37,200 bases of DNA from an uncultured Bacillales bacterium. GTDB taxonomy: Bacteria; Bacillota_I; Bacilli_A; RFN20; CAG-826. The position numbers and the translations under genes were made by a program. Positions 1 through 37,200 of this stretch are shown piece by piece. Below the pieces are notes generated by a model. It was not told the DNA's origin. It ran no database searches and was given only the letters and a program-made list of their open reading frames with translations. The number at the start of each line of letters is the position of its first letter. Positions within the stretch are counted from its first letter, which is position 1. The stretch lies in contig CAMJEC010000002.1 in assembly GCA_946404585.1 (NCBI GenBank), positions 1 to 37,200 of the forward strand. The letters run 5' to 3'.

Positions 1-2
1 TC

Positions 3-1571
3 ACTGCGAAAGAAGCGAAGTCCGCTTCTAAAGCTAAGACTGATTTCTTATCAACCATGTCACATGATATTCGTACACCAATGAACGCTATTATTGGTTT
101 AACAGCGATTACAGAAAAGAATCTAGATGATAAAAAAGCAGTATCAGAAAACTTACGTAAGATCTCTTTAGCGAGTAATCACTTATTAACGTTAATCAAT
201 GACATATTGGATATTTCTAAAGTTGAAAGTGGCAAGATTAATCTCGTACCACAGACTTTCTCTATCGTGGAAACCGTTGAAAACTTAATGAATCTTTCCC
301 AACCAATGATTAAAGAAAAGAACATTGAGTTTGGTTTCCATATCAATAGAATGGAAAAAGAATATTTACATACCGACCAATTAAGATTGAATCAAATCTA
401 CATCAATATCCTTTCTAATGCGATTAAATACACTGAACCAAATGGTCGTGTCACTGTCGATATGAAGGAAGAAGAAAGTGAAAAAGAAGGCTGTGTAAAA
501 CTTACTTATATCGTTAGTGATACAGGTATTGGTATGTCTAAAGAATTTATGGCGCATCTATATCAACCATTCTCTAGACAAACTGATAGCCGTGTTAATA
601 GTATCCAAGGTACTGGCTTAGGTCTCGCTATTACTAAACAAATGGTGGACCTTATGGGAGGCACGATTGAATGCCAAAGTGAACAAGGAGTGGGCACAAC
701 ATTTACCGTTGTTTTAGATATTCCAACGGCTGAACATCAACGCGCTGAAATGAAACTTAGTGAAATGGATGTCTTAATTGTTGATGATGATGAAATCTTA
801 TTAGAAACCGCGGTTGATACATTACATTCTCTTGGCCTAAGAGCGGAACCTGCTAGTGGTGGTCTAGAAGCTTTAGGCATGATTAAACATCGAGAAGAAT
901 CAGGTAAGAATTACGATATCGTTATTCTTGATTTAAAGATGCCTGATTTAGATGGTATAGAAACTATTAAACGTATTCGTTCAGAAGTTAAATCCAATGT
1001 TCCTATCTTATTGATCTCTGCCTATTCTTGGTCAGATGTTGAAGAACAAGCTAAAGAAGCAGGCGTTAATGGCTTCTTAAGTAAACCATTATTCCGTTCT
1101 ACCTTATATAACAAGATTAGTGAAATACTTGGTGCTGAAGTAGAATCTATTGAACCTGAAAATGATTATAGTGACTTACAAGGTCTTAAAATCTTAGTAG
1201 CCGAAGATAACGATATTAACTGGGAGATTATTTCCACATTGTTATCAATGTATGGTATCACTTCTGAAAGAGCGGAAAATGGTCGTGTAGTAGTGGAGAA
1301 GATGAAAGAGGCTAAAGAAGGCGCTTATACATTAATCTTCATGGATATTCAAATGCCGGAAATGAACGGCTTAGATGCCACAAGAACAATTCGTAAATTA
1401 GATGACCCATGGGCGTCATCTATTCCAATTATCGCTATGACTGCGGATGCATTCGCGGAAAATATCGCTGAATGTTTAGCCGCTGGTATGAACGGACATA
1501 TTGCTAAACCTATTGACGTTAAACTTGTCATTAAAGAGATTCGAAGAATAAGGGAGAAATCAAAGAAATGA
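3..1571 (+). CDS. Hybrid sensor histidine kinase, 5'-truncated by the window edge (HisKA/HATPase core plus two receiver domains)
   Basis: The frame is open from nt 3 (no stop before the ATG at 57), so the gene starts upstream of the window. H-box [17 protein letters not shown]-box LSNAIKYT, G-boxes SDTGIGM and GTGLGLAI. Two REC domains (VLIVDDDE...[11 protein letters not shown]...SKP and [10 protein letters not shown]...[11 protein letters not shown]...AKP). Confidence 0.9.
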
Positions 1572-2845
1572 AAAAGTTAAACTGCCTTGCTATCAGTATT
1601 CTATCGGTAGCATTATTAGCTTCATGCGGGGGTAATGAGGCTAAAGAATTTAAACCAACATTAGATGTTGAAACAAAATGCAGCATCAGAGTAGTGGGTG
1701 ATTATGGTAACTTTGAAGCCTTAGAAGCGGAATTTGATCGTTTCAATTTTTACTATCCACATGTCACTCTTACTTATGAAAAACTTGATGACTATAACAA
1801 TAGTCTAGGGACAGTATTAGAGAGTGATAATAAGCCAAATATCTTCTTCTCCTATACATGGATGATGGGCAATGACAAATACAATAACGTTGTTTCCCAT
1901 ATGGAAGATTTATCAGACGCTAAATTGAAACTAGATTTGAACTGCTTACGTCAAAGTTTAGTTAATAAGACCGCTGAAGGTAAAGTCTTAATGGTGCCTG
2001 TCTTCTCTAGAACATATGGTACTTTAGTTAATAATGATCTCTTTAAAAAAGAGAACTTAAATATTCCAAATACTTGGAGTGAATTATTAAATGTTTCCGC
2101 TTCATTTAAAGAAAAGGGTTATAAGAGTCCAATGATGGGCTATAGCCTTAAATCATCTAGTTGCTTAATGTACACAATTGCTTATCCAGCATTTGTTGCT
2201 TCACTTGCAAAGAATCCAGAAGCTTTAGAAAAGGCTAATAGCTTAGACCCATCTGCGGGTGAATATATGCGTGAAGCATTAACCAAAGTGAAACAGCTTG
2301 TTGATAACGGTGTTGTTAATCTTGAAGAATGTGACAAGATTGAAGATAACTACACTAAGGTCATCTTACGTTTCTTTGAAGGTGATGTGCCTATGATGAT
2401 CTGCGCTGGCGACACAGTAAGTGGCACTAAGAAACGTGAAAGTCAATCTGAAGCCTATACTAAAAATCCATTTGATTATACATATATCCCAATTCCTTTA
2501 ACGGAAGAAGGCGGCTACTTTATGGATAGTCCATCCGTACAATTCTCCGTTAATAAGGACTGCAAAGATTTAGAAATGACTAATGAATTTATGCGTTTCT
2601 TAGTGAGTAAGCAAGAATTAAACAGCATGGCATCTTTAAAGCGTTTAGTGACTCCTACTAAGGAATTAACATTCGACAAAGTTTACGCTCCATTTGCAAA
2701 GGTTCCTACTTCCCATACCTTCTCTCCAGAAGTATTAGGTATTAAGGATCCATTAACTGTGCAAATTAGAAATGCTTCATTCAAAGTTGCTAAAGGTCAG
2801 ATGACTATTGATGAAGCCGTTAATAGTTACGGGAGCATCGAGTAA
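1568..2845 (+). CDS. Extracellular solute-binding lipoprotein (ABC-type family-1 SBP-like)
   Basis: The ATG overlaps the kinase stop (ATGA). Signal peptide with lipobox LLASC. Size and composition fit solute-binding proteins; the call is by overall resemblance, with no diagnostic motif. Confidence 0.6.
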
Positions 2846-2890
2846 AGAATTAAGTTTAAATTAATTTGAAAGAGTATAATAGATAAGCAT

Positions 2891-3913
2891 ATGGCTTTAA
2901 ATAACAATACAGGCACATATTATCGTACGATTAGAAATACTTGCTTATTCGCAAATATTGCGTATATTTTCTTACGCCTTATTTATTTAGTTATTTTTAT
3001 TGTTAGTAAAGCCTACGCGCTTATTTGGATTGATGCGGTATCAATTCTTATCTATTTATTCTGTTTCTTTCTTCTTAAGAAGAGGAAATATTACTTATAT
3101 GCCTTATTGTGTGGTAATGAATACTTTGTCTTTATCATCACCACGACAATAATGCTTGGCTTTAATAGTGGTTTCCATCTTTATTTAATTGGTCTATGTG
3201 TTGTTTCATTCTTCACTACATATTTCTCTAAGAATAAGAACATTAAAGGCTCAATAGCATGGGTGGGTTTATCATTAATAATCTATTTAACTCTTTATTT
3301 CATTACACGCTTTAATCAGCCACTTTATCCAATTAACGAAATAGTGGAGATGGTCTTATTTGTTGGTCATGCCTTTATCGCATTCTTCTACGTCGCATTC
3401 TATCTAGTGATATTTGTTAAATACACATTATCTTTGGAAAAGAAGATTATGAATGAATCTAGAACCGACGAATTAACGCAGATCGCTAATAGATATGGTT
3501 TATATGATTATTTCAATCAAGAAGAACATAAAGAATCCAAAGTCTTAGCGTTATTTGATATCGATGACTTTAAATTGATTAATGATAAATATGGTCACGC
3601 CGCTGGTGACTATATCCTTAAAAGAGTGGCGGAATTAAGCACTGCCACATTACCAGGTTCATTTGTCTGCCGTTATGGTGGTGAAGAATTTGTCACGGTT
3701 GTTAATAATGATAATTACTTTGAAACACTAGAAAACTTAAGAAAGACTTTTGAAAACGAAGTCTTTGAATTCGAAGGTAAAAAACATAAGATCACTATCA
3801 CCATAGGCGCTACTGTCTATGAAAAAGATATGACATTAGAGAAATGGGTCAGCTCCGCGGATGAAAGGATGTATCTAGGTAAGAACTCTGGCAAGAATAA
3901 AGTTGTCATCTAA
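2891..3913 (+). CDS. Membrane-anchored diguanylate cyclase (GGDEF domain)
   Basis: About five or six N-terminal TM helices, then a GGDEF domain: DELTQIANR, FDIDDFKLINDKYGHAAGD, active-site RYGGEEF. Confidence 0.9.
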   Translation: MALNNNTGTYYRTIRNTCLFANIAYIFLRLIYLVIFIVSKAYALIWIDAVSILIYLFCFFLLKKRKYYLYALLCGNEYFVFIITTTIMLGFNSGFHLYLIGLCVVSFFTTYFSKNKNIKGSIAWVGLSLIIYLTLYFITRFNQPLYPINEIVEMVLFVGHAFIAFFYVAFYLVIFVKYTLSLEKKIMNESRTDELTQIANRYGLYDYFNQEEHKESKVLALFDIDDFKLINDKYGHAAGDYILKRVAELSTATLPGSFVCRYGGEEFVTVVNNDNYFETLENLRKTFENEVFEFEGKKHKITITIGATVYEKDMTLEKWVSSADERMYLGKNSGKNKVVI

Positions 3914-3944
3914 TCAAATAATTGCTTATAAATATTAAAAAATG

Positions 3945-3973
3945 TAACGGAGAGTAATTTCTGTTATTTTTTT
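3945..3973 (+). terminator. Rho-independent terminator after the GGDEF gene
   Basis: 9-bp stem 3945..3953 / 3958..3966 (two G-U pairs), GTAA loop, followed by seven T (3967..3973). Confidence 0.6.
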
Positions 3974-4002
3974 ATTTAAGCGACATGGTTATGATAATTA
4001 AG

Positions 4003-4112
4003 TTAATGTAAGGTTATACCTGACAAAAATATTGTGAAAATTCCAGCACTATCTTGGTAGAAGTATGAACCTTACATGTCTTAAAATTGTGCCGAAATGG
4101 AGGAGTAGTGGT
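4003..4112 (+). promoter_or_regulatory. Conserved upstream element, copy A (shared with 13490..13600 on the minus strand)
   Basis: Block 1 (4005..4026) AATGTAAGGTTATACCTGACAA is 20/22 identical to copy B. Block 2 (4051..4078) ATCTTGGTAGAAGTATGAACCTTACATG is 26/28 identical. A conserved TAAAATTG follows (-10-like TAAAAT at 4082..4087). Contains the dyad GTAAGGT-N3-ACCTGAC (4008..4024) and a perfect 10-bp inverted repeat, 4006..4015 / 4068..4077. Confidence 0.6.
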
Positions 4113-4958
4113 ATGAAACTATTCGACAAAATTAGAATCCTAAGAAAAGCGCGTGGTCTTTCCCAAGAACAACTTGGTTATAGTTTATCTAGAGTTAATA
4201 AAGATGGTATCTCACGTCAAACAGTCTCTGATTGGGAAAATGGTAAGTTTGAACCTAAGTTAGAAAACATCAGAGATCTAGCGGAAGTGTTTAATGTTTC
4301 GTTTGACGCTTTACTTGATGAATCAGTGGATTTAGAAAATGAAAAAGTCTTAGAAGCTGTATTAAATAAAAAGCCATATGAAAAAGAAAAAGAATATGAA
4401 AATGAAGAACAAATTGTAGCGCCTAAGACAGAAAGAAAAAGAATTACATTTAAAGAACTAGCCGTCTTACTTATTAGTTGTTTCTTTACTTTTCTAGGCG
4501 TTTGGAATATGGTCGGATATATTTTAAGCCTCATCGAGATTTCTTCATTTGAATACGCTGGTGGGCTATTGATGAACATTGCTATTCAATTAGTGTTCTT
4601 AGGTATATTTGGTGTTGCTTTTGCTTTCACTATCAATGCGATATTTAGAAATAAGAGTCTTAAAGCACCATTGATTTTGTTGATTATTGGTACTGGCCTT
4701 TATTTTGCACTTGATACTTATATTGGAATACGCTCTTTAATAATGCACTTTGATGAACATATGAAAGGGGCAAGCTCTTATCGTGTAAACGGCTATCCTT
4801 CAACATATGAAAAAATGGTAGCTGGCGCAATTGTACGCGTTGCTTATGCTGAAATAGTGAGTGCTGCCTTCTTAGTGGCTTCCATCTTGCTCTTTGTTTC
4901 TTACAGAAAGCAACAAAAAATAGAGGTAATGAAAACTACCGCCGCTGAAGTATATTAG
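4113..4958 (+). CDS. XRE-family HTH transcriptional regulator with C-terminal multi-TM domain
   Basis: Preferred start ATG 4113 is preceded by GGAGGAG (4099..4105). The track's ATG at 4065 lies inside the conserved upstream element. HTH_3 domain (IRILRKARGLSQEQLGYSL...ISRQTVSDWENGKFEPKLENIRDLAEVFNVSFDALL), charged linker, then about four TM helices. Confidence 0.8.
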   Translation: MKLFDKIRILRKARGLSQEQLGYSLSRVNKDGISRQTVSDWENGKFEPKLENIRDLAEVFNVSFDALLDESVDLENEKVLEAVLNKKPYEKEKEYENEEQIVAPKTERKRITFKELAVLLISCFFTFLGVWNMVGYILSLIEISSFEYAGGLLMNIAIQLVFLGIFGVAFAFTINAIFRNKSLKAPLILLIIGTGLYFALDTYIGIRSLIMHFDEHMKGASSYRVNGYPSTYEKMVAGAIVRVAYAEIVSAAFLVASILLFVSYRKQQKIEVMKTTAAEVY

Positions 4959-6163
4959 TTCTGCTGCACAATCTCTAAGAAGATAGGCCCTAGTTCAGGA
5001 TCGAACTGTGTGCCAATTCCTTCTCTTATAATTTGTATAGCCTTCTCTCTTGGGAAGGCTTCTTTATATGGCCTTTTAGAAATAAGAGCGTCATAAACAT
5101 CTGCGAGAGACATAATTCTAGCTTCTAATGGTATATCTTCACCTTTTAAGCCTTCTGGATAACCAGTACCATCGTATCTTTCATGATGATATTTAGCGAT
5201 GTTAATCGCCACATTAATATAATTCTTATCATCAACATTACGCATACTGTTTTGAATGACCTTAGCCCCATAATCAGTATGTTTTTTCATAATGTCATAT
5301 TCTTCAGGAGTTAACTTTCCTGGTTTATTTAATATGCTATCTGGAATCTTAATCTTACCTAAGTCATGGATAGGGGCCGCCATAACGACATTTCTAAAAT
5401 ATAGACGTGGGTATTTAGAATATTTTTCTTTCTTTCTAATCTTTTCTACAAGCATAGATACATAGCTTTCAGTTCTCACGATGTGACCACCTGTGGTCTC
5501 ATCTCTTTCTTCAACCGCTGCGGCTAAGCTTGTAATTAAGTTATTTTGAATTCTTTCAATACGAATACCGTGTGAAATTTCTTTGACATTTCTATAACAA
5601 ACAACAGAATAAATAATTAAACCAATAAGAGTGAAAGTGATGCAGTTAACACAATCTAATTTAAATGCATTAGGTTCTTTATAATAAGAAGAACAAATTA
5701 GATAACCAATGCATTCACTAATCATGAAGCCATACATTCTAATTGGTCGATCATCTATAGCAATTGGTAATAATGAAATAAAAACGATAACACTAGTCGC
5801 AGGCATCGCTGCATTACTAGCTTGAGTGGACAATAATACTGCATAAATAATCGTTAAAGTCATTTGGCCATAACAAACAGCGAAAGAGAAATAAGCATTC
5901 TTAAATCTTCTACCAAATGTCATGACCACTAAATAGATAACGATACTACCCACTAAAAGCATGATATAAGGGGCAAGGGTATCAGTTTCGGTGAATAAAT
6001 CCACGATTAAAAGAATAAGACTGAAGGCTGCGCTTAGTAATGATGTAATCTTTAATACGCGTCTGTTTCTAGCCCAGACTATTGCTTTAATTTCGTTATA
6101 GTCTTTACGTGGAATACCACAAAAGAATAGATAGTTAATAAGTCCGGTAAAAATTTTTTTCAC
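4955..6163 (-). CDS. Membrane-anchored HD-GYP domain protein (putative c-di-GMP phosphodiesterase)
   Basis: Multi-TM N-terminus. C-terminal HDLGKIKIP, HTDYG, YHHERYDGTGYPEGL, SLADVYDAL. The start is GTG at 6163 with no clear SD, so it is uncertain. 4-nt convergent overlap with the XRE gene. Confidence 0.85.
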   Translation of the reverse strand: MKKIFTGLINYLFFCGIPRKDYNEIKAIVWARNRRVLKITSLLSAAFSLILLIVDLFTETDTLAPYIMLLVGSIVIYLVVMTFGRRFKNAYFSFAVCYGQMTLTIIYAVLLSTQASNAAMPATSVIVFISLLPIAIDDRPIRMYGFMISECIGYLICSSYYKEPNAFKLDCVNCITFTLIGLIIYSVVCYRNVKEISHGIRIERIQNNLITSLAAAVEERDETTGGHIVRTESYVSMLVEKIRKKEKYSKYPRLYFRNVVMAAPIHDLGKIKIPDSILNKPGKLTPEEYDIMKKHTDYGAKVIQNSMRNVDDKNYINVAINIAKYHHERYDGTGYPEGLKGEDIPLEARIMSLADVYDALISKRPYKEAFPREKAIQIIREGIGTQFDPELGPIFLEIVQQN

Positions 6164-6354
6164 GATAAAAATTATAAAGGAAAAAATAATAAGAAAAATA
6201 GACCAACTTTCAATTTGAGAACGACACTTTCATTATTTTGTCTGAATCGAAAAAAATAGATAGAAATGAATACAAAAATATGACGACTATGCTATTTGAT
6301 TCAAAAGTTCCGATATTTATAGAACTTTTTATCAATTTTATTAATAATAAAGTT

Positions 6355-6401
6355 GGTGATAAATATGAAAAGAGAAAACGCCGCAAAAAGATACTATAAA
6401 A
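6355..6401 (+). repeat. 47-nt perfect direct repeat, copy 1 (SD + first 12 codons of small membrane protein gene)
   Basis: GGTGATAAATATGAAAAGAGAAAACGCCGCAAAAAGATACTATAAAA is identical at 6355..6401 and 6810..6856. The flanking bases differ on both sides. Confidence 0.95.
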
Positions 6402-6808
6402 GAGCATTACTTATTTACGTCCTGATTTCGATTCCGGTGATTTTACTTTTCTTTCTTTTTGCGATTCCATATTTTGCTAATGGAGACATTTACAGCAAAA
6501 TCGTTATATTTCCAATTGTCTATACAGTCGTTATCATTCCCTTCATAATCTACTACCTTGTTAAATTTATCCATTATTCGAATGTAATATTCATCAATAT
6601 TAAGAAAGGTAAAGTTGTTAATAGTGAATCATTTAACTATGGCCGTTATGGTACATATGTTGGTTTCGTCGTGGAATATGAAGATGAAATTGGTGACAAA
6701 CATAGAGTCACCACCAAACACTGTCACCGTCGAGCGGATGGCTATTTTGGTGTCACTGTAACAGTGGGCCAAGATCCATCAACTGGCGAATGGATTATTC
6801 TTGAATAG
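6365..6808 (+). CDS. Small membrane protein, tandem paralogue 1 (147 aa, two TM helices + C-terminal soluble domain)
   Basis: ATG 6365 with GGTGAT SD-like sequence 4 nt upstream (the track's start at 6353 is TTG). Paralogous to 6820..7263 (shared PFIIYY, IHYxNV, GRxGxxxGF, TKHxHxRADGYxG, DPxxxEWIxLE). Confidence 0.65.
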   Translation: MKRENAAKRYYKRALLIYVLISIPVILLFFLFAIPYFANGDIYSKIVIFPIVYTVVIIPFIIYYLVKFIHYSNVIFINIKKGKVVNSESFNYGRYGTYVGFVVEYEDEIGDKHRVTTKHCHRRADGYFGVTVTVGQDPSTGEWIILE

Positions 6809-6809
6809 A

Positions 6810-6856
6810 GGTGATAAATATGAAAAGAGAAAACGCCGCAAAAAGATACTATAAAA
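6810..6856 (+). repeat. 47-nt perfect direct repeat, copy 2
   Basis: See copy 1. Confidence 0.95.
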
Positions 6857-7263
6857 ACAACATGATTATAGTGATTGCTGTTTTTGCGCCGCTCGTATTT
6901 TTGTCTTACCTCCTCCCTCTTTCTTTTATAATTTCACGGGGACCAGATTATGCGATACTTTGGATTTTTCCAATTATTATGACCATAGCGCCTTTACCAT
7001 TTATCATTTATTACGCAGCGCAATATATTCACTACGCAAATGTATACTTCACTGAAATCCAAATGGCGGAAGTGTTTGATTGTGACACTATTCAAAAGGG
7101 AAGATTTGGTCCTTTTATTGGCTTTTTTGTAAGAATCCAACATAAAGGGAAAACCGCTACAGTCTGTACCAAACACGTTCATCAGAGAGCGGATGGCTAT
7201 ATTGGTAGTCGAGTTGAGGTTGGTTTTGACCCAAAAAGATATGAATGGATTGTCCTTGAATAG
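6820..7263 (+). CDS. Small membrane protein, tandem paralogue 2 (147 aa)
   Basis: ATG 6820 (the track's start at 6811 is GTG). Same length and architecture as 6365..6808. The first 12 residues, MKRENAAKRYYK, are identical. Confidence 0.65.
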   Translation: MKRENAAKRYYKNNMIIVIAVFAPLVFLSYLLPLSFIISRGPDYAILWIFPIIMTIAPLPFIIYYAAQYIHYANVYFTEIQMAEVFDCDTIQKGRFGPFIGFFVRIQHKGKTATVCTKHVHQRADGYIGSRVEVGFDPKRYEWIVLE

Positions 7264-7289
7264 CATTTTAGGATGAAATTTTTTACAGT

Positions 7290-8381
7290 ATGTTTTATAC
7301 TATTAACATGTTTTTAGACATGTTCGAACAGTACATATTACAAAACTGGATACTCATATTAATACTATTTGCCTTCATTGTTTTCTTAATTTCTACCGCG
7401 TTAATCGATAAAAAAGCGACAAGAAGACTATTCTTTTTAATCGGTGAAATCTTTGTTTTATCACTATGTGTTTTCATTGAATTTTATTTTGCAGATGATA
7501 TCAAATATCGCCTTTTAAGAACAATACTAATGGCGGTTAGATATAGTGCGGCGCCTATTTTATTGGCCCACGTTATCTTTACAGTGGTTAAACGAATGAA
7601 ACCGCTTGTTTTCATTCCTGCAGGTGTACTTGCCATCTTGGATATTGTTTCTATCCCTACTGGTATTGTCTTCGCTATTAATGATGAAAATGGTTTAGTA
7701 AGAGGTCCTTTAGGATTTTTACCATTTATCATCGCCGCTTTATACTGTGCTTTCTTAATCTTCATTCTTATTAAACGCAGCAATAAACGTTTAATAGAAA
7801 TCATTCCTATCGCCTTATTAGCGTTATCATTTATTTCTTGTATTGTATTCCCATTTATCTTCCGTTCTAACTTTGCCCAAATCTTCTGCCCAACCATCGC
7901 AGTGGCTTTATTTATTTACTATGTCTTCTCTATTCTCTTATTAGTGAAGAAAGATGCCTTAACAGGCTTACTTAATAGACAAGCCTATTATTCTGAAACA
8001 AGTAGAGCATATAAAGACATCACCGCGATTGTATCTATTGATATGAACGGCTTAAAGAAAATTAATGATACTTATGGTCACCAAGCTGGTGATGAAGCAT
8101 TAATTACTTTAGCCATTTGTTTCAAAAGATCATGTAATGTTAGACAATCTGCTTACCGTATGGGTGGTGATGAATTTGCCATTGTCTGTTATAAGAACAC
8201 TGAAGAAGAAGTTCTTAAATTAATTGAAAGAATTAATGAACATGTCGGTAAGACAAAATATACATGTTCCATCGGTTATTGTTTCCAAAAGGATGGTCGT
8301 ATCGAACTTGATGAACTATTAAAAGTATCCGATGAAAAAATGTATCAAAACAAAGCGGAATATTATAAAACAAATCAATAA
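7290..8381 (+). CDS. Membrane-anchored diguanylate cyclase (GGDEF domain)
   Basis: About six TM helices, then DALTGLLNRQ, SIDMNGLKKINDTYGHQAGD, active-site RMGGDEF. It lies 26 nt downstream of the two small membrane protein genes, so a likely operon. Confidence 0.9.
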   Translation: MFYTINMFLDMFEQYILQNWILILILFAFIVFLISTALIDKKATRRLFFLIGEIFVLSLCVFIEFYFADDIKYRLLRTILMAVRYSAAPILLAHVIFTVVKRMKPLVFIPAGVLAILDIVSIPTGIVFAINDENGLVRGPLGFLPFIIAALYCAFLIFILIKRSNKRLIEIIPIALLALSFISCIVFPFIFRSNFAQIFCPTIAVALFIYYVFSILLLVKKDALTGLLNRQAYYSETSRAYKDITAIVSIDMNGLKKINDTYGHQAGDEALITLAICFKRSCNVRQSAYRMGGDEFAIVCYKNTEEEVLKLIERINEHVGKTKYTCSIGYCFQKDGRIELDELLKVSDEKMYQNKAEYYKTNQ

Positions 8382-8408
8382 GGGGATATCTGATAATATC
8401 TCCTTTTT
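8382..8408 (+). terminator. Rho-independent terminator after GGDEF gene
   Basis: Stem GGGGATAT (8382..8389) / ATATCTCC (8396..8403) with one G-U pair, 6-nt loop, then TTTTT (8404..8408). Confidence 0.65.
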
Positions 8409-8415
8409 ATCTCTT

Positions 8416-9051
8416 ATGATTAGGAAAGACATCAAAGAATTCTTAAATACATTACCCAAAGACATCACCCTTGTTGCCGCGACTAAATATGGTGATGTTG
8501 ATGATTTAAAAGAACTATATAGTAATGGTGTATTTAATTTTGGTGAAAACCGCGTGGATGCTTTTCTAAATAAATATGAAGCCTTAAAAGATTTAGATAT
8601 CAAATGGCACTTCATCGGGCACCTACAACGTAATAAAGCACATCTTGTTTTAGATAAGATTGACTACTTACATTCCTTAGATTCATTAGAACTAGTTAAA
8701 ACGATAAATAAGTACCGTCTAAGCCCTTTAAACTGTTTTGTTGAAGTTTCTATCAATCTTGAAGAAAACAAAAACGGAGTGCCTTATTATGAGGTAAAAG
8801 ACTTTGTTAAAGAGTGTTTAAAGTATCCTAATGTTAATATCGTAGGTCTTATGATGATGGCGGTAGCCAATTCATCAGAAGAAAGCCTCCATAGTCAATT
8901 TAGAAAACTAAAAGAATTAAAAGATAATTTAGAGAAAGAATTAAATATCTCTTTACCATATCTATCTATGGGTATGAGTGATGATTATAAAGTCGCGGTA
9001 GCGGAAGGCGCTACACATATTAGACTAGGAAGAGTATTATTTAATAGATAG
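8416..9051 (+). CDS. yggS: YggS/YlmE-family pyridoxal-phosphate-binding protein (PLP homeostasis)
   Basis: LVAATKY (PLP Lys), FGENRV, WHFIGHLQRNK, GLMMMA, LSMGMSDDY, GATHIRLG. Start 8416 was chosen because the 8332 extension overlaps the GGDEF gene and runs through the terminator hairpin. The start remains uncertain (no clear SD). Confidence 0.85.
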   Translation: MIRKDIKEFLNTLPKDITLVAATKYGDVDDLKELYSNGVFNFGENRVDAFLNKYEALKDLDIKWHFIGHLQRNKAHLVLDKIDYLHSLDSLELVKTINKYRLSPLNCFVEVSINLEENKNGVPYYEVKDFVKECLKYPNVNIVGLMMMAVANSSEESLHSQFRKLKELKDNLEKELNISLPYLSMGMSDDYKVAVAEGATHIRLGRVLFNR

Positions 9052-9063
9052 GAACAAGAAATT

Positions 9064-9411
9064 ATGGCATTAAAAGACGAATGGAAAAGTACTGGTAAAA
9101 ATACAGGTAAAGCCTTTGCTAATTTTGGTAAAGCCTTAGGCAAAACGATGAAATCAATATTCAGCGATGATGAAAATATGATTGAAAGTAATGGTCACAC
9201 TGAAGTGAGCAATGCTTGGAGAGATACAGGCAAAGCCTTCGGTAGTGCGGGTAAATCATTTGGTAAAGCCATGGGTGATACATTCACTGGCTGTGATGAA
9301 GAACCAAAAGAAAAGCCTGAAGATAAAGCTGAAGAAAAACCTAAAGAACAGCCAAAAGAAGAAAACACTGAAAGTGATGTACCTCTCATTGAACAAAAAG
9401 AAGAAAATTAA
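9064..9411 (+). CDS. Small hypothetical protein with internal Gly/Lys repeat and acidic/Lys-rich tail
   Basis: The motif W-x-x-TGK-x2-3-GKAF-x3-GK-x2-GK-x-M occurs twice (residues ~7-29 and ~51-70). The C-terminal EEPKEKPEDKAEEKPKEQPKEE is low complexity. Confidence 0.55.
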   Translation: MALKDEWKSTGKNTGKAFANFGKALGKTMKSIFSDDENMIESNGHTEVSNAWRDTGKAFGSAGKSFGKAMGDTFTGCDEEPKEKPEDKAEEKPKEQPKEENTESDVPLIEQKEEN

Positions 9412-9438
9412 GATCAAGGAAACTTGGTCTTTTTCTTT
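9412..9438 (+). terminator. Rho-independent terminator
   Basis: Stem GATCAAG (9412..9418) / CTTGGTC (9423..9429), GAAA tetraloop, then TTTTTCTTT. Confidence 0.7.
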
Positions 9439-9607
9439 GATGAAAGCTGGATTTCATACGTAATCACACGAAAGTCTCTTAAGTTTCGTTTAAGTGTGCG
9501 TATGTAATAATTTTATAAATGGTATAGAATATATACTAGTTAAGTAGGAAGGTATAGACATCAGTTCATGCCTTTTAACAAACAAAGAAAGGAAAATCAT
9601 ATTAGAA

Positions 9608-11461
9608 ATGAAAAAGATTTTTAAGAGACTTACTTTTTTAGCGGTGCCATTCATGGTTTTAGGCTGCGCTGGTCCAATCGGTAGTAATAGTAACCAAAGC
9701 ACCTCTAATCAACAACCTTCTGTCAATAGTAGTAGCGCTAATCCTTCATCAGATAAGTCAAACAGCGCTAATCCAAGTGCTTCATCCAGTAATGGTGGTG
9801 ACCATACCCATACATTTGGTCAATGGAAGACAGAAAGCTTAGGCACAAAGATTAATGATGCCCGTTTCAAATATTCCACAATCAAATATAGAGAATGTAG
9901 TGTCTGTCATTATGAAGAAATAGATAGTCAACAAGCAGTCTTACCAGAAATTAGATTTGATTATAATCCTAATGATCCAAACGCTAACTTCGCTACTTCC
10001 GCTAGAAGTACCGATACAACTAGACCAAAAGTTAACGGTAAGTTAAGAATTACAAATGCTGGTGATAAGAACACCGCTAGTGCAATTCCTGACGTTGATA
10101 TAAAAGTCAGAGGTAACCAAACTGCTGGCTTTGATAAGAAAGGTTTCCAAATTAAATTTAATGCCTCTAAAACAAACCTCCTTGGTTTAAATGGTGGTAA
10201 GAAATTTAAGAAGTGGGTCTTATTAGCGGACGCTAAGGATACAACAATTTCCAGAACTGCTTTAGGTATGACAATGTCTAAAGGTGTTATCAGTGCTGAT
10301 TCAAATGTTTGGAGTTCTGACTTCACACCTGTTAGTGTTTACCTCAACGATAAATACTGGGGCATGTATATGCTCGCCGAACAAAAAGAAGTTAAAAACG
10401 GCAGAATCAAATTAGATGAACCAGAAGATGCAGATGAAAATCCAATTATGACCACTGACATCGGTTACTGTTTCGAATTAGACTACTACGCTAAAAACGA
10501 ACCAGCTAAAGGCGCGGATGGTGATCCAACTTTCTCTATCAACTATGGTAACTACTTTAAAAGTAGTGACTATAAGATTGAAAGCTGCTTAGCGAACTCT
10601 GGTTTAGGTCTTGTGTCAACATACACTATGAACTCAGATATCAATGATGGTCCAACAGATGCTCATACAACTGATGCAAATAGTAATCAAGTGAAATGGA
10701 TTAAAGCTAGATTACAAGCCTTATTCAATGTCTTAGGCGAAGCCGCTAAGAATAAAGTTGCTAAAGATATTAATAGTAACAACGAAGTTATTTCTACTTC
10801 CTTATCCGTTAGAAAAACAATCGAAAAGAACTTCGACCTTAACGCTTGGGCAGAAGGCTTCATTATCAATGCTGTCTGCTTACCACCAGATGTTGGTTAT
10901 TCATCATTCTATATGTCATTTAACAACGCTCCTAACGGTGATAAGAAATTAAGATATGATAACCCATGGGATTTCGATAGTAACTTCGGTAATAGAAGAA
11001 ACTTCATTGAAAAGCCAGATACAGCTTCTTCCAGTGGTGGTTGGGGTCAATCCTCATATGATCCATACTTCATGGATAGAACCGCGAATATGTGGTTACA
11101 ACTCTTAGGCAAACTTGACTTCTTCATGAATGACTATGTCAAACCAAAATGGAATGCTGCTAGAGAAAATGGCACATTTGAAGATATGGTTAAATTAGCC
11201 AAGACATACTATAAGTATTACGATAGTGAATACGCGAAGAACTTCGCTAAATGGACAACCACACAAGCCAGTGATAATAACGTTGGTAGTTACTTCAATG
11301 GTGATGGTGTTAATTCCGGTGAATTAAGAAAACCATTCGTGAACGTTAATGAACGTAAAGACGCACAAAAAGAAACACTCAGTTGGTTAGTCAAACGTGT
11401 CAATTATCTTGAAAAGAAATGGGCACCAGAAAAGAATAGAACACCTCTTTCCGCTGATTAA
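9608..11461 (+). CDS. CotH-like lipoprotein
   Basis: Signal peptide with lipobox VLGC and a Ser/Asn-rich linker. Motifs I recognise from CotH-family proteins: KKGFQIKF, DKYWGMYMLAEQKE, NPWDFDSNFG. Confidence 0.55.
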   Translation: MKKIFKRLTFLAVPFMVLGCAGPIGSNSNQSTSNQQPSVNSSSANPSSDKSNSANPSASSSNGGDHTHTFGQWKTESLGTKINDARFKYSTIKYRECSVCHYEEIDSQQAVLPEIRFDYNPNDPNANFATSARSTDTTRPKVNGKLRITNAGDKNTASAIPDVDIKVRGNQTAGFDKKGFQIKFNASKTNLLGLNGGKKFKKWVLLADAKDTTISRTALGMTMSKGVISADSNVWSSDFTPVSVYLNDKYWGMYMLAEQKEVKNGRIKLDEPEDADENPIMTTDIGYCFELDYYAKNEPAKGADGDPTFSINYGNYFKSSDYKIESCLANSGLGLVSTYTMNSDINDGPTDAHTTDANSNQVKWIKARLQALFNVLGEAAKNKVAKDINSNNEVISTSLSVRKTIEKNFDLNAWAEGFIINAVCLPPDVGYSSFYMSFNNAPNGDKKLRYDNPWDFDSNFGNRRNFIEKPDTASSSGGWGQSSYDPYFMDRTANMWLQLLGKLDFFMNDYVKPKWNAARENGTFEDMVKLAKTYYKYYDSEYAKNFAKWTTTQASDNNVGSYFNGDGVNSGELRKPFVNVNERKDAQKETLSWLVKRVNYLEKKWAPEKNRTPLSAD

Positions 11462-11475
11462 TTGTTGCATTTACT

Positions 11476-11502
11476 AAGGGTGGGGCTAACGCTCCACCTT
11501 TT
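11476..11502 (+). terminator. Rho-independent terminator
   Basis: GC-rich stem AAGGGTGGGGC (11476..11486) / GCTCCACCTTT (11491..11501) with two G-U pairs and a TAAC loop. The T tail is short. Confidence 0.6.
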
Positions 11503-11542
11503 AATAAGCTTATAATTAAATTATTGAAGAGGGTTCATATTT

Positions 11543-12580
11543 ATGAAGAAAATAGTATTCGTTTTGTTATTACAATCTTTACTTTGTTTATCCGCTTGTA
11601 ATAACACTAACAGTCAACAACCACAAGAACCAGAAGAAAAACCTATTAACGTTTTCATTCTTTCTGGTCAATCAAATATGGAAGGTAATACCCAATTTGA
11701 TGATGGACATGGTTACTTGCAAGAAGGATTAGATGAATTAGGTATTACTGACGCTCAATGTTGCTATGACGGCATCCCAGAAGTACAAACAAGCTTCTAT
11801 GGTGGTCCAGCATTCAATATGAATAATACTCGTGGTTCTAATAAAGAAGACAAAATGGCGGGTCTATTCTTAGATACTGTCTTAGGCATGGGCGCGGATG
11901 ATAAACAATTCGGTCCAGAAGTAGGAGCGGCATATGTTTTAAAAGATCACGCTAGTAAGGAACAACCAATCTACTTTATTAAATCCGCCTTCGGTGGTAG
12001 TGGTCTTTCCGGTGGCTTTGGTCAAAGCTGGGACTTAACCGCTAATCCAAACCTATATAAAGATCATTTAAAAGTATTCGTTGAAAATAACTTAAAACTC
12101 ATTGAAGAAAAAGAAGGTAAGAAACCTACTATTAAAGGATTCTTATGGCATCAAGGTGAAAACGATGCTCAAAGAAGCAACTCCTCTAAATACCAAGAAC
12201 GCTTTGATAGATTAATTGGCCAATTTAGAAGTGACTTTGCTAGTTACGCTCCTGAAGAAAACGGTGACAACATTGCCTTAATTGACTGCTATATCTTTGA
12301 TAAAGGTGATTCTGATTCTGCTTCACTACCATCTGGAGTTACAGTTGGGGATATTAAGCTATTAAACGCCGCTAAGAAAGCGATTAGTGAAGAACGTGAG
12401 AATAACTATATCATTAATTCTTCCTGGCAATACGAAGGTGGTTTAAAGTTACAAGTTAATGAAAACTCCAGTGGTGTAGATCATGGTGGTGTCGGTGGAC
12501 AACATTACTGGGCTAAGGATATGTTCCAGCTAGGCATGGAATACGCTAAGATAATTGTTGAGAACGATTTACTTAAGTAA
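11543..12580 (+). CDS. Sialate O-acetylesterase-like / carbohydrate esterase lipoprotein (GQSNM family)
   Basis: Lipobox LSAC. VFILSGQSNMEGN and WHQGENDA motifs are typical of the sialate 9-O-acetylesterase/DUF303 esterase family. Confidence 0.65.
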   Translation: MKKIVFVLLLQSLLCLSACNNTNSQQPQEPEEKPINVFILSGQSNMEGNTQFDDGHGYLQEGLDELGITDAQCCYDGIPEVQTSFYGGPAFNMNNTRGSNKEDKMAGLFLDTVLGMGADDKQFGPEVGAAYVLKDHASKEQPIYFIKSAFGGSGLSGGFGQSWDLTANPNLYKDHLKVFVENNLKLIEEKEGKKPTIKGFLWHQGENDAQRSNSSKYQERFDRLIGQFRSDFASYAPEENGDNIALIDCYIFDKGDSDSASLPSGVTVGDIKLLNAAKKAISEERENNYIINSSWQYEGGLKLQVNENSSGVDHGGVGGQHYWAKDMFQLGMEYAKIIVENDLLK

Positions 12581-12583
12581 AAG

Positions 12584-12622
12584 AAAAAGGCACTGAACTC
12601 TGAATGAATCAGTGCCTTTTAT
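12584..12622. terminator. Bidirectional rho-independent terminator between convergent genes
   Basis: Stem GGCACTGA (12589..12596) / TCAGTGCC (12609..12616), flanked by AAAAA (12584..12588) and TTTT (12617..12620). Confidence 0.75.
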
Positions 12623-12625
12623 TAT

Positions 12626-13489
12626 TTATAATGCTTTAGCCTTTTCAACAAAAGCATCTATTTTATCTTTTGATACTTTATATGTATGAGAGACTACACT
12701 AGGAGACGAACGATGGAAAGGATTCGCGGGATTATCGAAATAGTTAGTTAGCCTAACTAATTGTTTGTCTTCACTCACCGCGATGAAGAAGTCGCGTTGT
12801 AAACCATAATACACTGTTGTGTCGGGATGGAAGAAAGTATCATCTGTTACTTCTTTATAATCGAAGCTTTTAACATCTTCTAATAAAGTGAGATTGAAAT
12901 CATGCACTTCTTTTTCGTTATACATAATAGTGGTATCTCTTTCCATTCTTCCAATTGTTTCGTAGAAGTTATCTAATGTTGTTTCTTCTTCCGCTTCTTT
13001 GTTAGTGTTGTTATAGATTTCTAGCATTTCAGCGTTTCTAGCTTTAACTGCTTCAATCATTGTTGTGCTTTCTTTTTTAGAAATACTATATTCGGCATAT
13101 TGGCTTATTCTTTCATCACCTTTTTTGCCTTGAGCTAATAAATGGATGCAGTTTTCATAAACCATTAAAAACAAACTATTATAATTACCACGTGTATCAT
13201 CTAGCGTATATGTAAAACCTTCTCCTTCTACATCGGGAGTGGTTTTCTTTAAACGAATAGAGGAGATATTGTTTTTAATTATTTCTGCGACTTTGAATTT
13301 GTAGTCGTTGAAATGAGTTCTAGGGGTTTCACTAAAAACTCTACTTTCTGATCTAAGTGAAAAATAAGTAAATGCATCTTCGTTAATATCTGTTAACCAT
13401 TCTTTAATTGAAATGGTTGGGGCTTGCTGAAAGTCACACGCTGTTAATAGTGACATTGCCACTAAAGGCACTAATAATATCTTTTTCAT
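12626..13489 (-). CDS. Lipoprotein, paralogue family member 1 (function unknown)
   Basis: Start ATG 13489 (MKKILLVPLVAMSLLTAC) with GAGGAA SD. The track's ATG at 13540 lies in the conserved upstream element. Shares family features with 13616..14575, 14589..15515, 33317..34195 and 34203..35144: an xWL motif near the N-terminus, a YEN/YED-x-I motif, and a central acidic E-x-EA-K...NF segment. Confidence 0.75.
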   Translation of the reverse strand: MKKILLVPLVAMSLLTACDFQQAPTISIKEWLTDINEDAFTYFSLRSESRVFSETPRTHFNDYKFKVAEIIKNNISSIRLKKTTPDVEGEGFTYTLDDTRGNYNSLFLMVYENCIHLLAQGKKGDERISQYAEYSISKKESTTMIEAVKARNAEMLEIYNNTNKEAEEETTLDNFYETIGRMERDTTIMYNEKEVHDFNLTLLEDVKSFDYKEVTDDTFFHPDTTVYYGLQRDFFIAVSEDKQLVRLTNYFDNPANPFHRSSPSVVSHTYKVSKDKIDAFVEKAKAL

Positions 13490-13600
13490 ACATTGTTCCT
13501 CACTTTTTTCGAAGTCAATTTTATTCCATGTAAAGTTCATCCTTCTACCAAGATGGTATTTGAATCGTTATTTTTCTTGTCAGGTTAAACCTTACATTTA
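13490..13600 (-). promoter_or_regulatory. Conserved upstream element, copy B (homologous to 4003..4112)
   Basis: On the minus strand, block 1 is at 13598..13577 and block 2 at 13554..13527. It has the same dyad GTAAGGT-N3-ACCTGAC, and the distal repeat arm carries one G-to-A change. It sits between a terminator and the ATG at 13489. Confidence 0.6.
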
Positions 13601-13601
13601 T

Positions 13602-13632
13602 AAAAAAGTCGTGGGTTATTGCCCATCACGAC
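13602..13632 (-). terminator. Rho-independent terminator overlapping the stop codon of 13616..14575
   Basis: On the minus strand: GTCGTG (13632..13627) ... CACGAC (13613..13608), followed by TTTTTT (13607..13602). Confidence 0.55.
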
Positions 13633-14575
13633 CTTCTGGATAATCACCAGATATTATTTTGGATTCTAGTCTTTGAACCGTTCTTTTTGGCACTTCATAA
13701 AAACTATAGTAAGTGACTGTTTCACCTTTGTGATGAGGGAAGGCTCTTTCATATGTATATTTCACTATTAAGTAATTACGCTCTACGAGTTCACCATCTA
13801 GGACTCTATAATGTGGCTCAATATCCACACCCACCATGAGGTTTTCATCAATTTCGTATGAGAATAAGAGTGATCCCATATTCGAATCATCACTATCTTC
13901 TTTGAAGTAACTAGTCCATTTCCTACATTCTTCAAATGTTAAATCATCAAGGAAAGAGCGCTTATCATCTATATAACCTGATCCTTGATAAGAGATAGTA
14001 GGATTAGCTTCGACTGTCTTGGCATAATAGATAGCACCATCCATTGTCCCGCTCATTTTAGCAGTTTCGGTTTCTTGTACTTCGCTTTCATAAACATCAA
14101 GCATTCTATCTTTAGCGGCATTAATGATTGTTTCGCCAGCATATGGCTGCAAGTCATAATATAAGATTTGTGTATACACACCACTAGCAAAGTTAAGATC
14201 CGCACGAGTCATGATACAGTCTTCATAGATACGAAATATTACAACTTCCGCTCTTGGCTTTGGATTACGTAAGAAATACCAAAGATATTCCTCGTTATCG
14301 TTAGTATGATTAGCTTTCTTTCTAGGAGTAGCGGATGTCACATTACTTTTAATTGTATTGATAATATAGTTATCCCAGTCAACAGCGTCATTACCATCTA
14401 AATCAACAGGTCTTTTGCTTTCTGGATAGATGTTATACATATTGCTACGGGTATTTTCCGCGCCATCTAACCATTGTTCGAGAGTAATATCTTCTGGTTT
14501 ATAGGCATTGCCTTTAGCGCAGCCCGCTAATAATGAAGCGGCTAAGACGGGTATCAATAATAATGCTTTCTTCAT
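13616..14575 (-). CDS. Lipoprotein, paralogue family member 2
   Basis: MKKALLLIPVLAASLLAGC lipobox, AGAGGAA SD. It lies 13 nt downstream of member 3, so it is probably co-transcribed. Confidence 0.8.
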   Translation of the reverse strand: MKKALLLIPVLAASLLAGCAKGNAYKPEDITLEQWLDGAENTRSNMYNIYPESKRPVDLDGNDAVDWDNYIINTIKSNVTSATPRKKANHTNDNEEYLWYFLRNPKPRAEVVIFRIYEDCIMTRADLNFASGVYTQILYYDLQPYAGETIINAAKDRMLDVYESEVQETETAKMSGTMDGAIYYAKTVEANPTISYQGSGYIDDKRSFLDDLTFEECRKWTSYFKEDSDDSNMGSLLFSYEIDENLMVGVDIEPHYRVLDGELVERNYLIVKYTYERAFPHHKGETVTYYSFYEVPKRTVQRLESKIISGDYPEGRDGQ

Positions 14576-14588
14576 ATATTATTCCTCT

Positions 14589-15515
14589 CTATTCAGTCAC
14601 TAAAGAATCTAACACTTGTTTTAATTCACCGAACGCTTCCTTACTAATAAGATAAGTAGTACGAACACCATAGTGACCTTCTCGGTAGTAAGAATCCTTT
14701 ATGAATTTTGGTCTATAGTGATAGCAAACCTGAATAACGTTATAGTCATAGCCGTTACTATTAGTGATGACATCTTCTTTGCCAAGCCATAACGCTAAAT
14801 GTTCGTTAAGTTGATAAGTGAACACTGTATTATCGTCATTTAGACTAGGAACATATTCCTGGTTTGGGCTTTTTATACACTCTTTTTCTTTCAAAACATT
14901 TAAGAAAGAACGATTCTCATCTTCAATATTGTTATTGTTATATGTCATCGCAAAAGAAGTGGCTTCTTCTGCTTTTGCTAAGAAGTTTTCTATTGTGGCT
15001 TCTTGTTTTGCTAATGCGGTTTCTTGCTTATAGGTATCTTTGATTTCTTTAGCTCTTCCTACTGCAGCATCAATAATTTTCTTGCCTACTTCTACATCGT
15101 ATGCGTAATAACATCTTTGTTGATAATATTTCTTGCCCACAAAGAAATCGGTAAATGTCATGATATGATTTTCATATACATAAAGAAAGCAGCCATCTGC
15201 ATCATCTTGTTTATTTTGCATTAAATACACAAAGAATATTTCTCCAGTTTCTTCTATTCTTTTATTTTTATGTGTACAGTTACCAAGAGCGTTTTCTTTG
15301 ATAGTTTTAAGGACATAGTTTTCATAGTCCCATTCATCAGCGTCCATATCATATGATTTGAAACCTTTATAGTATAAGTTGCACCAGCCGTTCGCTAGTT
15401 TTTCATCTTCAGCATTTTCTAACCATCTATCAAGAGTGATCGTTTTTGGTTGATTTATATCACAACCAGTCATAAGAGATAGAGCAATAATAGGCACTAA
15501 TAACAATTTTTTCAT
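14589..15515 (-). CDS. Lipoprotein, paralogue family member 3
   Basis: MKKLLLVPIIALSLMTGC lipobox, TAGGAG SD. The 5' coding sequence is close to member 1 at the nucleotide level (TTATTAGTGCCT). Confidence 0.8.
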   Translation of the reverse strand: MKKLLLVPIIALSLMTGCDINQPKTITLDRWLENAEDEKLANGWCNLYYKGFKSYDMDADEWDYENYVLKTIKENALGNCTHKNKRIEETGEIFFVYLMQNKQDDADGCFLYVYENHIMTFTDFFVGKKYYQQRCYYAYDVEVGKKIIDAAVGRAKEIKDTYKQETALAKQEATIENFLAKAEEATSFAMTYNNNNIEDENRSFLNVLKEKECIKSPNQEYVPSLNDDNTVFTYQLNEHLALWLGKEDVITNSNGYDYNVIQVCYHYRPKFIKDSYYREGHYGVRTTYLISKEAFGELKQVLDSLVTE

Positions 15516-15877
15516 ACGCCACTCCTAACTTTTTTATCCACTTTATTATGCGCAAAAGGATATCGTCTATCAAGATGATAGTTATACAAAAATAAGCATA
15601 TAAGCCCCAGAAGCCATATTTTCGTTAAAAAGTTGAATATTTATCTAATTTTTATATCTGTTACAAATAAACCTTTTTATAAAAAATAAATATTTATTTA
15701 TTGATACATGCGCCTAAAGGGCATACCATTATAAATGGAAATTGAGTATAAGGTCATAGTAAGGTTGACCGTTTCTACATAGCACCGTTACTGCTATACT
15801 ACTCAGAAAAAATTTTTGAGTGAAAAAAAATACCAATTTCTATCCCAAAAGGGTATTTTTCACGAAAGGAGAAATAA

Positions 15878-18562
15878 ATGAAAAATAATTTCATTACAAA
15901 AATCATCGGCGCAACGTTGGCTTTCGCTATGATGATCGGTGGTGCTGTTGGCATTAATTCTTTTAGGGAAGCAAAAGAAGTCAATGCTGACCCAGGAGAT
16001 GAGAGTGTTTATAAGGAAGCCAGGTTTGGTGCCGACTATAACAACAATGGTGTATCTTCTTATACAGATACATGGACAGCAACTTATAATGGATTCACTG
16101 TCTCTCTATCAAATTTCAACAACTACAACAATGGTTGGGCTTATGTAAAGTGTGGTAGAAAGAACAACGCTTCTGTCGCGACAATCAGCACATCAGCAGC
16201 AATAGATCAGCCGATAACTAAAGTGGATGTAACAATTGATTCCATCACAGCCGGTAAGGTAAATTCTATTAAACTTTTTAAATCTGCTGATGGCTCTAGT
16301 TGGGCGGAGGTTGGATCTTATGCCAAAGAATCTGGAACAAAAAGTGTTACATTAGCGAACCCTTCTACCGATCTTTATTACAAACTCGAATTCGATTGTG
16401 CGAGTAATACCGCCAATGGCTTTGTGCAAGTATCAAAAGTAGAGTACTATTACATTGAGCCTACTGTTGGAACAAGTTATACAGTGACTTTTAATTCTTT
16501 AGGCGGCGATAGCGTTAATGATAGAGTTGTTTCCGAAGGCGCAACAATTGCATCCTTACCAACCGCGGAAAAAGCAAAAAACACAACAACTCAAACAAAA
16601 TATGAATTCGAAGGATGGTACATTTTATCAAATTCAGATAATCCAAATAATCCTTCGTTCGAAGGTGCAACAAAATTCACTTCTTCTACACAAGTTAATA
16701 GCGACTTAACGCTTTATGCAAAATATACTGAAACACACTACAATGTAGTAACTTTTGATACAGACGGAGGCTCTGAAGTTGAAAGTGTCGAAGTTGATAA
16801 TGGTGGTACTGTTGCCAGACCTGCTAACCCAACAAAGAGTGGTTATCAATTCGATGGTTGGTATACAAACGAAGACGTTGAATATGATTTCAGTTCTACT
16901 ATCACAAACAGAAACTTCACCTTGTACGCAAGATGGACATCAATTGCCATTGAAGAAAATGGTCTATTTGTTAAAGTCACAAGTGCTGAAGATATGATTG
17001 ACGATGGTAAATATTTAATCGTGTACGAAAGTGGAAATGTTGCATTTAATGGCAGTTTAGACACACTTGATGTCGCCTCAAATACAGTTGATGTTGATTA
17101 CGACGGTGAATACATTTTGAAAGATAATAATACAAAAATTGCATATTTCACCATTAACACTACAAACAAAAAAATCATTTCTGCATTTGGACAATTTATC
17201 GGACAAGATACTTATGATAATGGTTTGGACACATCTGTTTCTGGAGGTGACGACAATAACTATAACAACGTTGTCTCATTCGACAATAATGGAAATGCAG
17301 TTATTACCGCAGCAGGAAATACAACTTTGAGATACAATACTGCGTCCAATCAGTTAAGATTTAGATATTACAAGTCTGGTCAAGAAGCAATCCAATTGTA
17401 TAAGTTTGTTAGAACATACACTGTCACATTTGATACTAATGATGGTTCAAATATTGATCCAGTAACTGTTCTTGATGGCAACTTATTAACTCTTCCAAAT
17501 AATCCTACTAAGGCGCCAGATGCCAATTATAACTATAGTTTTGTTGGTTGGTATACCGATGAAGAATTAATGGATCCATTTGTTTCTTCAACGCCTATCA
17601 CGGAAGATATCACTCTTTATGCAAAATATTCTGCAGAAGAAATTGACAACCCAGATGCATATTTGGGTTCAGCAACTTCTGTTGCGTCACTAAGTGCTAG
17701 AGAAACATCTGCCTATGGTAGCCCTAAAACAATTTCAAAAACAGTTGCCCAAGTATCTGGCACAACAACTAATGGTACGCAAGTTGCTGAACTTGTTTTG
17801 AATTCTTCGATCACTGTTTCAGTTAATGCTAACGGAAACAATGGTAAGGTTTATGCCAACGGCGCAGAATGGCGCGTTTATCAAGGTGATAATGCCCAAA
17901 TTAACGTTGCTGCAGCAAATAGTGGAAAAATTAGTTCAATCACATTTGAATTTGATGTTGATAAAGGCGGCGTTTTGAAATACGGCGATGAAACCGTTAA
18001 CAGTGGAGAAGCAGTAGAAATAAATAATTTATCCAGTGCGATTTTCACAGTAGGAAATTCAACAGCTGCTACAAATGGCCAAGTTAAAATTACTGCGATT
18101 AGCGTAACTTATTCTGAAAATGAAGTTACTGTCGATAACGTTTCTATGAAACTTGGATTGACTATTCCAGCAGAACAATGGGGACAAATTGCTGCAAAAT
18201 GGACCATTTCCAACTATGGTATAATGTTATTCAGAACTACTGAAGAAAGATTAGGATTAGTTTCTACTGTTGAAGAATACTTTACTGCAGACCCAGCAAA
18301 TGTTACTATCGTTGATAATGGAGATGGTACAGCTCCAGATCCTGATGGCGATGAATATAGATTCTCAGTGGTGATTAATTTTAGAACTACTGCAGCCTTT
18401 GCTAGATATTACTGTGCCGCACCATTTATTGTTATTAATGGCACATATTATTTCTTAGATGAAATGAGAGTATCAGTTAATTCATTAGCTAGTGATTATC
18501 TTGCAAATGGTGGATCAAACTTATCAACTCAAGCTTTGACATATTTGTCAACAACGCACTAA
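15878..18562 (+). CDS. Large secreted protein with three Listeria-Bacteroides (InlB B / Flg_new) repeats and a C-terminal domain shared with 18868..21945
   Basis: GGAG lies 6 nt upstream of the ATG. Signal peptide (...KEVNA/DP). Repeats end in GWY...TLYAKYT, GWYT...TLYARWT and GWYT...TLYAKYS. The C-terminal ~150 aa align with the C-terminus of the next large protein (TIPxxxW, YGxM, VEE, YCAAxxIVxNxTYYFLxE, SLA). Confidence 0.85.
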   Translation: MKNNFITKIIGATLAFAMMIGGAVGINSFREAKEVNADPGDESVYKEARFGADYNNNGVSSYTDTWTATYNGFTVSLSNFNNYNNGWAYVKCGRKNNASVATISTSAAIDQPITKVDVTIDSITAGKVNSIKLFKSADGSSWAEVGSYAKESGTKSVTLANPSTDLYYKLEFDCASNTANGFVQVSKVEYYYIEPTVGTSYTVTFNSLGGDSVNDRVVSEGATIASLPTAEKAKNTTTQTKYEFEGWYILSNSDNPNNPSFEGATKFTSSTQVNSDLTLYAKYTETHYNVVTFDTDGGSEVESVEVDNGGTVARPANPTKSGYQFDGWYTNEDVEYDFSSTITNRNFTLYARWTSIAIEENGLFVKVTSAEDMIDDGKYLIVYESGNVAFNGSLDTLDVASNTVDVDYDGEYILKDNNTKIAYFTINTTNKKIISAFGQFIGQDTYDNGLDTSVSGGDDNNYNNVVSFDNNGNAVITAAGNTTLRYNTASNQLRFRYYKSGQEAIQLYKFVRTYTVTFDTNDGSNIDPVTVLDGNLLTLPNNPTKAPDANYNYSFVGWYTDEELMDPFVSSTPITEDITLYAKYSAEEIDNPDAYLGSATSVASLSARETSAYGSPKTISKTVAQVSGTTTNGTQVAELVLNSSITVSVNANGNNGKVYANGAEWRVYQGDNAQINVAAANSGKISSITFEFDVDKGGVLKYGDETVNSGEAVEINNLSSAIFTVGNSTAATNGQVKITAISVTYSENEVTVDNVSMKLGLTIPAEQWGQIAAKWTISNYGIMLFRTTEERLGLVSTVEEYFTADPANVTIVDNGDGTAPDPDGDEYRFSVVINFRTTAAFARYYCAAPFIVINGTYYFLDEMRVSVNSLASDYLANGGSNLSTQALTYLSTTH

Positions 18563-18574
18563 GGAGAGAAGATT

Positions 18575-18697
18575 ATGAATGACGAAAAGAAATTTTTAAA
18601 ACCAGAATTAGAAATTATTTCATTTTCTAATGAAGATGTTATTCTTACAAGCAATGTTCTCGACGAAATTGATGAGGATAATCCAGTCGAGCATTAA
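18575..18697 (+). CDS. Unannotated 40-aa ORF, leader-like N-terminus (candidate RiPP precursor or partner peptide)
   Basis: Not in the ORF track (<60 aa). GGAGAG (18563..18568) lies 6 nt before the ATG. Product MNDEKKFLKPELEIISFSNEDVILTSNVLDEIDEDNPVEH, stop TAA at 18695..18697, followed by a terminator. The N-terminal 26 aa are homologous to 21951..22076. Confidence 0.6.
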   Translation: MNDEKKFLKPELEIISFSNEDVILTSNVLDEIDEDNPVEH

Positions 18698-18728
18698 TTC
18701 TGTGCCAAAGTATTAAGTAACTAAAATT

Positions 18729-18752
18729 GGCGGATTTTATTCCGCCTTTTTT
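18729..18752 (+). terminator. Rho-independent terminator
   Basis: GGCGGA (18729..18734) / TCCGCC (18741..18746), 6-nt loop, TTTTTT tail. Confidence 0.8.
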
Positions 18753-18867
18753 AGTTTCAATAAAACGCATATTTGTATTGATGGCTACAAACAAAAACAA
18801 ATATTTGCTGGAAAAACGCCAATAATAGTTATATTATTAAGTGCTCACTACTGTGACAAAATAAATT

Positions 18868-21800
18868 ATGAAAATGAATAAAAAAACAATTGCAATAACA
18901 TCTTTATTTACTGTTTTTGCTTTAGGTGTTGGCTTAATTATTAATGCCAGTGTTCCACATGCTGAAGTTGACGCGAGCAATTATTCAGTTAGATCTGTTC
19001 CAACAACTATAAATTTAAATGATGCCAGTGAATCCACAATTAGGGGTTATTATGCTTCTTTGAACAATCTTTCAGAAAATGAGAGAAAAGGCACTAATTT
19101 ATTGAAGAATTTAAAACCAATTCTTAAGAATGGCCAAAAGTATCTTTCATATGGAGGCAGCGCTACAACAGCTGTTTGGCAAGCATATGAAATCGTTGAT
19201 AGAGACTGGAATAAGTCTCCTGCATCTTCTATAAGTGGATATAATGCTCAAACAAATACAATTACTGGCTATGTCTACGGAAAAAGTAATTCTAATGTGG
19301 GTAGCAATCCATATATTCATGCTTTATATGTAAATCGAAACGTCGAAAATCAACAAAGAGCATGGGGAAACCACAATCAAGTTCAATGGGGAATTAACCA
19401 AGAACACCTTTGGGCTAAATCATGCGGCTTCCAAGACGAGTCTCCAGCAGCTGGTGCTAGAGGCGATTTAATGCATCTTTGGGCGGGAAATGGCAGAGTT
19501 AATGGCGATACTCATAGCAATTATTATTATGGATATGTTGACACAACAAAAACTTATAACAATGCTGGAAGTTACGCTTCAACATTATCAGGAAATTTGC
19601 GTGGTTACTCTAAAACACTTGGTGGATCAGTAACAGTATTTGAACCACAAGATTCTGATAAAGGCGATATTGCTAGAGCTATTTTCTATATGGCCGCTAG
19701 ATATAACTATTTATCTGGTAGCGATTCAGATGGAATTGATGCTGGCAACCCAAACCTTGAAATCGTTAACGATGTAACTTCTTGGCAAAATAATGGTTAT
19801 CAATCAACAACAACTAGAACTGGTAAGATGGGTATCATCCAAGATTTGCTTAAATGGAATGAAATTGATCCACCAGATGAATTCGAAATTCACAGAAACA
19901 ATCTTTGCTACAACAATTTTACTAAAAATAGAAACCCATTTATTGATTATCCAAGTTGGGCTAATGCTATTTGGGGAACAGTAGATGCAAATGGCAATTA
20001 CAACTCAACACCTGCTACTTTTGCCACTCCATCAACTGATGCAATTGGATCATCCACAGTTAATCCTGTGTTTAGTATCTCTAATACACAATTGAATTTA
20101 GAAGTTGGTGAAACTGCTACTCTTTCTGCCACAAACGCAGATGGTAACATTACTTGGTCAGTAGACAATAGTGCTATTGCAAGTTTAGATAAAACAACAA
20201 CCGTAAATAACGGAAATGTTACTATCACTGCATTAAGTGCTGGCTCTACAACAATTACCGCTACTAATGGTAATCAAAGTTTAACTTGTAATTTAACTGT
20301 TTCCGAACAGACAATGGAAATTTCTTTAGATAGAAGTACCGCTAGTATTGAAGTTGGTCAAACCATAACTTTAGTAGCAACCACAACTCCAAACAATGCA
20401 CAAGTTACATGGCTATCTAGTGATGAAGACGTGGCCATAGTATCAAATGGTGTTATAACTGGTTTATCTGCTGGTACTACTGTTATTACCGCTAAATTGT
20501 CAGACAGCGTGAAGGCTCAATGCACTGTTACCGTGACAAGTAATGGTGGAAGTGGCGAACAATCATCTATAGAAATCGCTACAAGTATTTCAGCTGGTGA
20601 TACAGTCTACTTAACAGCCAATTCTGCTGATATGCAATTTAATGGCATTTCTTCAACAAGCACTAAGTATGGTTTAGGTGTTTCGTTTGAAGATGAACCA
20701 GATACAGACACATATGCTCTTGAAGTTGCTACTGGCGCAAACAATGGAACGTATGCTTTCAAAATCAAAGAAGGAAATAATGCTAATAAATATCTCTCTT
20801 GGACATCAGGAAATAGTTTAACAACCGGCAACAGTATAGATACTAATAGTTCTTGGTATGTTGATTTTGATAATGCTGGGAATGTAACTATTAAAAACTC
20901 CGCAGATCAAACTAGAGTAATTTGGTGGAATGTTAGTGATCCAAGGTTTGCTTGCTATACCGGCAAGAGCAATGGTAGTAGCTACTATTTTACTCAATTA
21001 TGGAAAGTCGCTGCTCCAATCGAAGAAGAATATGTTGAAGACTATCTTGATTCGGTTGAATCACTCATGGCTATTGGTGGAAATGAAACATCTACTGGTT
21101 CAACACAAAACGGACCAAAAACAATCGATTTCTCCACTCTTGGATTAACCAGTGGTGCCCAATACACCGAACCATTCGATGGTGATGGTTTCACTGTTAC
21201 ATTCGCTGGTGGTGGCAACGATGGAAAGTATTATGATACTGGCACTGGCATAAGAACCTACGGCGATGGAACAATCACAATTCATTCTGAGGAAACGATA
21301 ACAGGAATCACAATGACTTGGAGTGGAACCAACAAGCCTGAAAATGGTAATGTAGTCGATGTTGGTACATATGACGCATCTACAGGTGTATGGACGGGTT
21401 CTGAGAACACCATTGTCTTCACAAGACCTAGTGGAAGCGGGCACTGGAGATTGCAAGCAGTTACTGTGACATTTGATAATTCTCAAGTACCAACTGTGAC
21501 AGTAGATCATGCATATATGGAATTTGGTATTACTATTCCAGTTTCCGATTGGGATGCCATCAACGCCAATGAAGATTGGGAAATTGCCGATTATGGTGTA
21601 ATGTTTGTTAAGAAAACAACATTAGAAGATACATATCATGCATCATCTGTTGAGGAAGCATATTACAATGGTGATTATCTTAAAGATGTTCATAAAGGTA
21701 ATGGTGAAAATCCATATAGTATTCTCGACATGTATATATTCACCGCGAAATTAAGTATTAATAACGAATCAAATTATGATGTTGTTTATTGTGCTGCTTC

Positions 21801-21945
21801 GTATATAGTAGTAAATGATACTTATTACTTCTTAAAGGAAGAAAGAGAATCAATCCGTTCTTTAGCCGCTCAATCTATTGGTCAAGGAACATCTGAATTA
21901 TCTGATGATGCATTAACCATCTTAAAAGGCAATTATGGAGGATAA
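18868..21945 (+). CDS. Large secreted endonuclease I-family nuclease fused to two Big_2 domains and a shared C-terminal region
   Basis: Signal peptide. Endonuclease_1 motifs NQEHLWAKS, DLMHLWAGNGRVNGDTHSN, EPQDSDKGDIARAIFYMAARY, NRNPFIDYPSWANAIWG. Two Big_2 repeats (LEVGETATLSA...ITALSAGSTTITA; IEVGQTITLVA...ITGLSAGTTVITA). The C-terminus is homologous to 15878..18562. There is no obvious SD, so the start (18868 or 18874) is uncertain. Confidence 0.85.
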   Translation: MKMNKKTIAITSLFTVFALGVGLIINASVPHAEVDASNYSVRSVPTTINLNDASESTIRGYYASLNNLSENERKGTNLLKNLKPILKNGQKYLSYGGSATTAVWQAYEIVDRDWNKSPASSISGYNAQTNTITGYVYGKSNSNVGSNPYIHALYVNRNVENQQRAWGNHNQVQWGINQEHLWAKSCGFQDESPAAGARGDLMHLWAGNGRVNGDTHSNYYYGYVDTTKTYNNAGSYASTLSGNLRGYSKTLGGSVTVFEPQDSDKGDIARAIFYMAARYNYLSGSDSDGIDAGNPNLEIVNDVTSWQNNGYQSTTTRTGKMGIIQDLLKWNEIDPPDEFEIHRNNLCYNNFTKNRNPFIDYPSWANAIWGTVDANGNYNSTPATFATPSTDAIGSSTVNPVFSISNTQLNLEVGETATLSATNADGNITWSVDNSAIASLDKTTTVNNGNVTITALSAGSTTITATNGNQSLTCNLTVSEQTMEISLDRSTASIEVGQTITLVATTTPNNAQVTWLSSDEDVAIVSNGVITGLSAGTTVITAKLSDSVKAQCTVTVTSNGGSGEQSSIEIATSISAGDTVYLTANSADMQFNGISSTSTKYGLGVSFEDEPDTDTYALEVATGANNGTYAFKIKEGNNANKYLSWTSGNSLTTGNSIDTNSSWYVDFDNAGNVTIKNSADQTRVIWWNVSDPRFACYTGKSNGSSYYFTQLWKVAAPIEEEYVEDYLDSVESLMAIGGNETSTGSTQNGPKTIDFSTLGLTSGAQYTEPFDGDGFTVTFAGGGNDGKYYDTGTGIRTYGDGTITIHSEETITGITMTWSGTNKPENGNVVDVGTYDASTGVWTGSENTIVFTRPSGSGHWRLQAVTVTFDNSQVPTVTVDHAYMEFGITIPVSDWDAINANEDWEIADYGVMFVKKTTLEDTYHASSVEEAYYNGDYLKDVHKGNGENPYSILDMYIFTAKLSINNESNYDVVYCAASYIVVNDTYYFLKEERESIRSLAAQSIGQGTSELSDDALTILKGNYGG

Positions 21946-21950
21946 CAATC

Positions 21951-22076
21951 ATGGATGAAAAAAGATTTATAAAACCAGAAGCTGACGTGGTTGCATTCAC
22001 ATTTGAAGATATCATCACAGCAAGCGGCGATAATCCTTGGGTTATTGGTGGTGCTACTGATGAAGAAACCCCATAA
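21951..22076 (+). CDS. Unannotated 41-aa ORF, leader-like N-terminus (candidate RiPP precursor)
   Basis: Not in the ORF track. GGAGG (21937..21941) lies 9 nt before the ATG. Product MDEKRFIKPEADVVAFTFEDIITASGDNPWVIGGATDEETP, stop at 22074..22076, terminator follows. It lies 72 nt upstream of the kinase/PqqD operon. Confidence 0.6.
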   Translation: MDEKRFIKPEADVVAFTFEDIITASGDNPWVIGGATDEETP

Positions 22077-22095
22077 GAATGATTAAATAACAAAG

Positions 22096-22118
22096 ACGGA
22101 GTCAACTACTCCGTTTTT
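22096..22118 (+). terminator. Rho-independent terminator
   Basis: ACGGAGT (22096..22102) / ACTCCGT (22108..22114), 5-nt loop, TTTTT tail. Confidence 0.8.
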
Positions 22119-22148
22119 ATTTATAAAAAATACAAGTATAATAAGCAC

Positions 22149-22865
22149 ATGGTTAACTTTAAAATCGAAATTGCTGATATTGTCGTCGAGATTAATGCTT
22201 TTAATGAATCTACTTTAAAGTACTGTAGTGATTTTCTATCTGATAAAGAATCTAACTATGTCATTACTATGACTAAAGAAGATTTAGAAAACGAAAAGCA
22301 CATTAATGAAGACGGTAAAGTATACGCGAATGAAGAGATATCAGCGTTATATCGTAAGATCGCAGATATATTCGTAGAGGAAGATATCTTAGTGGTGCAT
22401 GGTTCATCCTTTAAAGTGGATACCTCCGCTTTTATTGTGACCGCGAGAAGTGGCGTGGGTAAATCCACTCATGTTAATTTATTAAAAGAGTATCTTAAAG
22501 ATAGATTTACTTATATTAATGACGATAAACCTTTATTAAAGATTAAAGGTGATAAGTTAACTCTCTATTCTTCTCCGTGGAACGGAAAAGAAAGAAGAGG
22601 TAATAATATAAATGCACCTTTAAGAAGTATTATCTTCCTTAATAGGGGCATCACTAATACATATAAGAAACTTGATAATAAAGAAGTCTATTTTAGATTA
22701 TTAAGTCAAATATATTTACCAAGAGATAAAACTAAAAGAGAAAAAGCCTTAAAGTTAATTGATATATTATTAAAGAGTGTTTCTTTCTATGAAATAAATG
22801 TTAATACTGATATATCAAGCGCAGAGATGACTAGTGAAAGGATTATTAATTATGAAATTAAATGA
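22149..22865 (+). CDS. HPr-kinase-like P-loop protein (RiPP-associated HprK-type kinase candidate)
   Basis: VVHGSSFKVDTSAFIVTARSGVGKSTH matches the HprK C-terminal-domain pattern (H-x-S/A ... G-x-SG-x-GKS). TATAAT (22137..22142) lies 6 nt before the ATG and there is no SD. Confidence 0.55.
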   Translation: MVNFKIEIADIVVEINAFNESTLKYCSDFLSDKESNYVITMTKEDLENEKHINEDGKVYANEEISALYRKIADIFVEEDILVVHGSSFKVDTSAFIVTARSGVGKSTHVNLLKEYLKDRFTYINDDKPLLKIKGDKLTLYSSPWNGKERRGNNINAPLRSIIFLNRGITNTYKKLDNKEVYFRLLSQIYLPRDKTKREKALKLIDILLKSVSFYEINVNTDISSAEMTSERIINYEIK

Positions 22866-23124
22866 GAACTTTTTAATCCATCAATCTGATAATGGTGAAA
22901 TCCTTATCCCAGTAGGGGATGAGACTAAAAGATTCCATGGTGTTGTTAAACTTAATGATACTGGTAGTGAAATTGTTCACTTATTAGAAAATAATGACTT
23001 ATCGCTAGAAGATGTTCTTAATCACTTTTATCAAGAATGCCCTAATGATGATAAAGAAGTAATTAAAAAGGGAGTAAGTGAGTTTATTAATAAGCTCGTC
23101 GAGATCAATGCCATCATCTTATAA
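22852..23124 (+). CDS. PqqD-family protein (RiPP recognition element, RRE)
   Basis: 90 aa. The pattern ...LIPVGDETKRFHGVVKLNDTGSEIVHLLENNDLSLEDVLNHFYQECPNDDKEVIKKGVSEFINKLVEINAI fits the PqqD winged-helix layout. ATG 22852 is preferred (AAAGGA upstream) over GTG 22834. It overlaps the kinase gene by 14 nt. Confidence 0.7.
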   Translation: MKLNENFLIHQSDNGEILIPVGDETKRFHGVVKLNDTGSEIVHLLENNDLSLEDVLNHFYQECPNDDKEVIKKGVSEFINKLVEINAIIL

Positions 23125-23539
23125 ATTTGAAGATGTATTAAATAAAGACGGAGAACTAATATTCACTAATGTTGGTTACTCTATGTATCCTCTAATAAGA
23201 CAAAGAGAGGATGTTTTAAGAATAGTTAAATCTGATAACTATAAGAAAGGTGATATTGTCTTATATAAATCTGAAATAGACCATTATGTTTTGCATAGAA
23301 TTCTTAAAATTAAGAAAGATAAAGTGATACTCGCAGGAGATTATAACTACTTTAAAGATAAACCTATCGCAAAAGATATGATTTTAGGCGTTTTAAGGAC
23401 TATTACTAAGAAGGACGGTAAAATAATCGACCTATCTAAAGATAAGAAGGCTAGAAGGTTCTTTTACACTAATTTCTTTTATATCAAAGCATTCTTCCAA
23501 ATAATTGGTAAGATATTACATATCAGGAAAGTAAAATAA
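23108..23539 (+). CDS. S24/S26-family serine peptidase (signal-peptidase/LexA-like fold)
   Basis: GYSMYP (nucleophile Ser), KKGDIVLY, HRILKIKK (candidate general-base Lys), ILAGDYN. ATG 23108 overlaps the PqqD gene by 17 nt; 23078 is an alternative start. Confidence 0.65.
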   Translation: MPSSYKFEDVLNKDGELIFTNVGYSMYPLIRQREDVLRIVKSDNYKKGDIVLYKSEIDHYVLHRILKIKKDKVILAGDYNYFKDKPIAKDMILGVLRTITKKDGKIIDLSKDKKARRFFYTNFFYIKAFFQIIGKILHIRKVK

Positions 23540-23611
23540 TATAACATCGGCAAAAAACAAAAAACTTTATATAACTATTGTAAATATTGCCGAATATAGT
23601 ATTATTAATAT

Positions 23612-24514
23612 ATGAATAAATTCATATCCATTAAAGAAGCATCAATCAAGTGGAACATTTCGGAAAGAAGTGTTCGTAATTACTGCGCTCATGGAAGAGT
23701 TCCTGGTGCTGTTTTTAATAATGGTCGTTGGCTCATACCAGAAGAGGCTAAAAAACCATTAAGACTTAATGAGAAGAATAATAAGAATCATCTTTTGGAA
23801 AGACTAAGAGAAGAAAAGAAACATCAAATCAGTGGAGGAATATATCACAAGCTTCAAATTGATTTAACTTATAATTCAAACCACATTGAAGGCAGTGAAC
23901 TAACTCACGATCAAACCAGGTATATTTTTGAAACAAGAACCATTGGTTTAGAAAATAAAAACTCATCAGTAAGAGTGGATGATGTTGTTGAGACGATTAA
24001 TCATTTTTCTGCGATTGATAGGGTGATTGATTTTGCTAACTATGAACTTAGTGAGCCGTTTATCAAAGAACTCCATAAAATATTAAAAACAGGAACATCT
24101 GATTCCAGACTTCCATGGTTTGCCGTTGGTGAATATAAAAAAAGAGCAAATGAAGTGGGTGATATGGCCACTACATCTCCACAACTTGTTGGAAATGAAA
24201 TGAAAAAGCTTATTAGTGATTATAATCAAAAAGAGAACCATTCTTTTGAAGAGATAGTGGAATTTCATGTCAAATTTGAAAGAATTCATCCATTCCAAGA
24301 CGGTAATGGTAGAGTGGGTCGTTTGATTATTCTTAAAGAGTGTTTGAAAAACAACATTGTTCCTTTTGTCATCCTTGATAGCAAAAAGATGTTTTATTAT
24401 CGTGGGCTTAAAAACTGGGATCAGCAACGTGGTTGGCTATTAGATACTTGTTTAGATGGGCAAGATACAGTAAAAGCGTACCTAGATTATTTTGGAATAG
24501 TGTATCGTAATTAA
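23612..24514 (+). CDS. Fic-domain protein with N-terminal HTH (putative AMPylase / nucleotidyl- or phosphoryl-transferase)
   Basis: Intact Fic motif HPFQDGNGRVGR. N-terminal excisionase/MerR-like HTH (ISIKEASIKWNISERSVRNYCAHGRVPGA). Confidence 0.85.
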   Translation: MNKFISIKEASIKWNISERSVRNYCAHGRVPGAVFNNGRWLIPEEAKKPLRLNEKNNKNHLLERLREEKKHQISGGIYHKLQIDLTYNSNHIEGSELTHDQTRYIFETRTIGLENKNSSVRVDDVVETINHFSAIDRVIDFANYELSEPFIKELHKILKTGTSDSRLPWFAVGEYKKRANEVGDMATTSPQLVGNEMKKLISDYNQKENHSFEEIVEFHVKFERIHPFQDGNGRVGRLIILKECLKNNIVPFVILDSKKMFYYRGLKNWDQQRGWLLDTCLDGQDTVKAYLDYFGIVYRN

Positions 24515-24524
24515 GGAAGCAAAG

Positions 24525-26165
24525 ATGAGAAACAAAGAAACACTAAAGTTTATTACTAATAATATTAAAGGCAGTAAGAAGAAAGTTCTTATTCTTTCAA
24601 TAGTCCAAACCTTATTAGGTGTTTTAACAGTGGCCTTCTCTTTTATGCTTAAGCCTGTGATAACCGCTCTTGAAGATAAGAACAATGATTTATTAATTAG
24701 AAATGTCATTATTCTTGCTTCTATCGCGGTTGTTCTTATCATCTTACAAATCTTTTATCGCTTATATTACGAAGTCAGTTATATCGATATTGAAAATAGA
24801 CTTAAAAATAACTTATTTAAAACAATCTTAAATAAAGATTATCAAGAAATTAAGAATACCCATGATGAAGAATGGATTCATAGATTAACTAGTGATACCG
24901 CAGTGGTGGCTAATTCTATCCTATCCATCTTACCTTCATTATGCAGAATGGTGGTGCAATTGGTCTTAGCGCTCGCCGCTATCATTGTTTTATTCCCAGT
25001 CTTTGGTTTATCCTTATTACCATTTATCTTATTAGTTATTTTAATCACTTATTTTATGAGGAAACGCTTGAAAGCGTATCATCATTTAACGCAAGAAAAA
25101 GATGGCAGGGCTAAAGTGTTCTTATCTGAATCTCTTCAAGGTTTAGCGATTGTCCATTCATTCGTAAAGGAAGATGTCTTTACTAAGAAGAATGAACAAA
25201 ACTTAGAAGAATATAAGAAAGCGAGATTAAAAAGAAATACATTTAATGTTCTTTGTTCTGTCGGCTTTATCGTGGTCTATTATGCTTTCTATATTCTCGC
25301 GATTATTTTCTGTGGGCAAAAGATTATTAACGGTGATATGACTATTGGTTTCTTAAGTGCGATCGTCGCGTTACTATCTCAATTAACAGGTCCATTAGGT
25401 AATATTACTTCTATTATTCCTAAGTACTACTCCTTATTAGCGAGTGGTGAACGTTTAAGAATGGAAAATAATGTAGACTTCACTTATTTATCTAAGGATG
25501 AAATTAATAACTTCTATAATAATGAATTCAAATCATTATCCATTAATAACGTTTCTTATTCATATCTAGATAAATATGGTAATAAGGTAGAAGCCTTAAA
25601 GAACTTTAATTTAAAGATTAATAAAAATGAGAAGATCTTAATCAAAGGTCATTCTGGTGGTGGTAAGTCCACTTTATTTAAGTTAATGCTTTCTTTATTA
25701 ACTCCTGAAAGTGGTGAACTATTAATTAATGAAGAACCACTTAATAAAAGATATGAGAAACTATTTGCCTATGTTCCTCAAGATAACTTATTAATGGAAG
25801 GCACAATTAAGGAAGTAATTACTTTATTTAGCGATAATCCTAATAATGAATTATTTAATAAAGCACTAGATATTAGTGAATCATCATCTTTTGTTAATGC
25901 TTTAGCGAATAAAGGTGATACATATCTCAATGAAAAAGGTAGTGGCCTCTCCTTAGGGGAAATGGAAAGAATCGCAATCGCTAGAGCCATCTATAGTGAT
26001 TCTCCAATACTTCTTTTAGATGAATGCAGTGCTTCTTTAGACTCTGATACTGAAGCTAAAGTGATGTCTAATATCTTAAATATGCAAAATAAGACAATTA
26101 TCTTAATCTCACATCATAAATATGATGAGATACTATTTGATAAAGTCATCGATTTAGGTGAATAA
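24525..26165 (+). CDS. ABC exporter, fused TMD-NBD half-transporter
   Basis: Six predicted TM helices. Walker A GHSGGGKST, signature LSLGE, Walker B ILLLDE. No N-terminal C39 peptidase domain. AAGGAAG SD. Confidence 0.9.
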   Translation: MRNKETLKFITNNIKGSKKKVLILSIVQTLLGVLTVAFSFMLKPVITALEDKNNDLLIRNVIILASIAVVLIILQIFYRLYYEVSYIDIENRLKNNLFKTILNKDYQEIKNTHDEEWIHRLTSDTAVVANSILSILPSLCRMVVQLVLALAAIIVLFPVFGLSLLPFILLVILITYFMRKRLKAYHHLTQEKDGRAKVFLSESLQGLAIVHSFVKEDVFTKKNEQNLEEYKKARLKRNTFNVLCSVGFIVVYYAFYILAIIFCGQKIINGDMTIGFLSAIVALLSQLTGPLGNITSIIPKYYSLLASGERLRMENNVDFTYLSKDEINNFYNNEFKSLSINNVSYSYLDKYGNKVEALKNFNLKINKNEKILIKGHSGGGKSTLFKLMLSLLTPESGELLINEEPLNKRYEKLFAYVPQDNLLMEGTIKEVITLFSDNPNNELFNKALDISESSSFVNALANKGDTYLNEKGSGLSLGEMERIAIARAIYSDSPILLLDECSASLDSDTEAKVMSNILNMQNKTIILISHHKYDEILFDKVIDLGE

Positions 26166-27302
26166 ATGGGTAAAGAAACATATATCAAATATCTAAAAGA
26201 CTATCTACATCTATTCTCCCTTTATCTAAATAAAAAGGAAGAACCTTCTTTTAAGATTAATGAAAGTAACTTTAATATTTTTCTTAATCTATCTAAGAAG
26301 CATTCATTGACCGCTTTATTTTATAAGGTGGTTAAGGACACCAAAGTGGATATCAAAGAAGAATATCTAAAAGTATTAGAACAATATTATTTTTCTAATG
26401 TTCAGAAGCATGTCTTATTTGATAAAGAAAGAAAAGAACTGTTTGAATATTGTAATAAAAACAATATCATCCATCTTCCACTTAAAGGCATTATTTTAAA
26501 ACATTATTATCCTGACCCATACACTAGAGAATTCGCCGATAACGATATCTATTTCGGAGGTAACGATGAACTAATTAAAAAGTTCTTCGTTGATAGGGGT
26601 TATGAAGTAGAGCTATATCGGAAAAGTAATCATGACGTGTATTTAAAAAAGCCATGTTTGAACTTTGAAATGCATCGAGCCTTATTTGGGGAAACTGGTG
26701 ATAATGAAAAGGTTGTTAAATATTTTAAACATCCAAACATTAGATTAGTTAACCCATTAGCGATGGAAGCCTATTTACCACTAGATGATTTCTACGTCTA
26801 TTTCACCGCACATTCTTATAAGCATTTCCATATCGCAGGATGCGGACTTAGAACTCTCGTTGACTATTATGTTTTCTTAAAGAAAAACAAAGAAGATGAA
26901 TTACTAGATTTTAAATATATTAATAAACAACTAGAAAAGATGGATCTAGTGGATTTCTCTAATCAAATATCCACTTTAGCGCTTAAAGTCTTTGATGAAC
27001 AAGAACTATCTAATGAAGAAATGGAAACACTGTTATTTATCGCTAGCAGTGGGACATATGGAACCTTAGAAAATAGAGTAAATAAAGGTGTTAAAGAAAA
27101 AGGTAAAACTAGATATTTCTTTTCTAGAATATTCCCTCCATATAGATTCTATAAATCCGCTTATCCATGGGCATATAAGGTACCTATATTAATTCCTATT
27201 GCCTGGTTATGCAGATTATTTAGAATCCTATTTAAAAATCCAAAAAGAGCGACATCTGAATTAAAGATGATATCTAAATCCAAAGAAGAGAAAGATAAGT
27301 AA
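26166..27302 (+). CDS. Uncharacterised nucleotidyltransferase family protein (NTP_transf_5 / PF14907-like)
   Basis: The ATG directly abuts the ABC stop codon (TAAATG). The layout HSLTALFY ... IIHLPLKGIILKHYYPDPYTREFADNDIYF ... LNFEMHRALF matches the PF14907 pattern (KG..l...Y.dp..R...D.D, then veLH). Confidence 0.7.
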   Translation: MGKETYIKYLKDYLHLFSLYLNKKEEPSFKINESNFNIFLNLSKKHSLTALFYKVVKDTKVDIKEEYLKVLEQYYFSNVQKHVLFDKERKELFEYCNKNNIIHLPLKGIILKHYYPDPYTREFADNDIYFGGNDELIKKFFVDRGYEVELYRKSNHDVYLKKPCLNFEMHRALFGETGDNEKVVKYFKHPNIRLVNPLAMEAYLPLDDFYVYFTAHSYKHFHIAGCGLRTLVDYYVFLKKNKEDELLDFKYINKQLEKMDLVDFSNQISTLALKVFDEQELSNEEMETLLFIASSGTYGTLENRVNKGVKEKGKTRYFFSRIFPPYRFYKSAYPWAYKVPILIPIAWLCRLFRILFKNPKRATSELKMISKSKEEKDK

Positions 27303-27361
27303 TCATATTTTGGCTTTTTCTTTTTAATAAGAAAGTAGAGTGATATATTTATTATTGTCTT

Positions 27362-30052
27362 ATGAAAAAGAATACCAGTCGTAAAAACGAAGATATTAAA
27401 AGATTTAATCCTACCGCCGAAAGTGGCTTAGATAGTGCCTCAGTGGCCTATATGCAAAGTGTGGGCAAAGTAAATATTGCTAAAAGCCCAACGAATAAGT
27501 CATATACCAAAATCGTTTTAGGTAATATCTTTACCTTCTTTAATATTTTGATGTTCGCTATTGCGGGCTTACTTCTTTTACTAGTGGGTCCTAAAGTAGT
27601 GACTAACTTAATGTTTTTAGGCATTATTGTTTGTAACTTACTGATAGGCACTATTCAGGAATGCAAGAGTAAACATACAATTGAAAAACTTAAGTTATTA
27701 AACGATAGCAAGATTAAAGTAAGACGTGATGGTAAAGAAGTAGAACTCTTACCAACTGAAATAGTTTTAGATGATGTTGTTATCTTAACAGCAGGGGATC
27801 AAATACCCGCTGACTGTATTGTCTTAGATGAACAAATCTTAGAAGTTAATGAATCATTATTAACTGGTGAATCAGTACCAGTAAAGAAGACTAAAGGTGA
27901 TACAGTATTTGCTGGCTCCTTTGTCGTGGCTGGTTCTTTAGCGGTCCGTGTGGATAAAGTTGGTAATGATACATATATCTCCTCAATTGAAAATAAGGCT
28001 AAAGTATCTAAACAACCTAAATCTAGATTGATGATTGCCATCTCTAAGATTATTAGAAATATGACACTTATTGCTATCCCATTAGCGGTATTTGTCGCGA
28101 TTTATGAATTCGTATATGGCTTACTTAATAACACTGAAGGATTAAGTATTCTTCCAACAACCTGGGGTCAAAAGACTATTTTCTCTGAAGCCACCTTCTA
28201 TAGTGGTGTCACTATTGCCTATATGATTCCATGTGGTATGGCGTTACTCGCCAGTGTCGCGATGGCCACAGGTGTTGTTAAACTCGCACAAAATAAGACT
28301 TTAGCCCAAGACTTATATTCTGTTGAATCTTTATCTAGAGTTAATACTCTTTGCTTAGATAAGACAGGGACATTGACCGATGGTTCAATGACCCTTGAAG
28401 AAACTATTATCTTAGATAAGAGTTATAACGAAGAATCTTTAGATAGATTAATGTCTAGTTACTTAGACGCTTTTAATGAGGCTAACCAAACATCAACCGC
28501 TTTATTAAATAAGTTTGGTAAACTCGTGGAACGTATTGATGACTATGGTCAACGTAATAGTTCTAATGCCTTTAGAAAGAAATTTAAGAATTTAGATCAA
28601 CTTAAAGTTAACGATAGAATCCATTTCTCCTCTGCGAGAAAATATTCCGCAGTGGAATTTGAAGGTTTAGGTTGGTTTGTGATGGGCGCTCCTGAATTCA
28701 TCACTAAAGACCAAGAAATCTTAAATAAAGTAAATGAATACGCGCAAAATGGTTTACGTGTTATCGTACTTGCTAAAGTAAACGGTGTAGTCATTAAAGA
28801 TAAACCAGTTCCAAGTGATGTCACCTTAGTAGCGATGCATATCTTAAGCGACACGATTAGACCAGAAGTTAAAGATACAATGTTATGGTTTAGAGAAAAC
28901 GATGTTGATATTAAAGTTATCTCTGGTGATAACATCGGTACTGTTAGTTATATTGCTAAACAATCAGGTATCGCTAATTGGGATAAGATCGTGGATATGT
29001 CTAAAGTGACTGAACAAGATAACTTAGAAGAACTAGTTTTAAATAACGCAATATTCGGTAGAGTTACTCCTGACCAAAAAGCGGAAATTATCGCGATCTT
29101 AAAGAAGAACAACCGTATCGTTGGTGTCACAGGTGATGGTTTAAATGACTTATTAGCCTTTAAGCAAGCCGATTGCTCTATTGCTTTAGCAAATGGTGCG
29201 GCCGCTACTAAAAACGTCGCAAATCTTGTTTTATTAGATTCTAACTTCTCTAATATGAAGGAAGCTGTTTTCCAAGGTAGACGTGTTGTTAATAATATTC
29301 AAAGATCTTCATCCTTATTCGTGATGAAGGATTACTTATGGTTCTTTATTACCTTATTACCAATGACGATTGGTTTACCACATATGATTCAACCAACAGT
29401 TATGTCTTTGGTTAATATCTTCATTACTGGTATTGCCTCTTTATTCGTGGCTTTAGAACCTGATAGAACTAGAGTGACTGGTAACTTCTATAAGAATGTT
29501 ACTAAGAGGGCGATATTATCTGGCTTCTATATGTTTATACCGGTTGCTATATGTCTCCTATATGTCTTATTTAGCCAAGTGATTAGAACTCAAACATTTG
29601 ATGTTAAATCATTAGCTACAGTATTTGATATAAACACACATGAAATTATTAGTATTGGTTGGATTCCTACAATGGCCTTATGTGTCACTATTTCTGGCTT
29701 TATTATCTTCTTTAAGAACTGTCGTCCATTTACGACATTTAGAAAGTTCTTATATATTATTACCTTAGTGGTGGTGTTATTTATTTTATGGTTAGCACCT
29801 GAATTCTTCATTGTCAGTGGTACTGAAATGGTGAATGAAGTAGGTGGTTTTCTTAAAATCTTCCCATATATCTTTAGCCATATTGTTCCTAACTTAACAT
29901 TATCCTTATTTAAGACAATGACCTTAGAACAAATCATCTTTGTTGGTGTCCATGCTTTAGCAGCGGTTCCACTCTATTTATTAAATGAAAAGATAGGTGG
30001 AAAATTCCTAGATTTAACTTTATTCGCAAAACGCGAGTATAAGGATGAGTAG
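27362..30052 (+). CDS. Cation-transporting P-type ATPase (HAD-IC, P2-like)
   Basis: LTGESVPV, phosphorylation site CLDKTGTLTDG, VTGDGLNDLLAFKQADCSIAL, ten predicted TM helices. Confidence 0.9.
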   Translation: MKKNTSRKNEDIKRFNPTAESGLDSASVAYMQSVGKVNIAKSPTNKSYTKIVLGNIFTFFNILMFAIAGLLLLLVGPKVVTNLMFLGIIVCNLLIGTIQECKSKHTIEKLKLLNDSKIKVRRDGKEVELLPTEIVLDDVVILTAGDQIPADCIVLDEQILEVNESLLTGESVPVKKTKGDTVFAGSFVVAGSLAVRVDKVGNDTYISSIENKAKVSKQPKSRLMIAISKIIRNMTLIAIPLAVFVAIYEFVYGLLNNTEGLSILPTTWGQKTIFSEATFYSGVTIAYMIPCGMALLASVAMATGVVKLAQNKTLAQDLYSVESLSRVNTLCLDKTGTLTDGSMTLEETIILDKSYNEESLDRLMSSYLDAFNEANQTSTALLNKFGKLVERIDDYGQRNSSNAFRKKFKNLDQLKVNDRIHFSSARKYSAVEFEGLGWFVMGAPEFITKDQEILNKVNEYAQNGLRVIVLAKVNGVVIKDKPVPSDVTLVAMHILSDTIRPEVKDTMLWFRENDVDIKVISGDNIGTVSYIAKQSGIANWDKIVDMSKVTEQDNLEELVLNNAIFGRVTPDQKAEIIAILKKNNRIVGVTGDGLNDLLAFKQADCSIALANGAAATKNVANLVLLDSNFSNMKEAVFQGRRVVNNIQRSSSLFVMKDYLWFFITLLPMTIGLPHMIQPTVMSLVNIFITGIASLFVALEPDRTRVTGNFYKNVTKRAILSGFYMFIPVAICLLYVLFSQVIRTQTFDVKSLATVFDINTHEIISIGWIPTMALCVTISGFIIFFKNCRPFTTFRKFLYIITLVVVLFILWLAPEFFIVSGTEMVNEVGGFLKIFPYIFSHIVPNLTLSLFKTMTLEQIIFVGVHALAAVPLYLLNEKIGGKFLDLTLFAKREYKDE

Positions 30053-30071
30053 TCTTTATTCGCGTTTTTTT
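30029..30071 (+). terminator. Rho-independent terminator overlapping the ATPase stop codon
   Basis: AAACGCGA (30029..30036) / TCGCGTTT (30060..30067) with an inner ATAAGGA/TCTTTAT extension, then a T run to 30071. Confidence 0.6.
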
Positions 30072-30095
30072 ATATTACTTAGAGAGGTATTAGTC

Positions 30096-33065
30096 ATGAA
30101 GAAAATAAAAAAATTTTTGCCATTATTAATTCTTAGCACAATTACATTAAGTGCTTGCTCTTTCTTAGATTTCCTTCCAAGTGGTGATAGTGGTTCATCC
30201 ACTTCTATCACAAGCACAACTAGCAGTAACACTAGTAAATCAGATTCAAGTAAAGACACTAGTGGTTCTAGTGGTTCCACTAAAGAAGAATATGTTGAAG
30301 CTACATTAAATGATGATAATGCGACATATGATGTTTCTAGTAAGACATACACAATTCACTTAAATGCGGGTAACAGATATTACATTGCTTTTAACACCAA
30401 AACAAATACGGAATTTAAAAAAGTTTATAGCGTAGTAGGGACAGCTAGTTCATATCTAACTGTTAGTGATGCTGGCTTAATTTCCACCTCTAGTGAAATC
30501 ACTGAAGATAAAAGCGGTGATGCTAAAGTGGACTTCATCAGTGAAATCACTGAGAAGATATTAAATACCATCACTATCAGAGTAAATATCAAGGCTAAAG
30601 AAGTACCCGTTAATACGTTAACGGTTACTTGCGTTGATACAGGCGCCTCTATTAGTGATAACTCTGTCGTGAATATGTATATTGATGATACATATAGCTT
30701 TGAAATTAAATATAACAATCAAAAAGTTAGTAACGCTTTAACTAGCGAATCTGACAAAGTCAGTATCGCTGATAATAAAGTTACTGCCTTAAGTAAAGGT
30801 GAAGCCATGATTAAGGCTAAAAATAATGATAAAGAGATTAACTTCAAAGTTAATATTCAAAATAGAACATTAACTAAGATTTATGCCCCTAATGAAGGTA
30901 ATGATTTACTTATCCACAACAATAAACTCTATATCGTCGGTAAAGTCTTAGCCCAATATGATCATGGTGAAGATAAAGAATTAACATTAGCAGATGGATT
31001 AACATATGTCATAAGCGATAATGACACTACAACTAAGTCAGTTATGCTCTCATATACAGAAGATAACGTCACTAAATCAGTGACATATAACGTTAAATTC
31101 TTTGTAAGTGAACAATATGTTGGTGATGATACTGCGTTTAATTTCTTAGATTATGGTATGAAGTCAGTATATGGTGAACTTCATTATTTACCAAATGAAG
31201 GTAATATTAAATTCTTAGTTATTCCTGTTTGGTTCACTAACTCTGAAAACTTCTTTAAAGAATCACATAAAACACAAATCTTAGAAGATATTAGAGCGAA
31301 GATATTAGAAGAAAAGACTGATGATAATTACTGGTCAGTTAAGTCATATTATGAAACTGAATCAAAAGGTAAGGTTCATATTGACGCGACTATTAGTGAC
31401 TTCTATACATCTGGTACAAGTTTAGTGGACTATACCGATACTGGCGATAGTAGCTTAACTTATAAATTAGTTAATGACGCCACTAACTGGTATTTCTCTA
31501 AGAACCCAACTGATTCCATTAATAATTATGATAACGATGGAGATGGTAAAGTCGATGGTGTTATTTGTTACTACGCTGGTAACTACTATGGCGCTAAAAA
31601 CGCTACTATGAGAAGTGTGGCTTATGCCTTTACGAATAATAGCGATAGTAGAGTTTATGATACAGGTTGCTTCTGTCCAATCGGTGGCATATACGGCTTT
31701 GGTAGAGAAATAAGTACATCCTGGCAGTTAAATACTGATGATTTATCAAGTATTTTGCCTCCAGAATTTGTTAGAGGCGCTAATACAGTAATCCATGAAG
31801 TTGGTCACCAATTTGGTGCTGACGACTTATATGAATATGCCGCTAAGAATGAAGAGAAACACTATCCATGTGGTGCCTTCTCTATGCAAGATAATGACAG
31901 CGGTTCTCATGATCCATTCCAAACAAACTTATTTGGCTGGAGTAAGCCAGATATCTATGCAGCGAAGGATTATAACGTTGGTGATAAAATCACCATCTCT
32001 ATAGATGACTTCCAAGGAAGTGGTAACAACATCCTATTAACTAAAGATTGGAATGAATATAATTCCTTATTTGATGAATATCTCTTATTAGAGTTATATG
32101 CCCCTATTGGTTTAAATGCATATGACGCTAATAGATTAGGCTTTAATCAAGCTGGTATTAGAGTGTGGCACGCTAATTCAATTATGGCCCATGCTAGTGC
32201 CGCTGATGAAGATTCACCAAACTTAGTGGACACAAGAACAAACAGCTTTAAATATTCCACATATGACCGTAATGATGAATATGATTTACTCCATCTCATC
32301 AGGAATAATGAAGAAGTGGGTATTGATGTGACCACTAAAGCCGGTAATGACGATTTATTTAAAACTAATGATTCATTCTCAATGTCTAAATATTCTAAGC
32401 AATTTGTTAAAGGTAATAGATTAGATAACGGTGAGAAGTTAGGTTGGGAATTTAATGTAGACGGTATCTATTTTGATAAAGCTAACAATAAATATACTGG
32501 TGTCATTACTCTCACCAGAGTGGATAACACTAGAACAGAATTTACCGCTACATCAAAAATAAGTGATAGTATTGCTCAACCAAGTGGTAACACTAATGAG
32601 ATTGGTAATGCTATTTTTGGTGATGAAAATATCTTAATGAATTATGCCTTTAATGAATCAAGTGTGTTCAGTGGTACACAAGCTATATCCACTAAAGGCA
32701 TTAGATTATATGCTGCTAATAGTGGTAATGGTGGTACCCTTGAAATATCTATTAAAGATAAGTCAGGACATAACTGCTATATTAATTCAATTAAGTTAGT
32801 TATCTGTGCCTTAACAGGTGTTAACTTAAGTGTTACTTCAAATGGTAATACTTTAGAGTTCACTAGATTTGAAGGTCCTGAATGTCTAGAAGGGGCTACT
32901 GATGGATCAGGTAATATAGCTCATGACTCTGGTCGTTTCTATAAAGATATAAACGCTAAGAAAGTCACATTAAAGAATGGTTACACTAATGGCACATATA
33001 GTGCATTCTCATATCTCACCATCGTGAGTATGGAAATTGAATATACAATTGCACCTAGTAATTAG
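30096..33065 (+). CDS. M6 (immune inhibitor A)-like zinc metalloprotease lipoprotein with N-terminal Ig-like domains
   Basis: Start ATG 30096 (MKKIKKFLPLLILSTITLSAC lipobox) instead of 30045. Ser/Thr-rich linker. M6-domain hallmarks FLVIPVWFTNSE, SVKSYYETESKGKV, DGDGKVDGVICYYAG, zinc site VIHEVGHQFGADDLYEY. Confidence 0.75.
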   Translation: MKKIKKFLPLLILSTITLSACSFLDFLPSGDSGSSTSITSTTSSNTSKSDSSKDTSGSSGSTKEEYVEATLNDDNATYDVSSKTYTIHLNAGNRYYIAFNTKTNTEFKKVYSVVGTASSYLTVSDAGLISTSSEITEDKSGDAKVDFISEITEKILNTITIRVNIKAKEVPVNTLTVTCVDTGASISDNSVVNMYIDDTYSFEIKYNNQKVSNALTSESDKVSIADNKVTALSKGEAMIKAKNNDKEINFKVNIQNRTLTKIYAPNEGNDLLIHNNKLYIVGKVLAQYDHGEDKELTLADGLTYVISDNDTTTKSVMLSYTEDNVTKSVTYNVKFFVSEQYVGDDTAFNFLDYGMKSVYGELHYLPNEGNIKFLVIPVWFTNSENFFKESHKTQILEDIRAKILEEKTDDNYWSVKSYYETESKGKVHIDATISDFYTSGTSLVDYTDTGDSSLTYKLVNDATNWYFSKNPTDSINNYDNDGDGKVDGVICYYAGNYYGAKNATMRSVAYAFTNNSDSRVYDTGCFCPIGGIYGFGREISTSWQLNTDDLSSILPPEFVRGANTVIHEVGHQFGADDLYEYAAKNEEKHYPCGAFSMQDNDSGSHDPFQTNLFGWSKPDIYAAKDYNVGDKITISIDDFQGSGNNILLTKDWNEYNSLFDEYLLLELYAPIGLNAYDANRLGFNQAGIRVWHANSIMAHASAADEDSPNLVDTRTNSFKYSTYDRNDEYDLLHLIRNNEEVGIDVTTKAGNDDLFKTNDSFSMSKYSKQFVKGNRLDNGEKLGWEFNVDGIYFDKANNKYTGVITLTRVDNTRTEFTATSKISDSIAQPSGNTNEIGNAIFGDENILMNYAFNESSVFSGTQAISTKGIRLYAANSGNGGTLEISIKDKSGHNCYINSIKLVICALTGVNLSVTSNGNTLEFTRFEGPECLEGATDGSGNIAHDSGRFYKDINAKKVTLKNGYTNGTYSAFSYLTIVSMEIEYTIAPSN

Positions 33066-33088
33066 GTAGCAAGTGGAAGCAATGAAAG

Positions 33089-33114
33089 AAGCGCTCAACT
33101 ATGAGCGTTTTTTG
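33089..33114 (+). terminator. Rho-independent terminator
   Basis: AAGCGCTCA (33089..33097) / TGAGCGTTT (33102..33110), ACTA loop, T run. Confidence 0.7.
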
Positions 33115-33316
33115 CTTACAATAAATCAAATACTGAAGATGATGCCAAATGACCGTTAATGGGTAATATAATGGGACTTTTCTGTAAAAATTACAAATTA
33201 ATCCCGCTAACTAGTCGAATACGGTCTTTTTTGTTAAATGCCAAAAAGTGTATTGGCAACTACAAAATAAGTATCAAAAATGTGCTAAATATTGCAAAAA
33301 GGATATTTAATATCTA

Positions 33317-34195
33317 TTAATTATGAAGACTTGTGCCGTTATTGATCATTTCTTTACATCTATTCATTAAAACTGCTTTCATCTCTTCATTGATGCTGAA
33401 TGTAATGTCGAGATGAGTGTACGTTAGTGTATTGTGATAAGTATAATAGAAAGACGCTATTGGGACATCTCTATATATCATCATTACCCAATCATCAGTA
33501 ACTCTAATATCGATATCTGAAAATACGTTAGAGTAATCAATAGTTTCTATTTCTTTGAAATCTAAATTCACTAAATCTTGTTTTAATTCAGGAGTGAAGT
33601 TACTAATAACATGAAAATTGTTAGAACCGTTTAAATAAACATGCATATATCTTTTTTGAACTTCTGGTGGATTATCTAATAGTTCAAAAAATCTCTCAGT
33701 AGTGGCATATTCTCTTGCCTTAGCTTCTTCTTCCTTCTCAATACGATCTACTTCTTCAATACGAGTGTTAACTTCTTGTTTAAGACTATCTAATTGTTTT
33801 TCATCCATTATGTATGAAGTCTTTTGTGTATACGCTCCACTTAACATAGAGGCACCTGAACAAATAGTGTTCACTCTTCCATCGTTATAGAAATAAATCT
33901 TAAGACTATCAAAATCGTTAATGCTATATGGGTCTATATCAAATTCCATCCAAAGATTGTTTTCATTTCCATCTTTAAAGAATGTCTGTTTCTTTGCTAA
34001 ACCGCTATAGTTTTTAATAATGTCACGTATTGTAAAACCATAGTCATATTCATTAACATCACTAGTTTTGATATAAGCATGATTCGCTTTTTCATTTAAG
34101 ATATCACTAAAGCTAAGGTGCACAGCACGATGATGACAGCCACCTAATAAACAAGGTAATAGTGATATAGGTAGTAGTATTAACTTCTTATTCAT
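33317..34195 (-). CDS. Lipoprotein, paralogue family member 5
   Basis: Start ATG 34195 (MNKKLILLPISLLPCLLGGC). The track's 34363 extension overlaps the upstream gene by about 160 nt and lacks a signal peptide. It starts 7 nt after the stop of member 4. Confidence 0.75.
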   Translation of the reverse strand: MNKKLILLPISLLPCLLGGCHHRAVHLSFSDILNEKANHAYIKTSDVNEYDYGFTIRDIIKNYSGLAKKQTFFKDGNENNLWMEFDIDPYSINDFDSLKIYFYNDGRVNTICSGASMLSGAYTQKTSYIMDEKQLDSLKQEVNTRIEEVDRIEKEEEAKAREYATTERFFELLDNPPEVQKRYMHVYLNGSNNFHVISNFTPELKQDLVNLDFKEIETIDYSNVFSDIDIRVTDDWVMMIYRDVPIASFYYTYHNTLTYTHLDITFSINEEMKAVLMNRCKEMINNGTSLHN

Positions 34196-34202
34196 ATAAT
34201 TA

Positions 34203-35144
34203 TTAGTTTTCCCCGATACGGTCTTTAACTTCGTTATACATCTTCTCATACAATGCGTTGATTTTGCTTTGATCAACAGAGAAATAGTATGTATAAGAAG
34301 CCAGACCTTGATATTTTGATTTGTATTCATAATACATATAGCCAGTAGCTTCTTTGTAATCAAGTGTCATGCACCAACCTTCATTAACGCTTACTTTTAT
34401 ACAGTCAGAAGAACTAACATGGATATATTCGTCAAATCCATAAGTAACATCATCACCATATCTCTTGTACTCAAGATCTACGAGCAATTCAAGATACTCT
34501 CCATCATTATCGGGAATATCGATTTCTCTAACATATGGGCGTTTTATCCTTGAATCGTGGCCTGAATAACTATATGTAACTTTTCTATTTTCTAAATTAG
34601 AATAAGCAGCGAGGAAGTTATCGATCTTAGATGCTTCTTTAGCGGCTTCTTTTTCTTGCTCTAAACAAGCATTCATATCTTCAACATATGATGCGACAGT
34701 AGTGAATAACTCAGAAGCTGTTTCTTCGCTTATCCTGTATAAACTATTTTGATCTTGAGGACTCATTGGCCAGCCCGCACCTGAGACACGCACTTCAATA
34801 TCGCCTGTTTCATAAGCTTTGATAATAAAGTAGTTCATCTTCTTATAATCACCACTGATGTTTAAATGATAATTAATGGTTTTAACATTGTAACTACGTT
34901 GAAAGTCGCTACTATCATTTATCCTTTTTATATATTCAGCGTCACTAGTATATGTTTTGAGAATGTTAAGAACATCATTTTTATAATCGCGATAATCATC
35001 GTGGTCATAATAGTAATAACCATAGTTATCATCTTTATCGATAGTGAAGATATCTTTCAATGGAATAAACTCTGTTCTATATTCACAAGCACTTAAAAAA
35101 GATGAGAATAATACGATAGGTAGTAAGAACAACTTCTTTTTCAT
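34203..35144 (-). CDS. Lipoprotein, paralogue family member 4
   Basis: MKKKLFLLPIVLFSSFLSAC lipobox, GAGAGGA SD. The central EQEKEAAKEASKIDNFLAAY segment resembles that of the 12.6-15.5 kb paralogues. Confidence 0.8.
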   Translation of the reverse strand: MKKKLFLLPIVLFSSFLSACEYRTEFIPLKDIFTIDKDDNYGYYYYDHDDYRDYKNDVLNILKTYTSDAEYIKRINDSSDFQRSYNVKTINYHLNISGDYKKMNYFIIKAYETGDIEVRVSGAGWPMSPQDQNSLYRISEETASELFTTVASYVEDMNACLEQEKEAAKEASKIDNFLAAYSNLENRKVTYSYSGHDSRIKRPYVREIDIPDNDGEYLELLVDLEYKRYGDDVTYGFDEYIHVSSSDCIKVSVNEGWCMTLDYKEATGYMYYEYKSKYQGLASYTYYFSVDQSKINALYEKMYNEVKDRIGEN

Positions 35145-35288
35145 AATTCTATCCTCTCACTTATTAGACACATATTTAGTATGAAACTGCTAAAAGTATA
35201 GCAATATTCAAGATAATGATACAAACAATGTTAATTAACAAAATTATTAATAAGTAATATACTTATCTAGGTATAAAGGAGGAACACT

Positions 35289-36296
35289 ATGCCACATTCT
35301 TCAGGCGGAGGTCATGGTGGTGGTGGATTCCATGGAGGTGGAGGTTTCCATTCAGGTAGCCATGGTAGCTCATCATCAACTAATAATGTAAGAACTACTA
35401 GATATTCACGTAGTTATTTCCCAGGTGCATATTGTTTTATCTATTACGATAGATTATTTAGACCTCACACTATTTATAGTGATTCTTTAGATCAAGATAA
35501 AAGAAAACAAAGTTTAGCAACGATCTTTGTGTATCTCTTTATTATGCTTATACCTCTTATCTTTATCTTCTTCCAATGCTTCCATACACCTAAGATGATT
35601 AAGGATGACTATAACACTAAGATTATCATTAGTGATCAAGCGGAAGTATTAAGTGATGAAGAAGAAGCAAACTTAAAAGTAACTTTTGAAAGCTTCTTTG
35701 ATAAAACTGGTATTACTCCATCATTTGTCAGTATTAAAGATAAATACCGTTATGAATTAGAAGACTATGCTTATGACTTCTATGTTGATAATTTCAAAGA
35801 TGAAAAGCACTGGTTAATTGCTTATTCAGAAATCAATGAAAGAAGTCATAAATGGTTCTTTGAAGGTATGCAAGGTAATGATACTGATTCAGTATTAACT
35901 ACATATCAAACAGATAAATTTAACAAAGCTTTACAAAAAGCCTTAGCCAATATGGATAACACTGTCTATCAAGCCTTTGATAAGACATTTAATGATTTCA
36001 GTAGTGAAGTTATGAAACCATACTTTTATATGGAGAAAGGTATGATTGTCTTTACCGTTATATGGGTTGGCATATTTGGTTTTTTAATTGCGTTGCAAAT
36101 CCACTCTGTCATTACACTTAAGCACATCAGTGAAAGTGTCGCTGTTATGAACGGGGAACCAAGATTAGAAAAGTGCCCATATTGTGATACACCATATTAT
36201 GCTTATTCAATAGAAACATGTCCTAAATGTGGTGGTGTTGTAGATTATCCAAAAAGCGCGAAAGTAAATCCAGAATCTAAGGACCCTGAATTCTAG
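35289..36296 (+). CDS. TPM-domain membrane protein with Gly/His-rich N-terminus and C-terminal zinc ribbon
   Basis: AAGGAGG SD. N-terminal SGGGHGGGGFHGGGGFHSGSHG, a TM helix, a TPM-like segment (IISDQAEVLSDEEEANL...KTGITPSFVSI...DYAYDFY...HWLIAYS), a second TM helix, then CPYC...CPKCGG. Confidence 0.6.
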   Translation: MPHSSGGGHGGGGFHGGGGFHSGSHGSSSSTNNVRTTRYSRSYFPGAYCFIYYDRLFRPHTIYSDSLDQDKRKQSLATIFVYLFIMLIPLIFIFFQCFHTPKMIKDDYNTKIIISDQAEVLSDEEEANLKVTFESFFDKTGITPSFVSIKDKYRYELEDYAYDFYVDNFKDEKHWLIAYSEINERSHKWFFEGMQGNDTDSVLTTYQTDKFNKALQKALANMDNTVYQAFDKTFNDFSSEVMKPYFYMEKGMIVFTVIWVGIFGFLIALQIHSVITLKHISESVAVMNGEPRLEKCPYCDTPYYAYSIETCPKCGGVVDYPKSAKVNPESKDPEF

Positions 36297-36332
36297 ACTA
36301 ATTACATAAAGTACATTATTATAAGAACAGAT

Positions 36333-36845
36333 ATGAACAAAGTAACAAAAACACTTGCCACTATCTGTTTTTATTTAATATTAGCCGCTTTAGTAAGTGC
36401 GATTATTTCCGACATCATCATTCTTAATCAACAGCTATTAGGTTTTATATTCGCTATTATTGCCTCAGTAGTGGTATTCTTCCTCGCTATATTCTTAATG
36501 ATAGTTAGTATCATATTGATATTTGGCATATATGTATTAGGTAGTAATGGCCTTTGGCCGTTATCATGGGCTAATAGTACATTTAGTAGCATTATGAATG
36601 ATTATCAAGTAACACAAGGTCAACTAGATGACTTGTTTGTTATTAGAATCATACTACTAGTGGTTTGCATAACCGCGTTTATTATCGCTGTTATCGCAAA
36701 AATAAGAATCAAAAAAGAAAAGAAAAAAGATCCTACGATAAAAGTAGGGCATTATAAGGGCTTTGCCACTGCTGGTATGGTATTATCAATATTGGGAACA
36801 TTAGCCTCTATTGGAATAGCGGCTATATTAACTTCATTGGGGTAG
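36333..36845 (+). CDS. Hypothetical integral membrane protein (about four TM helices)
   Basis: Long hydrophobic segments, a Lys-rich loop (KIRIKKEKKKD), no recognisable domain. Confidence 0.55.
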   Translation: MNKVTKTLATICFYLILAALVSAIISDIIILNQQLLGFIFAIIASVVVFFLAIFLMIVSIILIFGIYVLGSNGLWPLSWANSTFSSIMNDYQVTQGQLDDLFVIRIILLVVCITAFIIAVIAKIRIKKEKKKDPTIKVGHYKGFATAGMVLSILGTLASIGIAAILTSLG

Positions 36846-36848
36846 ATT

Positions 36849-37200
36849 ATGGACTTTCAAATCTTAGTGGATTACATAACAGGTAAAAGTGTTATTAAGA
36901 GTGAAGAAGAACGCGCTGCGGTGATGATACTCACTAATGGTGTTTGCTATGACTTTAGTGATGAACAAGTTAGAGAGCTCTATGATAGGTATCACAATAA
37001 AGAGTTAACAGATGTTCAAATGACATACCATATTGCTCTTTTATATAGCCTTCTTGCCAATGGCGCTCAAAATGGTATAACACCATCAAGTAAAGGAAAG
37101 ATACTATTACTTCAGTTTTATAAAGACCATGATTACTACTATCTAGATGAGCCTTTATTAAAAGAAGATATCGAACTTATAGGTACATACTTTGAAGAAC
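36849..37200 (+). CDS. Hypothetical protein, 3'-truncated by the window edge
   Basis: ATG 36849 lies 3 nt after the previous stop, and the frame is open to the end of the window (117 codons: MDFQILVDYITGKSVIKSEEERAAV...). It is absent from the track because no stop is reached. Confidence 0.5.
   Translation, partial: MDFQILVDYITGKSVIKSEEERAAVMILTNGVCYDFSDEQVRELYDRYHNKELTDVQMTYHIALLYSLLANGAQNGITPSSKGKILLLQFYKDHDYYYLDEPLLKEDIELIGTYFEE

Follow-up and report, generated by a model that had tools for sequence, protein, structure and literature searches.

Several described systems resemble the gene set studied here. In the lasso peptide clusters of Firmicutes an HPr-kinase homolog phosphorylates the C-terminal Ser of the precursor (paeninodin, pade cluster), and a PF14907-type nucleotidyltransferase, PsmN, adds one or two hexoses to that phosphate (pseudomycoidin, psm cluster). 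This enzyme is sometimes fused to the leader peptidase B2 (PMC8498205, PMC6993621). The leaders of such precursors, for example MKKDWTIPTLEVLDINMTMA/G, where the slash marks the leader/core junction, follow an aromatic-x-x-P...T-x/ logic (PMC7533575). Cassettes pairing an HprK-related kinase with a PqqD-family protein are also defined bioinformatically (NCBIfam TIGR04352 HprK_rel_A with TIGR04353, and TIGR04249 ScmC of the SynChlorMet cassette), but they lack a known function. Finally, dedicated signal peptidases of the SipW type are encoded next to their substrates, as is B. subtilis SipW for TasA/TapA.

Here, we analyse a 40-codon ORF (sORF1) in a window of 37,200 nucleotides from an uncultured Bacillales bacterium (GenBank assembly GCA_946404585.1, contig CAMJEC010000002.1, positions 1 to 37,200, forward strand). 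sORF1 is a real, conserved gene for a short peptide with a conserved leader and a hypervariable acidic tail. It belongs to a large family that co-occurs with a lasso-like set of modification and export genes, without a detected lasso cyclase, and most members lie directly behind genes for secreted proteins.

The small ORF is a conserved gene

A sequence-only reading had described sORF1, its ribosome binding site, a strong terminator and a paralogous small ORF (sORF2). All of these are present, Table 1, and the observation holds. sORF1 encodes MNDEKKFLKPELEIISFSNEDVILTSNVLDEIDEDNPVEH. The terminator folds far better than shuffled sequences (z -4.5, 0 of 200 shuffles as good). The two small ORFs align over 25 residues at 48% identity (tblastn E 1.4e-6 inside the window), and there is no third copy in the window.

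Table 1. Features of the window around sORF1, with the evidence for each assignment.
Position	Strand	Feature	Evidence
15724..15821	+	Purine riboswitch aptamer (RF00167), heading the transcription unit that ends with sORF1	Rfam gathering-level hit, 56.9 bits, E 2.3e-7
15878..18562	+	894-aa secreted protein with an N-terminal signal or anchor, three Listeria-Bacteroides (Flg_new) repeats and a ~150-aa C-terminal domain (CTD, roughly 18125..18559); upstream partner of sORF1	PF09479, E 3e-39; CTD homologous to the C-terminus of the 1025-aa protein and of the partner proteins in other loci
18563..18568	+	Shine-Dalgarno GGAGAG, 6 nt before the ATG of sORF1	The upstream gene ends with TAA at 18560-18562; TAAGGAGA is conserved in all six orthologous variants
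18575..18697	+	sORF1, 40-aa precursor peptide; leader residues 1-26 (MNDEKKFLKPELEIISFSNEDVILTS), 14-aa core NVLDEIDEDNPVEH	Conservation of frame, start and stop; family profile
18729..18752	+	Intrinsic terminator closing the unit of riboswitch, 894-aa gene and sORF1	Terminator scan: GGCGGATTTTATTCCGCC at 18729-18746 plus T6; hairpin GGCGG..CCGCC kept in orthologs although the flanks diverge
18868..21945	+	1025-aa secreted Endonuclease I + Big_2 protein with the same CTD; upstream partner of sORF2	PF04231, 1.6e-25; PF02368, 1.2e-15; CTD HMM, E 3e-54
21951..22076	+	sORF2, 41-aa paralog (MDEKRFIKPEADVVAFTFEDIITAS / GDNPWVIGGATDEETP)	Starts 5 nt after the stop of the 1025-aa gene
22149..22865	+	HprK-related P-loop kinase (238 aa)	AF2 pLDDT 88.8; Foldseek top hits only PEP carboxykinase and HPr kinase/phosphatase, E 2e-6 to 1e-4; invariant motifs H..S, SG.GKST and YINDDKPL (as one pattern, ...H.S...S..GKST...YINDDKPL)
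22834..23124	+	PqqD-family protein (RiPP recognition element, RRE), about 90 aa	PF05402, E 3.4e-9, 37.3 bits against a cutoff of 23.4; weak hits to TIGR03859 and lasso_PqqD
23078..23539	+	S26-type (SipW/archaeal-like, Ser/His) signal-peptidase homolog, 153 aa; no N-terminal membrane segment; true start probably the Met at MPSSYKF	TIGR02228, E 4e-12; TIGR02227, E 1e-5; PF00717; G.SM.P, LHR and GDN invariant in ten diverse homologs
23612..24514	+	Fic-domain protein with an HTH; variable insert, not part of the conserved core	PF02661, E 7e-20
24525..26165	+	ABC exporter, fused permease and ATPase, no C39 peptidase domain	PF00664 and PF00005; NCBIfam exporter families
26166..27302	+	PF14907 (NTP_transf_5) nucleotidyltransferase, the family of PsmN	PF14907, E 1.2e-32; DxD motif EFADNDIYF

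An ORF of 40 codons means little by itself in DNA of 34% GC, as 70 ORFs of at least 30 aa overlap the 9 kb around it, and the gene caller did not record sORF1 on the window's own contig. It could then be a chance ORF in the 3' UTR or terminator region of the 894-aa gene, or a conserved RNA element. We therefore searched public assemblies with a profile of the two peptides, which identified ten small called proteins in two ortholog groups, one with NVLDEIDEDNPVEH-type tails and one with NPWVIGGATDEETP-type tails, and we compared the DNA of the sORF1 orthologs. Six distinct DNA variants have no indel and the same start and stop. The pS is 0.14-0.49 against a pN of 0.01-0.21, i.e. the ratio ranges from 0.07 to 0.5 and is typically 0.25-0.3. 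The Shine-Dalgarno motif and the whole ORF are conserved, while immediately after the TAA stop the sequences diverge with indels and only the terminator hairpin is kept.

The sequence-only reading had named two outcomes that would speak against a gene: loss of the reading frame in related genomes, and conservation of the nucleotides only as part of a 3' UTR structure. Neither is observed, as the frame is kept under purifying selection, the coding stretch has no unusual RNA structure (z -1.28) and no Rfam family covers it. Together with the hundreds of homologous small proteins described below, this effectively refutes a chance ORF or RNA element, and our confidence that the gene is real is high. 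We also considered a readthrough or frameshift fusion to the 894-aa protein, with which sORF1 is in frame. However, in other loci the gaps fall in all three phases and each small ORF has its own Shine-Dalgarno and ATG, so this was rejected. An attenuator-type leader peptide was rejected because the ORF lies downstream of a gene, not upstream, and is followed by a plain terminator.

A large family with a conserved leader and a variable acidic tail

An exhaustive HMMER search of 1.84 billion representatives with the ten-sequence profile gives 274 clusters (50% identity) at E <= 1e-3, almost all of 31-72 aa. Members share a 26-aa N-terminal leader (M..EKKF[IL]KPE.E[IV][IV].F..ED[IV]I.TS; consensus MMKEKKFLKPEAEIIEFSNEDIITTS). 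Among 173 distinct members, the mean pairwise identity is 50% for the leader against 21% for the tail. Pro10, Phe17, Asp21, Ile23 and Ser26 are at or near invariant, although this is partly by construction of our parsing pattern, which 173 of 179 sequences fit. The tail has a median length of 16 aa (range 6-36) and consists of Gly 16.6%, Asp 16.1%, Glu 10.5%, Asn 8%, Pro 7.3% and Trp 3.8%, with a mean net charge of -4.2. Of the 173 tails, 26, including that of sORF1, have no Ser, Thr or Tyr, and only three end in Ser. In a metagenome scan, a 10-member alignment reached only close relatives, while a 40-member alignment has no conserved stretch of 7-10 columns.

No Pfam or NCBIfam family matches either small ORF at E <= 0.1, and no source annotation gives a name. 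Literature searches on PF14907 enzymes and RiPPs, on RREs with a nucleotidyltransferase, kinase and signal peptidase, and on RRE-Finder with HPr kinases returned nothing or only lasso papers. Thus, we found no description of this peptide family or of a cyclase-free kinase/PqqD/S26/nucleotidyltransferase cluster, although most subscription journals were outside the search and an earlier description is not excluded.

The sequence-only reading proposed a real gene for a leader-bearing precursor recognised by an RRE, based on the conserved N-terminus and divergent C-terminus of the two paralogs. Our analysis supports this interpretation. The conserved-leader, variable-tail pattern holds across at least 173 family members, and the PqqD-type RRE gene, 4.1 kb downstream of sORF1, co-occurs with family members in about 25 independent loci. 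Binding of the leader by the RRE, and modification and cleavage of the peptide, were not measured here. That reading also pointed to FLKPEL as the closer match to the RRE-binding YxxPxL pattern; as no lasso cyclase was found, this is an analogy and not evidence of lasso membership. It did not notice the missing cyclase, the coupling of the peptide genes to the preceding secreted-protein genes rather than to the enzyme genes, or the purine riboswitch.

The family co-occurs with a five-gene operon

Downstream of sORF2 lie genes for a kinase, a PqqD-family protein, a peptidase, an ABC exporter and a nucleotidyltransferase, with a Fic gene inserted. The kinase was not identified by a PDB sequence search with the single sequence, which gave nothing, and a profile found only weak P-loop, PEP carboxykinase and HPr kinase hits, so the fold search was needed to settle its identity. 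Of 18 diverse homologs, 17 hit TIGR04249 ScmC, 10 hit HprK_rel_A and 8 hit HprK_rel_B. All these hits are far below the curated cutoffs and the window's own protein does not hit at E <= 0.01, i.e. the kinase is related to these families but not a member. The motifs kept in the peptidase are the Ser/His S26B-type catalytic set.

A genome scan with the kinase returned 48 loci from rumen and gut MAGs, labelled Bacilli, Erysipelotrichaceae, Mollicutes, Bacteroides or Bacteroidales, Christensenellaceae, Clostridia, Acholeplasmataceae and Izemoplasmatales; the nearest named genome is 'Bacilli bacterium RGIG8901'. Individual loci from the genome scans are denoted L001, L009 and so on. In about 25 loci the order kinase-PqqD-S26-ABC-nucleotidyltransferase is contiguous or overlapping. 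The Fic gene is present in L010, L012 and L067 but absent in L001, L014 and L016. A leader HMM finds family members in 25 of 49 kinase-anchored sources, including nearly all loci with the full operon and enough upstream DNA; however, L024, L027 and L030 have the full operon and no recognisable small ORF. In a scan anchored on the small ORF instead, the operon follows in all four loci with enough downstream sequence.

The gene set suggests that sORF1 could be a lasso precursor whose cyclase lies elsewhere in the genome. In favour of this, the leader has aromatic-x-x-P-x-L and Thr at -2, the core has D7, E8 and D9, and the cluster carries the lasso-associated genes K, B1 (PqqD), D and N, with the RRE above its cutoff. 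However, neither an Asn-synthetase-like cyclase nor a transglutaminase-like B2 occurs among the 29 ORFs of the window that were scanned against Pfam or NCBIfam (27 of the 35 ORFs of at least 100 aa). The only peptidase in the operon is S24/S26-like, and the contiguous or overlapping genes of about 25 loci leave no room for a cyclase. The core of sORF1 starts with Asn. In the family, 55 of 173 cores start with G, A, S or C and 110 of 173 have D or E at positions 7-9, which in cores that are 27% Asp+Glu is near what composition alone gives, so the ring criteria do not settle the matter either way. Overall, we consider a lasso precursor very unlikely.

Two other classes were compared. Double-glycine-leader bacteriocins do not fit, as there is no GG motif at the junction and the 546-aa ABC protein has only membrane and ATPase domains. 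An unmodified pheromone-type or regulatory peptide that merely uses the exporter, with the kinase and nucleotidyltransferase acting on something else, would agree with the short precursor, the adjacent exporter and a tail that varies between strains (L009 against the window). However, no receptor or two-component pair is adjacent to the operon in the conserved core, and a dedicated RRE in an operon with the kinase and nucleotidyltransferase points to peptide-directed enzymes, which makes this reading improbable.

The peptide genes follow genes for secreted proteins with a shared C-terminal domain

The small ORFs are attached to protein genes and not to the enzyme genes. Of 38 non-redundant small ORFs, 33 start -40 to +50 nt (29 of them -4 to +38 nt) after an ORF of 169-2198 aa. 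These upstream proteins differ in their catalytic or repeat parts but share a homologous ~150-aa CTD, across Bacilli, the bins labelled Bacteroides or Bacteroidales, and one Clostridia locus. In the loci, 23-24 of 35 CTD proteins are directly followed by a small ORF, and all lie within 10 kb upstream of the operon. In the scan anchored on the small ORF, 8 of 8 follow a CTD protein. The core type travels with the CTD type (L018/L001a and L009b/L023b, where letters mark copies within a locus). In the closest genome (L009, kinase 97% identical) the tails are quite different and the large proteins divergent, i.e. the CTD-protein/small-ORF module is hypervariable relative to the enzymes.

A purine riboswitch heads the unit of the 894-aa gene, sORF1 and the terminator. 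The same riboswitch precedes the first CTD-protein gene in L001, L009, L016, L017 and L023. It appears to be of the guanine type (C before the P1 3' strand), an assignment made by manual reading. The AF2 model of the CTD is a predicted beta-sandwich of only moderate confidence (pLDDT 65.5), and its Foldseek matches are non-significant, generic beta-sandwiches without a significant PDB match. As a homolog search with the CTD returned only one hit, the alignment stayed shallow, and we draw no functional conclusion from the model.

These features raise the possibility that the peptide is chiefly a functional partner of the secreted protein encoded just upstream, acting through the CTD. It could serve as a ligand or anchor after export, as an inhibitor or chaperone, or as a donor strand, and the operon would be its maturation and export route. 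This differs from our main explanation only in the biological role and is compatible with it for biosynthesis. However, linkage alone does not show interaction, about 11 CTD proteins have no small ORF after them, the upstream ORFs in L020-L022 share a different C-terminus, and in Izemoplasmatales (L046, L047) the small ORF follows the nucleotidyltransferase gene as in an ordinary RiPP cluster. We regard this role as tentative. Because of the acidic core we also considered a DNA-mimic nuclease inhibitor, an idea that was not examined further, but only one of the two partner proteins is a nuclease.

A more far-reaching version, which we consider doubtful but not excluded, is that the peptides are not stand-alone antibiotics but matured, exported acidic partners of a previously unrecognised CTD carried by purine-starvation-induced surface and secreted proteins, including an extracellular nuclease. 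The operon would then be a dedicated system making a strain-specific peptide ligand, for example to tether, activate or neutralise its cognate CTD protein. This would be a new link between RiPP-type chemistry and protein secretion or nucleic-acid scavenging in rumen and gut Bacilli.

A possible pathway

Our best explanation, to which we give a probability of about 0.7, is that sORF1 is a translated gene for the precursor of a ribosomally made, post-translationally processed and exported peptide, the substrate of the adjacent operon. We count as established by the analysis that sORF1 is co-transcribed with and translationally coupled to the 894-aa gene in a unit running from the riboswitch to the terminator, that it has a family-wide leader and a hypervariable acidic core, and that in the loci examined the family always lies within about 10 kb of the contiguous operon. 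The chemistry is inferred by analogy, with low confidence, and no modification, binding or export has been shown. In this view, the PqqD protein would bind the leader through F-L-K-P-E-L and the beta-strand-like EIISF and DVILTS segments, and present the peptide to the enzymes. The kinase would phosphorylate a hydroxyl group, the nucleotidyltransferase would elaborate that phosphate as PsmN does, and the S26-type peptidase would cut at the ..x-T-S junction, where the small -1 residue and the aliphatic or Thr -3 residue fit signal-peptidase-I rules. The ABC transporter would export the product, which would be linear and not a lasso.

The only hydroxyl conserved across the family is Ser26 at the leader/core junction, which makes it the most economical candidate both for the kinase site and for the -1 residue of the cut. 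However, known HprK-type RiPP kinases act on a C-terminal Ser (PMC8498205), whereas sORF1 ends in His, and with 26 of 173 cores lacking any Ser, Thr or Tyr, core phosphorylation cannot be universal. The attachment of the peptide genes to the secreted-protein genes also speaks against a simple substrate relation; in L001, three unrelated genes separate sORF2 from the kinase.

If correct, this defines a large, unannotated peptide family, abundant in rumen and gut Bacilli, Erysipelotrichaceae-like and some Clostridia MAGs, and a new biosynthetic logic. The kinase, RRE and nucleotidyltransferase, known only as accessory tailoring genes of lasso peptides, would form the core of a cyclase-free pathway together with a signal-peptidase-type leader protease. 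It would provide a concrete, testable substrate set for the poorly understood PF14907 enzymes and HprK-related kinases. The tight coupling to secreted proteins sharing one CTD, under a purine riboswitch, points to a role in nutrient scavenging or surface biology that is unusual for RiPPs.

Comparison with known systems

The gene set is the accessory and handling set of Firmicute lasso clusters. As in the paeninodin and pseudomycoidin clusters, there is a short precursor with an aromatic-x-x-P leader motif and Thr near the cleavage site, a discrete PqqD-type RRE (B1), an HPr-kinase-like kinase (PadeK/PsmK) with a conserved DD metal site, here YINDDKPL, a PF14907 nucleotidyltransferase with a DxD motif, and an ABC exporter. 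A peptidase-nucleotidyltransferase fusion exists in some clusters, and in L040 the S26 peptidase is fused to the nucleotidyltransferase. However, the class-defining cyclase and B2 were not found and an S26 Ser/His signal-peptidase homolog takes the peptidase slot. The leader is about 5 residues longer between Pro and Thr, nearly all cores do not end in Ser, and the precursor genes sit behind large secreted-protein genes. Therefore, we do not classify sORF1 as a lasso precursor; in our best reading it works like an RRE-dependent RiPP precursor of a cyclase-free, probably linear, probably phospho-modified peptide.

With the HprK_rel_A and ScmC cassettes the locus shares the pairing of the kinase with a PqqD-family protein, but the partner genes differ, as there are no radical SAM/SPASM genes here. 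As with SipW, an S26B-like Ser/His peptidase is encoded next to its presumed substrates. However, the protein here has no N-terminal membrane anchor and is probably cytoplasmic, it scores below the equivalog cutoffs (46.2 against 51.85 bits), and its presumed substrate is a leader peptide that is not a Sec signal.

Genomic context of the peptide genes

The features observed around the small peptide gene sORF1 and its paralog sORF2, in the window and in the related loci retrieved by the genome scans (designated L), are listed below. A purine riboswitch aptamer (RF00167) sits directly upstream of the first large gene for a protein with the shared C-terminal domain (CTD), both in the window and in five related loci. 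The unit formed by the 894-aa gene and sORF1 is therefore probably purine-regulated. By manual alignment, the discriminator base is C, i.e. the guanine type. The second CTD protein is an extracellular Endonuclease I, which suggests a nucleic-acid or purine scavenging context.

Coordinates of the features in the window and in the related loci.
Source	Coordinates	Strand	Feature
Window	57..8381		Region rich in signalling genes (left end)
Window	12626..15515 and 9608..11461	- and +	Three paralogous genes of about 300 aa and a CotH-kinase-like gene
Window	15724..15821	+	Purine riboswitch aptamer (RF00167)
L001	3417..3514		Purine riboswitch aptamer
L009	469..566		Purine riboswitch aptamer
L016	1512..1609		Purine riboswitch aptamer
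L017	3635..3734		Purine riboswitch aptamer
L023	3066..3163		Purine riboswitch aptamer
Window	~18125..18559 and ~21490..21942		CTD of the two large secreted proteins
Window	18575..18697		sORF1
Window	23612..24514		Fic/HTH gene
Window	27362..33065		P-type ATPase (896 aa) and M6/reprolysin-like metalloprotease (1006 aa)
L040	3007..4602		Fusion of S26-type peptidase and PF14907 nucleotidyltransferase (489 aa)

The CTD is an uncharacterised domain of ~150 aa, shared by otherwise different secreted proteins, and there is no Pfam hit for this part. In addition to the window, CTD proteins are found in L001, L005, L009-L018, L023, L026, L029, L031, L051, L056 and L064-L070. They cluster, often in tandem, just upstream of the kinase operon, and the motif is roughly ..MRFGG.I....W..L....YG(V/I)M......Y.AA.YI...G..YF..E...SV..LA..YL.

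We compared the window with L009 (JAGAYY010000057, Bacilli bacterium RGIG8901). The kinase, PqqD and peptidase are 97-100% identical to those of the window. However, the two upstream large proteins are only 38% and 77% identical, and the sORF tails are unrelated (DVGDIIDEGNTPDLPSGGQ; TDVGDVDDTYIE). This indicates strain-level replacement or diversification of the CTD-protein/sORF module.

The exact sORF1 sequence is on record only from Logan and ENA contigs, whereas sORF2 is recorded on the 37,200-bp NCBI contig. The gene caller evidently missed sORF1 in the window's own record.

Flanking genes

The three paralogous genes, one of them with a lipoprotein-like N-terminus (MKKLLLVPIIALSLMTGC), and the CotH-kinase-like gene have no known function or relation to the system, but they travel with the cluster in L001, L018, L023 and L017. 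The P-type ATPase and the metalloprotease lie immediately downstream of the nucleotidyltransferase, and the ATPase is also downstream in L001 and L014. The signalling genes at the left end of the window, for which we found no evident link to the peptide genes, are a hybrid histidine kinase/response regulator, two GGDEF proteins, an HD-GYP-like HD_5 protein and an HTH_3 regulator.

Variation in the operon

The Fic/HTH gene is inserted between the S26-type peptidase and the ABC exporter. It is present in some relatives (L010, L012, L067) and absent in others (L001, L014, L016), so it looks like a mobile or accessory insert within the operon. Three loci (L027, L030, L024) carry the full five-gene operon, but no recognisable family sORF was found within the DNA examined, up to 10 kb on each side. 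In these cases, the precursors may be located elsewhere or be too divergent for our HMM. In L040, a single ORF fuses the S26-type peptidase to the PF14907 nucleotidyltransferase, which parallels the B2-nucleotidyltransferase fusions reported in lasso clusters.

What the first reader, a model, noticed from the sequence alone, without database searches (positions are those of the whole stretch)
21951..22076. Unannotated 41-aa ORF with a leader-like N-terminus 72 nt upstream of the kinase/RRE operon: candidate precursor peptide
Seen: GGAGG lies 9 nt before ATG 21951, followed by 41 codons and then a clean terminator (22096..22118). The product is MDEKRFIKPEADVVAFTFEDIITASGDNPWVIGGATDEETP. It is too short for the supplied ORF track. 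Its first 25 residues align with the 18575..18697 product (13 identities, most other positions conservative). The last 14-16 residues are unrelated except for a DNP tripeptide. That conserved-leader, variable-core pattern is typical of RiPP precursors. FIKPEA (and FLKPEL in the paralogue) resembles the YxxPxL motif by which lasso-type leaders are bound by PqqD-like RREs, with F in place of Y. A precursor gene plus hairpin directly upstream of the enzymes is a common RiPP layout. Caveat: the ORF shares codon style and operon context with the preceding large secreted-protein gene, not with the kinase operon, so the juxtaposition could be fortuitous.
Basis: partly seen in the sequence, partly recalled or inferred. 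Interest (0 to 1): 0.8.

Follow-up and report, generated by a model that had tools for sequence, protein, structure and literature searches.

The report
Unannotated precursor peptide of phospho-peptide cluster
The 41-codon reading frame is a real small gene from a large, unnamed family of leader-bearing peptides, and it most likely supplies the substrate for the adjacent kinase/chaperone/peptidase/exporter genes, a variant of the recently described "linear polyphosphorylated peptide" pathway.

Summary
ATG 21951 to TAA 22076 has GGAGG 9 nt upstream and a strong hairpin plus U-run downstream. A 40-aa paralogue lies at 18575-18697.

The peptide belongs to a large unnamed family: 347 representatives at 50% identity and 2007 clusters at 90%. 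The consensus is M..KK[FY].KPE.E[IV][IV].F..[ED]D[IV]I.TS, followed by a short acidic, Gly-rich, hypervariable tail.

The downstream genes match the lppKBSDN set of Popov et al. 2026 (LPP RiPPs) in content and order. They encode an HprK-fold kinase, a PqqD-type RRE, an SpI-like Ser/His/Asp peptidase, an ABC exporter and a PF14907 transferase. No lasso cyclase or B2 peptidase is present.

Three results link the family to these genes:
- In a context-blind metagenome sample, about half of the loci with enough flank carry them.
- All three kinase-centred look-ups, from the window's own lineage, have family peptides upstream.
- The RRE residue that hydrogen-bonds the leader Tyr in the LppB crystal structure is Asp in all 17 RREs next to Tyr-only peptides. 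It is Gly, Ser or Cys in all 9 RREs next to Phe peptides, including this window.

The leader differs from the published LppA consensus. The gene almost always sits directly behind a large surface-protein gene, and this coupling is unexplained.

Verdict: a new variant of a known kind.

The parts
21937..21941 (+). Shine-Dalgarno GGAGG, 9 nt before the start codon. It lies inside the last codons of the upstream 1025-aa gene.
   Evidence: Read directly. 90 of 94 unique family members have an SD-like motif in this position.
21951..22076 (+). 41-aa precursor-like peptide gene (lppA-like): MDEKRFIKPEADVVAFTFEDIITASGDNPWVIGGATDEETP
21951..22016 (+). Inferred leader (residues 1-22). It holds the RRE-binding motif F6-x-x-P9-x-A11 and the family-conserved F16, D20 and I22.
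   Evidence: Family alignment invariants. Motif compared with the LppA and PbaA leaders. The leader/core boundary is inferred, not shown.
22023..22025 (+). Codon of Ser25, the only invariant residue of the family and the inferred phospho-acceptor. It lies 16 residues after the Pro; in LppA the phosphorylated Ser3 lies 15 after it.
   Evidence: Invariant in 88 diverse sequences. 101 of 346 tails contain no Ser or Thr at all. LppA Ser3 chemistry is from PMC13381572.
22026..22073 (+). Variable acidic tail (GDNPWVIGGATDEETP), the remainder of the inferred core.
   Evidence: Family tails have a median length of 15 aa and are rich in G, D, E, P and N. 97% have net negative charge.
22096..22122 (+). 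Intrinsic-terminator-like hairpin (7-bp stem, 5-nt loop) followed by UUUUUAUUU.
   Evidence: -13.3 kcal/mol, z = -4.8. Structured downstream regions are general in the family.
18575..18697 (+). Paralogous 40-aa precursor-like gene (MNDEKKFLKPELEIISFSNEDVILTSNVLDEIDEDNPVEH), 12 nt after the 894-aa gene.
18729..18756 (+). Terminator hairpin plus U-run after the paralogue.
15878..18562 (+). 894-aa secreted repeat protein (Listeria-Bacteroides Flg_new repeats). The paralogous small gene is attached to its 3' end.
18868..21945 (+). 1025-aa secreted protein (Endonuclease_1 + Big_2) sharing a C-terminal domain with the 894-aa protein. The 41-aa gene is attached to its 3' end.
22149..22865 (+). HprK/PEPCK-fold P-loop kinase (lppK-like).
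   Evidence: Walker A motif SGVGKST. AF2 model pLDDT 89.2. All 50 best Foldseek PDB matches are PEP carboxykinase or HPr kinase/phosphatase.
22852..23124 (+). Discrete PqqD-type RiPP recognition element (lppB-like). It overlaps the end of the kinase gene.
   Evidence: PF05402 at 3e-9. A family profile hits TbiB1, PbaB1, TfuB1 and LppB structures.
23108..23539 (+). SpI-like (archaeal-type signal peptidase I / S24-S26) leader peptidase (lppS-like). It overlaps the end of the RRE gene.
   Evidence: TIGR02228 at 4.2e-12 and PF00717. GxSMxP Ser, LHR His and D84 are conserved.
23612..24514 (+). Fic-domain protein inserted between the peptidase and exporter genes. It is an accessory, not part of the conserved set.
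   Evidence: PF02661 at 7e-20. Present in L148 and L150, absent in L002 and L152.
24525..26165 (+). MsbA-like ABC exporter without a C39 peptidase domain (lppD-like).
26166..27302 (+). PF14907 nucleotidyltransferase-like protein (lppN-like).
   Evidence: PF14907 at 1.2e-32.

Best explanation
The 41-aa ORF and its 40-aa paralogue at 18575 are translated precursor peptides of an LPP-like RiPP pathway encoded immediately downstream.

Proposed mechanism:
1. The N-terminal leader binds the PqqD-type RRE (22852-23124) as an added beta-strand. Phe6 and Pro9 sit in the two pockets that hold Tyr-16 and Pro-13 of LppA.
2. The RRE presents the peptide to the HprK-fold kinase (22149-22865), which phosphorylates the invariant Ser25, possibly several times.
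3. The SpI-like Ser/His/Asp peptidase (23108-23539) removes the leader just upstream of that Ser, around I22/T23.
4. The PF14907 enzyme may decorate the phosphate.
5. The ABC transporter exports a short, acidic, linear peptide of about 17-19 residues.
6. The precursor is transcribed with the large surface-protein gene upstream. The hairpin after it limits read-through into the enzyme genes.

Shown here: the gene is real and conserved, the gene content and order, the folds and catalytic residues, the statistical linkage, and the leader/RRE covariation.

Inferred by analogy with Popov et al. 2026: binding, phosphorylation site, cleavage site and export. The biological role of the product is unknown.
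For: 1. Gene set and order K-B-S-(Fic)-D-N equal lppKBSDN, with the precursor gene directly upstream as in lppA.

2. Kinase: AF2 model pLDDT 89. All 50 top PDB neighbours are PEPCK or HPr kinase/phosphatase.

3. RRE: PF05402. The family profile matches TbiB1 (1.4e-6), PbaB1 (6.9e-5), TfuB1 and LppB 9x8z (2.5e-3). The Asn equivalent to LppB N33 is conserved.

4. Peptidase: residues equivalent to LppS S29, H68 and D93 are present.

5. Leader: KKFLKPELEII and KRFIKPEADVV resemble the experimentally RRE-bound leaders MKKEWLKPELEVL (PbaA) and KLYARPMVL (LppA). The P-3 residue is Tyr in 194 and Phe in 149 of 346 family members, and never Trp.

6. Covariation: the RRE column aligned to LppB D70, which hydrogen-bonds the Tyr-16 hydroxyl, is Asp in 17 of 17 unique RREs next to Tyr-only peptides. 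It is Gly, Ser or Cys in 9 of 9 next to Phe-bearing peptides, across three separate non-Asp lineages. The window has Gly and Phe.

7. Linkage: in a context-blind metagenome sample, 11 of 22 unique peptides with at least 5 kb downstream have K, B, S or N genes in the locus. Distant examples are L014, L033, L056, L067, L090, L093, L097, L129, L142 and L146. All three kinase-centred look-ups have family peptides upstream, once ending 5 nt before the kinase ATG.

8. The invariant Ser lies 16 residues after the Pro (15 in LppA), and 101 of 346 tails have no other Ser or Thr.

9. Translation: SD motif, purifying selection and family-wide ORF structure.
Against: - The leader does not match the published LppA consensus YxxPxVLxHQxIxFETxxS beyond [Y/F]xxP and the distal Ser. 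The spacing differs by one residue.
- About half of the sampled family members have no K, B, S or N gene within 5-10 kb (L016/L017, L047, L070, L074, L114, L120, L130, L144).
- In relatives, one or three unrelated genes separate the small gene from the kinase.
- The tightest and most general linkage is with the large upstream gene, not with the RRE.
- A strong terminator separates the small gene from the enzymes.
- No binding, modification or mass-spectrometric evidence exists for this subfamily.
- The covariation count is not corrected for phylogeny.
Confidence: 0.75

Rival explanations
1. The small protein works only with the large secreted protein encoded directly upstream, for example as a secretion, folding, anchoring or regulatory partner of its C-terminal domain. 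Its position next to the kinase/RRE operon is incidental.
For: - 62 of 82 unique family members with at least 1 kb upstream lie a median 23.5 nt behind a same-strand ORF of at least 300 aa.
- The upstream proteins are diverse surface proteins (Flg_new, BspA LRR, beta-helix, F5/8-C, Big_2, GLUG, dockerin, SpaA). They share a few recurring C-terminal sequence types.
- The pair occurs without nearby RRE genes.
- Spacing to the kinase varies from 72 nt to about 2.9 kb among close relatives.
Against: - This reading does not explain the RRE-type [Y/F]xxP leader.
- It does not explain the perfect Tyr/Phe against Asp/non-Asp covariation with the neighbouring RRE.
- It does not explain the roughly 50% co-location with genes that are rare in genomes.
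- It does not explain tandem arrays of four small genes directly in front of a kinase with no large gene between them (L056).
- The two readings are not mutually exclusive.
Confidence: 0.12
2. It is a lasso-peptide precursor whose cyclase and B2 peptidase lie outside the window.
For: The leader closely resembles the paeninodin-like lasso leader MKKEWLKPELEVLDV. Kinase, PqqD and PF14907 genes are typical accessories of paeninodin-type clusters.
Against: - There is no asparagine-synthetase-like cyclase or transglutaminase-like B2 gene anywhere in the 37 kb window, or in the related loci examined.
- An SpI-like peptidase is present instead.
- With a core starting at G26 or S25 there is no Asp or Glu at positions 7-9.
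- Family tails can be as short as a few residues.
- The P-3 residue is never Trp, which is nearly invariant in paeninodin-type leaders.
Confidence: 0.03
3. It is a double-glycine-leader bacteriocin or signalling peptide cleaved after IGG (residues 32-34) by the ABC transporter.
For: The window peptide and several relatives contain IGG near the C-terminus, and an ABC exporter is encoded nearby.
Against: - The GG is absent from the window paralogue and from most of the family.
- It would leave a 7-residue product.
- The 546-aa transporter starts with its membrane domain and lacks a C39 peptidase domain. It aligns from residue 7 to about residue 144 of bacteriocin_ABC models.
Confidence: 0.02
4. 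It is not a gene. The frame is open by chance, or the conserved sequence is an RNA or DNA element at the 3' end of the large gene.
For: It was too short for the supplied ORF track, no family model in Pfam or NCBIfam matches it, and it is followed by a strong hairpin.
Against: - Conservation is at the amino-acid level across thousands of clusters, with many synonymous differences.
- The motif always sits at a fixed distance from an SD-preceded ATG in a short ORF.
- Gene callers called it in many assemblies.
Confidence: 0.02

Closest known systems
Linear polyphosphorylated peptides (LPP), lppAKBSDN cluster of Paenibacillus alginolyticus and other Bacillales (Popov et al., Nat Commun 2026, PMC13381572)
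   Same: - The enzyme set and order are the same: HprK-like kinase, discrete RRE, SpI-like Ser/His/Asp leader peptidase, MsbA-like exporter and PF14907 transferase.
- There is no macrolactam synthetase.
- A short precursor gene lies directly upstream of the kinase gene, one to three per locus.
- The precursor has a conserved N-terminus with an aromatic-x-x-Pro RRE motif, a conserved Ser about 15 residues after the Pro, and a variable C-terminus.
   Different: - The leader consensus is [FY]xKPExE[IV][IV]xFxx[ED]D[IV]IxTS rather than YxxPxVLxHQxIxFETxxS, and the Pro-to-Ser spacing is 16 rather than 15.
- The window has Phe instead of Tyr, and its RRE lacks the Tyr-binding Asp (Gly instead).
- The inferred core is short (about 15-20 aa) and strongly acidic, rather than 40+ aa and Gly/Asn/Lys-rich.
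- The precursor gene is attached to a large surface-protein gene rather than lying within capsule loci.
- The hosts are uncultured gut and rumen Bacillota.
- The paper lists SpI + RRE pairs from Clostridia (SSN clusters 4 and 9) with 'other' RREs and precursors 'not determined'. The present family is a good candidate for those.
Paeninodin-type phosphorylated lasso peptides (PadeA/PbaA with B1 RRE, HprK-like kinase, nucleotidyltransferase)
   Same: The N-terminal leader half is nearly the same (KK-aromatic-LKPELE[VI][LI]). [quoted passage not shown]
   Different: There is no cyclase and no B2 cysteine peptidase. The aromatic residue is Tyr or Phe, never Trp. No ring-forming acidic residue sits at core positions 7-9, so the product would stay linear.
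SipW-type (archaeal/ER-type) signal peptidase I
   Same: The peptidase next to the RRE scores best against TIGR02228 and keeps Ser/His/Asp residues.
   Different: It is small (143 aa) and overlaps the RRE gene. By analogy with LppS it acts on a cytoplasmic RRE-bound leader rather than on Sec signal peptides.

Membership tests
LPP (linear polyphosphorylated peptide) RiPP cluster | Discrete PqqD-type RRE with the conserved Asn (LppB N33) that fixes the leader's Pro kink | tested here: met
   PF05402 at 3e-9. The profile hits LppB 9x8z, PbaB1, TbiB1 and TfuB1. The Asn column is nearly invariant and present in the window ('VVKLNDTG').
LPP (linear polyphosphorylated peptide) RiPP cluster | RRE Asp (LppB D70) that hydrogen-bonds the leader Tyr | tested here: not met
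   The window RRE has Gly at the aligned column. The window leaders have Phe instead of Tyr. Across 26 unique RREs, Asp goes with Tyr and non-Asp with Phe, without exception.
LPP (linear polyphosphorylated peptide) RiPP cluster | HprK-like kinase | tested here: met
   No Pfam or NCBIfam hit above cutoff, and only weak profile hits to the HprK P-loop. The AF2 model (pLDDT 89.2) has only PEPCK and HPr kinase/phosphatase among its top 50 PDB matches. Homologues carry precomputed PF27840.
LPP (linear polyphosphorylated peptide) RiPP cluster | SpI-like (archaeal-type signal peptidase I) leader peptidase with a Ser/His/Asp triad | tested here: met
   TIGR02228 at 4.2e-12 (46.2 bits, below the 51.85 cutoff) and PF00717. 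GxSMxP, LHR and D84 align with LppS S29, H68 and D93 as read from the paper's primers.
LPP (linear polyphosphorylated peptide) RiPP cluster | MsbA-like ABC exporter and PF14907 NTP-transferase in the same operon | tested here: met
   PF00664 + PF00005, and PF14907 at 1.2e-32.
LPP (linear polyphosphorylated peptide) RiPP cluster | Absence of macrolactam synthetase and B2 peptidase | tested here: met
   None is found among the window ORFs of at least 115 aa that were scanned against Pfam. This holds only for the 37 kb window.
LPP (linear polyphosphorylated peptide) RiPP cluster | Precursor of 35-200 aa directly upstream of the kinase gene, with conserved N-terminus and variable C-terminus | tested here: met
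   The 41-aa gene ends 72 nt before the kinase gene. The family has a conserved 25-27 aa N-terminus and hypervariable tails.
LPP (linear polyphosphorylated peptide) RiPP cluster | Leader consensus YxxPxVLxHQxIxFETxxS | tested here: not met
   Only aromatic-x-x-Pro-x-aliphatic and the distal Ser are shared. 'VLxHQxIxFET' is replaced by 'E[IV][IV]xFxx[ED]D[IV]I', and the Pro-to-Ser spacing is 16 rather than 15. No canonical LppA-like ORF exists in the window.
LPP (linear polyphosphorylated peptide) RiPP cluster | Kinase-dependent polyphosphorylation of core Ser3 and RRE-dependent leader cleavage | not testable with these tools
   This needs expression and mass spectrometry.
Lasso peptide precursor | Asparagine-synthetase-like cyclase and B2 (transglutaminase-like) peptidase in the cluster | tested here: not met
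   Absent from the window and from related loci.
Lasso peptide precursor | Core starting with Gly/Ala/Ser/Cys and carrying Asp or Glu at position 7, 8 or 9 | tested here: not met
   With the core starting at G26, positions 7-9 are I, G, G. With the core starting at S25 they are V, I, G (read).
Lasso peptide precursor | Leader [Y/W]xxPx[L/V/I/F/A] bound by a discrete B1 RRE | tested here: inconclusive
   The motif is present with Phe (FIKPEA, FLKPEL). Binding was not tested. Covariation with the RRE supports recognition.
Double-glycine-leader peptide (bacteriocin / pheromone) | Conserved GG cleavage site and a C39-peptidase ABC transporter | tested here: not met
   The GG is not conserved in the paralogue or the family. 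The transporter lacks the N-terminal peptidase domain.

The most novel reading that the evidence does not exclude
The small-gene family is a very large, so far unrecognised branch of RRE-dependent linear phospho-peptides in gut and rumen Bacillota. Its precursors are systematically co-transcribed with big surface proteins. The mature acidic phospho-peptide would act together with those proteins, for example as a secreted ligand, anchor or modulator of their C-terminal domains. That would make it a RiPP dedicated to a surface-protein partner rather than an antibiotic or signal.
Probability: 0.15. Interest if true: 0.85.

Novelty: new variant of a known kind. Interest (0 to 1): 0.62.

Why it matters
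LPP RiPPs were described only in 2026, mostly from Bacillales. Their final product and role are unknown, and the precursors of the related SpI + RRE clusters in Clostridia were left undetermined.

This finding adds four things:
- It identifies a candidate precursor family of thousands of unannotated 30-70 aa genes in gut and rumen metagenomes.
- It gives a distinct leader consensus that could be used directly for genome mining.
- It extends the Tyr/Trp leader-discrimination rule of that paper to a third state: Phe paired with loss of the RRE Asp.
- It reveals a conserved physical coupling of the precursors to large surface-protein genes. That coupling is a concrete lead to the unknown biological role.

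It also shows that standard annotation misses the substrate gene of these clusters.

Tried and rejected
- Pfam and NCBIfam scans of the window peptides, other family members and canonical LppA found no family. The only hit was a sub-threshold match to the StsA sactipeptide leader.
- A single-sequence homology search found only five close relatives. The profile search was needed.
- The one genome-contig scan used a pattern that was too narrow. It returned only one MAG, Bacilli bacterium RGIG8901.
I replaced it with my own degenerate DNA pattern.
- phmmer of the RRE alone against PDB gave only influenza haemagglutinin noise. The family profile worked.
- The kinase profile against PDB gave only insignificant HprK P-loop hits. 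A structure model settled the fold.
- AF2 of the shared C-terminal domain of the two large proteins, with only two sequences, gave pLDDT 50, so I ran no fold search.
- An HMM of that C-terminal domain finds it only in the window's own lineage, so it is not the universal partner of the small gene.
- Literature searches for motif strings and for 'ScmC' found nothing relevant.
- Lasso, double-glycine and non-coding readings were considered and rejected for the reasons given under rival explanations.
- Read-through fusion to the large gene was rejected. The small ORF is in the same frame as its upstream gene at 18575 but in a different frame at 21951.
Full report
**1. The observation**

The region reads exactly as described.
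- GGAGG lies at 21937-21941, and ATG 21951 follows 9 nt later.
- The ORF has 41 codons, encoding MDEKRFIKPEADVVAFTFEDIITASGDNPWVIGGATDEETP, and its stop ends at 22076.
- The upstream 1025-aa gene (18868-21945) stops 5 nt before the ATG.
- The next gene starts at 22149, 72 nt after the stop.
- A 7-bp GC-rich hairpin at 22096-22114 followed by UUUUUAUUU folds at -13.3 kcal/mol (z = -4.8; none of 200 shuffles folds as well).
- The paralogue at 18575-18697 (MNDEKKFLKPELEIISFSNEDVILTSNVLDEIDEDNPVEH) lies 12 nt after the 894-aa gene. It shares 13 identities in the first 25 residues and has its own terminator.
- A six-frame motif scan finds only these two copies in the window.

**2. It is a real gene and a member of a very large family**

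A direct homology search found only five close relatives. A profile of the peptides, scored against 1.84 billion representatives, found 347 proteins at E <= 1e-3. All were 31-72 aa long. A wider alignment found 2007 clusters at 90% identity, all unnamed and without Pfam domains.

The family consensus is M..KK[FY].KPE.E[IV][IV].F..[ED]D[IV]I.TS(G), followed by a hypervariable tail. In 88 diverse members Ser25 is invariant, and P9, F16, D20 and I22 are nearly so.

I scanned metagenome contigs with a degenerate DNA pattern carrying about 45 bits of information. Nearly every hit sits at the start of a 29-66 aa ORF.
- 90 of 94 unique members have an SD-like motif before an in-frame ATG.
- The 70 nt after the stop fold much better than shuffled sequence (median -19.9 against -9.5 kcal/mol).
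- Among orthologues of the window genes, pN (0.11-0.33) is below pS (0.32-0.76) over the leader codons in all but the closest pair.

Family tails have a median length of 15 aa and are rich in Gly, Asp, Glu, Pro and Asn. 97% carry net negative charge.

**3. What lies downstream**

| Coordinates | Product | Evidence |
|---|---|---|
| 22149-22865 | P-loop protein, HprK/PEPCK fold | no family hit above cutoff; AF2 pLDDT 89.2; all top 50 PDB neighbours are PEP carboxykinase or HPr kinase/phosphatase |
| 22852-23124 | PqqD-type RRE | |
| 23108-23539 | archaeal-type signal-peptidase-I-like protein | keeps the GxSMxP Ser, LHR His and an Asp |
| 23612-24514 | Fic protein | |
| 24525-26165 | MsbA-like ABC exporter without a peptidase domain | |
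| 26166-27302 | PF14907 protein | |

The K/B and B/S gene pairs overlap. No asparagine-synthetase-like cyclase or transglutaminase-like peptidase occurs among the scanned window ORFs.

**4. Comparison with the literature**

Popov et al. (Nat Commun 2026, PMC13381572) describe 'linear polyphosphorylated peptides'. Their clusters run lppA (precursor), lppK (HprK-like kinase), lppB (RRE), lppS (SpI-like leader peptidase), lppD (exporter) and lppN (PF14907).
- Each cluster has one to three precursors of 35-200 aa.
- The precursors have a conserved N-terminus (YxxPxVLxHQxIxFETxxS) and a variable C-terminus.
- Tyr-16 and Pro-13 are needed for RRE binding.
- Cleavage is after Thr-1, and Ser3 is polyphosphorylated.

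The window operon has the same content and order, plus an inserted Fic gene that is absent from some relatives.

From the paper's primer table, the LppA leader is MEENTKREQKLYARPMVLSQQPVRFET|AQSWNK. The co-resident lasso leader PbaA is MKKEWLKPELEVLDVNQTM. The window peptides resemble the PbaA N-terminal half closely (KKFLKPELEII). They share with LppA the aromatic-x-x-Pro motif and a conserved Ser at nearly the same distance from the Pro (16 against 15). Otherwise they do not match the LppA consensus.

The paper's data set is mostly Bacillales. Its SpI + RRE pairs from Clostridia (SSN clusters 4 and 9) have 'other' RREs and precursors marked not determined. Those RREs look like the ones found here next to the small genes.

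**5. Is the small gene linked to the RRE operon or to the large gene?**

It is linked to both.

*Closest relatives.* The small gene stays 5 nt behind the endonuclease/Big_2 gene. Zero, one or three unrelated genes separate it from the kinase.

*Context-blind metagenome sample (100 unique peptides).*
- 62 of 82 with at least 1 kb upstream have a same-strand ORF of at least 300 aa ending within 170 nt (median gap 23.5 nt).
- 11 of 22 with at least 5 kb downstream have at least one homologue of K, B, S or N in the locus.
- This is a very strong enrichment, because such genes occur at most a few times per genome. That background figure is general knowledge and was not measured here.

*Distant examples.* L014 (an NCBI MAG), L142 and L146 repeat the pattern: large gene, small gene, (peptidase or a 133-162 aa protein), kinase, RRE, peptidase, exporter, PF14907. 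L056 has four tandem small genes directly before the kinase.

*Kinase-centred look-ups.* All three (72-75% identical kinases) have family peptides upstream. In one, the small gene ends 5 nt before the kinase ATG.

*Counter-examples.* Several loci with 7-10 kb on both sides have none of these genes (L016/L017, L074, L114, L120, L130). In L144 a transposase follows the two pairs. These may be orphan precursors served in trans, but I could not test that.

**6. A direct sign of peptide-RRE pairing**

In the LppB-LppA crystal structure, Asp70 hydrogen-bonds the hydroxyl of leader Tyr-16, and D70A weakens binding. A profile of the RREs found here aligns to LppB (9x8z), PbaB1, TbiB1 and TfuB1. This places the 'KDV' Asp on D70, and PbaB1 has Gln at that position.

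Among 26 unique RREs:
- all 17 whose neighbouring peptides have only Tyr carry Asp;
- all 9 whose neighbours include Phe peptides carry Gly (the window lineage), Ser (L097, L129, L142) or Cys (L146).

Losing the hydroxyl on the leader therefore goes with losing its acceptor on the RRE, in three separate non-Asp lineages. The P-3 residue is Tyr 194 times, Phe 149 times and never Trp in 346 family members. This fits the LPP side of the Tyr/Trp discrimination rule and adds a third state. The count is not phylogenetically corrected.

**7. Mechanism proposed**

The 41-mer is translated from the transcript of the large gene. Its leader binds the RRE through Phe6, Pro9 and Ala11. The kinase phosphorylates the invariant Ser25. 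Ser25 is the only invariant residue, it sits where LppA Ser3 sits, and 101 of 346 tails have no other Ser or Thr. The SpI-like peptidase removes the leader two or three residues upstream. The PF14907 enzyme may modify the phosphate, and the exporter releases a short acidic linear peptide. The hairpin after the small gene would set the precursor-to-enzyme transcript ratio.

Only gene content, folds, motifs, linkage and covariation are shown here. Every biochemical step is inferred by analogy.

**8. What remains unexplained**

I do not know why the precursors are attached to large surface-protein genes.
- The upstream proteins are diverse: Flg_new, BspA-type LRR, beta-helix, F5/8 type C, Big_2, GLUG, dockerin and SpaA.
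- They fall into a few groups with recurring C-terminal sequences: '...LVKALYxYxxAAxxY', '...WYARGYVxYxD...HTVYSD', and the window type '...YCAAxYIVxNxTYYFLxE...'.
- The window-type C-terminal domain is confined to its own lineage, and I could not model it confidently.
- A 133-162 aa protein without known domains often follows the small gene in relatives, but it is absent from the window.

**9. Verdict**

The system is best filed as a new variant of the LPP kind of RiPP. It has a distinct and very abundant precursor family that current annotation misses.

It is not a lasso system and not a double-glycine peptide system. I do not call it a canonical LPP member, for two reasons: the leader consensus and the RRE Asp, both defining features, are not met, and the chemistry is untested.

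Noticed in passing
window 23612-24514: A Fic-domain gene with an N-terminal HTH sits between the peptidase and exporter genes. The same insertion is in L148 and L150 but not in L002 or L152. It is therefore a variable accessory, possibly a mobile toxin-like module, inside the operon.
   Followed up: partly
L002:10177-10578; L014:4415-4822; L016:10147-10635: A 133-162 aa protein with no Pfam domain follows the small gene by about 50 nt in many relatives, including loci with no kinase or RRE nearby. It is absent from the window. It could be a further partner of the peptide.
   Followed up: partly
L056:1366-1956 (- strand): Four tandem family peptides (33-38 aa) lie directly upstream of a kinase-RRE-peptidase set with no large gene between them. 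Other loci carry two copies (L040, L062, L092, L098, L126, L130, L139).
   Followed up: no
L019:10001-10174 and L021:66-182: A 57-aa family member has Ala in place of the conserved Pro and a Cys-rich tail. It lies inside an SPbeta-like prophage region (YonK/YonJ/YonG genes) right after an integrase gene. One IMG/VR viral contig also carries a typical member.
   Followed up: no
window 21484-21942 and 18113-18559; upstream proteins of L014, L016, L027, L029, L045 and others: The large proteins in front of the small genes end in a few recurring C-terminal sequence types: '...LVKALYxYxxAAxxY', '...WYARGYVxYxD..HTVYSD', and the window type '...YCAAxYIVxNxTYYFL...LSxxALTxL'. Their N-terminal domains are unrelated. 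The window type was not modelled confidently (pLDDT 50).
   Followed up: partly
window 22137-22148: The kinase ATG (22149) has no Shine-Dalgarno-like motif in the preceding 15 nt. A perfect TATAAT lies at 22137-22142, 6 nt before it. This hints at a leaderless transcript, or at translation only from read-through mRNA.
   Followed up: no
RRE alignment (A6), column +4 from the Asp70-equivalent: The position aligned to LppB F74 is Phe in all RREs paired with Phe-type leaders. It is mostly Ile or Val in those paired with Tyr-type leaders. This is a second covarying pocket residue.
   Followed up: no
window 9608-11461; also L003, L144, L150, L152: CotH-kinase-family genes recur near the surface-protein/peptide/LPP-like region in the window and in its relatives. 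Tyrosine-phosphatase-like (Y_phosphatase3) genes accompany them in L144, L150 and L152.
   Followed up: no
family members MEKYIKPEMEIIEF...: There is a weak sub-threshold match (E = 0.047) of the leader to the NCBIfam StsA sactipeptide RiPP model. This suggests the KPE.E[IV][IV] segment is a more widely shared RRE-binding leader type.
   Followed up: no
window 57-9051: The 5' part of the window holds a hybrid histidine kinase/response regulator, two GGDEF proteins and an HD-domain (HD_5) protein. This is an ordinary cyclic-di-GMP signalling neighbourhood.
   Followed up: no

Follow-up and report, generated by a model that had tools for sequence, protein, structure and literature searches.

Organization of the locus

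The window, a stretch of 37,200 nt from an uncultured Bacillales bacterium, contained six co-directional genes, and two small peptide genes were located upstream of them. The features were as follows.

18575..18697, + strand: precursor-type peptide gene 1, 40 aa, MNDEKKFLKPELEIISFSNEDVILTSNVLDEIDEDNPVEH (leader HMM, E = 9.9e-14)
18729..18753, + strand: intrinsic-terminator-like hairpin GGCGGA...TCCGCC, then a T-run, after peptide gene 1
21951..22076, + strand: precursor peptide gene 2, 41 aa, MDEKRFIKPEADVVAFTFEDIITASGDNPWVIGGATDEETP (leader HMM, E = 4.6e-15)
22096..22124, + strand: hairpin ACGGAGT-CAACT-ACTCCGT, then TTTTTATTTAT, between precursor gene 2 and K (read from the sequence)
22149..22865, + strand: K, LppK-like HprK/PEPCK-fold P-loop kinase, 238 aa (family-wide sub-threshold profile matches and AF2 model)
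22852..23124, + strand: Q, LppB/B1-like discrete RRE of the PqqD family, 90 aa (PF05402)
23108..23539, + strand: S, LppS-like SpI (S26, Sec11/SipW-type) leader peptidase, 143 aa (family invariants and profile matches)
23612..24514, + strand: HTH-Fic protein, 300 aa, between S and D (PF02661)
24525..26165, + strand: D, LppD-like TMD-NBD ABC exporter, MsbA/CydD-like, 546 aa (ABC_membrane and ABC_tran)
26166..27302, + strand: N, LppN-like PF14907 nucleotidyltransferase, 378 aa (PF14907)

All six ORFs reported in the first-pass annotation were recovered. The overlaps described for the first three genes were confirmed, with 14 nt shared between the K stop (22865) and the Q ATG (22852) and 17 nt between the Q stop (23124) and the S ATG (23108); the starts of Q and S were backed by family alignments. 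The N ATG abutted the ABC stop at 26165, as had been described. The region delimited at that stage, 22149-27302, omitted both precursor genes.

Peptide gene 2 was preceded by a GGAGGA Shine-Dalgarno (SD) sequence and ended 72 nt upstream of the K gene, which had no obvious SD. A terminator-like hairpin intervened between the two, an arrangement that counts against reading the locus as an operon of the linear polyphosphorylated peptide (LPP) type. The terminator scan reported the 22096..22124 stem on the minus strand only, and the hairpin is possibly an attenuating terminator.

Kinase, RRE, peptidase and accessory proteins

The K protein alone matched no curated Pfam or NCBIfam family; its relationship to HprK was visible in sub-threshold matches across the family (ScmC, HprK_rel_A/B and hpr-ser). 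An AF2 model of K (pLDDT 96.4) was obtained, and its top 50 PDB matches were all HprK/P or ATP-PEPCK structures, in support of a kinase fold for 22149..22865. The catalytic motif consisted of H84, A99-x2-G102-x-G104-K105-S106 and D125-D126. The HprK-type motif HGSSF...ARSGVGKST was present as described earlier, except that its spacer was 10 residues long and not 12. The K motif agreed with that of lasso peptide kinases, and its H-x14-A-x2-GxGKS...DD arrangement was the one essential in BsfK (PMC10368454).

The Pfam family precomputed for K homologues was PF27840 (ScmC). ScmC of the SynChlorMet (SCM) system (TIGR04249 / PF27840) was also the commonest NCBIfam match of the K family, found sub-threshold in 38 of 57 members with scores far below the ScmC cutoff. 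The SCM cassette pairs ScmC with a PqqD-like protein. It is defined with the radical SAM/SPASM enzymes ScmE/ScmF, both of which were absent from the window.

Q scored 37.5 bits for PqqD PF05402 (cutoff 23.4), and its family profile matched TbiB1, TfuB1, PbaB1 and LppB in the PDB; the assignment of 22852..23124 as a PqqD-like RRE was thus upheld. The nearest solved relatives were the lasso B1 RREs TbiB1 and TfuB1, followed by PbaB1 and LppB. When Q was compared with LppB, hhalign gave a probability of 79 % and pairwise BLAST detected no similarity, and the Q profile was closer to lasso B1 proteins than to LppB.

The serine peptidase, previously described as S24/S26-type, was of the S26 kind (signal peptidase I, Sec11/SipW type), while the S24/LexA-like part of that description did not hold. 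Its catalytic residues were Ser25, His63 and Asp84, and GxSMxP, HR and GD were invariant in the family alignment. The family profile matched SEC11A/C, and sigpep_I_arch was matched by 41 of 43 members. S was ~29 % identical to LppS, the S family profile matched LppS by hhalign with a probability of 98 % (E = 1.9e-13), and the catalytic residues aligned with the three LppS residues shown to be essential. S probably lies outside SSN cluster 1 of PMC13381572. The GxSMxP, HR and GDN motifs and the Ser-His-Asp arrangement were shared with SipW/Sec11 type I signal peptidases and the NiSOD maturation protease. Unlike these enzymes, S had no N-terminal membrane anchor: an N-terminal TM helix was missing and a hydrophobic/basic tail was found at the C-terminus. 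Its predicted substrate, unlike those of the SipW/Sec11 type, had no hydrophobic signal peptide. Homology to LppS predicts that S acts on a leader in the cytoplasm together with an RRE.

The exporter matched ABC_membrane and ABC_tran and no C39 peptidase domain, in agreement with the one-gene TMD-NBD protein annotated before, and an ABC gene was found in 41 of 84 homologous loci. The N protein, correctly recognized as PF14907-like, scored 114 bits for NTP_transf_5 (PF14907); it occurred in 37 of the 84 loci, one of which (L011) had it as a fusion with S. The Fic protein scored 72 bits for PF02661 and did contain the intact motif HPFQDGNGRVGR. Only the window and a 75 % relative (L001) had its gene within the cluster; it was absent from a 60 % relative (L004) and from Clostridia loci, and a third match (L078) lay outside the cluster. 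Contrary to the first-pass listing, Fic does not belong to the conserved system; it represents a lineage-specific insertion that separates S from D. The P-type ATPase, which was suggested as possibly co-transcribed, was not conserved beside the cluster.

Precursor peptide family

In both window peptides an [F/Y]xxP leader was followed by the invariant Ser and a tail that was short and acidic. Peptide 1 carried an FxxPxL motif and had Ser26 as the family-invariant residue; the SD of its gene (AAGGAGAG) was located 12 nt past the stop of a gene encoding an 894-aa Flg_new surface protein. The motif of peptide 2 was kept in five database homologues of 78-93 % identity.

The leader HMM detected 48 ORFs, 45 of them on the kinase strand, and a recognisable precursor was found in only 33 of the 84 homologous loci. 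These ORFs were concentrated just upstream of K, with a density of 5.2 per 10 kb within 500 bp versus 0.04-0.11 beyond 5 kb, and tandem arrays of six (L049) and five (L015) copies were observed directly before K. In four of six contigs found via the peptides, the cluster lay no more than 8 kb away. The leader HMM matched at least 2461 database clusters, none of which bore an informative name; the precursor family is large and so far without annotation.

In an alignment of 42 peptides Ser was the only invariant residue, and it was retained in 125 of the 125 top database matches. Since 46 of 167 tails following this residue contained no Ser, Thr or Tyr, the invariant Ser is the only universal hydroxyl. 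It was spaced 16 residues from the leader Pro; the Pro-to-phosphoserine spacing is 16 in BsfA (PMC10368454) and 15 in LppA (PMC13381572). The tails had a median length of 14 aa and were rich in Gly, Asp, Pro, Glu and Asn.

Homologous loci

The order K-Q-S-(A)-(N), without a cyclase, was repeated in ~80 loci of many families, and natural K-S, K-Q and S-N fusions occurred. The hosts were uncultured gut/rumen Bacilli, Clostridia and Erysipelotrichaceae, with a few Bacteroidales and Synergistaceae. In the scanned window ORFs no lasso cyclase, B2 protease, radical SAM (rSAM), YcaO or LanC protein was found, consistent with the first-pass annotation. The 117 ORFs inspected beside homologous loci contained no cyclase; radical SAM was their only recurrent family, and Asn-synthase-like and transglutaminase-like proteins were non-recurrent. 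The module was accompanied by a RiPP-type rSAM/SPASM maturase in nine loci (eight from a genome scan and L088), and the peptides of most of these had Cys after the invariant Ser.

Relationship to linear polyphosphorylated peptides

The earlier statement that this gene set matches no characterised RiPP class has been overtaken, as exactly this set was defined and tested as the LPP family by Popov et al. (Nat Commun 2026; PMC13381572). In their system, lppAKBSDN of Paenibacillus alginolyticus DSM5050, LppK polyphosphorylates core Ser3 of the proven substrate LppA, LppS (S29/H68/D93) requires the RRE LppB for leader removal, and the released core retains its phosphates; deletion of LppN caused no change in a heterologous host (PMC13381572). 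A Ruminococcus relative in SSN cluster 9 is listed with an RRE classed as 'other' and without an LPP precursor (PMC13381572).

All five core enzymes were found in the window, arranged in the LPP order K-B-S-D-N: an HprK-like kinase, a discrete PqqD-type RRE, a SipW/Sec11-type signal peptidase I, an MsbA-like exporter and a PF14907 NTP-transferase. K was likened to LppK through its HprK-like fold and motif and its place in the gene order. As in LPP clusters, no macrolactam (lasso) cyclase was present, and the precursors combined a YxxP-type RRE motif at the N-terminus with a conserved Phe and Ser.

Several features distinguished the gut/rumen clade. Its leader spacing was P-x6-F in place of P-x9-F-x-[T/A], and the window peptides departed from the published Px9Fx[T/A] motif, having FTF and FSN where LppA has FET. 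The invariant Ser was at Phe+9 instead of Phe+5, so these peptides must differ from LppA either in where they are cleaved or in the register of the acceptor. The 14-aa median tails contrasted with the 45-aa basic, Gly/Asn-rich LppA core. LPP hosts are Bacillales, whereas this clade was found mainly in uncultured gut/rumen bacteria of several groups. Its neighbours were large surface-protein genes, often directly followed by the precursor genes, rather than capsule loci. The Fic gene between S and D in the window and the rSAM/SPASM enzymes added at some loci were further differences.

Judged by sequence, the cluster does not represent a new RiPP class but a gut-bacterial version of LPP. We assigned a probability of about 0.8 to the locus being an LPP-type RiPP operon of a divergent gut/rumen clade, by analogy with the published family. 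The functional reading given earlier was essentially right: the operon would mature and export a peptide around a central RRE, by phosphoryl and perhaps nucleotidyl or glycosyl transfer, with the S26-type enzyme as leader peptidase.

It was proposed that the substrate would be the peptide of 21951-22076, and probably its paralogue (18575-18697) too. The RRE (22852-23124) would bind the [F/Y]xxP motif and present the peptide to the kinase (22149-22865), which would phosphorylate a serine; the likeliest acceptor is the family-invariant Ser located 16 residues after the leader Pro (Ser25 or Ser26 in the window peptides). The RRE would also present it to the cytoplasm-facing Sec11/SipW-type homologue (23108-23539) for leader removal. 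The PF14907 enzyme may decorate the phosphate further, and the ABC half-transporter would export the short acidic product. Enzyme homology, intact catalytic motifs, conserved gene order and peptide-cluster genetic linkage were established here. The kinase, peptidase and RRE activities have been demonstrated in the homologous Paenibacillus system (PMC13381572), whereas we infer which serine is the acceptor, where cleavage occurs, what N does and whether Fic has any part.

Alternative readings

It is unlikely, although the best of the alternatives, that K-B-S-D-N is a generic chassis for leader recognition, cleavage and export, with phosphorylation a transient licensing step or absent. The product would then be a short acidic peptide exported without modification, for example as a signal, or a peptide modified by other enzymes, such as rSAM. 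The nine loci with a maturase, with Cys after the invariant Ser in most, favour such a role. So does the possibility, suggested by the small -1/-3 residue rule of signal peptidases, that S cuts after the conserved Ser-Gly, in which case phosphoserine would depart with the leader. However, LPP phosphates stay on the released core (PMC13381572), the Pro-to-Ser spacing agrees with the retained phosphoserine of LppA and BsfA, and the operon conserves N, which is presumed to decorate the phosphate.

We consider it very improbable that the small ORFs are unrelated co-transcribed genes and that the enzymes act on adjacent large surface proteins or cell-envelope polymers. At least 14 peptide genes did start within ~40 nt of the stop of a gene for a 400-2000-aa secreted/surface protein, two of the six peptide-anchored contigs had no cluster nearby, and LPP clusters often adjoin capsular polysaccharide loci (PMC13381572). 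Against this, some peptide genes had no large upstream gene, tandem arrays preceded K, the leader bears the RRE-binding YxxP motif, and the homologous LppA is a proven substrate.

A decayed or split lasso cluster, in which K, B1, N and D would be leftovers of a paeninodin-type cluster with the cyclase and B2 lost or elsewhere, is the least credible reading. The relation to Firmicutes lasso accessory genes pointed out in the first pass was real: phosphorylated lasso clusters (paeninodin/Pade, pseudomycoidin/Psm and Bsf) share the HprK-like kinase, the B1-type PqqD RRE, the PF14907 protein and the ABC exporter (PMC7533575; PMC10368454). They also share the YxxPxL leader and, in Bsf, the Pro-to-Ser spacing of 16, and phosphorylation of Ser3 by BsfK needs the RRE (PMC10368454). 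Additionally, Gly directly followed the invariant Ser in 122 of 167 tails, and LPP and lasso clusters often occur in one genome (PMC13381572). However, homologous loci recur without a cyclase/B2 pair, so the locus is not a decayed lasso cluster. The tails showed no lasso constraint: many were too short for a threaded lasso, and Asp/Glu at positions 7-9 occurred in 54 % of Gly-first tails versus 51 % expected from composition. In place of the Asn-synthetase-like cyclase and transglutaminase-like B2, the window had an S26 serine peptidase, which held the B2 position with its catalytic residues intact.

Gene set and class assignment

The cluster at 22149-27302 is a divergent, gut-associated variant of the system behind the Linear Polyphosphorylated Peptide (LPP) family. 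The first-pass annotation had known of no characterised RiPP class with this gene set, a statement now superseded by the definition of the LPP family in 2026 from 126 mostly Bacillales peptidases (Popov et al.; PMC13381572). The gene set and gene order in the window match lppAKBSDN of Paenibacillus alginolyticus, and the reference sequences for direct comparison were taken from Supplementary Data 1 of that paper. All six co-directional open reading frames were found exactly where they had been placed:

22149-22865, plus strand: HprK-like kinase (K)
22852-23124, plus strand: PqqD-type protein, a RiPP recognition element (RRE; Q)
23108-23539, plus strand: S26 peptidase (S)
23612-24514, plus strand: Fic protein
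24525-26165, plus strand: ABC exporter (A)
26166-27302, plus strand: PF14907 nucleotidyltransferase (N)

K and Q do overlap by 14 nt and Q and S by 17 nt, the exporter and N genes do abut, and the start codons chosen for Q and S agreed with the family alignments. The curated Pfam cutoffs were passed by four of the six calls, namely the PqqD-like RRE (37.5 bits, cutoff 23.4), Fic (72 bits), the exporter (ABC_membrane and ABC_tran, with the C39 domain absent as proposed) and N (NTP_transf_5/PF14907, 114 bits). The NCBIfam matches of the exporter were MsbA/CydD-like, and the combination of a PF14907-type NTP transferase with an MsbA-like ABC exporter, expected of an LPP cluster (PMC13381572), was present. 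The earlier functional reading of the cluster was largely right.

Kinase and RRE

The window kinase alone matched no curated model, and single-sequence searches of Pfam, NCBIfam and the PDB returned only spurious P-loop matches (RsgA, AAA); family-wide scans and a structure model were therefore needed for its assignment. Among 57 diverse relatives, sub-threshold matches recurred to ScmC (38), HprK_rel_B (27), HprK_rel_A (18) and HPr(Ser) kinase (10), and also to PEP carboxykinase. The AlphaFold2 model, built on the alignment of relatives, had a pLDDT of 96.4, and its top 50 PDB matches were HprK/P or ATP-dependent PEPCK only, each with a probability of 1.0. The proposed HprK-type P-loop protein was thus supported by the family-wide matches and the model, and the spacer in HGSSF...ARSGVGKST, claimed to be 12 residues long, was corrected to 10. 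The conserved motif H-x14-[GA]-x2-G-x-G-K-S...D-D was also present, and mutagenesis has shown its importance in the lasso kinase BsfK (PMC10368454). Based on the model matches and this motif, the protein is predicted to correspond to the HprK-like kinase of the LPP family (PMC13381572), the LppK sequence itself lying outside the comparison. The best reference-genome match was found in Bacilli bacterium RGIG4434 (60 % identity). The kinase family comprised 5138 representative clusters at E <= 1e-3, a figure that spans the whole ScmC-like family and not this cluster type alone.

The best solved relatives of the RRE profile were TbiB1 (5e-5), TfuB1 (2e-4), PbaB1 (0.014) and LppB (0.09). The hhalign probability against LppB was 79 %, and no similarity of the RRE to LppB was detected by pairwise BLAST.

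S26 peptidase

Of the S24/S26 assignment proposed for S, the S26 part was retained and the LexA-like S24 part was dropped: the protein is a signal peptidase I of the Sec11/SipW (archaeal/ER) type. The motifs G-x-S-M-x-P, H-R and G-D were invariant across 43 relatives, 41 of which matched TIGR02228 below its cutoff, and the best solved relatives of the profile in the PDB were human SEC11A and SEC11C. Comparison was made through profiles. The family profile aligned with LppS at an hhalign probability of 98 % (E = 1.9e-13, 29 % identity), and Ser25, His63 and Asp84 of the window protein fell on the catalytic S29, H68 and D93 of LppS. The LPP arrangement of a SipW-type signal peptidase I with catalytic Ser/His/Asp beside a discrete RRE, encoded here by the overlapping Q gene, was thereby found.

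In the LPP paper, the edges of sequence similarity network (SSN) cluster 1 join LppS-like proteins at E <= 1e-23 (PMC13381572). The window peptidase showed 32 % identity (E = 6e-14) to SCH01704.1, a Ruminococcus relative from SSN cluster 9, which is listed there with an 'other' RRE and no LPP precursor (PMC13381572). Window S probably lies outside SSN cluster 1, its sequence being placed by profile comparison only.

Precursor peptides

Two candidate precursor genes were found upstream of the kinase gene, the first of them just upstream of the limits originally drawn for the cluster:

21951-22076: precursor ORF of 41 aa, MDEKRFIKPEADVVAFTFEDIITASGDNPWVIGGATDEETP
18575-18697: paralogous precursor ORF with a Shine-Dalgarno sequence and a terminator, MNDEKKFLKPELEIISFSNEDVILTSNVLDEIDEDNPVEH

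The 41-aa ORF had a GGAGGA Shine-Dalgarno sequence, and its gene was followed by a hairpin and a T-run. A leader HMM recovered 48 precursor ORFs in 33 of the 84 loci analysed, 45 of them on the kinase strand. Their density was 5.2 per 10 kb within 500 bp upstream of the kinase gene vs 0.04-0.11 per 10 kb beyond 5 kb, and some copies stood in tandem arrays, six of them in locus L049 and five in L015. Starting from the peptides instead, four of six peptide-anchored contigs carried ScmC-PqqD-S26-(ABC)-PF14907 within 8 kb. This evidence, drawn from sequence, supports both peptides as precursors of the cluster.

A single-sequence search with the 41-aa peptide returned only five close homologues, so that an alignment-based profile search was needed; it reached at least 2461 database clusters. 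None of the precursor matches listed had a recorded Pfam domain, the few named ones being called 'hypothetical protein', and NCBIfam had no model for the family. The system thus has a large uncurated precursor family of its own, from which a simple leader HMM can be drawn for mining genomes.

The family consensus was M-K-E-K-Y-E-x-P-E-M-E-[IV]-[IV]-E-F-E-[TA]-E-D-V-I-T-T-S-G, and one Ser was invariant in an alignment of 42 peptides. The tails following this Ser (167 unique sequences) had a median length of 14 aa (range 6-37), were composed of 21 % Gly, 12 % Asp, 10 % Pro, 9 % Glu and 7 % Asn, and carried a mean net charge of -2.9. Ser, Thr and Tyr were all lacking from 46 of the 167.

Conservation across homologous loci

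The 84 loci comprised 80 from reference genomes, three metagenome places and the window, many being on truncated contigs. Most of the genomes belonged to Ruminococcus, Oscillospiraceae, Lachnospiraceae, Erysipelotrichaceae and uncultured Bacilli from rumen and gut, and a few to Bacteroidales or Synergistaceae; a cultured carrier among them was Ruminococcus flavefaciens Y1 (L009). A related system is therefore widespread in uncultured gut and rumen Firmicutes, beyond the mostly Bacillales LPP set. The kinase was found in 83 of the 84 loci, the PqqD-type RRE in 64, the S26 peptidase in 60, the ABC exporter in 41, PF14907 in 37 and Fic in 3, and the commonest gene order was K-Q-S-A-N.

Two genes initially read as part, or possible part, of the operon did not belong to its conserved core. 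Fic was ruled out as a core tailoring enzyme, since just two loci, the window and its 75 % relative L001, had it inside the cluster; a third match, in L078, lay outside the cluster, and the 60 % relative L004 had none. It was classed as a lineage-specific insertion. The P-type ATPase was not a conserved neighbour in L001, L004 or the other loci.

Several loci had features of their own. In L001, the interval separating the kinase gene from the surface-protein genes (L001:7683-9942) encoded two proteins, of 626 and 125 aa, for which no Pfam family is recorded; the equivalent window position has the second peptide gene. In L089 (GCA_026169045.1 JAPFDH010000007.1), three peptide genes were interleaved with K and Q, and the cluster adjoined a VanZ gene and genes of sugar-nucleotide metabolism (GHMP kinase, NTP_transferase, epimerase, UDP-glucose dehydrogenase); the domain tables of the LPP paper include VanZ, and co-localisation with polysaccharide loci is described there as frequent (PMC13381572). 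In L088 (ENA LIXU21 scaffold_55), a kinase-rSAM-peptide-PqqD-S26-ABC-PF14907 cluster was flanked by MobA/MobL relaxase, Toprim, TnpV and serine recombinase genes and was therefore assigned to a mobile element, which fits the patchy, horizontally transferred LPP distribution reported in PMC13381572. In the window, the G+C content fell to 0.30-0.33 across 22001-27000, vs 0.36-0.38 in the surface-protein genes immediately upstream, which is compatible with horizontal acquisition.

Lasso peptides and other known classes

A decayed lasso-peptide cluster was considered. In the LPP paper, lasso enzymes were linked to only about one third of the set surveyed (PMC13381572). When 117 unlabelled flanking ORFs on the same strand in the homologous loci were surveyed with Pfam, no Asn-synthase-like cyclase, transglutaminase-like B2 protease, YcaO or LanC was recurrent, radical SAM (rSAM) being the sole recurrent family (8 members). 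The scanned window ORFs contained no lasso cyclase/B2, radical SAM, YcaO or LanC, as had been noted from the sequence. The expectation that relatives always carry the cyclase/B2 pair was consequently not borne out, and decay was ruled out because the cluster is conserved across loci without these enzymes; a macrolactam cyclase is not required in the LPP family either (PMC13381572). The peptides also differed from lasso cores, which begin with Gly1 (or Ala/Ser/Cys) and have Asp/Glu at positions 7-9 and a threaded tail. Asp/Glu occurred at these positions in 66 of 122 Gly-starting tails (54 %) vs about 51 % expected from an Asp+Glu content of 21 %, and many tails had just 6-10 aa; with no such enrichment, a lasso-type core was ruled out.

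A SynChlorMet system would pair ScmC with the radical SAM/SPASM proteins ScmE/ScmF; the ScmC matches of the kinase family were sub-threshold, and no radical SAM was found in the scanned window ORFs. Double-glycine/C39-type leader processing was ruled out on two counts, the lack of a C39 domain in the exporter and the poor fit of the leader in its hydrophobic register.

Comparison with the LPP family and proposed mechanism

The LPP-type assignment leaves clear differences in the peptides. The LPP precursor motif is YxxPxVLxHQxIxFETxxS / Px9Fx[T/A] (PMC13381572), whereas here [F/Y]xxP is followed by P-x6-F, with the Ser at Phe+9: these are related peptides without the spacing that defines the motif. 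Instead of the LPP FET, the window peptides have FTF and FSN, and FE[T/A] is retained in 102 of 125 peptides of the Clostridia clade. The LppA core is basic and 45 aa long, whereas the tails here are much shorter and acidic. In gene content, the present set differs from the LPP family by a rSAM/SPASM maturase in nine loci, by precursor genes that often directly follow surface-protein genes and by the Fic gene inserted in the window lineage.

By homology with characterised systems, the RRE would bind the [F/Y]xxP leader motif and present the peptide to the kinase and, after that, to the S26 peptidase; the product would then leave through the ABC exporter. Decoration of the phosphate may fall to N, a role proposed for PsmN of pseudomycoidin in the summary given in PMC7533575; deletion of LppN had no effect in a heterologous host (PMC13381572).

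In P. alginolyticus, LppK places one to four phosphates onto core Ser3 (PMC13381572). The invariant Ser is the predicted phospho-acceptor here, as it is the only universal hydroxyl and lies 16 residues after the leader Pro (P9/S25 and P10/S26 in the two window peptides). The phosphoserines mapped by experiment for the two RRE-dependent HprK-like kinases lie 16 (BsfA; PMC10368454) and 15 (LppA; PMC13381572) residues after the equivalent Pro. This fixed distance from the RRE-binding Pro makes the phosphorylation-site prediction precise.

LppS cuts after F(-3)-E(-2)-T(-1), and only when the RRE LppB is present (PMC13381572). Three candidate cleavage sites were considered: homology to FET suggests a cut after consensus position 17, spacing suggests one after consensus Ile21, which would leave the Ser at +3, and the conservation boundary together with the small -1/-3 residue rule of signal peptidases suggests one after Ser-Gly. 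In the 41-aa window peptide these positions are Phe18, Ile22 and Ser25/Gly26.

Surface proteins, radical-SAM hybrids and fusions

At least 14 precursor genes began 1 to about 40 nt past the stop codon of a gene for a secreted or surface protein of 400-2000 aa with Flg_new, LRR_5, DUF285, Endonuclease_1/Big_2 or transglutaminase domains. The pattern was seen in both window copies (15878-18697; 18868-22076) and in L032, L042, L047, L055, L058, L069, L072, L029, L044, L086 and L090. The surface proteins had unrelated N-terminal domains and common C-terminal domains (roughly 160-200 aa) in three groups; the two in the window were 38 % identical over the last 164 aa.

K-Q-S occurred with a RiPP-type rSAM/SPASM maturase in nine loci (L013, L019, L035, L039, L044, L053, L077, L010 and L088). 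The maturases were nearest to TIGR04463, CefB and PapB, all below cutoffs, and in most of these loci the peptides have Cys after the invariant Ser. They look like hybrid thioether and LPP-like clusters sharing one leader. Natural fusions were found of K with S (P0140, P0177, P0198), PqqD (P0164), rSAM (P0224) and the glycosyltransferase GT8 (P0251), and of S with PF14907 (L011:10867-12420); these sequences argue that the kinase, peptidase, RRE, rSAM, GT8 and PF14907 proteins may work as a physical complex.

We proposed, tentatively and at about one chance in four, that the gut and rumen clade is a distinct LPP-like branch, much larger than the published one, in which the genes of very short acidic (phospho)peptides are translationally coupled to the 3' ends of large cell-surface protein genes, so that the two kinds of product are made together. 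The peptides would act at the envelope, for instance by binding the shared C-terminal domains or cations, and K-B-S-D-N (B being the RRE and D the exporter) would be a portable chassis to which rSAM/SPASM enzymes and, in the window lineage, a Fic enzyme are added to diversify the product. Surface-protein adjacency and the rSAM hybrids provide new handles on the role of the peptides beyond the published LPP work. What is added to that work is the newly delineated precursor family, the predicted acceptor Ser and the surface-protein link.

Remaining genes of the window

The region 57-8381 was rich in signalling genes, and the upstream neighbourhood has a c-di-GMP and cell-surface theme:

57-1571: hybrid histidine kinase with two receiver domains
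2891-3913 and 7290-8381: two GGDEF proteins
4955-6163, minus strand: HD_5/HD-GYP-like protein
9608-11461: CotH
11543-12580: SASA esterase

On the minus strand, three ORFs in a row (12626-15515; 304, 319 and 308 aa) had no Pfam match at E <= 0.001 and may be paralogues. Downstream, a 1006-aa lipoprotein-like ORF with a weak Reprolysin_3 match starts 8 nt ahead of where the P-type ATPase gene stops (30045-30052), and the two may be translationally coupled.
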